Part shown: positions 1 to 52,637 of the stretch, one piece after another
Layout: each line of letters opens with the position of its first letter
Numbering within the stretch: position 1 is the first letter of the stretch
Source of the DNA: Candidatus Eiseniibacteriota bacterium
GTDB taxonomy: Bacteria > Eisenbacteria > RBG-16-71-46 > DASYSL01
Reading direction: 5' to 3'
DNA length: 52,637 nucleotides
NCBI GenBank assembly: GCA_031431875.1
Contig: JANPEF010000131.1
Span: 1 to 52,637 of the forward strand
Notes under the pieces: generated by a model
The model's input: only the letters and a program-made list of their open reading frames with translations
Databases searched by the model: none
Told to the model about the DNA's origin: nothing
Program-made: the position numbers and the translations under genes

Positions 1-1
1 A

Positions 2-961
2 CGCGAACTCGCGACCCGGCCCGATGAGGCCGCGGCGGGCGACAGCGGATGGGGCGCCGCACTCGCGACGACGCCCGAGGCGCGCGGCGGCGACGTGCCG
101 CGCATCGAGGTCCACCCGGGCTTCGTGCTCGTCCCGCTGAGGACGCCCACACTGCCACCGGCCACGCACACCAATTGCATTGTCATCGGCGGCCCCGAGC
201 TCCTGATCGTCGATCCCGGCAGCGCTGATCCGGCCGAGCAGGAGGCGCTCGACGCCGCGCTCGACCGCCTGCTCGCCGAGGGCCGCCGCGTGCACGGCGT
301 GTTGGTCACGCACCATCACGGCGATCACTGGGGCGGGGTCGCGGCGGTGCGTGCCCGCTTCGGCTGCCCGGTGTTCGCGCATGCGTGGACGGCGGCGAAG
401 GTCGGCGCGGATCACGTTCTCGAAGGCGGTGAAGTGATCGAGCTCGCGGCGGGCCTGCCCGCGGTGCATGGCCTCCCGGCCGACGCGATGCGACCGTGGC
501 GCCTCGAGGTGCTGCACACGCCGGGGCACACGCCGGGCCACCTCGCGCTGTGGGACGCGGTGTCGGGGACGATCGTGGCGGGGGACCTGGTCTCGGGACT
601 GTCGACGATCGTGATCGACCCGCCCGAGGGCGACATGGGCGCCTATCTCGCGTCGCTCGAGGTGCTGCGCGAGCTGCCCGCGACGCTGCTGCTGCCCGGG
701 CATGGGCCCCCGATCGGCGGTCCGGCGCATCGCCTGGGCTACTACCGGAAGCATCGCCTCGACCGGGAGCGCCGGGTGCTCCGTGCGCTCGATGAGCCGC
801 GGACGCTCGGGGAGCTGGTGCCGCTGGCCTATGACGACACTCCGGGGGCCGATCCAGCGCTGGCGGCGCGCTCGGCGCTGGCCCACCTCATTCATCTGCA
901 GGCCGCCGGAAGAGTCGAGGAGCGGGTGGACGGTCGATGGTGTATTCTCGCCCGGCCATGA
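2..961 (+). CDS. MBL-fold metallo-hydrolase (LACTB2-like), 5'-truncated by the window edge
   Basis: THHHGDH metal motif, HTPGHTPGH, GD and PGHG motifs, and a C-terminal AHLIHL winged-helix-like tail. The frame is open from position 2, so the true start probably lies upstream of the window. Confidence 0.85.
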   Translation, partial: RELATRPDEAAAGDSGWGAALATTPEARGGDVPRIEVHPGFVLVPLRTPTLPPATHTNCIVIGGPELLIVDPGSADPAEQEALDAALDRLLAEGRRVHGVLVTHHHGDHWGGVAAVRARFGCPVFAHAWTAAKVGADHVLEGGEVIELAAGLPAVHGLPADAMRPWRLEVLHTPGHTPGHLALWDAVSGTIVAGDLVSGLSTIVIDPPEGDMGAYLASLEVLRELPATLLLPGHGPPIGGPAHRLGYYRKHRLDRERRVLRALDEPRTLGELVPLAYDDTPGADPALAARSALAHLIHLQAAGRVEERVDGRWCILARP

Positions 962-1734
962 ACCGGACCCCATCCTTGCGCATTCCTCTCCACGCGTTCG
1001 GCTTCCTTGCAGCGCTCGGGCTCGCCTCGTGCTCGTCGGACGAGACGACGCCGCTGGCACCGATGCCCCCGGGCGACGATGGCCCGCCGGTCAACGCCGT
1101 CACCGTGGTCGGACAGCCGCGCGTCGCCGTCGCGCTCGATGGCGGCATGACCGAGCGGCTCTCCGGCGGCCCGCTCACGGGTGTGTTCCGCGTCATCCTC
1201 TCCGACTCGATCGGCCGCCGGGTGTTCCTGCCCGACGTGCGCCTGCAGGATTCGGCGATGGTCGAGGAGCGCGACATCTTCGACAACCCGAGCCAGTACA
1301 CCCTGCAGGTCGAGGCCAAGCTGCCCACGCTTCGGCTGCGCGACACGCTGCGCTTCGAGGTCCGTGACGGGGGGGCGATCACGACTCCGTTCACCATCCG
1401 CATCACCCCGTCGCAGCTCACCCTGTTCCCGGACTCGACGGTGATCACCGGGCGCGACGACATCGAAGTTCCGTGGTCCGGCCGGGTCGAGCGCGTCATC
1501 CTCGCGCTGACCGACTCGCGAGGTACGCGCGTACGCACCGTGTTCCAGCTCGAGAACTACTCGGGGCTGCGGCACGTCGTCATCCCGGCGCGCGACCTGG
1601 CGCTGCTCCAGCCGGGCGTCATCACCGTGGGAACGAACGTTCTCGATACCGAGGTTCGCGCCAATACCGGCGTGCCGCGCCTCTCCGTTTCGCACGAGAC
1701 GAGCCAACGTCGCGCCTGGATCCTCCAGCCCTGA
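958..1734 (+). CDS. Hypothetical lipoprotein
   Basis: ATGA overlap with the upstream stop (958-961). Hydrophobic signal ending in lipobox LASC, followed by a beta-rich mature region. Confidence 0.7.
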   Translation: MNRTPSLRIPLHAFGFLAALGLASCSSDETTPLAPMPPGDDGPPVNAVTVVGQPRVAVALDGGMTERLSGGPLTGVFRVILSDSIGRRVFLPDVRLQDSAMVEERDIFDNPSQYTLQVEAKLPTLRLRDTLRFEVRDGGAITTPFTIRITPSQLTLFPDSTVITGRDDIEVPWSGRVERVILALTDSRGTRVRTVFQLENYSGLRHVVIPARDLALLQPGVITVGTNVLDTEVRANTGVPRLSVSHETSQRRAWILQP

Positions 1735-3524
1735 CCACCCGGTCGGCGCGCACGGTCGCGGCGACGTTCACCGTGGCGCTGCTCGCCTGGGGCGTGACGC
1801 CGTTCCTCTCCGACATGCGCTTCTGGGGCATTTCGTGGCTTCGCTTCGGCCCGCCCGCAGGCTGGGTGCTGTGGACCGCCGCTGCGGCCTGCCTGGTGCC
1901 CGCCGCCGCGCGTCCGCTCGCCCGGGCCGCCGGCAGGCTCGGCGATGCTCTCTTCTCCCGTCCGCTCGCGTGCGTCGCAGCCGTGGGTGCGGGCCTGGCG
2001 GCGCTCGTCCTGGCCCTTCCGGATCGAACGCTCTTCGTCGGTGATGCGCTCCTGCGTCGCGGTACGCTCGAGACGGCTGCCCGCGCGGAACTGCTCTACC
2101 CGCAGGCGCTGCCGCTCGAACTGCTTCTCCACGTGGACCTGCCGCGCGCGCTCGCTGCGGCGGGCATGGGCGAGGCCGCGCAGGGCGCCCGCGTCGAGGG
2201 TGCGCTCCTTGCCGGGCTGCTCGTCGCCGCCGCCGTCGCGTTCGTGCACGCGCTCGGCGTCCGCGGCGCCGCGGCGGCCGGGGCTCTTGCACTCGTCGTC
2301 GGCGGGGGCTGGCTCGGACTGTTCACCGGCTACGCGAAGTCGTTCCCGACGCTCGTCGTTCTCGTCGTCGCGGCCGCTGCGGCCGCCGTGCGCCTTGCCC
2401 GCGATGACCGGCGGGGCGGGCTCGCGCTCGGCCTTGCCATCGCTCTCGCGGTCGCCCTGCACCGCGCCGGGCTGGCGCTCCTGCCCCTTGGCGCGCTCGC
2501 GGTGATCGACGCCCTCACCCGGCCCACGACGGGGACGACCGGCCGCCTGCGGCCGGCGCTGGCGATCACGGCGCCGATCGCACTTGTGCTCGTCGCGGTC
2601 GCGCCGCGTCTCCTGTCGACCATCGGCGGGTACGACCTCGGGTCGCACTTCGCGGCGGAGGACGTGCGTCGGGCGGGGGGTCCGTGGCGGGCCGCGCTCG
2701 CCGGCCATCGCCCGGGCGACCTGTTCAACCTGTTCACGTTCCTCACCCCGGGCGCATGGCTCGTGCCGTTGCTGCTCGCGGCAACGGCGGGCCGCTCGCT
2801 CGCGACGCGCGAGGGCGTGGCGCTCGTTGCGCTGGCGGCGCCGTTCGTCTTCCAGGCGTTGGTCGTCCATCCGGCGCAGGGACTGTTCCGCGACGTCGAC
2901 GTGTTCGCGCCGGCCGGGGTCGCGGTCGCCTGCCTGGCGGCGTATCTCCTGGTGCGTGGGCTCGGGGAGGAAACCAGGACGCTGCGCGCCTCGCGCGCAG
3001 GACAGGACATCGCCTTCGCCGCCGCGGTGGTCGTCCCGCTGGCGCTCGCCGTGATTCCGCTCGGGACCATGGCCGATGCGACGCGCGGCCTCGCGCGCGC
3101 CGAGGCATTCGCGCGCGAGCGGCCGGAGCGGACGGCGGTCGAGCGCGCGAAGACGTGGGACTTCCTCGGGGCGGCGTGGTACCGGCAGGGCCGGCCGGCG
3201 GATGCGGCGCGGGCATTCGCCGCGGCCGCGGAGTCCTCGCGCAACCCGCGGCTCTACCTGCAGCAGGCGCGCGCAGCGCGCGACGCAGGGGACCTGGCAC
3301 AGGCCCAGGCGGCGTACGAGAGCGCGCTCGCGGTCGCACCGCGCGAGGAGGCGGCGTGGCTGGGGCTGGGTGCGGTCGCCTGGCAAAGGGGCGATGCGCG
3401 GGTGGCGCTGCGTGCGGCACGCGCGCTGGTCGAACTCGCGCCCGCCGATTCGGCGCGGCGCGCAGGGCTTGCGGCGGTGGAAGAGGCGATCGCCGGGCGC
3501 GCCGCAATCACGCCTTTGCGCTGA
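1731..3524 (+). CDS. Polytopic membrane protein with C-terminal TPR repeats (possibly GT-C glycosyltransferase-like)
   Basis: Many hydrophobic helices, then TPR-like repeats (WDFLGAAWYRQGRPADAARAF, AWLGLGAVAWQRGD). Start uncertain: CTG 1731 overlapping the upstream TGA, or GTG 1773. Confidence 0.65.
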   Translation: MTTRSARTVAATFTVALLAWGVTPFLSDMRFWGISWLRFGPPAGWVLWTAAAACLVPAAARPLARAAGRLGDALFSRPLACVAAVGAGLAALVLALPDRTLFVGDALLRRGTLETAARAELLYPQALPLELLLHVDLPRALAAAGMGEAAQGARVEGALLAGLLVAAAVAFVHALGVRGAAAAGALALVVGGGWLGLFTGYAKSFPTLVVLVVAAAAAAVRLARDDRRGGLALGLAIALAVALHRAGLALLPLGALAVIDALTRPTTGTTGRLRPALAITAPIALVLVAVAPRLLSTIGGYDLGSHFAAEDVRRAGGPWRAALAGHRPGDLFNLFTFLTPGAWLVPLLLAATAGRSLATREGVALVALAAPFVFQALVVHPAQGLFRDVDVFAPAGVAVACLAAYLLVRGLGEETRTLRASRAGQDIAFAAAVVVPLALAVIPLGTMADATRGLARAEAFARERPERTAVERAKTWDFLGAAWYRQGRPADAARAFAAAAESSRNPRLYLQQARAARDAGDLAQAQAAYESALAVAPREEAAWLGLGAVAWQRGDARVALRAARALVELAPADSARRAGLAAVEEAIAGRAAITPLR

Positions 3525-3903
3525 CCTCCTCGACGAGCGCGGCGAAGCGATTCATCACCGCCGAGCGGGGGACGACGCGCGTGCAGCCGGCCGCGAGAGC
3601 GCGCTCGCGGATCGCGACGTCGACGTGTGAATGAAACCCGAGCGTCGGTGGTGCTGCGTCGCGCGTCGCCAGCGCGGTGAGCAAGGTGAAGGCGGCGTTG
3701 TCGCGCGCGTGCAGGTCGAGCAGGACGAGGCGCGGAGGGGTCGCGGCGTCGGCGATCGCCGACAGTGCCGCGGCGAGCGCGGCCGGATCGGTGAAGTTGC
3801 GCAGAACGACGCCGGCCGCACGCGCCAGCGCCTCCAGCCGGACGCGCAGGAACAGGTCCAGAACCAGCGACCAGACTGCGCTTTCTGCGGGCTCTTGACT
3901 CAA
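3508..3903 (-). CDS. Stand-alone atypical receiver-domain protein
   Basis: CheY-like pattern LVLLDL...TLGFHSH...ALAAGCTRVVPR. Start is uncertain. Confidence 0.65.
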   Translation of the reverse strand: MSQEPAESAVWSLVLDLFLRVRLEALARAAGVVLRNFTDPAALAAALSAIADAATPPRLVLLDLHARDNAAFTLLTALATRDAAPPTLGFHSHVDVAIRERALAAGCTRVVPRSAVMNRFAALVEEVSAKA

Positions 3904-4020
3904 AGTTCACCCTCCATGCAGGCGGCCTCCGTTACTTTCACCCGGTCCGCGCGTCGTGCCCGTGACGCTCGCCCCACCCTGGAATCGGTCCCGAGTTTGC
4001 CACCCCCGAGAGGCTTCATC

Positions 4021-5406
4021 ATGCCACGCTTGCGTCCCTGGATCATCGTCGCCGTGCTCGCCGTCGTGGGGGCCGCCGCGTTCTTCGTCCTGCGCGGCCG
4101 TGAGGGCTCCGCCGAGAAGTGGCGGACCCAGGCCGTCGACCGTGGCGCCGTCGAGGTCACCGTCTCCGCGACGGGCACGATCCAGCCGGTCGAGAAGGTC
4201 GAAGTGGGCAGCCAAGCCTCGGGTACCCTGTCGTGGCTGGGCGCCGACTTCAATGACCGAGTGCGCAAGGGGCAGGTCATCGCCCAGCTCGAGCCGTCTT
4301 CGTACCGGACCGCGGTCGCGCAGTCCGAGGCGAATCTCGCGCGTGCGCAGGCGGCTTTCTCCGAGGCGTCGCGGAACTTCGAGCGCTCGCGTGAGCTCAA
4401 GGAGCGCAACGTGATCGCGCAGGTCGACCTCGACGCCGCCGAGGCGGCGTTCGATCAGCGCAAGGCCGAGGTCAAGCAGGCCCAGGCTTCGCTGCAGAGC
4501 GCGCGCGTGAACCTGGGCTACACCACGATCACCTCGCCGATCGACGGCGTCATCATCGCGCGTGCGGTCGACATCGGGCAGACGGTCGCGGCCTCGCTGT
4601 CGGCGCCCAAATTGTTCCAGATCGCGGGCGATCTCACCCGCATGCAGGTCGAGACCAAGATCGACGAGGCCGACATCGGTCGCGTCGCCCCCGGGCTCTC
4701 CGCGACATTCACCGTCGACGCCTTCCCCGAGGACACGTTCGAGGGCACCGTGCGCCAGGTCCGGCTCGAGCCCCTGATCGAGCAGAACGTCGTCACCTAC
4801 ACGACCGTGATCGACGTGTCGAATCCGGAGCTCAAGCTCAAGCCCGGCATGACGGCGAACGTCACCATCCGCATCGAGAAGAAGGACGACGTTCTGCGCG
4901 TGCCCAACGCCGCGCTGCGCTTCCGTCCTCCAGAGACGCCCGGAAAGGGCGGTTCGACCGGCGGGGGTGCGCGCACGGCCGGTGCGAGTGCGACGGCTGC
5001 CGGTGGTGCCGGTGGCGCACAGGCGGCAGCGGGGGAGGGTCGGCCGCGGGGACGTCGTCCCGGCGGCGCGGGTGGGGACTCCACCGGCGCACGGCGCGGC
5101 CCGGCCGAGGGTCATCAGGAAAACTCCGCCTCCGGCGGAGCTGGCGGAGCTGGCGGAGCTCCCGACGGCAAGCGCCAGATGGTCTACACGCTCGGCGCCG
5201 AGGGCAAGCTCGAGCCGAGGCGCGTGGCCACAGGCATCACCGACGGCACGCACACCGAGCTGCGCTCGCGCGAGCTCGCCGAAGGCGCACTCGTCGTCAC
5301 CGGTGCAATGCCGAAGAAGGGCCAGGCGGCAGGCACGGGGACGGCTCCCCCCGGCATGGGCGGACCCGGCGGCCAGCGCGGCGGCGGTGGAATGCGGCGG
5401 TTCTGA
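4021..5406 (+). CDS. MacA-like efflux periplasmic adaptor (membrane fusion protein)
   Basis: N-terminal TM anchor, ATGTIQP..VEVGSQASG, coiled coil, TITSPIDG, IDEADIG, LKPGMTANV. Confidence 0.92.
   Translation: MPRLRPWIIVAVLAVVGAAAFFVLRGREGSAEKWRTQAVDRGAVEVTVSATGTIQPVEKVEVGSQASGTLSWLGADFNDRVRKGQVIAQLEPSSYRTAVAQSEANLARAQAAFSEASRNFERSRELKERNVIAQVDLDAAEAAFDQRKAEVKQAQASLQSARVNLGYTTITSPIDGVIIARAVDIGQTVAASLSAPKLFQIAGDLTRMQVETKIDEADIGRVAPGLSATFTVDAFPEDTFEGTVRQVRLEPLIEQNVVTYTTVIDVSNPELKLKPGMTANVTIRIEKKDDVLRVPNAALRFRPPETPGKGGSTGGGARTAGASATAAGGAGGAQAAAGEGRPRGRRPGGAGGDSTGARRGPAEGHQENSASGGAGGAGGAPDGKRQMVYTLGAEGKLEPRRVATGITDGTHTELRSRELAEGALVVTGAMPKKGQAAGTGTAPPGMGGPGGQRGGGGMRRF
5134..5160 (+). repeat. Three 9-bp tandem repeats (GGCGGAGCT) encoding GGA-GGA-GGA within the adaptor
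   Basis: Exact copies at 5134, 5143 and 5152. Confidence 0.9.
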
Positions 5407-5407
5407 G

Positions 5408-7401
<1,994 letters not shown>

Positions 7402-7440
7402 CACTCAGGGTCCGGCCCGGCTGGTGCGAGCCCGCAGCAG

Positions 7441-7481
7441 AAAAAACGAGGGGCGCCCCGCGTGTGCGGAGCGCCCCTTCG
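7441..7481 (-). terminator. Intrinsic terminator between convergent genes
   Basis: GC-rich stem GGGGCGC..CCGC/GCGG..GCGCCCC followed by T6 on the minus strand (A6 at 7441-7446). Confidence 0.8.
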
Positions 7482-7513
7482 GCTTGAAGCGCCGACCCGG
7501 AGTTACTCCCGGA

Positions 7514-8098
7514 TCAGAAGTACCAGCGGAAACCGATCGACGACGCGCCGGTCGTCAGGCCGGTCGTCGCGAAGTTCGTCGTGCCGTCCGGCTCGGCGCC
7601 GCGGACGCCACCCGGAGACACGCCGTGGCCCGAGGTGATACCGACGCCGTGGCCGAAGCTCAGCGAGAGGTTGTCCGTCGCGTGCCACTCAGCGCCGAGC
7701 ATCGCGCCGAAGCGGGTGTCCGTGACGCTCTCGCTCGTGACCGGATCGGTTCCGTTGTCGATGAAGTACGGGACCGACGTCATGCTGAAGCTCGGGCGGA
7801 CGAAGAAGTCGGCGCGGTCGGTCTTGACCAGGTTGTACTGGAGACCGAGCTCGAACGTGAACTGCCCATTCGAAGCGGTGGCAGCGGGATCGGAGCTGGC
7901 GTAGTCCGGACCCTCGTCTGTCCGATAGCCGAAACCGCCGTCGAGGCCGACCTTGGGGGTCATCATGTAGCGGACGCCGATCGGGGCATCCTCGAAGAAG
8001 TAGCCGAGAGCCCACTGCTTGCTGTGATCCACGGCATGGGACGTTGCAGGGACGAACAGCATGGCGAACGCCGCCACGGCAAGAAAGCGCTTCAACAT
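7514..8098 (-). CDS. Small outer-membrane beta-barrel protein
   Basis: AGGAGG RBS, Sec signal peptide, alternating beta-strands, C-terminal beta-signal GFRWYF. Confidence 0.8.
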   Translation of the reverse strand: MLKRFLAVAAFAMLFVPATSHAVDHSKQWALGYFFEDAPIGVRYMMTPKVGLDGGFGYRTDEGPDYASSDPAATASNGQFTFELGLQYNLVKTDRADFFVRPSFSMTSVPYFIDNGTDPVTSESVTDTRFGAMLGAEWHATDNLSLSFGHGVGITSGHGVSPGGVRGAEPDGTTNFATTGLTTGASSIGFRWYF

Positions 8099-8260
8099 TC
8101 AGGGACCTCCTGTTTGGGACCACCCGGTGTCGTGAGCGTTCGCTCGCGGTTACGGGCCGGCGCGAAGATACAGCACTTCGGAGTCTCGCAAGGCGAAAGC
8201 CTTGCGAGAGAATCGTTCAGGAAATGTTAAATCAACACAATCCCCAGCATCCGGTAAGAT

Positions 8261-9094
8261 TTAGCCGGCGACCACCGGGGCGCTCAGAAACATCTCCACG
8301 GCATCGTTAAACTCTTGTGGAAATGAAAGATAGGGCATATGCGTCCCCGGAATAACGGCCACCGGACGCTCGCTCAGGCGCTCCCAGGCAAGGATCACGT
8401 CGCGCGGGGTGACGGCGCTCTCGCGAGCTCCCTGGACGACGAGCGCCGGGCGGGAGGCGGGCTCCGGCAGCCGTCGCCAGTCCCAGTCGCGCAGGCCGGC
8501 GAGCCGGCGGAAGAAGGGTCCGAGCTCGGTATCACTCACCCGCCCGGCCAGCAGCATCAGCTCTTCCTGCGAGAGATCCGGCTCGACGGAGTAGATGCGG
8601 CGCTCGGCGAGGACCCGCGCAACGTCTCCACGCGAGTTCTCGGGCGCGAACTTCATGAGGGCGCCCCCGACCAGCCAGCCGGGCCCGAATGCGGCGCGCC
8701 ACGGGCCGTGGTGGACGACCGGTGGGGCGGTCCACACCTGGCGACGGACCCGCTCGGGCACCCGGTGCGTGGTGTGCGCCACCACGCAGGATCCGAACGA
8801 CGCTCCAAGCAGGTCGGCGCACTCGATCGACAGCGCGTCGAGCACCGCGAGGAGGTCGCGCGACGACGACTCGATCGGCTCGACGGCAGGGGCCTGGGCC
8901 GGGTTCAGGTTGGTCGCGACGACGTCCGTGTGCGCGGAGAAGGCGCGGACCTGGTGATGAAACGTGCCGCGCGGTCCGCCGATCCCGGGGACGAGGACGA
9001 GGGGCGGGCGTCCGGCCGGATGGCGGGCGCGGACGACCTCGACCTCGAACGAGCCGCCGGACGGCATCGTCAGGAGCTGCGTCCCCTCGATCAA
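8261..9094 (-). CDS. Alpha/beta-fold hydrolase
   Basis: LVLVPGIGG, GASFG nucleophile elbow, C-terminal GTHMPY. TTG start overlaps the upstream TGA. Confidence 0.85.
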   Translation of the reverse strand: MIEGTQLLTMPSGGSFEVEVVRARHPAGRPPLVLVPGIGGPRGTFHHQVRAFSAHTDVVATNLNPAQAPAVEPIESSSRDLLAVLDALSIECADLLGASFGSCVVAHTTHRVPERVRRQVWTAPPVVHHGPWRAAFGPGWLVGGALMKFAPENSRGDVARVLAERRIYSVEPDLSQEELMLLAGRVSDTELGPFFRRLAGLRDWDWRRLPEPASRPALVVQGARESAVTPRDVILAWERLSERPVAVIPGTHMPYLSFPQEFNDAVEMFLSAPVVAG

Positions 9095-11892
9095 CGGACG
9101 AGCACGACCCGCGTCGTCTTCTCGCCCAGGCCCGCGGCCTCGAGGTGCGCGAAGTACAGTCCGTGCGCCACCGTTCGACCGGCGTCATCGCGACCGTCCC
9201 AGTCGGCGAACGAGGGCCCGGCGGGCCGCGGCCCGTCGACCAGCGTGCGGACCAGTCGGCCGCGCACGTCGTACAGCGCGAGCCGCGCCGTGGCCGCCTG
9301 CGGCAGCGCGAACGCGAGCGTCGTCCGCCCGGTGCGGCTCGGGTTCGGCGTGGGGGAGGCGAGCGTGAACGACGCCGGTGCGAGCGGCACGTCGACCGGC
9401 TGGCCCCCGTCGTAGGTGAGCGTGACGTCGTCGACGTACCAGCCCTCGCCGCCGACGAACGAGTCGCAGCCCATCACCCAGCGCAGGCGAACGGTGCGGA
9501 TCGACGGCGAGTTCAGGTCCACGGTTGCGTCGATGAACTCATTGCTCGCGCCGGACCACACGGCGTCGCCAGGGTCGAACGGGCTGTCGGGGTTGTCGAT
9601 GATCACGTGCGAGTAGCTCTCGAGCGGGGTGAGCAGGGCCCAGGTGGCACCGTCGTTTTCCGACCACTCGATGCGCGCGCCGTCGTAGGCCTGCCCCGGG
9701 GTGTCCGACGACTCCACGTCGAACCAGTGCCTGAAACTGAGGATCGCTCCCGGTCCGATCGTCACCGGGCCGGACTCGAGCGCCGCATGGATCGACGCGC
9801 CGTAGGGGGCGGCGTCCATCGAGCCGCACTTCCACGCCCAGCCGCCGCCCGGCGTGGAGTTGCGCGCGCTCGAGCGATGCCACTGGTCGAAGAACCCGCC
9901 GCTGAGGACGCCGTGGCCGAAGCCGCCCTCGCCGCTCTCGAACGACTCGGCGAAGTTGCCGCCGACCAGCATCGAGTACGGGGCGATCCCGGCGGGGAGG
10001 GTGGCGCGATTCTTCACCACCGCGACATCGACGCCGGTGAAGTGGTAGGTGATCACGTCGCCGAAGCCGGCGCCCGCGCCGATCGAGAACCTGTACGGTC
10101 CGTCGCCCGTGGCCTCCTGCGCGAGGGTCTGCGCGGGGCCCGAGTTCTTCCGCCACACCACGGCGACCGAATCGAGTGCCAGGTTGTCGAACGCGTTCAC
10201 CGTCACCTCGAGCGGCAGCTGCAGGTACGACGGATCCGCCGGCGCGACATGCGCCAGCGCGGGCGGCGTCACGTCGGGACCGACGCGGTAGCTGAAGAAC
10301 TGCGCGGGCGCAGCGGCCGGTAGCACACCGGCGATCCCCGCCGAGTCCGACGCGGCGCTGAACCAGTAGTCGATGATCGTGCCCGCGCCCTGGGGCGGAA
10401 TGTCCGCGGCATAGAAGTCGCCGCCGCTGTTGCCCATGACGCTGACGTTCCACGACCCGCCGTTGGCGCGCCAGTGCAGGCGGGGGGACGACGCGTCGAA
10501 GCCGATCAGGAGGCTGCGCTGGCGAATCGACATCGTGGCGTCGATCGGGCGCGGCGAGGCGGTGTCCTCGGTGTCCTTCAGGGCCACGTGGTCGATCTGC
10601 ACCGAGCCGGCGACCGAGTGTACCGTGTTGTCCATCGCGCCGAGGCCGTCGACGGCCGTCGCGAAGTAGGGACCCCACGCCGCACGGATGCCCTCGAGCT
10701 TGGCCAGGTCAGGGGCGGTCGGCGCATCGCCGTTCCGGACCACGAGCACCCACGCCATCTTGAACGTCTTCTGCGACGTGGCGGGCGTCGGCGTGCGCAG
10801 GCCGTTGGCGTCGACGATCTCGCCGATCGTGGTGTAGCCCCGGACTCCCGAGAACGTGACTCCGATCCGCGGCGACGAGCTGGGCTCGAAAGGTCCGGGA
10901 GGGGAGAAGGCGGAAGCCGAGGCGACGTACCACAGCGAATCCACCTCGCTCGAGTCGCGCAGGCCGAACAGGTACTCGTCGAGATACGAGAATCCGCTCG
11001 TGGCGTCGATCGTCGTGAACGTCCCGTCGCCGTTGTCGCGGATGCGGTTGCCCTCGAGGTTCGAGCCGAGCGAGTTGTAGAAGAAGGACCAGTGGGCCAG
11101 GCTGCGGCCGAGCAGGTGGTTCCAGTTGATCCCGTACCTCTGGAAGAAGATGAACGCGCCGAAGCGGTGGCCCGCCTCCTGGCCGAGCACGTCGAGCGTC
11201 GTGTTCGTGCCGAGGAACGTCGTGTTCGGGTCGACCGGGTAGGCGGACAGGCGGTTCATGTTGAGGAATGACTTGAGCACGCCGTTCGAGCCGAAGTCGT
11301 CCCCGAAGTCGTAGATCGACAGCCCGATTCCCTCGACCTCGTTGCGCACGTTGAGTTCGTAGGCGAACCCGCTTCCGAGCGTGAGGTTCGTCACGTTCGA
11401 CGCCGTCCACACGTTGATGTAGTCGTACTCGTCGTCGTGGAGCTCGAGGAACTTGCGCCCGAGCGCGGCGGGATCGATCGAGACCTGCGATCCCTGAGGG
11501 ACGAGGATCGTGCCGTCGTCCTCGATCACCGCGATCTCCCCACGGTCGTACGACTGGGTCGTCGGCAGCGCCTGGATCGTCTCGTACTGGCGGAGCCGAT
11601 GCTTGAGCAGCTCGTCGAGCACGCGCTCGGGATACGTGCCGCTGCGCCACTCGGCCGGGCCGTCGTCGTGCTGCAGGCGGTACCCGCCGGTCTGGTATGC
11701 CGGCGCCACGGCGGCCGGGTCGAGCACGGTCGGCAGCGCCGAGCGCAGCGGGCGCACGCGCGCACCGGTGAGCGGGTCGCGGTACTCGCGCAGCGAGCGA
11801 CTCGAGGGCGCGGCCTGCAGGGTCACGGGCACCTGGGCGGCGAGCGCGATGGCGGCGGCGAGGGCGAGCAGGGCGGGCGAGTTCGGACGCAT
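9091..11892 (-). CDS. Secreted metallopeptidase-like protein (QExxH variant) with Ig-like domains, a MAM-like beta-sandwich and an FlgD-Ig C-terminal tail
   Basis: GGAGG RBS, signal peptide, LGQEAGHRFG...AHWS, FESGEGG..W..LESG..FRHWFD..YDGA..GWYVDDV, and a PNP..WDGRD..GLYF tail. Confidence 0.75.
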   Translation of the reverse strand: MRPNSPALLALAAAIALAAQVPVTLQAAPSSRSLREYRDPLTGARVRPLRSALPTVLDPAAVAPAYQTGGYRLQHDDGPAEWRSGTYPERVLDELLKHRLRQYETIQALPTTQSYDRGEIAVIEDDGTILVPQGSQVSIDPAALGRKFLELHDDEYDYINVWTASNVTNLTLGSGFAYELNVRNEVEGIGLSIYDFGDDFGSNGVLKSFLNMNRLSAYPVDPNTTFLGTNTTLDVLGQEAGHRFGAFIFFQRYGINWNHLLGRSLAHWSFFYNSLGSNLEGNRIRDNGDGTFTTIDATSGFSYLDEYLFGLRDSSEVDSLWYVASASAFSPPGPFEPSSSPRIGVTFSGVRGYTTIGEIVDANGLRTPTPATSQKTFKMAWVLVVRNGDAPTAPDLAKLEGIRAAWGPYFATAVDGLGAMDNTVHSVAGSVQIDHVALKDTEDTASPRPIDATMSIRQRSLLIGFDASSPRLHWRANGGSWNVSVMGNSGGDFYAADIPPQGAGTIIDYWFSAASDSAGIAGVLPAAAPAQFFSYRVGPDVTPPALAHVAPADPSYLQLPLEVTVNAFDNLALDSVAVVWRKNSGPAQTLAQEATGDGPYRFSIGAGAGFGDVITYHFTGVDVAVVKNRATLPAGIAPYSMLVGGNFAESFESGEGGFGHGVLSGGFFDQWHRSSARNSTPGGGWAWKCGSMDAAPYGASIHAALESGPVTIGPGAILSFRHWFDVESSDTPGQAYDGARIEWSENDGATWALLTPLESYSHVIIDNPDSPFDPGDAVWSGASNEFIDATVDLNSPSIRTVRLRWVMGCDSFVGGEGWYVDDVTLTYDGGQPVDVPLAPASFTLASPTPNPSRTGRTTLAFALPQAATARLALYDVRGRLVRTLVDGPRPAGPSFADWDGRDDAGRTVAHGLYFAHLEAAGLGEKTTRVVLVR

Positions 11893-12062
11893 CGGGAGGC
11901 TCCTGTCAGGCTGCGGTCGGCCGGCGATCGGGATGCCGCGGGGGGAGCGGACCCTCCGATTCTAGACCTTCCGGGGGCGGACGGGCGAGGCCGCGTTGCG
12001 GTAGCATCCGCCGGCCCGGCCCGGGCTCCGCGCGGCCGGTCCCTTCTCCCGGAGGATCCCCC

Positions 12063-12461
12063 GTGCCGTTCGAACACGTCTTCGAGGTTGCGGTCCGCTA
12101 CGGCGACACCGACCAGATGCGCGTGGCCTACCACGCCAACTACCTGCGCTGGTTCGAGATCGCCCGCACCGAGTGGCTCCGTGCCCGCGGGAAGTCCTAT
12201 CGCGAACTCGAGGCCGAGGGCCTGCTCCTGCCCGTGACCGAGGCGTACTGCCGCTACCTCAAGCCCGCCCGCTACGACGACCGGCTGCGCCTGGTCGCCT
12301 GGGTCGGCGAGCTCTCGCGCGTCGTCGTCCGCTTCGACTACCGGATCGAACTCGCCCCCGGCGAGGTCCTGGCCACCGGCTGGACGCGACATTGCTTTCT
12401 GGGTCCCGCGGGTCGACCGATTCGCATCGAGGGCGCGCTGCGCGAGTTGCTGTCGCCGTAG
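12063..12461 (+). CDS. YbgC/FadM-family acyl-CoA thioesterase
   Basis: VRYGDTDQMRVAYHANYLRWFEIAR and RYLKPARYDD hotdog-fold motifs. GGAGG RBS. Confidence 0.92.
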   Translation: MPFEHVFEVAVRYGDTDQMRVAYHANYLRWFEIARTEWLRARGKSYRELEAEGLLLPVTEAYCRYLKPARYDDRLRLVAWVGELSRVVVRFDYRIELAPGEVLATGWTRHCFLGPAGRPIRIEGALRELLSP

Positions 12462-12631
12462 GCGACGCGCCGCAGGCGCCCAACCGTTGCACATCGCCCG
12501 GCGTGGTGTTGCACCGTGCCCGACCACGGCGTCCTCCGGCTCGCGCCGGCCGAACCGGTCTCCAGCCGATTTCCAACCCGCTGCCCGGCAATGGTTTACG
12601 AAAACACTTAGCGGCCTTCGGCCGCTGACAT

Positions 12632-12648
12632 CTGGCACGCCCCCTGCA
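12632..12648 (+). promoter_or_regulatory. Putative sigma54 (-24/-12) promoter
   Basis: CTGGCACGCCCCCTGCA: GG at 12634-12635 and GC at 12646-12647, separated by exactly 10 nt. Confidence 0.6.
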
Positions 12649-12717
12649 CTCCATTCCTTCGATCGAATGCGCCCGCGGCCGCGGGCGCCATGGAGTTTGG
12701 ACCTGCAGGGAGGCGCC

Positions 12718-14442
12718 GTGTCCATCAACCGTTCGTCCCGTGTTCCCGTTCGTTCCCGCCCCGACGCCCGCGTCGTGGCGCTCGTCGCCCGACCGCAGGC
12801 CCTGCTCGTGCTCGCGCCTGCGTTCGTGCTGGCGCTGGCGCTGACGGCGCTGCTGGCAATGCTGCTGGCCCCCGTGCCCGCGTATGCGCGCGCCGACGGA
12901 TCGTATCCGCGCGTGTTCAACGTCGACTGGACGAACAACCCGAACGCGCGGCTCAACGCGCGCTACGACATGGTCGCGCTGTCGTCGCGGGCGACCACCG
13001 CCAAGTTCGACTCGATCAAGACGCTCAACCCGAGCGGGCTCACGCTGGTCACGCCATCCTGGTACTCGTATTACTACGCGGGTCCGTCCGGTTATCCCTC
13101 GACGACCGGACCGTGGTCGGCGACCGATCCCGACTTCGGGTACGACCGTCGCTATTGGGACCTGCTGGAGAACAACCAGTTCTGGTGCTGGGGCGTCGAC
13201 TCGCTCGGCACCCGCGTCCACGCGACCGCGTTCTGGGGCATGTGGCTGGGGAACTTCTCGTCGAAGTGTCCGCCCAACGCGCAGGGCAAGCGCCTGTGCG
13301 ACGTCTTCGCCGATTTCGTGATCGATGACCTGGTCGCCTCCAAGGGCGGCCTGACGAAGGTCGACGGCGTGTTCTTCGATCAGCTCTGGGGTTCGCCGGC
13401 GTGGCTCAACGGCCAGATGGGCGGCTGTCTCCCGGGCAACGACTGTTCGCAGCAGACGCCGGGGACGGAAACGACAGCACGGTTCGATCTCGACGCCAAC
13501 GGCGTCGCCGACACCTATCCCGAGCTCGACACGTGGTGGGCCGAGGGGATCGCGGTCATCTTCGCACGCTTTCGCGAGCGCCTCGGCGACGACTTCGTGA
13601 TCGTCGGCAACGGTATGAACTACTTCAGCGATGCGAACGGCATCTTCCACGAGCGCTTCCCGACGATTCATGGGGCGATCGATCCCGCGCCGAACCCGTG
13701 GAACTTCCGCTGGCAGGCCGCGATGACCGGGGAGCACGGCTATCTCGACAAGTTGCCCACCCGCTTTCGCGCGCCGGTGCGCAACATCCTCGATGCGGAA
13801 CTCGGCGGCGGGGATCGCTTCAACTACCCGACGAGCAGCGTCCACCGCTCGCTGTTCCGCTTCACGCTGGGCAGCGCGCTGCTGGGCGACGGCTATTACG
13901 GCCTCAACAGCGGTTACTACGGCTGCTACTACTGGCTCCCCGAGTACGACCTGCAACTGGGCTGGCCGACGGGTGCGGCGACCTCGCTCGCGCTGTCGGG
14001 CACGACGATCTGGAGGCGGCAGTTCTCCAACGGCACGGTGTGGGTCAATCCGACGAACTACGCCGTGTCCGCGGGTGTCGACAACCCGTATGTCGCTCCA
14101 TACGACGCCGTGTTGCAGCAGGCGCAGGACACGATCGACACCGGCTCCTCGCCGCTGGGTGCGATCGCGCTGGCGGCGCCGCGCCCGAACCCTTCGGCCG
14201 GGCAGTCCGCGACCCTGTCGTACGCGCTGGCCACCGGCGAGCAGGGCGCGCTCGAGGTCATCGACCTGCGCGGGCGGATCGTGCGCACGCTGTGGTCGGG
14301 CGAGGGCACGGGTAGTGCCCAGGTCGCGTACTGGGACGGGCGCGATGAGCGCGGCGCGCGCACGCCTTCCGGTGTCTACTTCGCGCGGCTGGTCGGGCAG
14401 GGCGGCCGGGTGGCGCAGCAGAAGCTGGTGCGCACGCCGTAG
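12718..14442 (+). CDS. Secreted putative glycoside hydrolase (GHL15-like TIM barrel) with FlgD-Ig tail
   Basis: GGAGG RBS before GTG, long signal peptide, DGVFFDQ, IVGNG, FHERF, EYDLQLGWP..WRRQFSNGTVWVNPT, and a PNP..WDGRD..GVYF tail. Confidence 0.65.
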   Translation: MSINRSSRVPVRSRPDARVVALVARPQALLVLAPAFVLALALTALLAMLLAPVPAYARADGSYPRVFNVDWTNNPNARLNARYDMVALSSRATTAKFDSIKTLNPSGLTLVTPSWYSYYYAGPSGYPSTTGPWSATDPDFGYDRRYWDLLENNQFWCWGVDSLGTRVHATAFWGMWLGNFSSKCPPNAQGKRLCDVFADFVIDDLVASKGGLTKVDGVFFDQLWGSPAWLNGQMGGCLPGNDCSQQTPGTETTARFDLDANGVADTYPELDTWWAEGIAVIFARFRERLGDDFVIVGNGMNYFSDANGIFHERFPTIHGAIDPAPNPWNFRWQAAMTGEHGYLDKLPTRFRAPVRNILDAELGGGDRFNYPTSSVHRSLFRFTLGSALLGDGYYGLNSGYYGCYYWLPEYDLQLGWPTGAATSLALSGTTIWRRQFSNGTVWVNPTNYAVSAGVDNPYVAPYDAVLQQAQDTIDTGSSPLGAIALAAPRPNPSAGQSATLSYALATGEQGALEVIDLRGRIVRTLWSGEGTGSAQVAYWDGRDERGARTPSGVYFARLVGQGGRVAQQKLVRTP

Positions 14443-14465
14443 CGCGGCGCGCCCCGGGCGCTGAC

Positions 14466-14506
14466 GAAGGCGGCGACGGGGCGACCCGCTGCCGCCTTCT
14501 CGCTTG
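14466..14506 (+). terminator. Probable terminator hairpin
   Basis: GAAGGCGGC/GCCGCCTTC stem with inner CGGG-GCGA-CCCG (GNRA loop) and a weak pyrimidine tail, just after the stop at 14442. Confidence 0.55.
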
Positions 14507-14577
14507 TGCAACTCGTTTCAGCTTCGTATGTTCCGGGCGTCCCTCCGCACTTCTCACCCGGCTTCCGGAGATGCCCC

Positions 14578-15918
14578 GTGCCCGGCACGAACCCCGACGC
14601 GCTCCAGGCTCGCGACGACCTCTCGCAGGACGACCTGCGCGAGGCGTGGCCGCTACTCGTGCTCGAGGATCGACTCGCCGCATTCCGCGCGCTGACCCGG
14701 ACCGAGGCCGAGAACTGGTTCCTCATGCTGTCGTCGCGCGACCAGGCCGAGTTGCTGGTCGCGTTGCCGCCGGCGGAGCGCCGCTCGTGGATCCGCCTGC
14801 TCGCCCCGGACGATGCCGCCGATGTCATCCAGGAGGCGCCGCGCGAGGAGTGGTCCGACATCCTCGGGCTGCTCGACGAGCCGACACGGCGCGAGGTCTC
14901 GGCGCTGCTGGCCTACGCCGAGGACGATGCCGGTGGCCTGATGAGCCCGCGCTTTGCCCGCGTGCGGCCCGAGATGACGACCGACGAGGCGATCTCCTAC
15001 CTGCGGCGCCAGGCCCGCGAGCGTCCCGAGTCCCTGTACTACGCCTACGCGCTCGATGCCGACCAGCGGCTGCTCGGCGTGGTCAGCTTTCGCGAGCTGT
15101 TCGTCGCGGCACCCGACCAGAAGATCAGCGACATCATGCGCACCGAGCTCGTCACCGTGCACGAGGACATGGACCAGGAGGAGCTGTCGCGCTTCTTCGA
15201 TCGCCACCACCTGGTCGCCATTCCCGTGGTCGACACCGACGGGCGCATGAAGGGCATCGTCACGGCCGACGACATCGTCGAGGTCGTGCGCGAGGAGGCC
15301 ACCGAGGACATCCAGAAGATCGGCGGCACCGAGGCCCTCGATGCGCCCTACCTCGAGGTCGGCCTGTTCTCGATGATCAAGAAGCGCGGCCTGTGGCTGT
15401 CGGTCCTGTTCCTCGGCGAGATGCTCACGGCGTCCGCGATGGGCTACTACGAGGACGAGATCGCGCGCGCCGTCGTGCTCATCGTGTTCCTGCCGCTGGT
15501 CATCTCGAGCGGTGGCAACTCGGGGAGCCAGGCGACGACGCTGGTCATCCGGGCCATGGCGCTGGGCGAAGTGCGGCTGCGCGACTGGTGGCGGGTGGTC
15601 AAGCGCGAGGCGCTGTCGGGTCTCGGCCTGGGCCTGATCCTCTCGACGCTGGGCGTGATCCGCGTGCTCGTCTGGGAGGCGGCGTTCCACTCGTACGGCC
15701 CGCACACGCCGGTGCTGGCCATCACGCTCGGCGTGGCGTTGCTCGGCGTCGTCATGTGGGGCACGCTGTGCGGATCGATGCTGCCGTTCCTGTTCCGCCG
15801 GCTCGGCTTCGACCCGGCGAGCGCATCGGCGCCGTTCGTCGCCACGCTCGTCGACGTCACCGGCGTGGTCATCTACTTCGGCACGGCGCAGATCGTCATG
15901 CGCGGGCATGGACTCTAG
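14578..15918 (+). CDS. mgtE: Magnesium transporter MgtE
   Basis: MgtE_N domain (PDDAAD), YAEDDAGGLM, CBS pair, SSGGNSGSQA, DPASASAPFVATLVDVTG. Start chosen at the GTG after GGAG. Confidence 0.96.
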   Translation: MPGTNPDALQARDDLSQDDLREAWPLLVLEDRLAAFRALTRTEAENWFLMLSSRDQAELLVALPPAERRSWIRLLAPDDAADVIQEAPREEWSDILGLLDEPTRREVSALLAYAEDDAGGLMSPRFARVRPEMTTDEAISYLRRQARERPESLYYAYALDADQRLLGVVSFRELFVAAPDQKISDIMRTELVTVHEDMDQEELSRFFDRHHLVAIPVVDTDGRMKGIVTADDIVEVVREEATEDIQKIGGTEALDAPYLEVGLFSMIKKRGLWLSVLFLGEMLTASAMGYYEDEIARAVVLIVFLPLVISSGGNSGSQATTLVIRAMALGEVRLRDWWRVVKREALSGLGLGLILSTLGVIRVLVWEAAFHSYGPHTPVLAITLGVALLGVVMWGTLCGSMLPFLFRRLGFDPASASAPFVATLVDVTGVVIYFGTAQIVMRGHGL

Positions 15919-17134
15919 GGCGAGGCCGGAAGTTCCACCAGAACGTGAGCGTCGCCACGCCGTAGCACAGGGCAGTCAGGTAGTAGGGCCAGGCGAAGCC
16001 GAACCGCGCCATGATCCAGCCCGAGATCGCCGAGCTGACCGCCCATCCCAGGTACCACGCCATGTTGTCGATCGCCTGCGCGCGGGCGCGCAGCGCGGGC
16101 GGAATGATCTCCATGGCGTACGAGGTGAGCAGTGGCGAGCTCATCTGCATGAATGCCGAGCGCAGCCAGAACGAGGCGACTGACACGGCCAGCGTGGTCT
16201 CGAAGCCGAGCGTGACGAGGAACGGCAGCGAGACGAGCTGGAGCATGGTCAGCGCCTGCAGCTTCCCGTAGCGGCGGGCGAGCAGCGGGCCGGACAGCGT
16301 GGCGACGAGCGTGATCACCTGCGCGACCGAGAAGTAGATGCCGATCTGCCCGGTGCTCGCGCCGTAGCGCTGGGCGAAGTACAGGTTGAAGAACGGCATG
16401 ATCAGGCCGGCACCCATTCCCATGAGCAGGAAATTGAGCGCCAGCCGGGAGAGGAGCGGCGCGTGATCGCGCGCCCGCGCGGTCGGGTGGACCTCGCGTT
16501 CGTGCAGCGGTGCCTCGCGGACGAAGCCCAGCGGCCACACCGCCAGCGACGAGGCCAGCGCGCCGATCACGAGCGCGCCGCGATACGACAGGAGCGGCGA
16601 GGACGCCAGCAACGGCAGGTTGCGCTCGAGCAGGCCCGGCAGTTCGCCGCCCATCAGGTTTCCGAGCAGGCCGCCGAGCAGGATGACGACGAAGTGCATG
16701 CTGAACAGGTGGGTGCGCTCGGGCTCGTTCGAGTTCTCGATCATGAACGGCGAGGCCGCGATGGTGACGATCGCCTGGCCCATGCCGATCAGCAGTGTCG
16801 AGCCGAACAGCGCCCACGGTGACAGTGAGAGCGCGCGGGCGAACAGTCCGACGGCGACGAGCAACGAGCCGGCGCGCAAGCAGGCGCGGCGGCCGAAGCG
16901 GTCGGCGAGCCAGCCCGCGGGAAGCGCGGTTGCGGCCATGCCGAGCCCCATCATCGCGGTCACCGCGCCGACGAAGTCCGCGGCGTAGCCCCCGGATACC
17001 AGGTACAGGTTGAACACAACCTGGTTCACCGACAACCCGATCCACGACAGGAGGACCGAGATCAGGAACAACCGGGCGTTGGGGGAGAACTCGCGGGTGG
17101 TGGACGCGTAGTCGGCGACGATGCTTCGGACCAT
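15896..17134 (-). CDS. MFS transporter
   Basis: About 12 TM helices and MFS motif A (GWLADRFGRR). Confidence 0.9.
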   Translation of the reverse strand: MVRSIVADYASTTREFSPNARLFLISVLLSWIGLSVNQVVFNLYLVSGGYAADFVGAVTAMMGLGMAATALPAGWLADRFGRRACLRAGSLLVAVGLFARALSLSPWALFGSTLLIGMGQAIVTIAASPFMIENSNEPERTHLFSMHFVVILLGGLLGNLMGGELPGLLERNLPLLASSPLLSYRGALVIGALASSLAVWPLGFVREAPLHEREVHPTARARDHAPLLSRLALNFLLMGMGAGLIMPFFNLYFAQRYGASTGQIGIYFSVAQVITLVATLSGPLLARRYGKLQALTMLQLVSLPFLVTLGFETTLAVSVASFWLRSAFMQMSSPLLTSYAMEIIPPALRARAQAIDNMAWYLGWAVSSAISGWIMARFGFAWPYYLTALCYGVATLTFWWNFRPRPRVHARA

Positions 17135-17143
17135 GAAGTCCGG

Positions 17144-17172
17144 ACGCTAGGCGTGGTGCCGGGGGCTGTCAA
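17144..17172 (-). promoter_or_regulatory. Sigma70-type promoter of the MFS gene (near-leaderless)
   Basis: TTGACA-17 nt-TAGCGT, ending 9 nt before ATG 17134. No SD sequence. Confidence 0.65.
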
Positions 17173-17314
17173 GCGAAGTGCCTGTGAGGACGCGGGTTGC
17201 GCCCCGCAGGTTCGCCCCGGGGGTGGCGGGGCGCCGGCGGCACGGGTATCATGCGGAGGTCGCGCCGGGCTTCGTCCCGGCCCATGGTTCGCACCGCTGG
17301 CAAAGGATCCGACC

Positions 17315-18211
17315 GTGTCGCAGGCTCCCGAAGTTCAGGCCGTCCCGCTTCGCCGTCCCGAGTGGCTCAAGGTCCGCATGAAGAGCGCGGACACGATCTC
17401 GCGCATGAAGCCCGTGCTCGACGGGTTGCACACCGTGTGCGAGAGCGCGCGCTGCCCGAACATCGGGGAGTGCTGGGGCCGCGGCACTGCGACGTTCATG
17501 ATCCTCGGCGACGTGTGCACCCGGAAGTGCACGTTCTGCGCCGTGCCGCAGGGCGACGCGGGTCCGCCCGATCCGGCCGAGCCCGCGCGCCTGGCCGACG
17601 CCGTCGTGCAACTGGGCCTGGCCCACACCGTGATCACGTCGGTCACCCGCGACGACCTGCCCGACCAGGGTGCATCGCAGTTCGCGCTGTGCATCGCCGA
17701 GGTGCGCGCCCGCCGGCCCGACTGCACGATCGAGGTGCTCATCCCCGACTTCCAGGGCAACAACGAGGCGCTCGACGTGGTCATGCAGGCGCGGCCCGAG
17801 GTGCTCAACCACAACATCGAGACCGTGCCACGCCTCTATCGCCGCGTGCGACCCAAGGCGATCTACCGCCAGTCGCTCGAGCTATTGCAGCGCGCCGGGC
17901 GCTACGGGACGGCGAAGACGAAGTCGGGCCTCATGCTCGGCCTCGGCGAGACGCGCGAGGAAGTCCTCGCCACGATGGACGACCTGCGCTCGCACAACGT
18001 GCAGATCCTCACCCTCGGGCAATACCTCAAGCCGCGCGAAAACCGCCTCGACGTCGTGCGCTACGTCCACCCGGATGAGTTCGCGGAGTTCAAGCAGATC
18101 GCCTACGCCAGGGGCTTCGAGCACTGCGAGTCCGGACCGCTGGTGCGCTCGTCGTACCACGCCGAGTCGCACATCGAGCGGCCGCTGCTCGAAGCCTCCC
18201 CCGGGGCTTAG
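17315..18211 (+). CDS. lipA: Lipoyl synthase
   Basis: CESARCPNIGEC, radical-SAM CTRKCTFC, NHNIETV, C-terminal RSSYHA. Confidence 0.97.
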   Translation: MSQAPEVQAVPLRRPEWLKVRMKSADTISRMKPVLDGLHTVCESARCPNIGECWGRGTATFMILGDVCTRKCTFCAVPQGDAGPPDPAEPARLADAVVQLGLAHTVITSVTRDDLPDQGASQFALCIAEVRARRPDCTIEVLIPDFQGNNEALDVVMQARPEVLNHNIETVPRLYRRVRPKAIYRQSLELLQRAGRYGTAKTKSGLMLGLGETREEVLATMDDLRSHNVQILTLGQYLKPRENRLDVVRYVHPDEFAEFKQIAYARGFEHCESGPLVRSSYHAESHIERPLLEASPGA

Positions 18212-18361
18212 TCGGGCGCGGGCACCACGCCTCCGCCGGCATGCGATTTCACCTGCCCCGTAGCAGGTGATCGAGCCCCGAATCCGCGTTTCAACCGGTC
18301 TCGAGACCAGTTGAATTCGCACTTGGGCGAGTTGACCCCGCACTTCCACGAGGATTTCGAC

Positions 18362-18850
18362 ATGACACCCGACCCGAATCGCCTGTTCCTCCGGCATGTC
18401 GTGGCAACCCTGGCGTATCGCTGCGCGAAGACGCTGCGCGGAGCGCCGCCGGAGTTCGCGACGTGGCGCGCAGCGGAGACGACGCGGACGCCGGTCGAAA
18501 TCCTTGCCCACATCGGCGACCTGCTCGACTGGGTGCTGTGGTTGGCGCGCGAGAAGAGCGTGTGGAACAACGCGACGCCGCTGCCGTGGGAAGCGGAGCA
18601 GGCGCGCTTCCACGCCGCGCTCGCGGCGCTCGACGACTACCTGGCGGGCGATGCGCCGCTGGCCACGCCGGGGGAGAAGCTCTTCCAGGGCGGGTTGGCC
18701 GATGCGCTCACGCACACCGGCCAGCTCGCCATGCTGCGCCGCATGCACGGCGCGCCGATGAAGGGCGAGAGCTACGCGCAGGCCGACATCACGGTCGGCC
18801 GCGTGGGGGCCGAGCAGGTGCCGGCCCAGGCGAAGTACGAGTTCGATTGA
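18362..18850 (+). CDS. DinB/YfiT-like four-helix-bundle protein
   Basis: TPVEILAHIGD and DALTHTGQLAMLRR. GAGG RBS. Confidence 0.75.
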   Translation: MTPDPNRLFLRHVVATLAYRCAKTLRGAPPEFATWRAAETTRTPVEILAHIGDLLDWVLWLAREKSVWNNATPLPWEAEQARFHAALAALDDYLAGDAPLATPGEKLFQGGLADALTHTGQLAMLRRMHGAPMKGESYAQADITVGRVGAEQVPAQAKYEFD

Positions 18851-18862
18851 TCCGCGCGGGAG

Positions 18863-21800
18863 TCAGCGCAGGCGCACGAGCCGTTGCGCCACGGATTCCG
18901 ATGCGGTCTTCACGCTCTGAAAGTAGACCCCGGGAGGAACAGTCCGTCCCTGTTCATCGCGCCCGTCCCACACGACAGCGTGGGCACCGGTCGGGCGCGC
19001 CCCGCCGCGTTCGAGCTGGCGAACTCGCCGTCCGGCCGCATCGTGGACCGTGACCCAGACGGGGCCGCCGGCGTCGAGTTCATAGGTGAAGCTCGTGGTC
19101 GAGCGGAACGGATTCGGGGCGGCCGCACGCAGGCGCACGCCCCGGGCGCCGGCGACGACGACCGGCGGATCGACGCCGACCGTCGCACCCGGGGGACGGA
19201 CCACGAGATAGACCTCGTTGCCCGGATCGGGATCGGCGGGACCGATGCACAGCTTCACGACTTCCTCGCCCTGCTTCGGATCGCGCGATAGCGTGGCGAC
19301 GAACGGTCCGTTCGCGTCGACGGTGCCCTCGATGCCGTAGCCCAGCTCCTCGACCTGGAGTCGCGCCGAGGACGAACTCGAGGTATTGGCGATGGTGAGC
19401 GTGTGTGATCCCGGTAGCGGGCCGGCGAATGCGGGCACCATGTGCGTGTCCTCGCTGGCGAGCGCGACGGCCGTCGCAACGACCGGCGACGAGGTCGTGA
19501 TCAGGAGGTTGGCGGTCCCGCGGGCGACATTGAAGATCGTGAAACCCTGGTGCGAGGTGGCCGGCATCACCGTGATCTCGATCGATTGCCCGGGACCGAG
19601 TGTCACTTCGCTCGAGCGCCACGCATCGATCGTGAAGGCGGCGCTCGCCGTGGCGAGATCCTGCGCGTAGACCTCGATCTGCGCGTCTCCGTCGAGCTCC
19701 GCGCCGAGCGGCAGCAGCATGCAGGGAGCGGGATCCGGACCGGGCCCCGTCGGAATGCCGGTGAGATGGCCCCATGCCCACGGGTCGGGGTCGGGCGTAA
19801 GGGGCGGTGCCGTGATGTTGTCATCGCAGGCCGACTGCGCGAGCGCGATCAGGTCCCGGCCCGCGCCGGCATTGCTGTCGGTGAATGGTGAGCCGTAGGT
19901 GGTGGTCGGCACGCCAAAACACGCCGCTTCCCAGCGGCCATCCACCAGGTCGAATGCGCTCCACAGCGCGGTCTGCATGGAGATGCTGTTCCCGCCGGGC
20001 TTGACTCCGACAACCGGTGAGTTCCAGGTGTCCTGCATGCCCATGAGCCAGCCGTTCTGCGTCGCCGGGAACCCCGGGATGCCGTTCCACTGGCGCGTGC
20101 CCGCGTAGTGACGGAACAGGGGGTTGGCCATCGCCTGGCGGGAGAAGAGCACCCAGTCCAGAACGGGCGAGACGTGCGTGCTGAACGGACGCCCCGACGG
20201 GTTGTTGAAGTTCGAGCGCAACATCCCGAGCTCGTCGGCCCGGATGTTCATGCGGTTCGAGAAGTCGGTGATCGTGCCGTCGAGCCCATTCCACACGTGG
20301 TTGCCGCCGGTGAGGATGTCGCCGATCCCGTAGCAGGCATCGCCGGCGGAGATCGAGATCGCGAGCTTGATCAGGTCGCCGAACTTGATCTGCTGGCCGG
20401 TGACGAGCCCGGCCTGGCTGCCGCTGACCTTGGTCGCCACCCAGTCCGGAACCGTGTAGACGAAGTTCGAATCGATCTCGTTGTCCTGGATCGCCTCGAC
20501 TGCGATGAGCACGGTGAGCGCTTTCGTGACGCTCGCGGGAGTGATCGACTGGAACGGCCGCTGCGCATAGACGACGAAGCCGTCGCAATCGAGCGCGATC
20601 GATGCGCGGTTCGGGCGGTTCGAGATCTGCCGCCACGGGGCGAGGATGTAGACCTGTCCGGCGGAGTTCGTGTTCGCGCCCGTCGCGTAGTTGCGGTAAT
20701 CCTTCGTCGGTGCGCCGATCGCCAGGTTGGCGCGTCCCGAGTCGTCGAAGCGCCCGAAGGCGAGCGACCAGCCCACCTGGGCGGAGGTCTCGAGCGTGTC
20801 GTTGAGCGTGCGGCCGTGGAACTCGAGCGCGGTGTCCGCTCCCAGGTCGCCCGATTCGCCGCCGAGCCACAGGAAGACCTGCCCCGCGCCGGTCGGCGAG
20901 ATCCCGGGGGCGGGCGTGTTCTCGATGTCCTCGGAGGGCGCGCCGACGGCGAGGTCGTCCCAGCCGTCGTTGTCCCAGTCGCCCGCGGCCAGGGCGTGGC
21001 CGAAGCGGTCGCCGAGTTCCTGTTCGTTGGGGCCGTCGACGTCGAGCTGGGACAGGCCCTCATAGGACGCGAACGCGAAGGGTGCCACGAAGTCGCGCAG
21101 CACGTAGACGCGGCCCACGTCGTCCCCGCAGTTGGCGAACTCGCAACCGACATGGCCCGGCGCGCCGATGGCAAGCTGGCGCGGCGCGCCCGGGTAGTCG
21201 CGGAAGCGTCCGATGGCCAGGGCGGCGCCGAACTCGGCCCCCGCGAGGACCTGCGCGCCGAGCACGTCGAAGTCGATCCGCAGTGCTCCGGTCGTCGTCA
21301 CGCCGGTTGCGCTGCCGGCGGCGATCCAGACCATGCCCGCGTCTGGCTGGCCGACGACGTCCCGCTCCGGTGCGCCGATCGCGAGGTCCTCGTGCGCGCT
21401 GCCGAACAGGTCCCCCGCGGTCAGCGTTTCCCCGAAATGCCCGTTGGCTTCGGGCGTGAAGCCCAGCACGCTCGGCCGCAGCGCGACCGTGCCCCCCGGG
21501 GCGATTCCGCCGGGGCCGCCACGCACGACGAACACGGCGCCCGATCCACCGTCCTCGCCCGGGGCGCCGACGGCCAGGTCGTCGTAGCCGTCGAGGTCGA
21601 AGTCGCCGGCGGCGAGTGCGGCGCCGAAGCGGTCCATGGCCTCGACGGGATCGCCGGCGAAGGGAGACTCGAAGAAGAAGTTCGGCGTGCCCTGCAGCCC
21701 GCCGGGGCCACCCAGGTGGATCCACACCTGTCCCGAACTGGTCGTCGCGCCGAAGTTCCCGTCCATGTCGGGAAGCCCGACCGCGAGGTCGTCGTAGGAG

Positions 21801-22174
21801 TCGTTGTTGAAGTTCCCGACCGCCATCGCGATCCCGTAGTGGACGATCGTCTCGTTCACCGCCCCCACGGTCAGCCAGTCGGCGCCGGTGTGCTTGATGC
21901 CGCGCGCCGAGCCGTAGTTGACGACGACCGCCCCGTGCTCGCGCCCGGGAAAGATGTCCTCGTTCTCGCCTGGGGCGCCCATGGCGACGTCGTCGTAGCC
22001 GTCCCCGTCGAAGTCGCCGGCGGCGACGGTCCAGCCGAGGAAGTCGTTCGCATTGGGGATCTCGGAGGACTCCTCGCCCTGGCGCAGCATCATCATGTAG
22101 CCATGAGCCGGCGAGGCGAGGAGGAGTGGCGCGACGAGCACGACTGCGGTCAGGAAGGGGGCGACGAAACGCAC
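18863..22174 (-). CDS. Secreted fusion protein: FG-GAP (integrin-alpha-like) propeller, peptidase S11/PBP-like domain, FlgD-Ig tail
   Basis: GGAGG RBS and signal peptide. About seven GDFDGDGYDDLAVGAP-type repeats, then PASVTK..MN..A..LGM..NF.NPSG..GVKPG, then PNPF..WDGRD..GVYF. Confidence 0.8.
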   Translation of the reverse strand: MRFVAPFLTAVVLVAPLLLASPAHGYMMMLRQGEESSEIPNANDFLGWTVAAGDFDGDGYDDVAMGAPGENEDIFPGREHGAVVVNYGSARGIKHTGADWLTVGAVNETIVHYGIAMAVGNFNNDSYDDLAVGLPDMDGNFGATTSSGQVWIHLGGPGGLQGTPNFFFESPFAGDPVEAMDRFGAALAAGDFDLDGYDDLAVGAPGEDGGSGAVFVVRGGPGGIAPGGTVALRPSVLGFTPEANGHFGETLTAGDLFGSAHEDLAIGAPERDVVGQPDAGMVWIAAGSATGVTTTGALRIDFDVLGAQVLAGAEFGAALAIGRFRDYPGAPRQLAIGAPGHVGCEFANCGDDVGRVYVLRDFVAPFAFASYEGLSQLDVDGPNEQELGDRFGHALAAGDWDNDGWDDLAVGAPSEDIENTPAPGISPTGAGQVFLWLGGESGDLGADTALEFHGRTLNDTLETSAQVGWSLAFGRFDDSGRANLAIGAPTKDYRNYATGANTNSAGQVYILAPWRQISNRPNRASIALDCDGFVVYAQRPFQSITPASVTKALTVLIAVEAIQDNEIDSNFVYTVPDWVATKVSGSQAGLVTGQQIKFGDLIKLAISISAGDACYGIGDILTGGNHVWNGLDGTITDFSNRMNIRADELGMLRSNFNNPSGRPFSTHVSPVLDWVLFSRQAMANPLFRHYAGTRQWNGIPGFPATQNGWLMGMQDTWNSPVVGVKPGGNSISMQTALWSAFDLVDGRWEAACFGVPTTTYGSPFTDSNAGAGRDLIALAQSACDDNITAPPLTPDPDPWAWGHLTGIPTGPGPDPAPCMLLPLGAELDGDAQIEVYAQDLATASAAFTIDAWRSSEVTLGPGQSIEITVMPATSHQGFTIFNVARGTANLLITTSSPVVATAVALASEDTHMVPAFAGPLPGSHTLTIANTSSSSSARLQVEELGYGIEGTVDANGPFVATLSRDPKQGEEVVKLCIGPADPDPGNEVYLVVRPPGATVGVDPPVVVAGARGVRLRAAAPNPFRSTTSFTYELDAGGPVWVTVHDAAGRRVRQLERGGARPTGAHAVVWDGRDEQGRTVPPGVYFQSVKTASESVAQRLVRLR

Positions 22175-22334
22175 GGGAGACCTCCGGGATCGCCACGGGG
22201 AATGCGGCGCAGGAGTGGAGGAGGGGGGGAGGCGGAGCGCGACCAGTCTAGCGCATCGCGAGCCCGGGGGTGAAACCTCCTCTCGCGGCATGCGTTCAGG
22301 TGCCACGAGCCTTGATCATGCCCGGACGATGGTG

Positions 22335-24173
22335 CTAGTTCAGGGGTGCGGGCGCATCGCGATGCCTCTCCGGCCGCCCGGCGGCTGTCCCGGTCCCGCC
22401 TGCATCACCCTGGAACTGCAGCCGATACAGCCGCGAGTAGATCCCGTTGAGCGCCAGCAGCTCGGCGTGCGTGCCGTACTCGCGGATCTGGCCGCGGTGC
22501 AGCACGACGATGCGGTCGACGTCCTGGATGGTCGACAGCCGGTGGGCAATGACGATCGACGTGCGGCCCTGCATCAGGCGGTGCAGCGCATCCTGGATCA
22601 GGAGCTCGGTCTCGGTGTCGACGCTCGAGGTGGCCTCGTCGAGAACCAGGATCCTGGGGTCGAATGCGAGCGCGCGGGCGAAGGAGAGCAGCTGCTTTTC
22701 GCCGGTCGAAAGCGTGGCGCCACGCTCGACGACCTTCGCGTCGTAGCCGCCCTCCAGGCGCTCGATGAAGGCGTGGGCGTGGACCTCCTTTGCCGCGGCG
22801 ACCAGGCGCTCGCGGGGCAGGTCCTCGCCGAGGCGCAGGTTGTCCTCGATCGTGCCGGAGAAGAGGAACACGTCCTGCAGCACCACGCCGATCGAGCGAC
22901 GCAGTGCGGCCGGGTCCCACTCGCGCACGTCGAGGCCATCGACGGTGATCGAGCCCTTCTGCACGTCGTAGAACCGCGTGAGCAGCGAGATGAGCGTCGT
23001 CTTGCCGGAGCCGGTGGCGCCGACGATCGCGACCCTCTCGCCCGGGGCGACGTGGAACGAGACATCCTTCAGCACCTCCTCTCCCGACTGGTAGGCGAAG
23101 TGGATGCCGTCGAAGCGGATGTCCCCGCGCACCGGCTCGACGCGGCGCGGCGTGGCCGGGGGCGGCACTTCGATCGGCGCGTCGAGCAGGTTGAAGATGC
23201 GCTCCGATGACGCCATCGCCGACTGGAGGATGTTGTACTTCTCGGACATGTCCGAGATCGGTCGGAAGAACCGCTCGGTGTAGAGCAGGAACGCGACCAG
23301 CCCGCCGAGCGTCAGCGCGTCCCCCATCACCTGCCGGCCGCCGTACCAGATGATGAGCCCCGTGGCGAGCGCGCCGATCAGCTCGATCGCCGGGAAGAAC
23401 ACGGCGTAGTAGAAGATGCTGCGCACGTTCGCGTCGCGGTGCTCGGCGTTGACCGCGCGGAAGCCCTCGAACTGCCGCTCCTCGCGGTTCATGATGTGCG
23501 TGGTCGACATGCCGGTCAGGTTTTCCTGCAGGTTCGCGTTCATGCGTGCCAGTGCCGTGCGCACGTCGCGATAGGTCGCGCGCACGTTCTTGCGGAACCA
23601 CAGCGTCACGATCACGATCAGCGGCAGCACCGAGAACGTGACGCTGGCGATCTCGGGATTGAGGATGAAGATCGCCGCCATGATGCCGACCAGGGTGACG
23701 ATGTCGCCGACGATCGTGACCACGGCCTGGGTGAACAGCTCGTTGAGCACGTCGACGTCGCCGGTGATGCGCGTCATCAGGCGGCCAACCGGATTGCGGT
23801 CGTAGAACGGCAGGCTCATGCGCTGCAGCTTGGCGAACAGCTGCATGCGCAGGTCGTACATGATGCGCTGGCCCACCTGCTGCATGATCGACGTCTGGTA
23901 GTAGCCCACCACGAATTCGGCGACCAGCACGCAGATGTAGAGACCCGCGATGCGAGCCAGGCCGGGCATGTCGCCATGCGCGATCGTGTCGTCGATCGCC
24001 ACCTTGATCAGGTAGGGGCCGAGGATCTGCAGCCCGGCGGCAGCCAGCACGAACAGCACCGCGACCACGACCTGGAGCTTGTAGGGTGCGAGAAATCCGA
24101 GAAGCCGGCGCATGAGGCGCGCGTCGTAGGCGCGGCCGAGCGCCTCTTCCTCGTGGTAGGCGGTGTCGCTCAC
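22335..24173 (-). CDS. ABC exporter subunit (TMD-NBD), MdlB/YheH-like
   Basis: Six-TM domain, GATGSGKTT, degenerate signature LSTGEKQ, LDEATSSVD, IAHRLSTI. Confidence 0.93.
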   Translation of the reverse strand: MSDTAYHEEEALGRAYDARLMRRLLGFLAPYKLQVVVAVLFVLAAAGLQILGPYLIKVAIDDTIAHGDMPGLARIAGLYICVLVAEFVVGYYQTSIMQQVGQRIMYDLRMQLFAKLQRMSLPFYDRNPVGRLMTRITGDVDVLNELFTQAVVTIVGDIVTLVGIMAAIFILNPEIASVTFSVLPLIVIVTLWFRKNVRATYRDVRTALARMNANLQENLTGMSTTHIMNREERQFEGFRAVNAEHRDANVRSIFYYAVFFPAIELIGALATGLIIWYGGRQVMGDALTLGGLVAFLLYTERFFRPISDMSEKYNILQSAMASSERIFNLLDAPIEVPPPATPRRVEPVRGDIRFDGIHFAYQSGEEVLKDVSFHVAPGERVAIVGATGSGKTTLISLLTRFYDVQKGSITVDGLDVREWDPAALRRSIGVVLQDVFLFSGTIEDNLRLGEDLPRERLVAAAKEVHAHAFIERLEGGYDAKVVERGATLSTGEKQLLSFARALAFDPRILVLDEATSSVDTETELLIQDALHRLMQGRTSIVIAHRLSTIQDVDRIVVLHRGQIREYGTHAELLALNGIYSRLYRLQFQGDAGGTGTAAGRPERHRDAPAPLN

Positions 24174-24174
24174 G

Positions 24175-25917
24175 TCAGGATGCCTCGAGTTCTTCTTCGA
24201 GCTGCTGCAGGCGGACGAGCTCGGCGTAGACGCCGTCGGCGGCGAGCAGCGCGGCGTGCGAGCCGCGCTCGACGATGCGGCCGTCGTCGAGCACGATGAT
24301 CTCGTCGGCGTGGCGCACCGTCGAGACACGGTGCGAGACGAGCAGCGACGTGCGCGTCTCCATCACCTGGGTCAGCTCGCGGAGGATCGCCTCCTCCGTG
24401 TAGGTGTCGACCGACGACAGGCAGTCGTCGAGCAGCAGCACGGTCGGCTTGCGCAGCACGGCGCGGGCGATCGCGGTGCGCTGCTTCTGCCCGCCCGAGA
24501 GCGTGATGCCCCGCTCGCCGACGACCGTCTGGAATCCCCTGGGGAACACGTCGACCTCCGCTTCGAGGTGGGCGACGCGCGCGGCGGCGCGGATCTCCTC
24601 GTCGCTCGCCGCGCCCACGCCGAACGCGATGTTGCCCGCCAGCGTGGTCGAGAACAGGAACGTCTCCTGTGGCACGTAGCCAAATCGCCGCCGCAAGGCG
24701 GCCAGCTTGTAGTCGCGCACGTCGATGCCGTCGACGAACACGGTGTCGGGCGGCGGTTCGTGCAGTCGGAGCAGGAGCTGGAACAGCGTGCTCTTGCCGG
24801 CGCCGGTGTGGCCGACGATGGCGACGGTGCGGCCGGCGGGCACCGTGATCGACACGTCGGTGAGCGCATTGCGGGCCGCGCCCGGGTAGCAAAACGTGAG
24901 GTTCCTGAACTCGAGCGCCCCCCTGGCCTCGGGCGGATCGACCGCGCCGGGGCGGTCGGCGATGGCCGGCGGCAGGTCCATCACCGAGCGCAGGCGGCTC
25001 CACGACGCGGCGCCGCGCTGGAACAGGTTGACCACCCAGCCGAGCGCGATCATGGGCCAGGTGAGCATGGCCAGGTACGAGTTGAAGGCGACGAACTCGC
25101 CGAGGGTGATCTGCTTCTCGATCACCAGCGTGCCGCCGAGCCACAGGACGATCACGGTGCCCAGGGCGGCGAGGAGCCCCATCGCCGGATAGAACATGCT
25201 CCACAGGCGAATCAGGCCGGCGTTCTTCTTCACGTACTCGTCGTTCAGAGTGCCGAAGCGGGCGATCTGCGCCTCTTCCTGCGCATAGGCGCGGACGACG
25301 CGGACACCCGACAGGTTTTCCTGCGCCATGGCCGAGATGCGCGCGAAGTGCGACTGGATGTCCTCGAACTTCGCGTGGATGCGCGAGCCCATCACCGATA
25401 CCGAGATCGACAGCAGCGGGAGCGGCAACAGCGCGAACAGGGTGAGCTGCGGCGAGATATAGAGCATCAGGGCGACCGACACGATGCCGAGGATGATCGT
25501 GTTCAGCCCCTGCATGATCCCCGGGCCGAGCACCATGCGCACTGCATTCATGTCGCTGGTGGCGCGCGACATGAGGTCGCCGGTCTGGCGCGCCTGGTAG
25601 AAGGAGAGCGGCTGGGTCTGCAGGCGGGCGAAGAAGTCGTCGCGCAGGTCGTACTCGATCTTGCGCGAGACGCCGATGATGATCGAGCGCATGAGGTAGC
25701 GGAAGATGCCGCCGACGATCCCGATGGCGACGATCCACATCGCGTAGCGGCCGAGCTTGGCGGCGGTGACCGAGACGGTCAGCCCGTCGACGACCTTCTT
25801 GAGCACCCACGGCGCGGCCAGTCCCACGGCATTGGTCAGCACGAGGCACACCGCGCCCCACACGAGGGCTCGGCGATGGCGCGCCAGGTAGGGCAGCAGC
25901 GTCAGGAGCGATTTCAG
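24175..25917 (-). CDS. ABC exporter subunit (TMD-NBD), MdlA/YheI-like
   Basis: GHTGAGKST, LSGGQKQR, degenerate Walker B LDDCLSSVD. Start is probably CTG 25917 after GAGGA; alternative GTG 25983. Confidence 0.92.
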   Translation of the reverse strand: MKSLLTLLPYLARHRRALVWGAVCLVLTNAVGLAAPWVLKKVVDGLTVSVTAAKLGRYAMWIVAIGIVGGIFRYLMRSIIIGVSRKIEYDLRDDFFARLQTQPLSFYQARQTGDLMSRATSDMNAVRMVLGPGIMQGLNTIILGIVSVALMLYISPQLTLFALLPLPLLSISVSVMGSRIHAKFEDIQSHFARISAMAQENLSGVRVVRAYAQEEAQIARFGTLNDEYVKKNAGLIRLWSMFYPAMGLLAALGTVIVLWLGGTLVIEKQITLGEFVAFNSYLAMLTWPMIALGWVVNLFQRGAASWSRLRSVMDLPPAIADRPGAVDPPEARGALEFRNLTFCYPGAARNALTDVSITVPAGRTVAIVGHTGAGKSTLFQLLLRLHEPPPDTVFVDGIDVRDYKLAALRRRFGYVPQETFLFSTTLAGNIAFGVGAASDEEIRAAARVAHLEAEVDVFPRGFQTVVGERGITLSGGQKQRTAIARAVLRKPTVLLLDDCLSSVDTYTEEAILRELTQVMETRTSLLVSHRVSTVRHADEIIVLDDGRIVERGSHAALLAADGVYAELVRLQQLEEELEAS

Positions 25918-26016
25918 GGCGTCGTCCTCGGGGCGGAGGGGCGCCGGAGGCCGCCGGGGCCGATCGCGCCCCGGCGCGGGCACCGGTCAGGCGACGCTAC
26001 AGGAGGGGCGGGACGG

Positions 26017-26048
26017 GAACAAGGGCGGGGCGACGAAACGCCCCGCCC
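26017..26048 (-). terminator. Intrinsic terminator after the large secreted protein
   Basis: Perfect 10-bp stem GGGCGGGGCG/CGCCCCGCCC (26023-26048), followed by TTGTT on the minus strand. Confidence 0.75.
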
Positions 26049-26054
26049 GCGCGG

Positions 26055-29000
26055 TCAATTCCCCGACAGGAGGATCAGTTTCGCCTTCGCACTCGCGCCC
26101 GGTGCCGTGCCATCGAACGCCGCGCCGTCGAGTCGATAGAAGTACACGCCCGCCGGCGCGCTCGAGCCGTTGGCGAGCCGGCCGTCCCACGGTGCCCTGT
26201 TCTCGCCCTCGACGCCCTTGTGCGCGAACGCGGCGACCTCGCGGCCCGCCACGTTGTAGATGCGCACCCGGATCGATGCCGGCGCAGCGAGCGTGAAGCG
26301 CAGCGTCACCGCACGTGCGGCGAGTGCGGGGTTGGGATAGGCGCCCAGGTTCTGGTTGCTGAAGCGCTGCGCCTGCGTCCCGGGCAGATCGCCGACGGAG
26401 AGCGCGGGCAGGCGCCGCGCGCAGATCTGGAAGTGCCCCGCGACCACGTCGTCGAACCAGCCGAGGCGCGCCATGTTCGATCCCACCCCCGTCTGGATCG
26501 CGGCGAGCGTTGCGTAGTGACCGCGCAGGTGCGACAGGTCGAAGCCGTCGATCAGCGTGCGGAACTCGCGGCCCGTGCCGATCGGGCGGTAGACCGACGC
26601 GGTGAACTCGGTGCCGGGGCCGAGCGCTTGGTAGGCGGCCGCAATGCTGGCACCGTCGACCGTGGGGACGATCTCCAGCACGTCCGGGCGGAGGGTGCAG
26701 AGATGCGCCAGGCCGTAGATCCGTCCGGGATGGCTCCACGCGGCCGTGGGGAGGAGACCCACCGTGGTGGCCGCGCTCGCCGAGTAGGCGTGGTAGTCCG
26801 GCGACGTCAGATCAGCGCCAAACGTCGCCGTGAGGAAGGGATAGAGGAACGTGCCGTCGTCCGAGTTGATTGCGCCGTCTTCCATCATGCCGTCGCCGGA
26901 CAGCCACAGGCCGCGACGATTCACGGAGGTGGCGCCGGCGAGGAAGCCGTCGTACAGCGCGATGTCGTCGGCGCCCTCCTGGGAGTCGAAGCCGTCGTGC
27001 ACGACTCCGCCGGAGAGGTCCCCGCTGAGGTGGAGCACCGTGGTGTACAGGGTCGCCAGCATTGAGGCCGACGGTCCCGAACGATCGCCCTTCTGCGCGA
27101 TGCCACCCGTGTTCTGCGCGAACCGCACCCCGGGATGGCCCGCCTCAAAGGACTCGGCGGCGCGGATGTCGTAGTGGTCGTAGTTGAGTCCGTACTGCCC
27201 GCGGTTCGCGGCCACGAATCCGGCGGGGTCGTTCGGATCGGACCCCGGCCCGATGCCCCGCCAGCCCGACGTCGCGCCGTCATCCTTGCCGTAGCCCAGC
27301 GTGTCGGCAGCGCCACGGTACTGCGGGTCGGCGCCGCGCCGGTCATTGCCGTCGATCATGAGAAGGCAGGCGAGACCGGCGCCGCCGTACCGGCTCGACT
27401 TCCACATGTCCGGCAGCACGTCAGCGCTCGACCAGCGCTCCTGGTCGTAGTCCGCAATTCCGCCCGCGTCCTGCGGGAAGACGCGCGTCGTGTCGAACAG
27501 GAGTTCGTAGGTCCCGGGCGCCTCCAGCGTCGACTTTCGGACGAAGTACTCGATGTGCGTCCCTGGCGTGAACCAGCCGTCGGGCAGGATCTTGGTCGCC
27601 TCCTGTGACGACGCGGCCACGGCGCCGTAGATCGCCGGCGCTGTGCCAATGCAGGAGATGTTCGAGGCGTCATTCGTTCCATCCGGGTTGACGAGGAAGC
27701 ACAGCGGCCGGTCGATCCCGAGCGCCGCGAAGTTCGGATCCTTCTCGTGCAGCGTGCCCATCCAGGTCCCCCCGGTCGGGTTGCCGATGCCGCGCGAGGT
27801 GATCGGGTAGAGCCGCAGCTCCGCCGAGTCGAGGCGCGCCGAGTTCCAGGCGTGGCGACTCCATGTGCCACCGTGGCCGCCCGGCGAACCGAACGGACCG
27901 TTGTTCGCCAGGTAGGTCGCGAAGAACGGATGCAGCGGATCGCGGTTGACGAGTGCCGAGGCGCGATCGCCCTTCACCACGTAGCTCCCCGGGCCGGGGT
28001 CAATGCGGAAGATCAGGTCGACGCGCGTGCCCATCGTCACCCCGTCCCCGCTTCCGAACGGGGCACCGACCAGGATCGAGTCTCCAGCAACGACTCCGGG
28101 AGCGGTCGGCGGGGAGAGGATGTTGAGTCCGGTGGTCATCAGGGCCGTCGTCGTGTCGAAGGCCGCGTTATCGCCGGGCGCCACGTTCTCGTTGAAGGGG
28201 AACTGGTCCTGGTACTTGTCCCAGATCGGCTGCGCGAGCGAGGGGGCCGCGCCGCCGCGAACCAGCCCGACGCGGAGATTGTCGAAGTACGTCCCCCGCG
28301 TGTTGCCGAGATCGGTGCCGCCGAAACGCCATCCAAACGTCCGCACCGCGAGCAGCATTTGCACCGAGTCGACGGAGCCGGCGGGAATGCCCAGGACGCC
28401 GAGCGACTGGAAGTCCGAGTAGCAGAACGGGTCGGGGTTGAATGTGATGAACGAATAGCCCGCCCCGGACCAGACGGGAGTCCCGGAGATCGGCTGCTTC
28501 CAGATGGCGGGCGCGTACGCCCGTGCCCCCGGGAGGTAGAACACCGACTGATCCAGGTCCATGTGTCCCGAGTAGAAGTCGAACTGGATGATCCCCGTCG
28601 TCCGCGAGGCGGTCTCCTGGTCGATGCCCTGGCTGTTCTTCGTGCCCGGTGCCGCCGTGCGCACGGCCAGGTCGATGGTCGGGGATTGGATGTTCCAGTA
28701 GCCCTCCATCGGTATTTGTCCCGAAGCAGGGTCCTGCGGGGTCCAGACGTTACCGGTCAGGTTGCATAGCCGCGTCGGGGCGCCGACGGCGCCGCACAGA
28801 TCCTCGTAGACGAGCGTAGCGACATCGGCGACGTGGAATGGGGAGGCCGGCGGCTTGCCGGTCGTCGCCCACGGCCCGCTGTCGAGTGCGAGGTCGGGGA
28901 TGAGCGAGCGGCCCGTGAGCGAGGCCGCGCTCTCGAACCCGTAGACGGTCCCGCCGTCGACCTGCACCTCGTCGACGAGCGCTGCGCCATCCTTCGAGTT

Positions 29001-30110
29001 GAACCCGGTCGGGGTTCCGGTCGAAAAGTCCGCACGCACCCGGTTCGTCTTGATGCGGAACACGACGCGAACGCGGCCCGCGACCGGTTGCAGGCTGCTG
29101 AACGCCTTCACCACGGCCGAGTCGGCTCCGGCGACCGGCCGCTTCCCGGAGATCGCGAAGATCTCCTGGTGCGGCTTCGTCAGGTCGAGGACCTCCGAGA
29201 ACCAGCGCCGGTTCGTGTCGTACGCGTTCTCGTTCGGTGAACCGACGTAGACCATGAACGTGTCGGCGGGGTTGTTCACGAAGTGGGCGATGTTCGTCGG
29301 ATCGGGGTTGAACCAACCGGTGCCGTTCGCCTGAGTGTCGACAAAAGTCGAGATGTCGGTGCGGAACCTGAATGCGACAGTCCCCGTCCCCGTCGAGGGG
29401 AAATCCTTGTACATCATCTGGTCCCACAGGTTGCAGAACCCCGGGAGCTCGGGTGAATTCAAGCTCGTTCCGAGTTCGATCATGAGCGCGCCGTTGAGGT
29501 AATTCCCGGTCAGGGCATCCTGTGCCGCGAGATTTCCGTGCTCACGGAGGCCGCACCAGGCGGAGCGAGCGCCCGCGATCGGAATTGCCGAGAGCTCGGC
29601 TCCATTCGCGATGTTCAACTTCACGCCCGTCATCGTGTCCGAGTGCCACGCGCCGGCGATGCCGGTGCGCACGTACTTCCGGCCGGCCAGTTCGCGCGCG
29701 GCCCACAGCGGCGTATTTCCGTGGTTGATCACGTTTCCGTAGTCGAGGGCCCATTCCGGACGGGAGAGGGCCGGGCGGTCCCCGCCGCTCCGGTAAGGGA
29801 GGACCCACGTGCGGAAGCCCTGGGAGGAGTCCGTGCCGGCTGCGCCTTCGTCGAAGTCCCACACGCCGCCCACGCCGACGCCGAGGTAGGCGCCGCCCGG
29901 GCCCGTGCTCGAGTGCCCGATCCACACCGTGTCGCACTCCGCGCCGGCGCAGTTGGAGCTGGCGGTGATATTTTCCGCGCCGCCAGGCGCGGAAGAACCG
30001 CGAAGGACCGGTCGGACGATTGGTGCTTCGACTTCTGGGGTCTCGGCCGCGTGAACGGAGGCAACGGCGACGAGCGTGAAAAATGCGCAGGCGAGCGCGA
30101 TCCGTCTCAT
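26055..30110 (-). CDS. Large secreted protein of unknown function with FlgD-Ig tail (paralog A, 1351 aa)
   Basis: Signal peptide MRRIALACAFFTLVAVASVHA after GGGAGA. Colinear with its neighbour. Alternative in-frame ATG at 30272. Confidence 0.85.
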   Translation of the reverse strand: MRRIALACAFFTLVAVASVHAAETPEVEAPIVRPVLRGSSAPGGAENITASSNCAGAECDTVWIGHSSTGPGGAYLGVGVGGVWDFDEGAAGTDSSQGFRTWVLPYRSGGDRPALSRPEWALDYGNVINHGNTPLWAARELAGRKYVRTGIAGAWHSDTMTGVKLNIANGAELSAIPIAGARSAWCGLREHGNLAAQDALTGNYLNGALMIELGTSLNSPELPGFCNLWDQMMYKDFPSTGTGTVAFRFRTDISTFVDTQANGTGWFNPDPTNIAHFVNNPADTFMVYVGSPNENAYDTNRRWFSEVLDLTKPHQEIFAISGKRPVAGADSAVVKAFSSLQPVAGRVRVVFRIKTNRVRADFSTGTPTGFNSKDGAALVDEVQVDGGTVYGFESAASLTGRSLIPDLALDSGPWATTGKPPASPFHVADVATLVYEDLCGAVGAPTRLCNLTGNVWTPQDPASGQIPMEGYWNIQSPTIDLAVRTAAPGTKNSQGIDQETASRTTGIIQFDFYSGHMDLDQSVFYLPGARAYAPAIWKQPISGTPVWSGAGYSFITFNPDPFCYSDFQSLGVLGIPAGSVDSVQMLLAVRTFGWRFGGTDLGNTRGTYFDNLRVGLVRGGAAPSLAQPIWDKYQDQFPFNENVAPGDNAAFDTTTALMTTGLNILSPPTAPGVVAGDSILVGAPFGSGDGVTMGTRVDLIFRIDPGPGSYVVKGDRASALVNRDPLHPFFATYLANNGPFGSPGGHGGTWSRHAWNSARLDSAELRLYPITSRGIGNPTGGTWMGTLHEKDPNFAALGIDRPLCFLVNPDGTNDASNISCIGTAPAIYGAVAASSQEATKILPDGWFTPGTHIEYFVRKSTLEAPGTYELLFDTTRVFPQDAGGIADYDQERWSSADVLPDMWKSSRYGGAGLACLLMIDGNDRRGADPQYRGAADTLGYGKDDGATSGWRGIGPGSDPNDPAGFVAANRGQYGLNYDHYDIRAAESFEAGHPGVRFAQNTGGIAQKGDRSGPSASMLATLYTTVLHLSGDLSGGVVHDGFDSQEGADDIALYDGFLAGATSVNRRGLWLSGDGMMEDGAINSDDGTFLYPFLTATFGADLTSPDYHAYSASAATTVGLLPTAAWSHPGRIYGLAHLCTLRPDVLEIVPTVDGASIAAAYQALGPGTEFTASVYRPIGTGREFRTLIDGFDLSHLRGHYATLAAIQTGVGSNMARLGWFDDVVAGHFQICARRLPALSVGDLPGTQAQRFSNQNLGAYPNPALAARAVTLRFTLAAPASIRVRIYNVAGREVAAFAHKGVEGENRAPWDGRLANGSSAPAGVYFYRLDGAAFDGTAPGASAKAKLILLSGN

Positions 30111-30326
30111 GGGCGATCTCCCGATGAGTTGCGTGTGGAGATGGACTCGGGGCTCAGGGCGGGCATCGACGGATGCGCGCGCGGCATGGTCGGGCGTGCG
30201 GGGCCCTGCGGCGGAAGGGAGGGCAATGCGCAGCCGACGCCTGGGGGCGCGAGGACGAAGGTGCCGTGGCATGGTGACTCCTCGGGCCGAGGCGGGGGGG
30301 AACTTCGCGCTCGGATCTGTGCATCG

Positions 30327-30354
30327 ATGATAGGCCAGCCGGCCAGAATGTCAA
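30327..30354 (-). promoter_or_regulatory. Sigma70-type promoter of paralog A
   Basis: TTGACA-16 nt-TATCAT in a locally AT-rich intergenic patch. Confidence 0.7.
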
Positions 30355-30440
30355 GACAATGTGATGGAATTGTTAGTATCTGTCGGCCTATCACCACAAT
30401 TGCCGAAGGCGGGAGGATTGCTCCCCCCGCCCCGGCCTCC

Positions 30441-30467
30441 CGGTCCGAGCCCCGGTGGTTCGGACCG
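30441..30467 (-). terminator. Hairpin downstream of paralog B
   Basis: CGGTCCGAGCC/GGTTCGGACCG inverted repeat about 20 nt after the stop. No U-tract. Confidence 0.45.
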
Positions 30468-30486
30468 TTCGCTCTTCCTGCTGCGG

Positions 30487-33400
30487 TCAGTTCCCCGAGA
30501 GCAGGATCATCTTCTGCGGCGCGCCGCCGCCGTCGAACTCGATGCCGTCCAGCCGGTAGAAGTAGACGCCCGGCGCGGCCTTGGCGCCGTTGGCGAGGGC
30601 GCCGTCCCAGACCACGTTGTTCGGTCCGGCCAGGCCCTTCTGCACGAGCTTCGCGACTTCGCGACCCGCCACATTGTAGATGCGCACCGTGACGTCCTGC
30701 GCCTGCGCAAGCGTGAAGCGCAGCGTGATGTTGCGCGCCGCCAGCGCCGGGTTGGGGAAGGCACCCAGGTTCAGGTTGGAGAAGCGTCCACCATCCGTGC
30801 CCGGCAGGTCGCCCGCGCTCACGACCGGTCCGCGCCGCGCGCAGATCTGGAAGTGGCCGGCGGCCGCGTCGTCGAACCACGAGATGCGACCGAGGTCCGA
30901 GCCCAGCTTCGTCGCGATGTCCGCGAGCGTCGCGTAGCTGCCGCGCAGGTTGAACAGGTCGAATCCGTCGATCAGCGTGCGGTAGTCACGCCCGGTGCCG
31001 ATCGGACGGTAGACCGATGCGGTGAACGTGGTGCCCGCGCCGAGCGCCTGGTAGCGCGCCGCTTCCGCCGCGTCGTCGACGGTCGGGACGACCGCCAGCA
31101 CGTCGGCCAGTTGCGTGCACTGGTGATTGAAGCCGTAGACGCGACCCGGGTGGGCCCACGCCGCGGTCGGCAGGAAGCCGACCGTTGTGGCACTCGACTG
31201 CGAGTACGCCTTGTAATTCGGGCTCGTCAGGTCGGAGCCGAAGAGCTCGGTGAGGAACGGATAGAGGACCGTTCCATCATCCGAGTTGATCGCGCCATCC
31301 TCCATGATGCCGTCACCCGACAGCCAGATGCCGCGCCGGTTGGCCGGCGTCGCGCCGGTGAGGAAGCCCTCGTACAGCGACACGTCATCGGCTCCTTCGC
31401 CCTGGTCGAAGGCGTCGTGGATCGCACCGGCGCCGTTGTCGCCCGAGAGGTGCAGCAGCGACGTGTAGAACGTCGCCAATTGCGCCGCCGACGGACCGGA
31501 CTTGTCGCCCTTCGCCGCGATCGCACCCAGGTTCTGGGCGAAGCGCACGCCGGGGTGACCCGACTGGTCGGACTCGGAGCCTTCGATGTCGTAGTGGTCG
31601 AAGTTCAGGCCGTACTGGCCCAGGTTCGCCGCCACGAAGCCGGTCGGATCGTTCGGGTCGGAGCCCGCACCGATGCCCTTCCAGCCCTGCGACGCGCCGT
31701 TGTTCTTGCCGTAGCCCAGCGAGTCGGTCGCACCGCGGTAGACGCGATCGGACCCGCGCCGGTCCCCGGCGTCGACCATGAGCATGCAGGCGAGGCCGCT
31801 GCCACCGTAGCGCGACGACTTCCACATGTCGGGCAGGACGTCGACGCTGGTGAAGCGTTCCGCGTCGAAGTCGGGGTTGCCGACCGGGTCCTGCACGAAG
31901 ACGTTCGTCGTGTCGAACAGCAACGAGACTTGTCCCGGGTCGTCGGTCCGCGACCAGCGCACGAAGTACTCGATGTGCGTGCCGGGCGAGAACCAGCCGT
32001 CGGGCAGGATCTTGGTGCCTTCCTTCGACGAGCCGTTGACCGCGCCGTAGGCCGGCGGCGGCGTGCCCGTGCAATCCGTGTTCGAGATGTCGTTCGCACC
32101 GTTCGGATCGACCAGGAAGCAGACGCTGTGGTTGATGCCGAGTGCTGCGAACTTCGGATCGGCCTCGTGCAGCGAGCTCATCCACTGCGGCGGAATCGGA
32201 TTGCCGATCGCGCGCGGATTGATCGGATAGATGTTGATCTCCGCCGAGTCCATGCGCGCCGAGTTCCAGACGTGCCGGTTCCACGTGCCGCCATGTCCGC
32301 CCGGCGTGCCGAACGTGCCATTGTTCGCCAGGTACTGGGCGAAGAACGGATGTCCCGCATCCTTGTTCACCAGCGCCGAGGCACGATTGCCCTTGACCGT
32401 GTAGTTGCCCGGGCCCGGATCGATGCGGAAGATCAGGTCGACCCGGACGCCGGAGGCGATGCCGTCCCCGTCGTACGGCGACAATACGACCATCGTGTCA
32501 CCCGCCACGACGCCGGGATCGGCGGTGACGGCCACGATGTTGAGTCCCGTCTTCATGTACGCCGTGGTCGTGTCGAACGAGGCGTTATCGCCGGGCGACA
32601 CGCCCTCGTTGAAGGGGAACTGGTCCTGCTGCCGGTTCCACACCGCTTGCGCCAGCACCGGCGCCGCGGCGCGGACGAAGCCGACTCGCAGGCGATCGAA
32701 GTACGTGCCGCGCGTGTTGCCCAGGTTGGTGCCACCGAAGCGCCAACCCTGGGTCAGCGTGTTGATGATGAGCCGCAGCGAGTCGATGTTGCCCGCCTGG
32801 AACCCGATCGCCGTGATGTTGTTCAGGTCCTGGTAGCAGAACGGATCGTCGTTGAAGCTGATGATCCCGGGCAGCAGCGTGTTCGACCAGATCGGGGCCC
32901 CCGAGACCGGCTGCTTGAACACCGTCGGGGAATACGCCCGTGCGCCGACGCGCCAGAATACGGATTCGTCGAGGCTCATGAACCCGGTGTAGATGTCCAT
33001 GTCTGCGACGACCGCGGTCCGCGCCGCCGTCGCCTGCTCGATGCCCTGCCCGTTCTTCGTGCCGGACGCCGCGCCGTGCACCGCCAGGTCGATCGTCGGC
33101 GACTCGATCATGTGGAAGTGCTCGGTGACGAGGATGTTCGCGTTCTCGGCATCACCGGTGACCATCACGTTGCCCGAGAGGTCGCAGATGCGCGCCGGGG
33201 TGCCGACGCCACCGCAGAGATCCTCGTAGAGCAGGTTCGCGATGTTGTCGATGTGGTAGTAGACGGCCGGCGGCTTGCCGGTCGTGGCCCACGCGCCACC
33301 GCTTGCGCCGAGGTCGGCGATGAGGGAGCGCGCCGTGACTGCACCGGCGGTCTCGAAGCCGTACGTGGCGCCGGCGCCGACCCTGACCTGGTCGACCAGC

Positions 33401-34578
33401 GCCGCGCCGTCCTTGGTGTTGAAGCCGGTCGGTGTTCCCGTCACCTGGTCCGCTCGGACGCGGTTGGTCTTGACGCGGAAGACCACGCGAAGGTTGCCGC
33501 CCACCGGCGAGAGGTCCGCCCAGTTGCGCTGGATCAGGGTGTCGGCCGAGGCGAACGGGAAGTTCCCGGACGTCGCGAAGACCTCCTGGTAGGGCAGGTT
33601 CTGGTCGAGCACTTCGGAGAACCAGCGGCGATTCGTGTCGTAGGCGGTCTCCGTCGGTGAGCCGACGTAGACCAGGAACGAGTCGGCCGGGTTGTTGACG
33701 AAGTTCGCGATGTTCGTCGGATCGGGATTGAACCAGCCCGAGCCCGCCGCGAGCGGATCGACGAACGTGGATAGCGCGGTGCGCACGCGGAACTCGAGCG
33801 CGCCCGCGGCTCCGGCCGCGAAGTCCTTGTAGAGCATCTGGTCCCAGCCGTTGCAGTAGCCCGGGTACTCGGGCTCGTTGCCGAGGCCCGCGCCACCCTG
33901 CTCGACGGCGAGGTCACCGTTGATGTAGTTGCCGGTCAGGGCGTCCTGCGCGGACGTGTTGCCGGACTCGCGCAGTCCGCACCACGCGGAGCGCGTGCCG
34001 GCGATCGGCAGAGCGCTCGGCTCGGCCCCGTTCAGCACGTTGAGTTTCACCCCGGCCATCGTGTCCGAGTGCCAGGCGCCGGCGATGCCCGTCTTCACGT
34101 ACTTGCGGCCGGCAATGTTGCGCGCGGTCCACAGGTTCGTGTTGCCCTCGTTGATCATGTTGCCCGTGTCGACCGCCCACTCCGGGCGATTGATCGCAGG
34201 ACGCGTGCCGCCGGAGCGGTACTGCATGGCGTAGCGCTTCCAGCCCTGCGTCGAGTCCGTGCCGGCCGCGCCGGTGTCGAAGTCCCACACGCCGCCGACG
34301 CCGACGCCGAGGAAGGCGCCCCCGGGTCCGGCCGAGGAGTGTCCGACCCACACGGTGTCGCAGGCGGTGCCGGCGCAGTCCGAGTTGGCGACGCCCATGC
34401 GGGCGCCCCCGGCGCGGTTGCCGCCGGGAATCGCCTTCTCGACGCCCAGCTGCGGTTCACCGGCCTCGAGGCCCGCGTGTGCGCGGGCGGGAAGAATCAT
34501 GGTCGCGAAGAGGAACAGAGCGACAGCCGGGGAGTAGTTCCAGGGTGCGCGTTTCGCCCTCGGGCGAAGCAGAAGCAT
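30487..34578 (-). CDS. Large secreted protein of unknown function with FlgD-Ig tail (paralog B, 1363 aa)
   Basis: GGAGG RBS, signal peptide ending ARAHA, colinear with paralog A. Both end in ILLSGN. Confidence 0.88.
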   Translation of the reverse strand: MLLLRPRAKRAPWNYSPAVALFLFATMILPARAHAGLEAGEPQLGVEKAIPGGNRAGGARMGVANSDCAGTACDTVWVGHSSAGPGGAFLGVGVGGVWDFDTGAAGTDSTQGWKRYAMQYRSGGTRPAINRPEWAVDTGNMINEGNTNLWTARNIAGRKYVKTGIAGAWHSDTMAGVKLNVLNGAEPSALPIAGTRSAWCGLRESGNTSAQDALTGNYINGDLAVEQGGAGLGNEPEYPGYCNGWDQMLYKDFAAGAAGALEFRVRTALSTFVDPLAAGSGWFNPDPTNIANFVNNPADSFLVYVGSPTETAYDTNRRWFSEVLDQNLPYQEVFATSGNFPFASADTLIQRNWADLSPVGGNLRVVFRVKTNRVRADQVTGTPTGFNTKDGAALVDQVRVGAGATYGFETAGAVTARSLIADLGASGGAWATTGKPPAVYYHIDNIANLLYEDLCGGVGTPARICDLSGNVMVTGDAENANILVTEHFHMIESPTIDLAVHGAASGTKNGQGIEQATAARTAVVADMDIYTGFMSLDESVFWRVGARAYSPTVFKQPVSGAPIWSNTLLPGIISFNDDPFCYQDLNNITAIGFQAGNIDSLRLIINTLTQGWRFGGTNLGNTRGTYFDRLRVGFVRAAAPVLAQAVWNRQQDQFPFNEGVSPGDNASFDTTTAYMKTGLNIVAVTADPGVVAGDTMVVLSPYDGDGIASGVRVDLIFRIDPGPGNYTVKGNRASALVNKDAGHPFFAQYLANNGTFGTPGGHGGTWNRHVWNSARMDSAEINIYPINPRAIGNPIPPQWMSSLHEADPKFAALGINHSVCFLVDPNGANDISNTDCTGTPPPAYGAVNGSSKEGTKILPDGWFSPGTHIEYFVRWSRTDDPGQVSLLFDTTNVFVQDPVGNPDFDAERFTSVDVLPDMWKSSRYGGSGLACMLMVDAGDRRGSDRVYRGATDSLGYGKNNGASQGWKGIGAGSDPNDPTGFVAANLGQYGLNFDHYDIEGSESDQSGHPGVRFAQNLGAIAAKGDKSGPSAAQLATFYTSLLHLSGDNGAGAIHDAFDQGEGADDVSLYEGFLTGATPANRRGIWLSGDGIMEDGAINSDDGTVLYPFLTELFGSDLTSPNYKAYSQSSATTVGFLPTAAWAHPGRVYGFNHQCTQLADVLAVVPTVDDAAEAARYQALGAGTTFTASVYRPIGTGRDYRTLIDGFDLFNLRGSYATLADIATKLGSDLGRISWFDDAAAGHFQICARRGPVVSAGDLPGTDGGRFSNLNLGAFPNPALAARNITLRFTLAQAQDVTVRIYNVAGREVAKLVQKGLAGPNNVVWDGALANGAKAAPGVYFYRLDGIEFDGGGAPQKMILLSGN

Positions 34579-34860
34579 GGCCGCCTCCAATTCAGGATCC
34601 GCGGCGCGAACAGGCAATGCATGGCCCTGCTCGTCCGCGAGACGAGTCCGCCGGTGCGCCGGGTCGCGCCGGAAGACCTTCGAGTTGCAACGCTGTGGAT
34701 CGGAGCCGCGCGCGCAGGAGACTGGACGCGCGCGTGGTGTGGCTCCTCACCGCAAGACACGAGGGGAAGGGGGAAGCAGAGTCGTGTCTCGTGCAAGAAT
34801 GGTAGGGGCCATGGGATGCAATGGCGGAATCATGTCTTCGTCAAGCGGAGCGTGTGACGG

Positions 34861-34963
34861 TGGTTCGCCGCGTGGCGTTGCGCAGGGGTGACACTTCGCA
34901 CGAATCGGCGTAAACCCGCGAGTCATCGTGCGGGCAGTGTCACCCGCCGCCACGCGGCGACCA
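34861..34963. other. Long interrupted inverted repeat (candidate structured RNA or cruciform)
   Basis: Three nested perfect stems of 13, 10 and 7 bp. Confidence 0.7.
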
Positions 34964-35154
34964 TGGCGCCGCGGATGCGGCCGGCGGCGGGCCGGGGGCC
35001 ATCGGTCGGTGAATTGATGAAAGCCTCTCCAGTCGCGGCCGTTCTGCATTGAGCATCCGGCGCGTCGACGCTGCGGAACGCGGTCGTGATGCACCTTGCA
35101 ACGCCCCCGAATCATCGCTTTCCGACGCCGTGCGTCGGTGCGAGGATCGACGGC

Positions 35155-35928
35155 ATGGCGTCCCGACCCCTCGCCGAAACCCTGAACGTTCACCGTGACA
35201 CCCACGTCGCCGCCATCGGTGGCGGCGGCAAGATGTCGCTGCTGTTGACGCTCGGCACCGAGTGGGCGCAGGCAGGCGGTCGGCCGCTGCTGTTGCCGAC
35301 GACGCGGATCGCCGATCACGCCGAGCGCGGCGTGCGCGGCGTGCGCACCGTCGTCCTGCCGGTCGCGCGCTCGGCCTGGCCGCCCCTGGCGTTCCTCGGC
35401 GGCGAGCTGCTCGTCGTCGGTCGCCGCGGCGATCGCCCGGGGCTGCTCGAGTCGATCCAGGTGGACGAGATCAGGCCGCTGGTCGAGCAGTCGAAGGCCG
35501 ACCTGGTGCTGATCAAGGCCGACGGCGCGCGCGGCCGCTCGCTCAAGGCGCACCAGGACGGCGAGCCCGTCGTGCCGCTCGACGCCGGGCTGGTCGTCGC
35601 CGTCGCGGGGCTCGATGCCTGGGGCATGCCGCTCGACGACGAACACGTGCACCGCGCCGAGCTCTTCGCCGAGCGCACAGCGGCCGCGCCCGGATCGCGC
35701 CTCGAGGACGATGCGTTCTACGCCGCCCTAGCCGACCCGACGGGCTACCGCGCGGCGGTTCCGCCGGCGGCACGCTACCTCGTATTCCTCAACCAGGCCG
35801 ATCGTCCGGTGCGCGTCGCCATCGCCCAGCGCCTGGCCCAGGGACTGCACGCGCGCGGCGTCGGCGAGGTGGTGTGGGGCGACCTGCGGCGCGGCGAGTG
35901 GACGCTGTCGCGCCGCGCGGCGCGCTGA
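35155..35928 (+). CDS. yqeC: YqeC-family selenium-dependent Mo-cofactor accessory protein
   Basis: GGGGK, TTRI, ADG..RSLKA..EPVVP, VAGLDA.G.PL..VHR.ELF and FLNQAD appear in the order typical of YqeC. Confidence 0.85.
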   Translation: MASRPLAETLNVHRDTHVAAIGGGGKMSLLLTLGTEWAQAGGRPLLLPTTRIADHAERGVRGVRTVVLPVARSAWPPLAFLGGELLVVGRRGDRPGLLESIQVDEIRPLVEQSKADLVLIKADGARGRSLKAHQDGEPVVPLDAGLVVAVAGLDAWGMPLDDEHVHRAELFAERTAAAPGSRLEDDAFYAALADPTGYRAAVPPAARYLVFLNQADRPVRVAIAQRLAQGLHARGVGEVVWGDLRRGEWTLSRRAAR

Positions 35929-35933
35929 CGGCG

Positions 35934-36632
35934 ATGTCGACACCGCCGGATCGCACCGGGGTCGCTGGAATCCTGCTCGCCGGCGGTGCCGGATCGCGCT
36001 ATGGCGCGGGGCGATCGAAGGCGTGGCTCACGACGGAGTCGGGCGTGCCGCTGTTCCGGGTTGCGCTCGCGTCGCTCATCCGCGTCGCCGAGACGGTCGT
36101 GGTTGCGTCTCCGGAAGGAGTCGCGCTGCCGGACGCGACGCCCTCCCTCTCCGAGTTCGTGGGCGAGGAACCCGGGCCGTACCGCACGCTTCGCGTGCTG
36201 GACCTCGCCGCGGGGGCTGGACCCCTGGCCGGGCTCGTGCCGGCGCTCGAGACGGTGGCGGCCGCGGGTGCGGTGCGCGCCTTCATCCTCGCCGTCGACA
36301 TGCCGCGCTTCACCGCGGCGGAGTTCGCGCTCCTGGCCGCTCCGCTCGACCGCGCTCCCCTGGCCGTCGCGGTCGTGCCGCGCACCCCGCACGGGCTCGA
36401 GCCGCTGTTCGCCTGCGTCCGGCCCGCGCCGGTGGCGATCGCGTTCCGGGCCGCGTGGGAGGCCGGGGAACGGGCGGTCCATGCGGCGTTCACGACGCTC
36501 GGTCCCGCGGGGCTGGTCGAGCTCGACACCACCGATCCGGTGGCCTGGCCGGGTGGACCGGCGCGCCTGCGCAGCATCAACCTGCCCGCCGACCTCCGCG
36601 CCGTCCTTGAAGAGGACGAGCCCCGGACGTAA
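35934..36632 (+). CDS. mobA: MobA-like molybdenum cofactor nucleotidyltransferase
   Basis: GILLAGGAGSRYG..SKA, GPLAGL, LAVDMP, LEPLFA, SINLPADL. The GPLAG and EPL motifs favour MobA over MocA. Confidence 0.8.
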   Translation: MSTPPDRTGVAGILLAGGAGSRYGAGRSKAWLTTESGVPLFRVALASLIRVAETVVVASPEGVALPDATPSLSEFVGEEPGPYRTLRVLDLAAGAGPLAGLVPALETVAAAGAVRAFILAVDMPRFTAAEFALLAAPLDRAPLAVAVVPRTPHGLEPLFACVRPAPVAIAFRAAWEAGERAVHAAFTTLGPAGLVELDTTDPVAWPGGPARLRSINLPADLRAVLEEDEPRT

Positions 36633-36645
36633 TCTCGCCGGCATC

Positions 36646-38811
36646 ATGACCCCGCCTTCCGGTACCGCCACTCCGCCGCTCGACGCCCCGGCCGCCCGCC
36701 CCGCAAGCGGCTTGCCGCTGCGCACCGAGAAGGGCGTCTGCCCGCACGACTGTCCCGACGCCTGCGCGCTGCTGGTCGAGGTGGAGGGCGAGAAGGTCGT
36801 GCGCGTGCACGGCGATCCGACGCACCCGGTCACCCGCGGCTTCCTGTGCAACAAGGTCAATCGCTACCCCGAGCGGCTCAACTCGACGGAGCGGCTGCTC
36901 TACCCGCAGATCCGCGTCGGGAAGAAAGGCGAGGGCGTGTTCCGCCGCGCCACGTGGGACGAGGCGCTCGACCTGGTCGCCACGCGGCTCGGCGCGATCC
37001 ATGCGCAGCACGGTGGCGAGTCGATCCTCCCGTACCACTACGCGGGAACGATGGGCCTGATCCAGAACGGCTCGCTCGATCGCCGGTTCTTCCACGCGCT
37101 CGGCGCGTCGCGGCTCGACGAGACGATCTGCTCCATGGCGGGAATGATCGGCTTCTGGTCGTGCTACGGCTCGAGCCAGGGGCCGCCGCCCGAGGCCCTG
37201 CCGCTGGCGCGGCTGGTCGTCCTGTGGGGCGCGAACGTGCTCGCCACGTCGATCCACGACTGGCCGTTCATCGAGGAGGCGCGCGCTGCCGGCGCGCCGC
37301 TCGTGGTCATCGATCCCTTGCTCACGCCGACGGCCGAGCGCGCCGACTGGCACATCCGCATCCGCCCGGGCAGCGATCCCGCGTTCGCCCTCGCGGTCGC
37401 GCACGAGATCTTCTCGGCCGGTCTGCACGACGAGGCGTGGCTCGACGCGCACGCGCAGGACTGGCGCCTCTACCGCGAGCGCGCGGCGACGTGCCCGCCC
37501 GAGCGGGCCGAAGCGTTGTGCGGCGTCTCCGCGGCCGATATCCGGCGCTTCGCCGCGATGTACGCCGATGCCGCGTCGCGCCCCGCGTACGTGCGACTCA
37601 ATTACGGCCTCAATCGCCACGCCAACGGCGCGACGCAGGTGCGCGCCGTGGCGCTGTTGCCCGCGCTCGTCGGCGACTGGGCGCGGCCCGGCGGCGGCGC
37701 CCGGCTGTCGACCAGCGGCGGCTTCGGCTTCAACAAGACGGCCCTGGCCCGCCCCGACCTCGAGCCGGGACCGGACACGCCGCGCACGATCAACATGACG
37801 GAGCTGGGCCATGCGCTGGCGGCGACGGACGCGCCGGTGAAGGCGATCTTCGTCTACTCGGCGAACCCGGCCGCGTCCAACCCCGACCAGGCGAGCGTGA
37901 TCAAGGGCCTCGAGCGCGAGGATCTGTTCACGGTCGTGCACGAGCAGTTGCCGACCGACACTGCGCGCTACGCCGACGTGCTGCTGCCCTCGACGATGGC
38001 GATGGAGCAGCCCGACCTCCACTTCGCCTACGGGCACTACCACGTGCAGCTCAATCGCCCGGCGGTCAAGGCTCCGGGTGAGTGCCGGCCGCTGCTCGAG
38101 GTGTTCCGCGCGCTGGCCAGGAGGATGGGGCTCAACGAGCCGGGGACGAAGAGCGCCGGGATGTTCGACGCGACGTTCGAGGAGCTGGTGCGCGCGGCGC
38201 TCGACAATCCTGCCAATCCACGGTTGCAGGGCATCACGCTCGAGCGACTCGATGCCGAGCGCTCGATCCCGCTCGCGCCGCAGGACGGGCGGCTGCCGTA
38301 CTATTCGCCGTTCCTCGACGGGCGCTTCGACACGCCGTCGGGGAAGGTCGAGTTCTCGTCGGAGCGGATGCGTGCCGCGGGCATCGATCCGGTGCTGGGC
38401 GCGCTCACCTCCGAGGAGGCCGACCCGGCGGTGGCCGCCGAGCACGCCCGCTTTCCGCTGCACTTCCTGTCGCCGGCATCGCGCTACTTCATCAACTCGT
38501 CGATGGTCGAGAACGAGCGCGGGCGCCGGATGCAGAAGGGCCCGCTGCTCTACTTGAGCGCGCCGGACGCCGCCGCACGCGGGATCGTCGACGGTGACCA
38601 GGTGCGGGTGACGAACGACCGGGGCGGCTGGACCGCGATCGCCGCGATCGGCGAGCTGACCGGCCCGGGCGTGGTGGCGACCTACCGCGGCTGGTGGTCG
38701 CGCTTCACCATCGACGGCACCAACGCGAATCGCACCACTTCGCAGCGACTGACCGACGCCGGCGGCGGCGCGACGTTCTACTCGACGTTCGTCGAGGTGG
38801 CGAAGGCCTGA
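36646..38811 (+). CDS. Molybdopterin oxidoreductase (DMSO reductase/MopB superfamily), cytoplasmic, Cys-ligated
   Basis: CPHDCPDAC..GFLCNK [4Fe-4S] motif, TICS ligand, WGAN, IRPGSD, ADVLLP, and a C-terminal dinucleotide-binding domain. No Tat signal. Confidence 0.92.
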   Translation: MTPPSGTATPPLDAPAARPASGLPLRTEKGVCPHDCPDACALLVEVEGEKVVRVHGDPTHPVTRGFLCNKVNRYPERLNSTERLLYPQIRVGKKGEGVFRRATWDEALDLVATRLGAIHAQHGGESILPYHYAGTMGLIQNGSLDRRFFHALGASRLDETICSMAGMIGFWSCYGSSQGPPPEALPLARLVVLWGANVLATSIHDWPFIEEARAAGAPLVVIDPLLTPTAERADWHIRIRPGSDPAFALAVAHEIFSAGLHDEAWLDAHAQDWRLYRERAATCPPERAEALCGVSAADIRRFAAMYADAASRPAYVRLNYGLNRHANGATQVRAVALLPALVGDWARPGGGARLSTSGGFGFNKTALARPDLEPGPDTPRTINMTELGHALAATDAPVKAIFVYSANPAASNPDQASVIKGLEREDLFTVVHEQLPTDTARYADVLLPSTMAMEQPDLHFAYGHYHVQLNRPAVKAPGECRPLLEVFRALARRMGLNEPGTKSAGMFDATFEELVRAALDNPANPRLQGITLERLDAERSIPLAPQDGRLPYYSPFLDGRFDTPSGKVEFSSERMRAAGIDPVLGALTSEEADPAVAAEHARFPLHFLSPASRYFINSSMVENERGRRMQKGPLLYLSAPDAAARGIVDGDQVRVTNDRGGWTAIAAIGELTGPGVVATYRGWWSRFTIDGTNANRTTSQRLTDAGGGATFYSTFVEVAKA

Positions 38812-39242
38812 TCCTCGCCGGGCGCACCCTGCTGCGCCCACGCCGCGATCCGGATCACCTCGGCGGGGTCCAGCGGGAATCCGCCCTGCGGCATGGGCTG
38901 CCCGCTGATCCGTGCATCATTGCGCAACTTCATCACCATGTAGCTGTTCGCGCTGTCGCCCGGGGCGATGCGCTGGAACGCGCCGTTCTGCGCGGCCACG
39001 ACGCCGACGATCGACAGGTAGGACGTGCGCGCGTCGTCGAGCCCCATGCCCTGGCGCGGCGTCGCGCCGCCGTGGCAGTTGGAGAACGCACAACTCGCGG
39101 TGAAGACCTGCTGGATGCTGTCGGGCACGCCGAGGATCGGCTCGGGCGGGGGCGGGGCGACGAGCTTCTCGGTGCACCCGGCGGCGAAGAGGGCCAGCGT
39201 GACGGCGCACGCGACGAGGATGGGAGCGACGAAGCGGGACAC
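38778..39242 (-). CDS. Lipoprotein, c-type cytochrome-like with CX4CH motif
   Basis: GAGGT RBS, lipobox FAAGC, CAFSNCH, RIAPGDSANSYMVMKL, distal MP, IAAWAQQGA (planctomycete cytochrome c-like pattern). Confidence 0.75.
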   Translation of the reverse strand: MSRFVAPILVACAVTLALFAAGCTEKLVAPPPPEPILGVPDSIQQVFTASCAFSNCHGGATPRQGMGLDDARTSYLSIVGVVAAQNGAFQRIAPGDSANSYMVMKLRNDARISGQPMPQGGFPLDPAEVIRIAAWAQQGAPGEDQAFATSTNVE

Positions 39243-39295
39243 GGAGCACCTCGCGGCGAAGTCCGGGGGAAAACGGGGGCGAACGCGACCCATGC

Positions 39296-39324
39296 ATGGT
39301 AGAAAGGGAGTCCATCCCTGTCAA
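39296..39324 (-). promoter_or_regulatory. Sigma70-type promoter of the cytochrome-like gene
   Basis: TTGACA-17 nt-TACCAT. Confidence 0.7.
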
Positions 39325-39354
39325 TCATCCGCGGACGGATCCGCAGGAGGACGC

Positions 39355-40674
39355 GTGCGCATCGAAGCTCCATCCGAACTCATCCGTGCGGGCGCGGGTT
39401 TTCACTACGCGGGCGGTCGGCTGACCGCCGCAGGGGTCGCGCTCGAGGACATCCTCGCGGCGACCGGCGCGGCGTTCGTCTACGACGCGACGCGGGTCGA
39501 CGCGGCGTGCCGTGCGCTGGTCGCGGCATTCCCCGCGCCGCACGCCGGCGTGCGCTACGCGATCAAGGCCAACACCAACCCGACCGTGCTGGCGCGCGTG
39601 CGTGCCCGGGGGCTCGGCGCCGAGGTCGCCTCGGGCGGCGAGATGGCGCTGGCGCTGGCCGCGGGCTACGCGCCGGCCGAGATCGTGCTCAACGGCAACG
39701 GCAAGACCGACGCCGAGCTGGCCGCCGCGGTCGACGCGGGCGCAGGCTTCGTCAGCGCCGACAGCCCCGTCGAGCTCGACCGGCTGGAGCGGATCGCCGG
39801 GCTCGCGGGGCGCACCGTGCGGGCGCTGCTCCGCGTCAATCCTGACGTCGACGCGCACACGCATCCCTACATCGCGACCGGCCTCGCCGAGACCAAGTTC
39901 GGGATGACGCCCGTCGAGGCGCTCGCCGCCTGCGCGCGCACCCGGGACTGGCCGCACGTGATGCTGGCCGGCCTGCACGTGCACATCGGCTCGCAGATTC
40001 TCGAGCTGCGGCCGCTCGAGGATGCGCTGGCCGAGGCATTGCAGATCCTCGACGCCGGCCGCGGCGCCGGGGCGCCCTTGACGACGCTCGACCTGGGCGG
40101 GGGCTTCGGCATCGACTACGCGGGCGACGGCGTCACCTTTCCGCTCGAGGCCTGGGGCCGCACGCTGTGCGCCGCGGGAATGTCGCGCGGCATCACCGTG
40201 CTGGTCGAGCCCGGGCGCTACGTCGTCGGGGACGCCGGCGCGTTGGTCACCCGCGTGCTCGACGTCAAGCGTGCGCCGACGCGCACGTTCGTCGTGCTCG
40301 ACGTGGCGATGAACGACCTGCTGCGCCCGGCGCTGTACGACGCGCACCACCGCATCGTCCCGCTGCGCGAGCCGGCCGCCGGTGCGCTGCCGCTGGTCGC
40401 CGACGTCGTGGGCCCGGTGTGCGAGAGCGGCGACACGTTCGCGCGCGGCCGCGCTCTCGCGCCACTGTCGCCCGGCGACGGCGTGGCCATCCTCGACGCC
40501 GGCGCGTACGGCTACGCCATGAGCTCGAACTACAACGCCCGGGGCCGGCTGCCCGAGGTGCTGGTCGAGGGTGGGCGAGCCCGCCGGATCCGCCGCGGCG
40601 AAACCACTGCCGACGTGGTCCGCCTGGCCTGCGACGAGCCGCTCGACCTCTACCCGGCACCGCCGGGCACTTGA
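39355..40674 (+). CDS. lysA: Diaminopimelate decarboxylase
   Basis: AGGAGG RBS, YAIKAN, HPYIATG..KFG, HVHIGSQ, EPGRY, GPVCESGD, GAYGYAMSSNYN. Confidence 0.95.
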   Translation: MRIEAPSELIRAGAGFHYAGGRLTAAGVALEDILAATGAAFVYDATRVDAACRALVAAFPAPHAGVRYAIKANTNPTVLARVRARGLGAEVASGGEMALALAAGYAPAEIVLNGNGKTDAELAAAVDAGAGFVSADSPVELDRLERIAGLAGRTVRALLRVNPDVDAHTHPYIATGLAETKFGMTPVEALAACARTRDWPHVMLAGLHVHIGSQILELRPLEDALAEALQILDAGRGAGAPLTTLDLGGGFGIDYAGDGVTFPLEAWGRTLCAAGMSRGITVLVEPGRYVVGDAGALVTRVLDVKRAPTRTFVVLDVAMNDLLRPALYDAHHRIVPLREPAAGALPLVADVVGPVCESGDTFARGRALAPLSPGDGVAILDAGAYGYAMSSNYNARGRLPEVLVEGGRARRIRRGETTADVVRLACDEPLDLYPAPPGT

Positions 40675-40712
40675 CCGGCACGCCGGCGGGAGGTGACCGC
40701 ATCGAACCCCGT

Positions 40713-43042
<2,330 letters not shown>

Positions 43043-43046
<4 letters not shown>

Positions 43047-43432
43047 GCCCGCACGGGCCCCGCATCCTGCTGGTCGACGACGACGCGCACACGAAGGAAA
43101 CCCTCGCCGACATGATCCAGCGCGAGGGGTGGATGTTCGACGTGGCCAACACGGTGGAGGAGGCGCTCGCCGCGGTGGAGGACCTCGATCCCGAGGCGAT
43201 CGTGCTCGAACCCGCCGCCGATGGCGCGCGGGCCGTCTCGCTGCTGGTCTCGCTGCGCCGCCGCGCGGCGTGGATCCCGGTCCTGCTCTACACCGACGAT
43301 CCCGCGTACGACGAGCAGTACGTCCTCGAGCACGGCGCGAGCGAGATCGTGCGCAAGTCCGCCGGCCTCGATGCGCTGCGCGTGGCGATCGCCGCCACGC
43401 TCGCGGACGAGGAGACGGACCGGCCGCTCTAG
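43043..43432 (+). CDS. Single-domain receiver protein with Glu at the phospho-acceptor position
   Basis: ILLVDDD, IVLEP, PVLLYT, IVRK. ATGA overlap with copA. Confidence 0.8.
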
Positions 43433-43454
43433 CCCGGGCGCTCGCCGGAGGCCG

Positions 43455-44060
43455 CTACCGCAGCGGCGTGAAGTTGAACGTGAGCCCCACCGACATGCCC
43501 AGCGACGAGACGTCGTTCTCGGGCTTTCCGTACAGGTAGCTCGCCTCGACCGGCAGCGACAGGAGCCGCGACAGGCGGATGTCCGCCCCGCCCATCAGGC
43601 CGAAGCCGGCACCGTCCTCGTCGGCATCGGTGCTGATGCTCCCGAAGTCGTAGCGCAAGGTCTCCGTGACGAAGAACACGTTGGCCTGCAGGTACGGGCG
43701 GACCGAGCCCGTGCCGCTCGACCAGCGCACGCCCGGGCCGAAGTACGACGCGTCGTGCTGGACGTCGACCTCGCTCGGGAAGCCGCCGGTGTCGTCCGTG
43801 ACCTCGTCGCTGGTTACCATCGAACGCCCGTCGATGCAAAGGTCCCAGCTCGGGTTCAGCGAGTAGCGATAGGCGAGCTGGCCCAGGCCCCCGGTCTCGA
43901 GGCCGGAGTCCTCGAAGTCGTCCGACAGGTGGCGGGCCACGCCGAAACCGAGAGTGATGTGATTGCGCATGGGCTCGTGCTCGGCCGCCTGGGCGAGCCC
44001 AGGCAGGGCAGAGGCGATGATCAGGCCGGCGGCAACGACGAGCGTGCGGATGGGGCTCAT
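43455..44060 (-). CDS. Small outer-membrane beta-barrel protein (OmpA/OmpW-like)
   Basis: GGAGG RBS, signal peptide, VRPYL, GFGLMGG, terminal VGLTFNF strand. Confidence 0.8.
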   Translation of the reverse strand: MSPIRTLVVAAGLIIASALPGLAQAAEHEPMRNHITLGFGVARHLSDDFEDSGLETGGLGQLAYRYSLNPSWDLCIDGRSMVTSDEVTDDTGGFPSEVDVQHDASYFGPGVRWSSGTGSVRPYLQANVFFVTETLRYDFGSISTDADEDGAGFGLMGGADIRLSRLLSLPVEASYLYGKPENDVSSLGMSVGLTFNFTPLR

Positions 44061-44154
44061 GGGACCTCCATGTCGGGACTGGAATTGCAGGGGGAGCGAC
44101 CTTTGAACCATAGGTCGCTCCCCGCGCAGGGTCAATCCCTCGCTCCGCTCGCGG

Positions 44155-45789
44155 TCATGCCGCGCGCGACTCCTCGCCGGCGACCGGCGTGGCTTCCGCG
44201 GCATCCGCTCCCGCCGGCAGCGCGGGCACCGCCGGCTGCGCGCTCTCGGCGATCGGCAGGCTGAAGAAGAAGCGGCTGCCCTTGCCCGGCGTGCTCTCGA
44301 CCCAGATGCGTCCGCCATGCAGCTCGACCAGGCGCTTCACCAGGTGGAGCCCCAGGCCCAGCCCCTCGTACTGGCGATTGATCGCCGTGTCCGAGCGGGT
44401 GAACAGGTCGAAGATGCGGTTCAAGTCGCGCGCCGGGATCCCGATCCCCGAGTCCGACACCTCGACCACGACATGCCCGTCGAGGACGCGCGTGCCGATC
44501 TCGATCGAGCCGCCGCTCTCGGTGAACTTGACGGCGTTGTTGAGCAGGTTGATCACCACCTGACGCAACTTCGACGCGTCGACCGCGATGTCCGGCAGGT
44601 CGGCGGCGAGCCGCGGTGACAGGCGGATGCCCTTGCGCACCGCGAGCGTCTCGATCGCCTGCATGCTCGACTCGATCACCTCGTTGACCGACATGGTCGC
44701 CAGGTTGAGGCGGATCGCGCCGCCCTCGAGCCGCGACAGGTCCATGATGTCGTTGACCAGCTCGAGCAGGCGCGACGCCTGATCGTAGAGGATGCGCGAG
44801 AACGTGCGGCGCTGCTCGGGCTCGATCGAGTTCTCGTCCTGCCGCAGGAACTCGGCGTAGGCGATGATGCAGGTCAGCGGCGTCTTGAGCTCGTGGCTGA
44901 CCGTGGTCAGGAACACCTCCTTCATCCGGTTGACCTCGGAGAGGCGGCGATTGGCGTCCTCGAGCAGCGAGGCGCGCGTGTCGAGTGCGTGATAGTCCTC
45001 GACCTTCTGGATCGCGACGGCCGCGTGCTCGCCGAACACCGCGAGGACGCGGGCGTCTCCCGCGGTGAACGGCCGGTCGCGGTCGATGCGGTTGATGTTG
45101 AGCACGCCGATCGCCCGGCCCTTGACCATGAGCGGGATGCACAGTGCCGAGGTGATGTTGCGCCCGCTCTTCTTGTGGGCGGCGAAGCGGCGGTTCATGT
45201 CCTCGGGATTGAGCACCATCGGCTCGCCATTCTGCGCCACGTAGCCGGCGACGCCCTCGCCCAGCTTGATCTTCGCGTCGCGGACGAAGTCGGCGTCGAC
45301 GCCGTGGACGGCGCGGGCGTGGAGCACCTGCGTCTCGGGGTCGAGCATGAGGATCGACGACTGGTCGGCCTCGAGGCAGGTCAGCACCCGGCGCGTGATG
45401 ATGTCGAGGATCGAGTCCACGGTGAACTGCATGTTGACCGAGGTGGACATGTCGAACAGCGACGTGATCTCGCCCAGGCGCGAGCGGAGGATCTCCTCCT
45501 TCATGCGCGAGCGGAACAGGTCGCCGCGCACGTTCGCCATCTCGCGCTGCTTGAGCAGCATGTAGAACATGAAGATGAGCACGAGGCCGCACATGCCGGT
45601 GACCAGCATGCCGCGCGTCTCGGGGGCCGGGATGTCCATCGCCACCAGGCCCCACACCTGGGGCAGGTAGAGCGACGTGATCACGCCGGCCATGACCACG
45701 AGGAGCAGCCCGTTGAGGATCCACAGGCCCCAGTTCCTCCGGTCGATTTCCTCCAGCTCGTCCTCGAAGGCGCTTTCGATAGGCGCCAT
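44155..45789 (-). CDS. Membrane-anchored GAF-domain sensor histidine kinase
   Basis: Two N-terminal TM helices, GAF ([14 protein letters not shown]), [29 protein letters not shown]. Confidence 0.93.
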
Positions 45790-46022
45790 GTTCCCCCCGA
45801 TGTGGGTCGGCGGGGCGCTTCCCGGCGGGGAAGGACCCGTACGACGTACCTGCATGTTTTCGGCCGCCATGGACAGGAAGTGGAGCGGAATCGATTGCGA
45901 ACGCGTGCTCGCGGTGGCCCGGGCCGTTGCAACGTGCAACGCGGGGAACCGTGGGAGGGCGTGCTAGGCTTGCTGCACCCATGCCGTCCATCGCCCCGAG
46001 AACCAGCCAGGAGGGTCCTCTC

Positions 46023-46490
46023 GTGTTCGCACCCAGCCGCAGCTTCGTAGTCCCTGCCCTGCCATCGCTGCTCGCCCTGATGCTGGTCGCCGCCGTAACG
46101 TCGGCTGCGTTCGCCGCCGCGGGTCGCCTCGAACTCCCCGGGACCGACGCTGCACTGACCGCTCCGGCGGGGCCCGCGATCACCCCGCACCCGCCGTTCG
46201 TGTTCGCGCCCCTCGGTGGACCGCGGATCCTCGACCCCACGAACCCGATGCGCGAGATCTCGCCCGGCGTCTACGAGGGCATCATCCCGGTGCAATTGGC
46301 CGACGGCATGTGGCGCATCGACCTCGATGAGCGCTTTCTGCTGTTCTCGGTGGCGCGGCGGGCCGGGAGCGGGCGATTCACGCACTCGTGTGTGAGCGGC
46401 CTCGACGGGCTCGTGCGCTGGCAGGGAGCCGTGCAGCCGAAGGTGACCACGCCGGGCGGCACGGTGCGCACGCAGTGGGAGGCGCAATGA
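46023..46490 (+). CDS. Small secreted hypothetical protein coupled to the downstream peptidase
   Basis: AGGAGG 8 nt before GTG 46023, signal peptide, and a stop overlapping the next ATG. Alternative ATG at 45981. Confidence 0.7.
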   Translation: MFAPSRSFVVPALPSLLALMLVAAVTSAAFAAAGRLELPGTDAALTAPAGPAITPHPPFVFAPLGGPRILDPTNPMREISPGVYEGIIPVQLADGMWRIDLDERFLLFSVARRAGSGRFTHSCVSGLDGLVRWQGAVQPKVTTPGGTVRTQWEAQ

Positions 46491-48193
46491 GCGCCGGCCG
46501 CATTGCGACCGCCGCGATTCTCGCGGGGCTGCTGGCCCTCGCCCCGATGGCCGACGCCGCGACCATCACCATCGTCAACCTCGACAGCGCCGGCGAGGGC
46601 TTCAACGACGCGACGGTGGTCGCGCCGGTGGGCGGCAATCCGGGCACGACGCGCGGCGCGCAGCGGCTGTTCGTCTTCCAGACCGCGGCCTCGATCTGGG
46701 GCTCGCTCCTGCCGAGCGCGGTCGAGATCCGCGTCAACGCGAACTTCAACCCCCTGAGCTGCGATGCGACGAGCGCCGTCTTGGGTGGTGCCAACTCGGC
46801 GACGAACGTGGCGAACTTCGCGGGCGCCGAGCAGACCAACACGTGGTACCCGATCGCGCTCGCCAATCGCATGGCCGGGGTGGACCTGGCCGGCGCGGCG
46901 AACGACATCAACGCGCAGTTCAACTCCACGCTCGACGGGGGCACCTGCCTCGGCGGGACGACCTGGTACTACGGCATCGACGGCAACGAGGGGACCAATG
47001 TCGAGCTGCTGCCGGTCGTGCTCCATGAGCTGGGCCATGGGCTGGGCTTCGCGGGCACGACCTCGCTGACGACGGGCGCGCTCCTGAGCAGCCGGGCGAA
47101 CATCTACGAGCGCAACCTGTTCGATCGCACGCTCGGCCTGCAGTGGCCCGCGATGACGAACGCGCAGCGGCTCACCTCGGCGGTCAACTCGGGCAACCTG
47201 GTATGGACCGGTTCGGCGGTGCGCACGATTGCGCCGACGATCCTGGGCCAGCGAACGGACCTGAGCATCGATTCGCCGCCCGCAATCGCCGGGATCAAGA
47301 TCTTCGGCAACGCCGCTTTCGGACCGCGGCCGGACGCGCAGGCCATCAGCGGCGAGGTCGTCCTCGTCGACGACGAGGTCGCACCCGTGAGCGACGGTTG
47401 CGAAGGCATCGGCAACGGTCCGCTGGTGGCCGGGAACATCGCGCTGATCGACCGCGGATTCTGCCCGTTCATCGACAAGGCGGCGAACGCACAGGCGGTG
47501 GGAGCGATCGCGGTGATCATCATCAACAACGTCGCGGGCGCGCCGCCGGCCATGGGCGGAAGTCTCCCCGGCCTCACCATCCCGGTCGTCAGCATCACGC
47601 AGGCCGACGGCAACGCGATCAAGGCGCAGCTCCTGACCGGTCCGGTCACGGCGACGCTGGGGCCGAACGCCGGGTTCATTGCCGGCTGTGACGACGAGGG
47701 CCGGCCGCGCATGTACGCGCCGAACCCGGTCGAGCAGGGCTCCTCGGTGTCGCACTGGGACACCTCGGCCGAGCCCAGCCTGCTCATGGAGCCGTTCATC
47801 ACGAACGGCCTGAGCAGCGACGTCGACCTGACGCAGTTCGCGTTCGAGGACATCGGCTGGTTCAACCCGCGCCTGACCGATGCGCCGGGCGACGGCCTGG
47901 CCACGCGGCTGGCGCTGCTCGCCGCGCGCCCGAACCCGTTCGCCGCGATGACCAGCCTCGCGTTCGACCTGCCGCGGGCGGGCCGCGCCACACTCGTCGT
48001 GTTCGACGTGGCGGGGCGACGGGTCAAGAGCCTGCTCGACGGCGAGATGCCGGCCGGCCGGCATGCGGTGAGCTGGGATGCGACCGATGACGCGGGTGCG
48101 AAGGTGTCGCCCGGCGTGTACTTCTACCGCCTCACCACGGCCGAAGGCGCGGGGACGAAGAGCGCGGTGTTCGTCGCGGGGGACGGGCGTTAG
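46487..48193 (+). CDS. Secreted zinc metallopeptidase with PA domain and FlgD-Ig tail
   Basis: Signal peptide, HELGHGLGF, PA domain (IALIDRGFCPFIDKA..GAIAVIIINN), SHWD..LLMEP, PNPF..GVYF tail. Confidence 0.88.
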   Translation: MSAGRIATAAILAGLLALAPMADAATITIVNLDSAGEGFNDATVVAPVGGNPGTTRGAQRLFVFQTAASIWGSLLPSAVEIRVNANFNPLSCDATSAVLGGANSATNVANFAGAEQTNTWYPIALANRMAGVDLAGAANDINAQFNSTLDGGTCLGGTTWYYGIDGNEGTNVELLPVVLHELGHGLGFAGTTSLTTGALLSSRANIYERNLFDRTLGLQWPAMTNAQRLTSAVNSGNLVWTGSAVRTIAPTILGQRTDLSIDSPPAIAGIKIFGNAAFGPRPDAQAISGEVVLVDDEVAPVSDGCEGIGNGPLVAGNIALIDRGFCPFIDKAANAQAVGAIAVIIINNVAGAPPAMGGSLPGLTIPVVSITQADGNAIKAQLLTGPVTATLGPNAGFIAGCDDEGRPRMYAPNPVEQGSSVSHWDTSAEPSLLMEPFITNGLSSDVDLTQFAFEDIGWFNPRLTDAPGDGLATRLALLAARPNPFAAMTSLAFDLPRAGRATLVVFDVAGRRVKSLLDGEMPAGRHAVSWDATDDAGAKVSPGVYFYRLTTAEGAGTKSAVFVAGDGR

Positions 48194-49543
48194 TCAGATT
48201 GTCGCTGGGGTGTCCTCGAGCACGATGCGTTTCTGCGTGCGGCCCATCTGGGTCCGCACGCGGAACCACATCCACGCCGCGATGACGGCCAGCCCCAGCA
48301 CGAAGCCCCACCACAGCCCCGCCGGGCCCAGCTTCAATGTGAAGCCCAGGAACAGCGAGAGCGGCAGGCCCAGCGCCCAGAAGCCGACCAGGTTGGCGAG
48401 CAGCGGGGCGCGCGTGTCGCCGATGCCGCGCAGGATGCCGATGCCCGTCACCTGCATGCCGTCGAACACCTGAAACAGCGCCGCCAGGCGCAACAGCGTT
48501 GCCGCGGTGGCCTGGACTTCCGCGTCCGGTGTGTAGATGCGCGCGATCGGCTCGGCGAAGACGAACAGGATCGTTGCCGACACCAGCTCGAACCCGATCG
48601 CGCAGAGGTACGACAGCCGCGCTGCCTTGCGCATCGCCGCCGGGTCGTGCGCGCCGACGGCGCGGCCGACCAGCACCGCCGCGGCCATCGAGATCCCCAG
48701 CGGGACCATGAACGTGAAGCTGGCCACGACGAGCGCGATCTGGTGCCCGGCCAGCGGGATCGTGCCCAGCCGACCCATCATGACGCCGATCAGCCCGAAG
48801 ACGCCGAACTCGAGCACGAACTGGGCGCCGATCGGAGCTCCCAGCCGGACGAAGCGCCACAGCGGTCCCGTCGCGAACGCCGCGCGGGAGAACGGCGTGA
48901 GCATCGGCCGGAACGTGCCCCAGGCGAGCCCGAGGAGCAGCGCGGTCATCACGAAGCGCCCGATCGTCGTGGCGACGGCGGAGCCGACGACGCCCATGGC
49001 GGGCGCGCCCAGGTTGCCGTAGATGAACATCCAATTGAGGAGCGCGTTGAGCAGGTTGGCGATGATGATCGTGATCACGATCGGCGTCAGGCGATGCATG
49101 GCCTGCAGCGTCTGGCGCAGCACGATGAAGTAATAGAACGGCACCAGCCCGATCATCGCGGTGCGCACGTAGGCCCACGCCAGCGGGATGACCTCGGCCG
49201 GCTGGCCCGTCCAGCGCAGGATCGGCTCGGCCAGGCACTGGATCAGCATGGTTGGCACGGAAATGACGGTCGCCAGCACGATCGCGCGCTGGAACGAGCG
49301 GGCCACGGCCGGGTGATCGTCGGCGCCGATCGCCTGGGCGACCACCGCGTCGAGCGACATGATCACGCCCATGCCGAACGTGGCGACGACCATGAAGATG
49401 GTGCTGGCCAGGGCGACCGCGGCGATGGCGGCGGGGGAGACCCGGCCGACCATGATCGTGTCGACCATGCCCATCGCCATGAGCCCGACCTGGACCAGGA
49501 TGACGGGTGCGGCGATGGACAGCAGCTTCCTGAGGTCGTTCAC
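48194..49543 (-). CDS. MATE family efflux transporter (NorM-like)
   Basis: VDTIMVG, LNWMFIYGNLGAPAMG, LFQVFDGMQ..LRGIGDTR. GTGA overlap with fhs. Confidence 0.93.
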   Translation of the reverse strand: MNDLRKLLSIAAPVILVQVGLMAMGMVDTIMVGRVSPAAIAAVALASTIFMVVATFGMGVIMSLDAVVAQAIGADDHPAVARSFQRAIVLATVISVPTMLIQCLAEPILRWTGQPAEVIPLAWAYVRTAMIGLVPFYYFIVLRQTLQAMHRLTPIVITIIIANLLNALLNWMFIYGNLGAPAMGVVGSAVATTIGRFVMTALLLGLAWGTFRPMLTPFSRAAFATGPLWRFVRLGAPIGAQFVLEFGVFGLIGVMMGRLGTIPLAGHQIALVVASFTFMVPLGISMAAAVLVGRAVGAHDPAAMRKAARLSYLCAIGFELVSATILFVFAEPIARIYTPDAEVQATAATLLRLAALFQVFDGMQVTGIGILRGIGDTRAPLLANLVGFWALGLPLSLFLGFTLKLGPAGLWWGFVLGLAVIAAWMWFRVRTQMGRTQKRIVLEDTPATI

Positions 49544-51174
49544 CCGCCTTCGCCGAGAACGATGCGGCCCGAGCCGTCGAGGTCGAAGCGCTCCGCCAAC
49601 GGCCGCTTCGGCAGGCCGGGCATGCGCAGGATCTCGCCGGTGATCGGGATGACGAAGCCGGCGCCGGCGGCGAGCTGGATCTCGCGCACGGTGACGAGGA
49701 AGTCCTTGGGCCGGCCCAGCAGCTTGGGGTTGTCCGACAGCGACTGCTGCGTCTTGGCGATGCACACCGGCAGCCCGCCGTAGCCCAGCTTCTCGAGGTG
49801 GGCGCGATCGCGCTTCGCGCGCGCCGTGTAGTCGACCGCCTCGGCGCCGTACATCTCGTGGGCGATCGTCTTGATCTTCTCCTCGATCGACGAGTTCCAG
49901 TCGTAGAGCGGGCGGAAGTGCGGAGCGCTCGCGGTGGCCAGCGCGTGCACGCGCTCGGCCAGCGCCGTGCAGCCTGCGCCGCCTGTGCCGAACGGGTCGG
50001 CGACGACCGCCTCGATCCCGAGCGACGCGCAGTGGGCGACGACGGCGGCCAGTTCCTCGTTCGTGTCCGTGGGGAAGCGGTTGATCGCCACCACGCACGG
50101 CTGCTCGAAGCGCCGGATGTTCTCGAGATGCTTCTCGAGGTTGGGCATCCCGGCGGCGAGGGCGGCGGCATTCGGCGCGCTGACGGTGTCGAGCGGCGCG
50201 CCGCCGTGCATCTTGAGCGCGCGCAACGTGGCCACGAGCACGGTGCAGGCGGGCGCGAAGCCGCCGTAGCCGCAGTTGATGTCGAAGAACTTCTCGGCTC
50301 CCAGCTCGAAGGCGAAGCCGGCCTCGGTGACGACGATGTCGGCGTAGGCCAGTGCCAGGCGCGTTGCGGCGATCGAGTTGGTGCCGTGCGCGATGTTGGC
50401 GAACGGGCCGCCATGGATGATCGCGGGCACGCCCTCGCGGGTCTGCACCAGGTTCGGCATCACCGCGTCGTGCAGCAGCGCGGCCATGGCGCCGACCGCG
50501 CGCATGTCGCCGGCGGTGACGGCCGTGCCGTCGGGGCGGTAGCCGACGACGATGCGGGCCAGCCGCGCCCTCAGGTCGTCGATGCCGTCGGCCAGGCAGA
50601 GGATGGCCATGACCTCGCTGGCCGCCGAGATGTCGAAACCCGACTCGCGCGGCACGCCCTCGAGGTGGCCGCCCAGCCCCAGTACGATGTGGCGCAGGGC
50701 ACGATCATTCATGTCGAGCACGCGGCGCCACGTGACGCGCCGCGGATCGAGCCCGGAGTCGTTGCCGTGGTGCAGGTGGTTGTCGACCATCGCGGCGAGC
50801 AGGTTGTGCGCGCTCGAGACCGCGTGGATGTCGCCGGTGAAGTGCATGTTCACGTCGTCGGCCGGCTCCACCTGCGAGGCGCCGCCGCCGGTGCCGCCGC
50901 CCTTCATGCCCAGGTACGGCCCGAGCGACGGCTCGCGCAGTGCGACTGCCGCGCGCACGCCGTTCTTCGCCAGTCCCTGCGCCAGGCCGATCGAGGTCGT
51001 GGTCTTGCCCTCGCCCGCCGGCGTGGGCGTGATCGCCGAGACGAGGACGAGGCGTCCCTTCGGCGTGCGGCCGGCGAGCGCGGCGAGCGAGATCTTGGCC
51101 TTGGTGTGGCCGTAAGGGATGACGTGTTCCGGGGCGAGCCCGAGCGTGCGGGCGACATCCATGATGGGTTTCAT
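49540..51174 (-). CDS. fhs: Formate--tetrahydrofolate ligase
   Basis: TPTPAGEGKTT, LREPSLGP..GMKGG, HGGPFANIAHG, TEAGF, CIAKTQ.SLSD, MPGLP. Confidence 0.97.
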   Translation of the reverse strand: MKPIMDVARTLGLAPEHVIPYGHTKAKISLAALAGRTPKGRLVLVSAITPTPAGEGKTTTSIGLAQGLAKNGVRAAVALREPSLGPYLGMKGGGTGGGASQVEPADDVNMHFTGDIHAVSSAHNLLAAMVDNHLHHGNDSGLDPRRVTWRRVLDMNDRALRHIVLGLGGHLEGVPRESGFDISAASEVMAILCLADGIDDLRARLARIVVGYRPDGTAVTAGDMRAVGAMAALLHDAVMPNLVQTREGVPAIIHGGPFANIAHGTNSIAATRLALAYADIVVTEAGFAFELGAEKFFDINCGYGGFAPACTVLVATLRALKMHGGAPLDTVSAPNAAALAAGMPNLEKHLENIRRFEQPCVVAINRFPTDTNEELAAVVAHCASLGIEAVVADPFGTGGAGCTALAERVHALATASAPHFRPLYDWNSSIEEKIKTIAHEMYGAEAVDYTARAKRDRAHLEKLGYGGLPVCIAKTQQSLSDNPKLLGRPKDFLVTVREIQLAAGAGFVIPITGEILRMPGLPKRPLAERFDLDGSGRIVLGEGG

Positions 51175-51251
51175 GGGGGGAAGTTGACGGCCGCGCCCGC
51201 CAACGGCAAGCACCTTTTGCCCGGGGCGGGGCGGTCTGCTAGCCTTGGCGC
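51175..51251. promoter_or_regulatory. Back-to-back promoters, probably producing leaderless mRNAs
   Basis: Plus strand: TTGCCC-17-TAGCCT-6-ATG, with an extended -10 TG. Minus strand: TTGCCG-17-CAACTT-6-ATG. Neither gene has an SD sequence. Confidence 0.55.
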
Positions 51252-52637
51252 ATGCGTTCCCTCCGCCACGCCCCCGTGCTGCTCGCCGTCCTGCTGGTTG
51301 CCGTGCCCGTGGGCGCGAGTTGCGCCGCGGCGGCCGCCGCTCCCTCGGCGACGCCGAAGCAGGCCGCCCACTCGGTGCTGCCGTTCATCGACGACGACCT
51401 CCCGCGGGCGCTCGCCGAGGCGAAACGGCGCGACCTGCCGCTGTTCGTCGAGTCGTGGGCACCCTGGTGACACTCGTGTCGCTCGATGAGGGCGTTCGTC
51501 TTCACGAACCCCGCCCTCGCGAGTGAAGCCGGACGGTTCGTCTGGCTCGCCCTCGACGTCGAGAAGAAGCAGAATGCCGCCGCGAAGAAGACGTACTACG
51601 CCTCGGCCCTGCCCACCTTCATGATCGTCCACCCGTCCGACGGATCGGTGCTGAGCCGGCGCGTCGGCGGCATGTCCGTCGACCAGCTCCGCGAGTTCCT
51701 GCGCTCCGGGGAGACCGCGCTCGTCGCCGCACGTGGCGGAAAGGCGGCAGCACCCGCGGACACCGCGCTGGCCCGGGCCGAGCGCGCCTACGGCGCCGGG
51801 GACTACGAGACGGCGGCCGGCGCGTATGTCGTCGCGCTGAGGAATCCGCCGGCCGACCCGGCAGCCGACTCGCGCGCCGTCGAGGCGGCGTTGTACTCGC
51901 TGTCGATGGCCGACCGCGGCGCCGACGGTCTCGCCGTCGCCGAGGCGGCGCGCGGGCGCTTCGGGCATTCCGCGGCCGGCGCGAGCGCGACCGCGCAGGC
52001 GCTCGACTTCGCGCTGGCGCTGCCGGATTCGACGCCGGGGCGCGGGGCGAAAGTCGCCGAGCTCGAGGCGGCGACGCGCGCCTTCGTGGCCGACACGACC
52101 CTGGGGCTCGCCGATGACGATCGCTCGGGCATGCTCGGCACGTTGCTCTCGGCACGCCAGGATGCGAAGGACGAACCCGGCGCGAAGGTCGCGGCTGACG
52201 CGTGGGTCACGTTCCTGCTGGGCGCGCGGGCGCGCAACACGACCGCCGAACAACGGACCGCTTCGGATGGATACCTGGTGGGCGCCGCGATCGAGGCGGG
52301 CGAGCCGGAGCGAGCGCTGCCGGCGCTCCTGGCGTCGGAGCGGGACCTGCCCGACGACTACAACCCGCCGGCCCGCGTCGCCGCGCTGTACAACGCGCTC
52401 AAGCGCTACGACGACGCGGAGGCGGCGGCGAAGCGGTCGCTGGCCAAGGCGTACGGTCCGCGCAAGCTCCGCGTCTATTCGACGCTGGCCGATGCGCAGA
52501 TCGGGGCGGGGGACACCGCCGCCGCGCGGGCGACCCTTGACGCGGGGATCGCTTACGGAGCATCTCTGCCCGAAGGGCAGAGGCCGAATGCTCTCATGGC
52601 GTCGCTCGCCAAGAAGCGGGATGGGTTGCTGGCGAAG
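51252..52637 (+). CDS. Exported thioredoxin-fold plus TPR protein, probable selenoprotein (UxxC); runs off the window end
   Basis: Signal peptide, then LFVESWAPW-TGA(51468-51470)-HSCRSM. The frame stays open to the window end, with the cis-Pro motif ALPTF and TPR-like helices. Confidence 0.85.
51471..51525 (+). promoter_or_regulatory. Candidate SECIS-like hairpin 3' of the in-frame UGA
   Basis: GTTCGT-CTTC-ACGAAC stacked on GAGGGC/GCCCTC, with outer pair CACTCG/CGAGTG. Confidence 0.55.

Follow-up and report, generated by a model that had tools for sequence, protein, structure and literature searches.

The window analysed here, a stretch of 52,637 nt read on the forward strand, is an entire contig (C131) of a 3.75-Mb Eiseniibacteriota genome that has 70% GC and is 98.45% complete. 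At its 3' end lies a coding sequence (51252..52637, + strand) that, when TGA is translated as selenocysteine (Sec, U), yields 462 codons with zero further stops and appears to encode an exported thioredoxin-TPR selenoprotein. Codon 73 is the in-frame TGA (51468..51470, +) in the context LFVESWAPW-U-HSCRSM, where it supplies the first residue of a U-H-S-C redox motif (51468-51479), and is followed by 389 open codons up to the window end. This is the frame that the first-pass annotation had read through the TGA, and the segments FVWLALDVE, ALPTF and RRVGG that it had picked out downstream are all found in it. The full protein has 463 residues, as both the closest congener and an identical database protein (corresponding to the post-TGA part) end one Ser later, so that the last residue is the only one missing from the contig. 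Among named relatives, L050 is the closest (80% identical); its database entry is under Candidatus Eisenbacteria, which was taken as the own phylum.

The 5' region of the gene offers a probable leaderless promoter, in the form of an extended -10-like element (TG-n-TAnnnT; 51237..51245, +) located 6 nt 5' of the ATG; a promoter scan at the locus returned no sigma-70 pair, and a search of Rfam over 50800-52637 returned nothing relevant (one miRNA match, E 0.69). A TAnnnT box 5-7 nt before the in-frame start recurs in 122 of 168 homologous genes (61/75 TGA genes), compared to 4/168 at a control spacing of 12-14 nt. Such a placement supports Met1 as the start codon on a leaderless mRNA, and leaderless transcription of the gene would follow. 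The first ~30 residues (51252..51341, +) probably form a Sec-pathway signal peptide, with a basic start, a hydrophobic core and an Ala-rich end (cleavage site estimated by eye); residues 1-26 have low pLDDT in the AlphaFold2 model (see below), and similar signal-peptide-like anatomy is common to the homologs, which speaks for the export signal proposed in the first-pass annotation. The lipobox (GASC) that had been suggested along with it does not hold, as Cys24 is absent in the two closest congeners (L021 and L022) and the site is without the Leu, Val or Ile that the lipobox consensus has at position -3. With Cys24 not conserved, the family member studied here is probably soluble in the envelope, while Myxococcaceae homologs show a lipobox-like L-(V/L/I)-A-C and look like lipoproteins.

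The genome carries selA, selB, selD and selC, the tRNA-Sec gene (anticodon UCA), all above curated cut-offs, and selA was likewise found in 185 of the 206 own-phylum genomes (116 of the 121 good-quality ones). The thioredoxin-TPR gene was found in 106 of the 206. For the own phylum, 110 regions were fetched, covering 116 of ~124 matches, and duplicates were then removed, as was a second motif match at L083 that was discarded as spurious. The distinct own-phylum genes have TGA at codon 73 in 77 cases and Cys in 25, with 5 more forming a paralog group that reads W-U-Y-S-C. A pattern scan of wider genome contigs, whose peptide patterns favour Cys forms (78 Cys and 2 TGA of 80) and which therefore gives no TGA frequency, added 71 Cys genes, mostly from Acidobacteriota and Myxococcota (2 of these duplicate own-phylum genomes and are counted in the added group). 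In the Thermoanaerobaculia class of the Acidobacteriota, the gene is present in 125 of 298 published genomes and TGA lies within 110 of 128 matches (tallied by hand, three unpublished genomes excluded); 29 of these loci were checked by position and comprise 19 TGA and 10 Cys genes. For Myxococcota the pattern scan was too loose and mostly returned noise, but among 20 of the 150 listed matches, chosen by eye, 15 are TGA homologs and the other 5 are not homologs. TGA and Cys thus alternate at the first Cys position of W-C-H-x-C in three phyla, as expected from the first-pass proposal, and the TGA is not unique to this assembly. A tree built from 160 proteins calls for no fewer than 13 switches between Sec and Cys, and Cys genes frequently branch next to TGA genes; the deep nodes of this tree are weakly supported and no direction of change is claimed, and because the sequences are related, gene counts overstate their independence.

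The Pfam model Thioredoxin_7 (PF13899) spans the TGA codon (aa 48-128, E 3e-10) and scores above cut-off, as does PF00085, while TPR_12 at aa 375-429 is a weak match below cut-off. An AlphaFold2 model built from a 41-sequence alignment (pLDDT 91.5, pTM 0.87) has a disordered N-terminus, a thioredoxin (Trx) fold at ~aa 43-155 and then ~14 helices arranged as a helical solenoid, bearing out the thioredoxin and TPR anatomy first read from the translation. The Trx domain (aa 43-155; 51378..51716, +), of DsbD-gamma/Thioredoxin_7-like type, combines the W-(C/U)-x-x-C motif with an L-P-T loop (aa 120-122), in which Pro121 is invariant in the alignment and presumably adopts the cis geometry. DsbD-gamma-type domains are among its top matches (2fwe, E 2e-12; 1vrs, Z 13.9, rmsd 2.2 over 111 residues). 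The TPR-like solenoid (aa 168-462; 51753..52637, +) resembles peptide-binding TPR proteins such as LGN/Pins (Z 17, rmsd ~5) and Sti1/Hop, and harbours near-invariant DDxS, PxDYNPxxRL and GxR motifs; the DDxS, DYNP and GxR residues are kept in 159-160 of 160 sequences, which suggests that the solenoid presents a fixed binding surface. No solved chain among the matches listed covers both the Trx and the TPR domain. With NCBIfam release 20.0, the 41 aligned members gave only weak domain-level matches (best E 3e-12), the best match of all 41 being to the DsbD model and far below its cut-off.

Homologous loci share no conserved operon or partner gene; neighbours follow lineage, and a divergent fhs gene is adjacent in just 3 of 174 loci, all from close congeners. 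Thus, gene context indicates neither a client nor an electron donor. Among 72,556 plasmid records there was one partial Trx match. The first-pass annotation had supposed that the enzyme may serve Cys-rich secreted proteins encoded in the same window, and this role was rejected: the secreted proteins with FlgD-Ig tails encoded there have between 2 and 13 Cys over lengths of 601-1405 aa, which amounts to ~1% at most, and the neighbourhood is not conserved.

On balance, we slightly favour the view that the protein is an envelope reductase fed by DsbD, with a client-holding TPR groove. After export, the Sec of U-H-S-C would attack envelope proteins at their disulfides or oxidised cysteines, Cys76 would resolve the intermediate, the TPR solenoid would hold the client and DsbD, which is present in the 98% complete genome, would return the electrons. 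A selenoprotein whose envelope role is instead that of an oxidase, an isomerase or a holdase that, like CnoX, shields client thiols is the less probable but still a serious contender. In all 157 genes tallied, the residue next after the attacking one is His, and DsbA/PDI oxidases have a His in the dipeptide of CxxC, there at the second position of the dipeptide; we also count on this side that DsbB was not found in the 98% complete genome, leaving an oxidation route unassigned, and that the order of the Trx and TPR domains is that of CnoX (accessible text of PMC8129009). However, the closest matches of the Trx domain are DsbD-gamma, DsbH-like and thioredoxin domains, which are of the reductant type, and the holdase variant has to contend with a poor global structural match to CnoX/YbbN (TM 0.20 to 3qou and 3qdn) and with the lack of a match to TPR_20 (PF14561). 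Moreover, Sec at the attacking position fits a nucleophilic reductant, and we therefore retain the DsbD-fed reductase as the working assignment.

The RNA downstream of the TGA (positions +1 to +93, with the U of UGA as +1) folds into two adjacent hairpins. Hairpin 2 (51528..51546, +; +61 to +79) is the candidate SelB-binding SECIS: it has an apical GGUUC loop (51535-51539), 8-9 bp and a folding energy of -14.1 kcal/mol, and as a hairpin it conforms to the canonical SECIS. Its spacing does not, as 64 nt separate the UGA from the loop (61 nt in the paralogs). The bacterial consensus calls for 16-37 nt between UGA and apical loop and for a G at loop position 1 or 2 (PMC13188914, section 5). All 7 stem pairs of hairpin 2 are formed in 77/77 own-phylum TGA genes and in 108/108 TGA genes of an independent metagenome set, for which the sole selection criterion was the 24-nt stretch surrounding the TGA (120 stretches, 108 of them distinct and long enough, 5 too short and 7 duplicates). 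It occurs in the minimum free energy (MFE) fold of 185/185 TGA genes versus 5/96 Cys genes, and is present at +61 in all 19 TGA loci of the Thermoanaerobaculia class and all 15 of the Myxococcota. The W-U-Y-S-C paralogs, which are one codon shorter and have another hairpin-1 sequence, contain the same hairpin 2 in 5/5 cases, directly behind a long stem.

Hairpin 2 overlaps the conserved strand AGRFVW and its conservation is in part protein-driven; its synonymous-shuffle z is only -1.16, and four Cys genes retain the motif. When the peptide is held constant (AG[RQ][FY][VA]WL), the hairpin-2 motif is found in 75/75 TGA genes versus 4/23 Cys genes, showing that protein sequence alone does not explain it. 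The loop-closing pair 68-72 points the same way: of the 66 genes with A68, 34 have U72, as against 0 of the 116 with G68, at the cost of a TTT codon that is rare at other Phe codons (25/400), so that this pair is, as judged from the codons, a compensatory synonymous change. Two pairs with two-sided changes in the helix came from a 16-sequence subset. The loop also resembles those of normally placed elements in the same genome, GGUCU in FDH alpha (C135) and GGUCC in a UxxC redoxin (C153), both 18 nt past the UGA, a match that counts in favour of hairpin 2 as the SECIS. SECIS-type hairpins with at least 7 pairs number only 20 in the genome, and a genome scan for other distant SECIS elements, with insensitive filters that missed FDH and a UshA-like gene, returned only the gene studied here and the redoxin.

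Hairpin 1 (51479..51526, +; +12 to +59) is the stem that the first-pass annotation had noticed after the UGA: it exists, yet it is probably a spacer, as its predicted loop is without G and the SECIS-type loop sits, at 64 nt, in the second hairpin. The promoter scan gave a single terminator-like site, and this falls within hairpin 1. The stem has a z of -5.6, with 0/200 shuffles being as stable, and its mean synonymous-shuffle z is -2.41, against -0.39 and -0.28. When the first nine bases are blocked on the assumption that the ribosome covers them, at least 6 of the expected pairs (+10-26 with +44-60) close in 76/77 and 107/108 TGA genes and in 17/96 Cys genes; a looser closure test is also passed by 56/96 Cys genes. 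At codon +7 the rare AGG, which pairs with the opposite Leu codon, accounts for 47 of 67 Arg codons, compared to ~3% downstream. By these sequence measures hairpin 1 is under selection in TGA genes. Its register is not fixed, as RNAalifold gave no consensus for it and the 16-sequence test no two-sided change. In the unblocked fold the stem starts between +9 and +15 in 184/185 TGA genes and ends between +55 and +60; in 165/185 its last base lies within +58 to +60, where it adjoins hairpin 2. With hairpin 1 taken out (~50 nt), a median of 14 nt is left between the UGA and the hairpin-2 loop, a distance that would approach the 18 nt seen in the normally placed elements once helix width is allowed for.

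These features can be combined in a model in which initiation would occur at 51252, probably on a leaderless mRNA, and UGA73 would be decoded as Sec by the ordinary bacterial system, with hairpin 2, 64 nt downstream, very likely serving as the SelB-binding SECIS. In E. coli, SelB binds the SECIS through domain 4 while the base of the element is melted at the ribosome, according to the accessible text of PMC7026636; we read hairpin 1 as the device that would deliver hairpin 2 to this site. Hairpin 1 would begin approximately where the mRNA enters the UGA-paused ribosome and end where hairpin 2 starts, so that with ~50 nt looped out the GGUUC would come to lie approximately at the usual position of a SECIS loop.

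Two other readings of the hairpins were weighed against this model. If hairpin 2 were a SECIS that acts at a distance alone, hairpin 1 would have been selected for something else, for instance to stall the ribosome at the UGA or to keep the AUG of Met79 from serving in initiation. That AUG does lie within hairpin 1, register shifts are tolerated in the stem, and a stable stem at the mRNA entry site could slow the ribosome; nevertheless, a 3' end so tightly placed against hairpin 2, which leaves a spacing close to 18 nt, together with the same hairpin junction being retained in the shorter paralogs, makes this reading unlikely. We regard it as very unlikely that hairpin 1 is itself the SelB-binding SECIS, with an atypical loop, and that hairpin 2 has an accessory part or simply results from the protein sequence. 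Hairpin 1 does sit at the canonical distance (loop ~29 nt past the UGA), is stable and selected in TGA genes, and would present a loop beginning with GU if two pairs were opened, and some bacterial SECIS elements are off-model (PMC13188914, section 5). Yet its apex varies freely, paralogs included, a G-containing loop at canonical distance (short-window MFE) is no commoner in TGA genes (32/185) than in Cys genes (24/96), and it is hairpin 2 that is invariant, compensated and equipped with a loop like those of the genome's other SECIS elements. The spacer-stem model, with hairpin 2 as the SECIS, is therefore the one we carry forward.

In the protein database, 39 of the best 120 matches are without the WCHxC motif, as predicted by the first-pass annotation for genes that gene callers mis-split, and 36 of these begin at the Met six codons past the TGA, a footprint of such mis-splitting. 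Complete TGA frames are of normal length in 67 of 73 cases and aberrant downstream in 6, and some Cys genes are aberrant too. Over 51000-51680, a contig obtained with a different sample in the same study shows zero differences, and a contig from a second study spans codon 73 with 15 differences, none of the 10 listed being at the TGA; the sole RNA contig of the gene, from a library that may include DNA, stops 3 bases after the TGA. That the TGA is a real stop (by nonsense mutation in a pseudogene, by assembly error, or because a short peptide is followed by a separate TPR gene starting from Met79) or encodes Trp under a changed code can draw on the database listing of the downstream part as its own protein and on the few genes frameshifted downstream, but is barely credible given a TGA that falls inside the Trx fold and is shared, codon for codon, by >200 genes from three phyla whose reading frames run on to full length, the other sample's identical contig, the promoter-like element preceding Met1, a non-TGA residue that is Cys in all 96 genes and never Trp, and the use of TGA to terminate ordinary genes in this genome, including the full-length selB. 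We are thus almost certain that the ribosome would start at 51252 and read UGA73 as Sec via SelA, SelB, SelD and tRNA-Sec.

Neither the protein nor the recoding element corresponds to a described system as far as we searched. A table of 119 selenoprotein families contains no TPR fusion, and the word TPR is absent from the accessible text of the review that holds it (PMC13188914), as is any mention of TPR from that of PMC13326102 and PMC12013277; the accessible portions of PMC8129009, PMC10778597, PMC3322552, PMC1242214 and PMC10945757 hold nothing on a thioredoxin-TPR selenoprotein family. Literature coverage that takes in few subscription journals yielded no description of the family or of a natural distal bacterial SECIS, and the query scores far below every cut-off of the curated selenoprotein families in NCBIfam release 20.0. 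The placing of the protein outside well-described families in the first-pass annotation thus agrees with the searches, and judged by the table descriptions the family is uncatalogued, although a member could sit under a generic Trx heading.

The nearest relatives in kind are the UxxC Trx selenoproteins (PF00085, PF13098, cd02966; PMC13188914, Table 1), which likewise combine a Trx fold with Sec at the attacking Cys position and have Cys homologs and decoding by SelB, and to which the protein described here adds a 295-aa TPR solenoid and an export signal. The Trx7/PDZ (seleno)protein family NF041199 also joins a Thioredoxin_7-type domain to a protein-binding domain, but its motif is CxxU and its partner domain PDZ, and the score here is 13 bits versus a cut-off of 300. 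DsbD gamma and DsbH-type reductases are closest in Trx-domain sequence and structure and share the L-P-T cis-Pro loop, whereas our protein is stand-alone, exported and without the DsbD membrane domains (36 bits versus a cut-off of 330). CnoX/YbbN has the same succession of Trx and TPR domains, but its partners are the cytoplasmic GroEL/DnaK and its TPR part consists of two subdomains of five helices each, unlike the ~14 helices, export signal and Sec found here. As to the recoding element, hairpin 2 is like a canonical SECIS of the E. coli fdhF type in being in-frame, in its small apical loop with G followed by G/U, in its stable stem and in its presumed reliance on ordinary SelB, and differs in lying at 64 nt instead of 16-37 nt, with a second selected hairpin filling the gap. 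Su, Li and Gladyshev reportedly found in 2005 that an engineered distant SECIS works in E. coli when base pairing brings it near the UGA, in a construct said to have used an artificial 3'-UTR and to have been of low efficiency. The arrangement seen here is natural, lies within the ORF and is conserved across three phyla.

Taken as a whole, an exported 463-aa selenoprotein with a distant SECIS, a spacer stem and the role of a DsbD-fed reductase is the explanation that we consider probable. We also lean, with less assurance, towards seeing in it a natural long-range bacterial SECIS (spacer stem plus standard SelB, in three phyla) on a gene whose product would be an exported Sec-containing chaperedoxin, an envelope counterpart of CnoX. 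The surprising part is the two-hairpin distant SECIS, which the data strongly suggest, on a selenoprotein of otherwise known type.

The finding points to a widespread selenoprotein family, members of which appear in public databases only in the form of shortened TPR proteins. Its best SECIS candidate lies at 64 nt, against an accepted rule of 16-37 nt, with statistical evidence for an intervening stem that would close the gap. A share of bacterial selenoprotein genes lacks a canonical SECIS (accessible text of PMC12013277), put at 12.6% of the catalogued genes in that of PMC13326102, and the arrangement described here, if true, may be one explanation of this group; searches that begin from the SECIS would then miss whole families. 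The repeated Sec/Cys switches, with loss of both hairpins, make the family a natural series for the decay of a recoding signal. Also touched are the question of bacterial SECIS elements that are atypical and the recombinant production of selenoproteins, in which amino acids beside the Sec usually have to be changed to accommodate the SECIS. A two-hairpin element, if it works as proposed, would lift the RNA constraint from the residues that come after the redox motif.

Hairpin 2, the candidate SECIS, is not confined to genes with an in-frame TGA, as its motif is retained in four homologous loci that carry a Cys codon at the position of Sec73 (L036, L070, L072 and L074), and L036 adjoins a TGA gene on the tree. 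These four genes are possibly recent Sec-to-Cys reversions. Many of the Cys members from Acidobacteriota and Myxococcota (within L053-L128) contain a second Cys pair in the solenoid, with exactly two additional Cys in 56 of 68, and some loci of the source organism's own phylum contain it as well. This pair, possibly a structural disulfide, is missing from the thioredoxin-TPR protein of this window.

A paralog subfamily is distinguished by a W-U-Y-S-C motif (L201, L202, L203, L205 and L209); its members show 34-44% identity, have one codon fewer ahead of hairpin 2, lack the DDRS motif in the aligned part, and constitute a second gene copy in 4 genomes. We also observed a tandem pair (L255-type) with TGA in both copies in one genome of an Acidobacteriota class (G255:C30:1831-4392).

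A leaderless-type promoter signature at 51237-51254 recurs at homologous loci and is common to Sec and Cys forms. The formate-tetrahydrofolate ligase gene (49540-51213, minus strand) lies divergently beside the selenoprotein gene, and this adjacency is shared only by the two closest congeners. Elsewhere in the window, five large proteins (9091-11892, 18863-22306, 26055-30272 and 30487-34617, minus strand; 46388-48193, plus strand) end in a FlgD Ig-like domain, likely a secretion or sorting tail; in two tandem 1,400-aa members a Pfam search matched nothing else informative.

The source genome encodes at least three further candidate selenoproteins with in-frame TGA: a UxxC redoxin (C153:70967, minus strand), a formate dehydrogenase alpha subunit (UHAP; C135:1583, plus strand) and an UshA-like protein (CGU; C82:61173, plus strand), all three with a G-loop hairpin 18-25 nt 3' of the UGA. 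Its SelD carries Cys rather than Sec. In the window, three consecutive genes at 35086-38811 (plus strand) encode YqeC (PF19842), an NTP transferase resembling MobA, and a molybdopterin oxidoreductase. Since YqeC together with SelD marks the selenium-cofactor trait, this gene row may represent a second mode of selenium use in this genome, besides selenoproteins.
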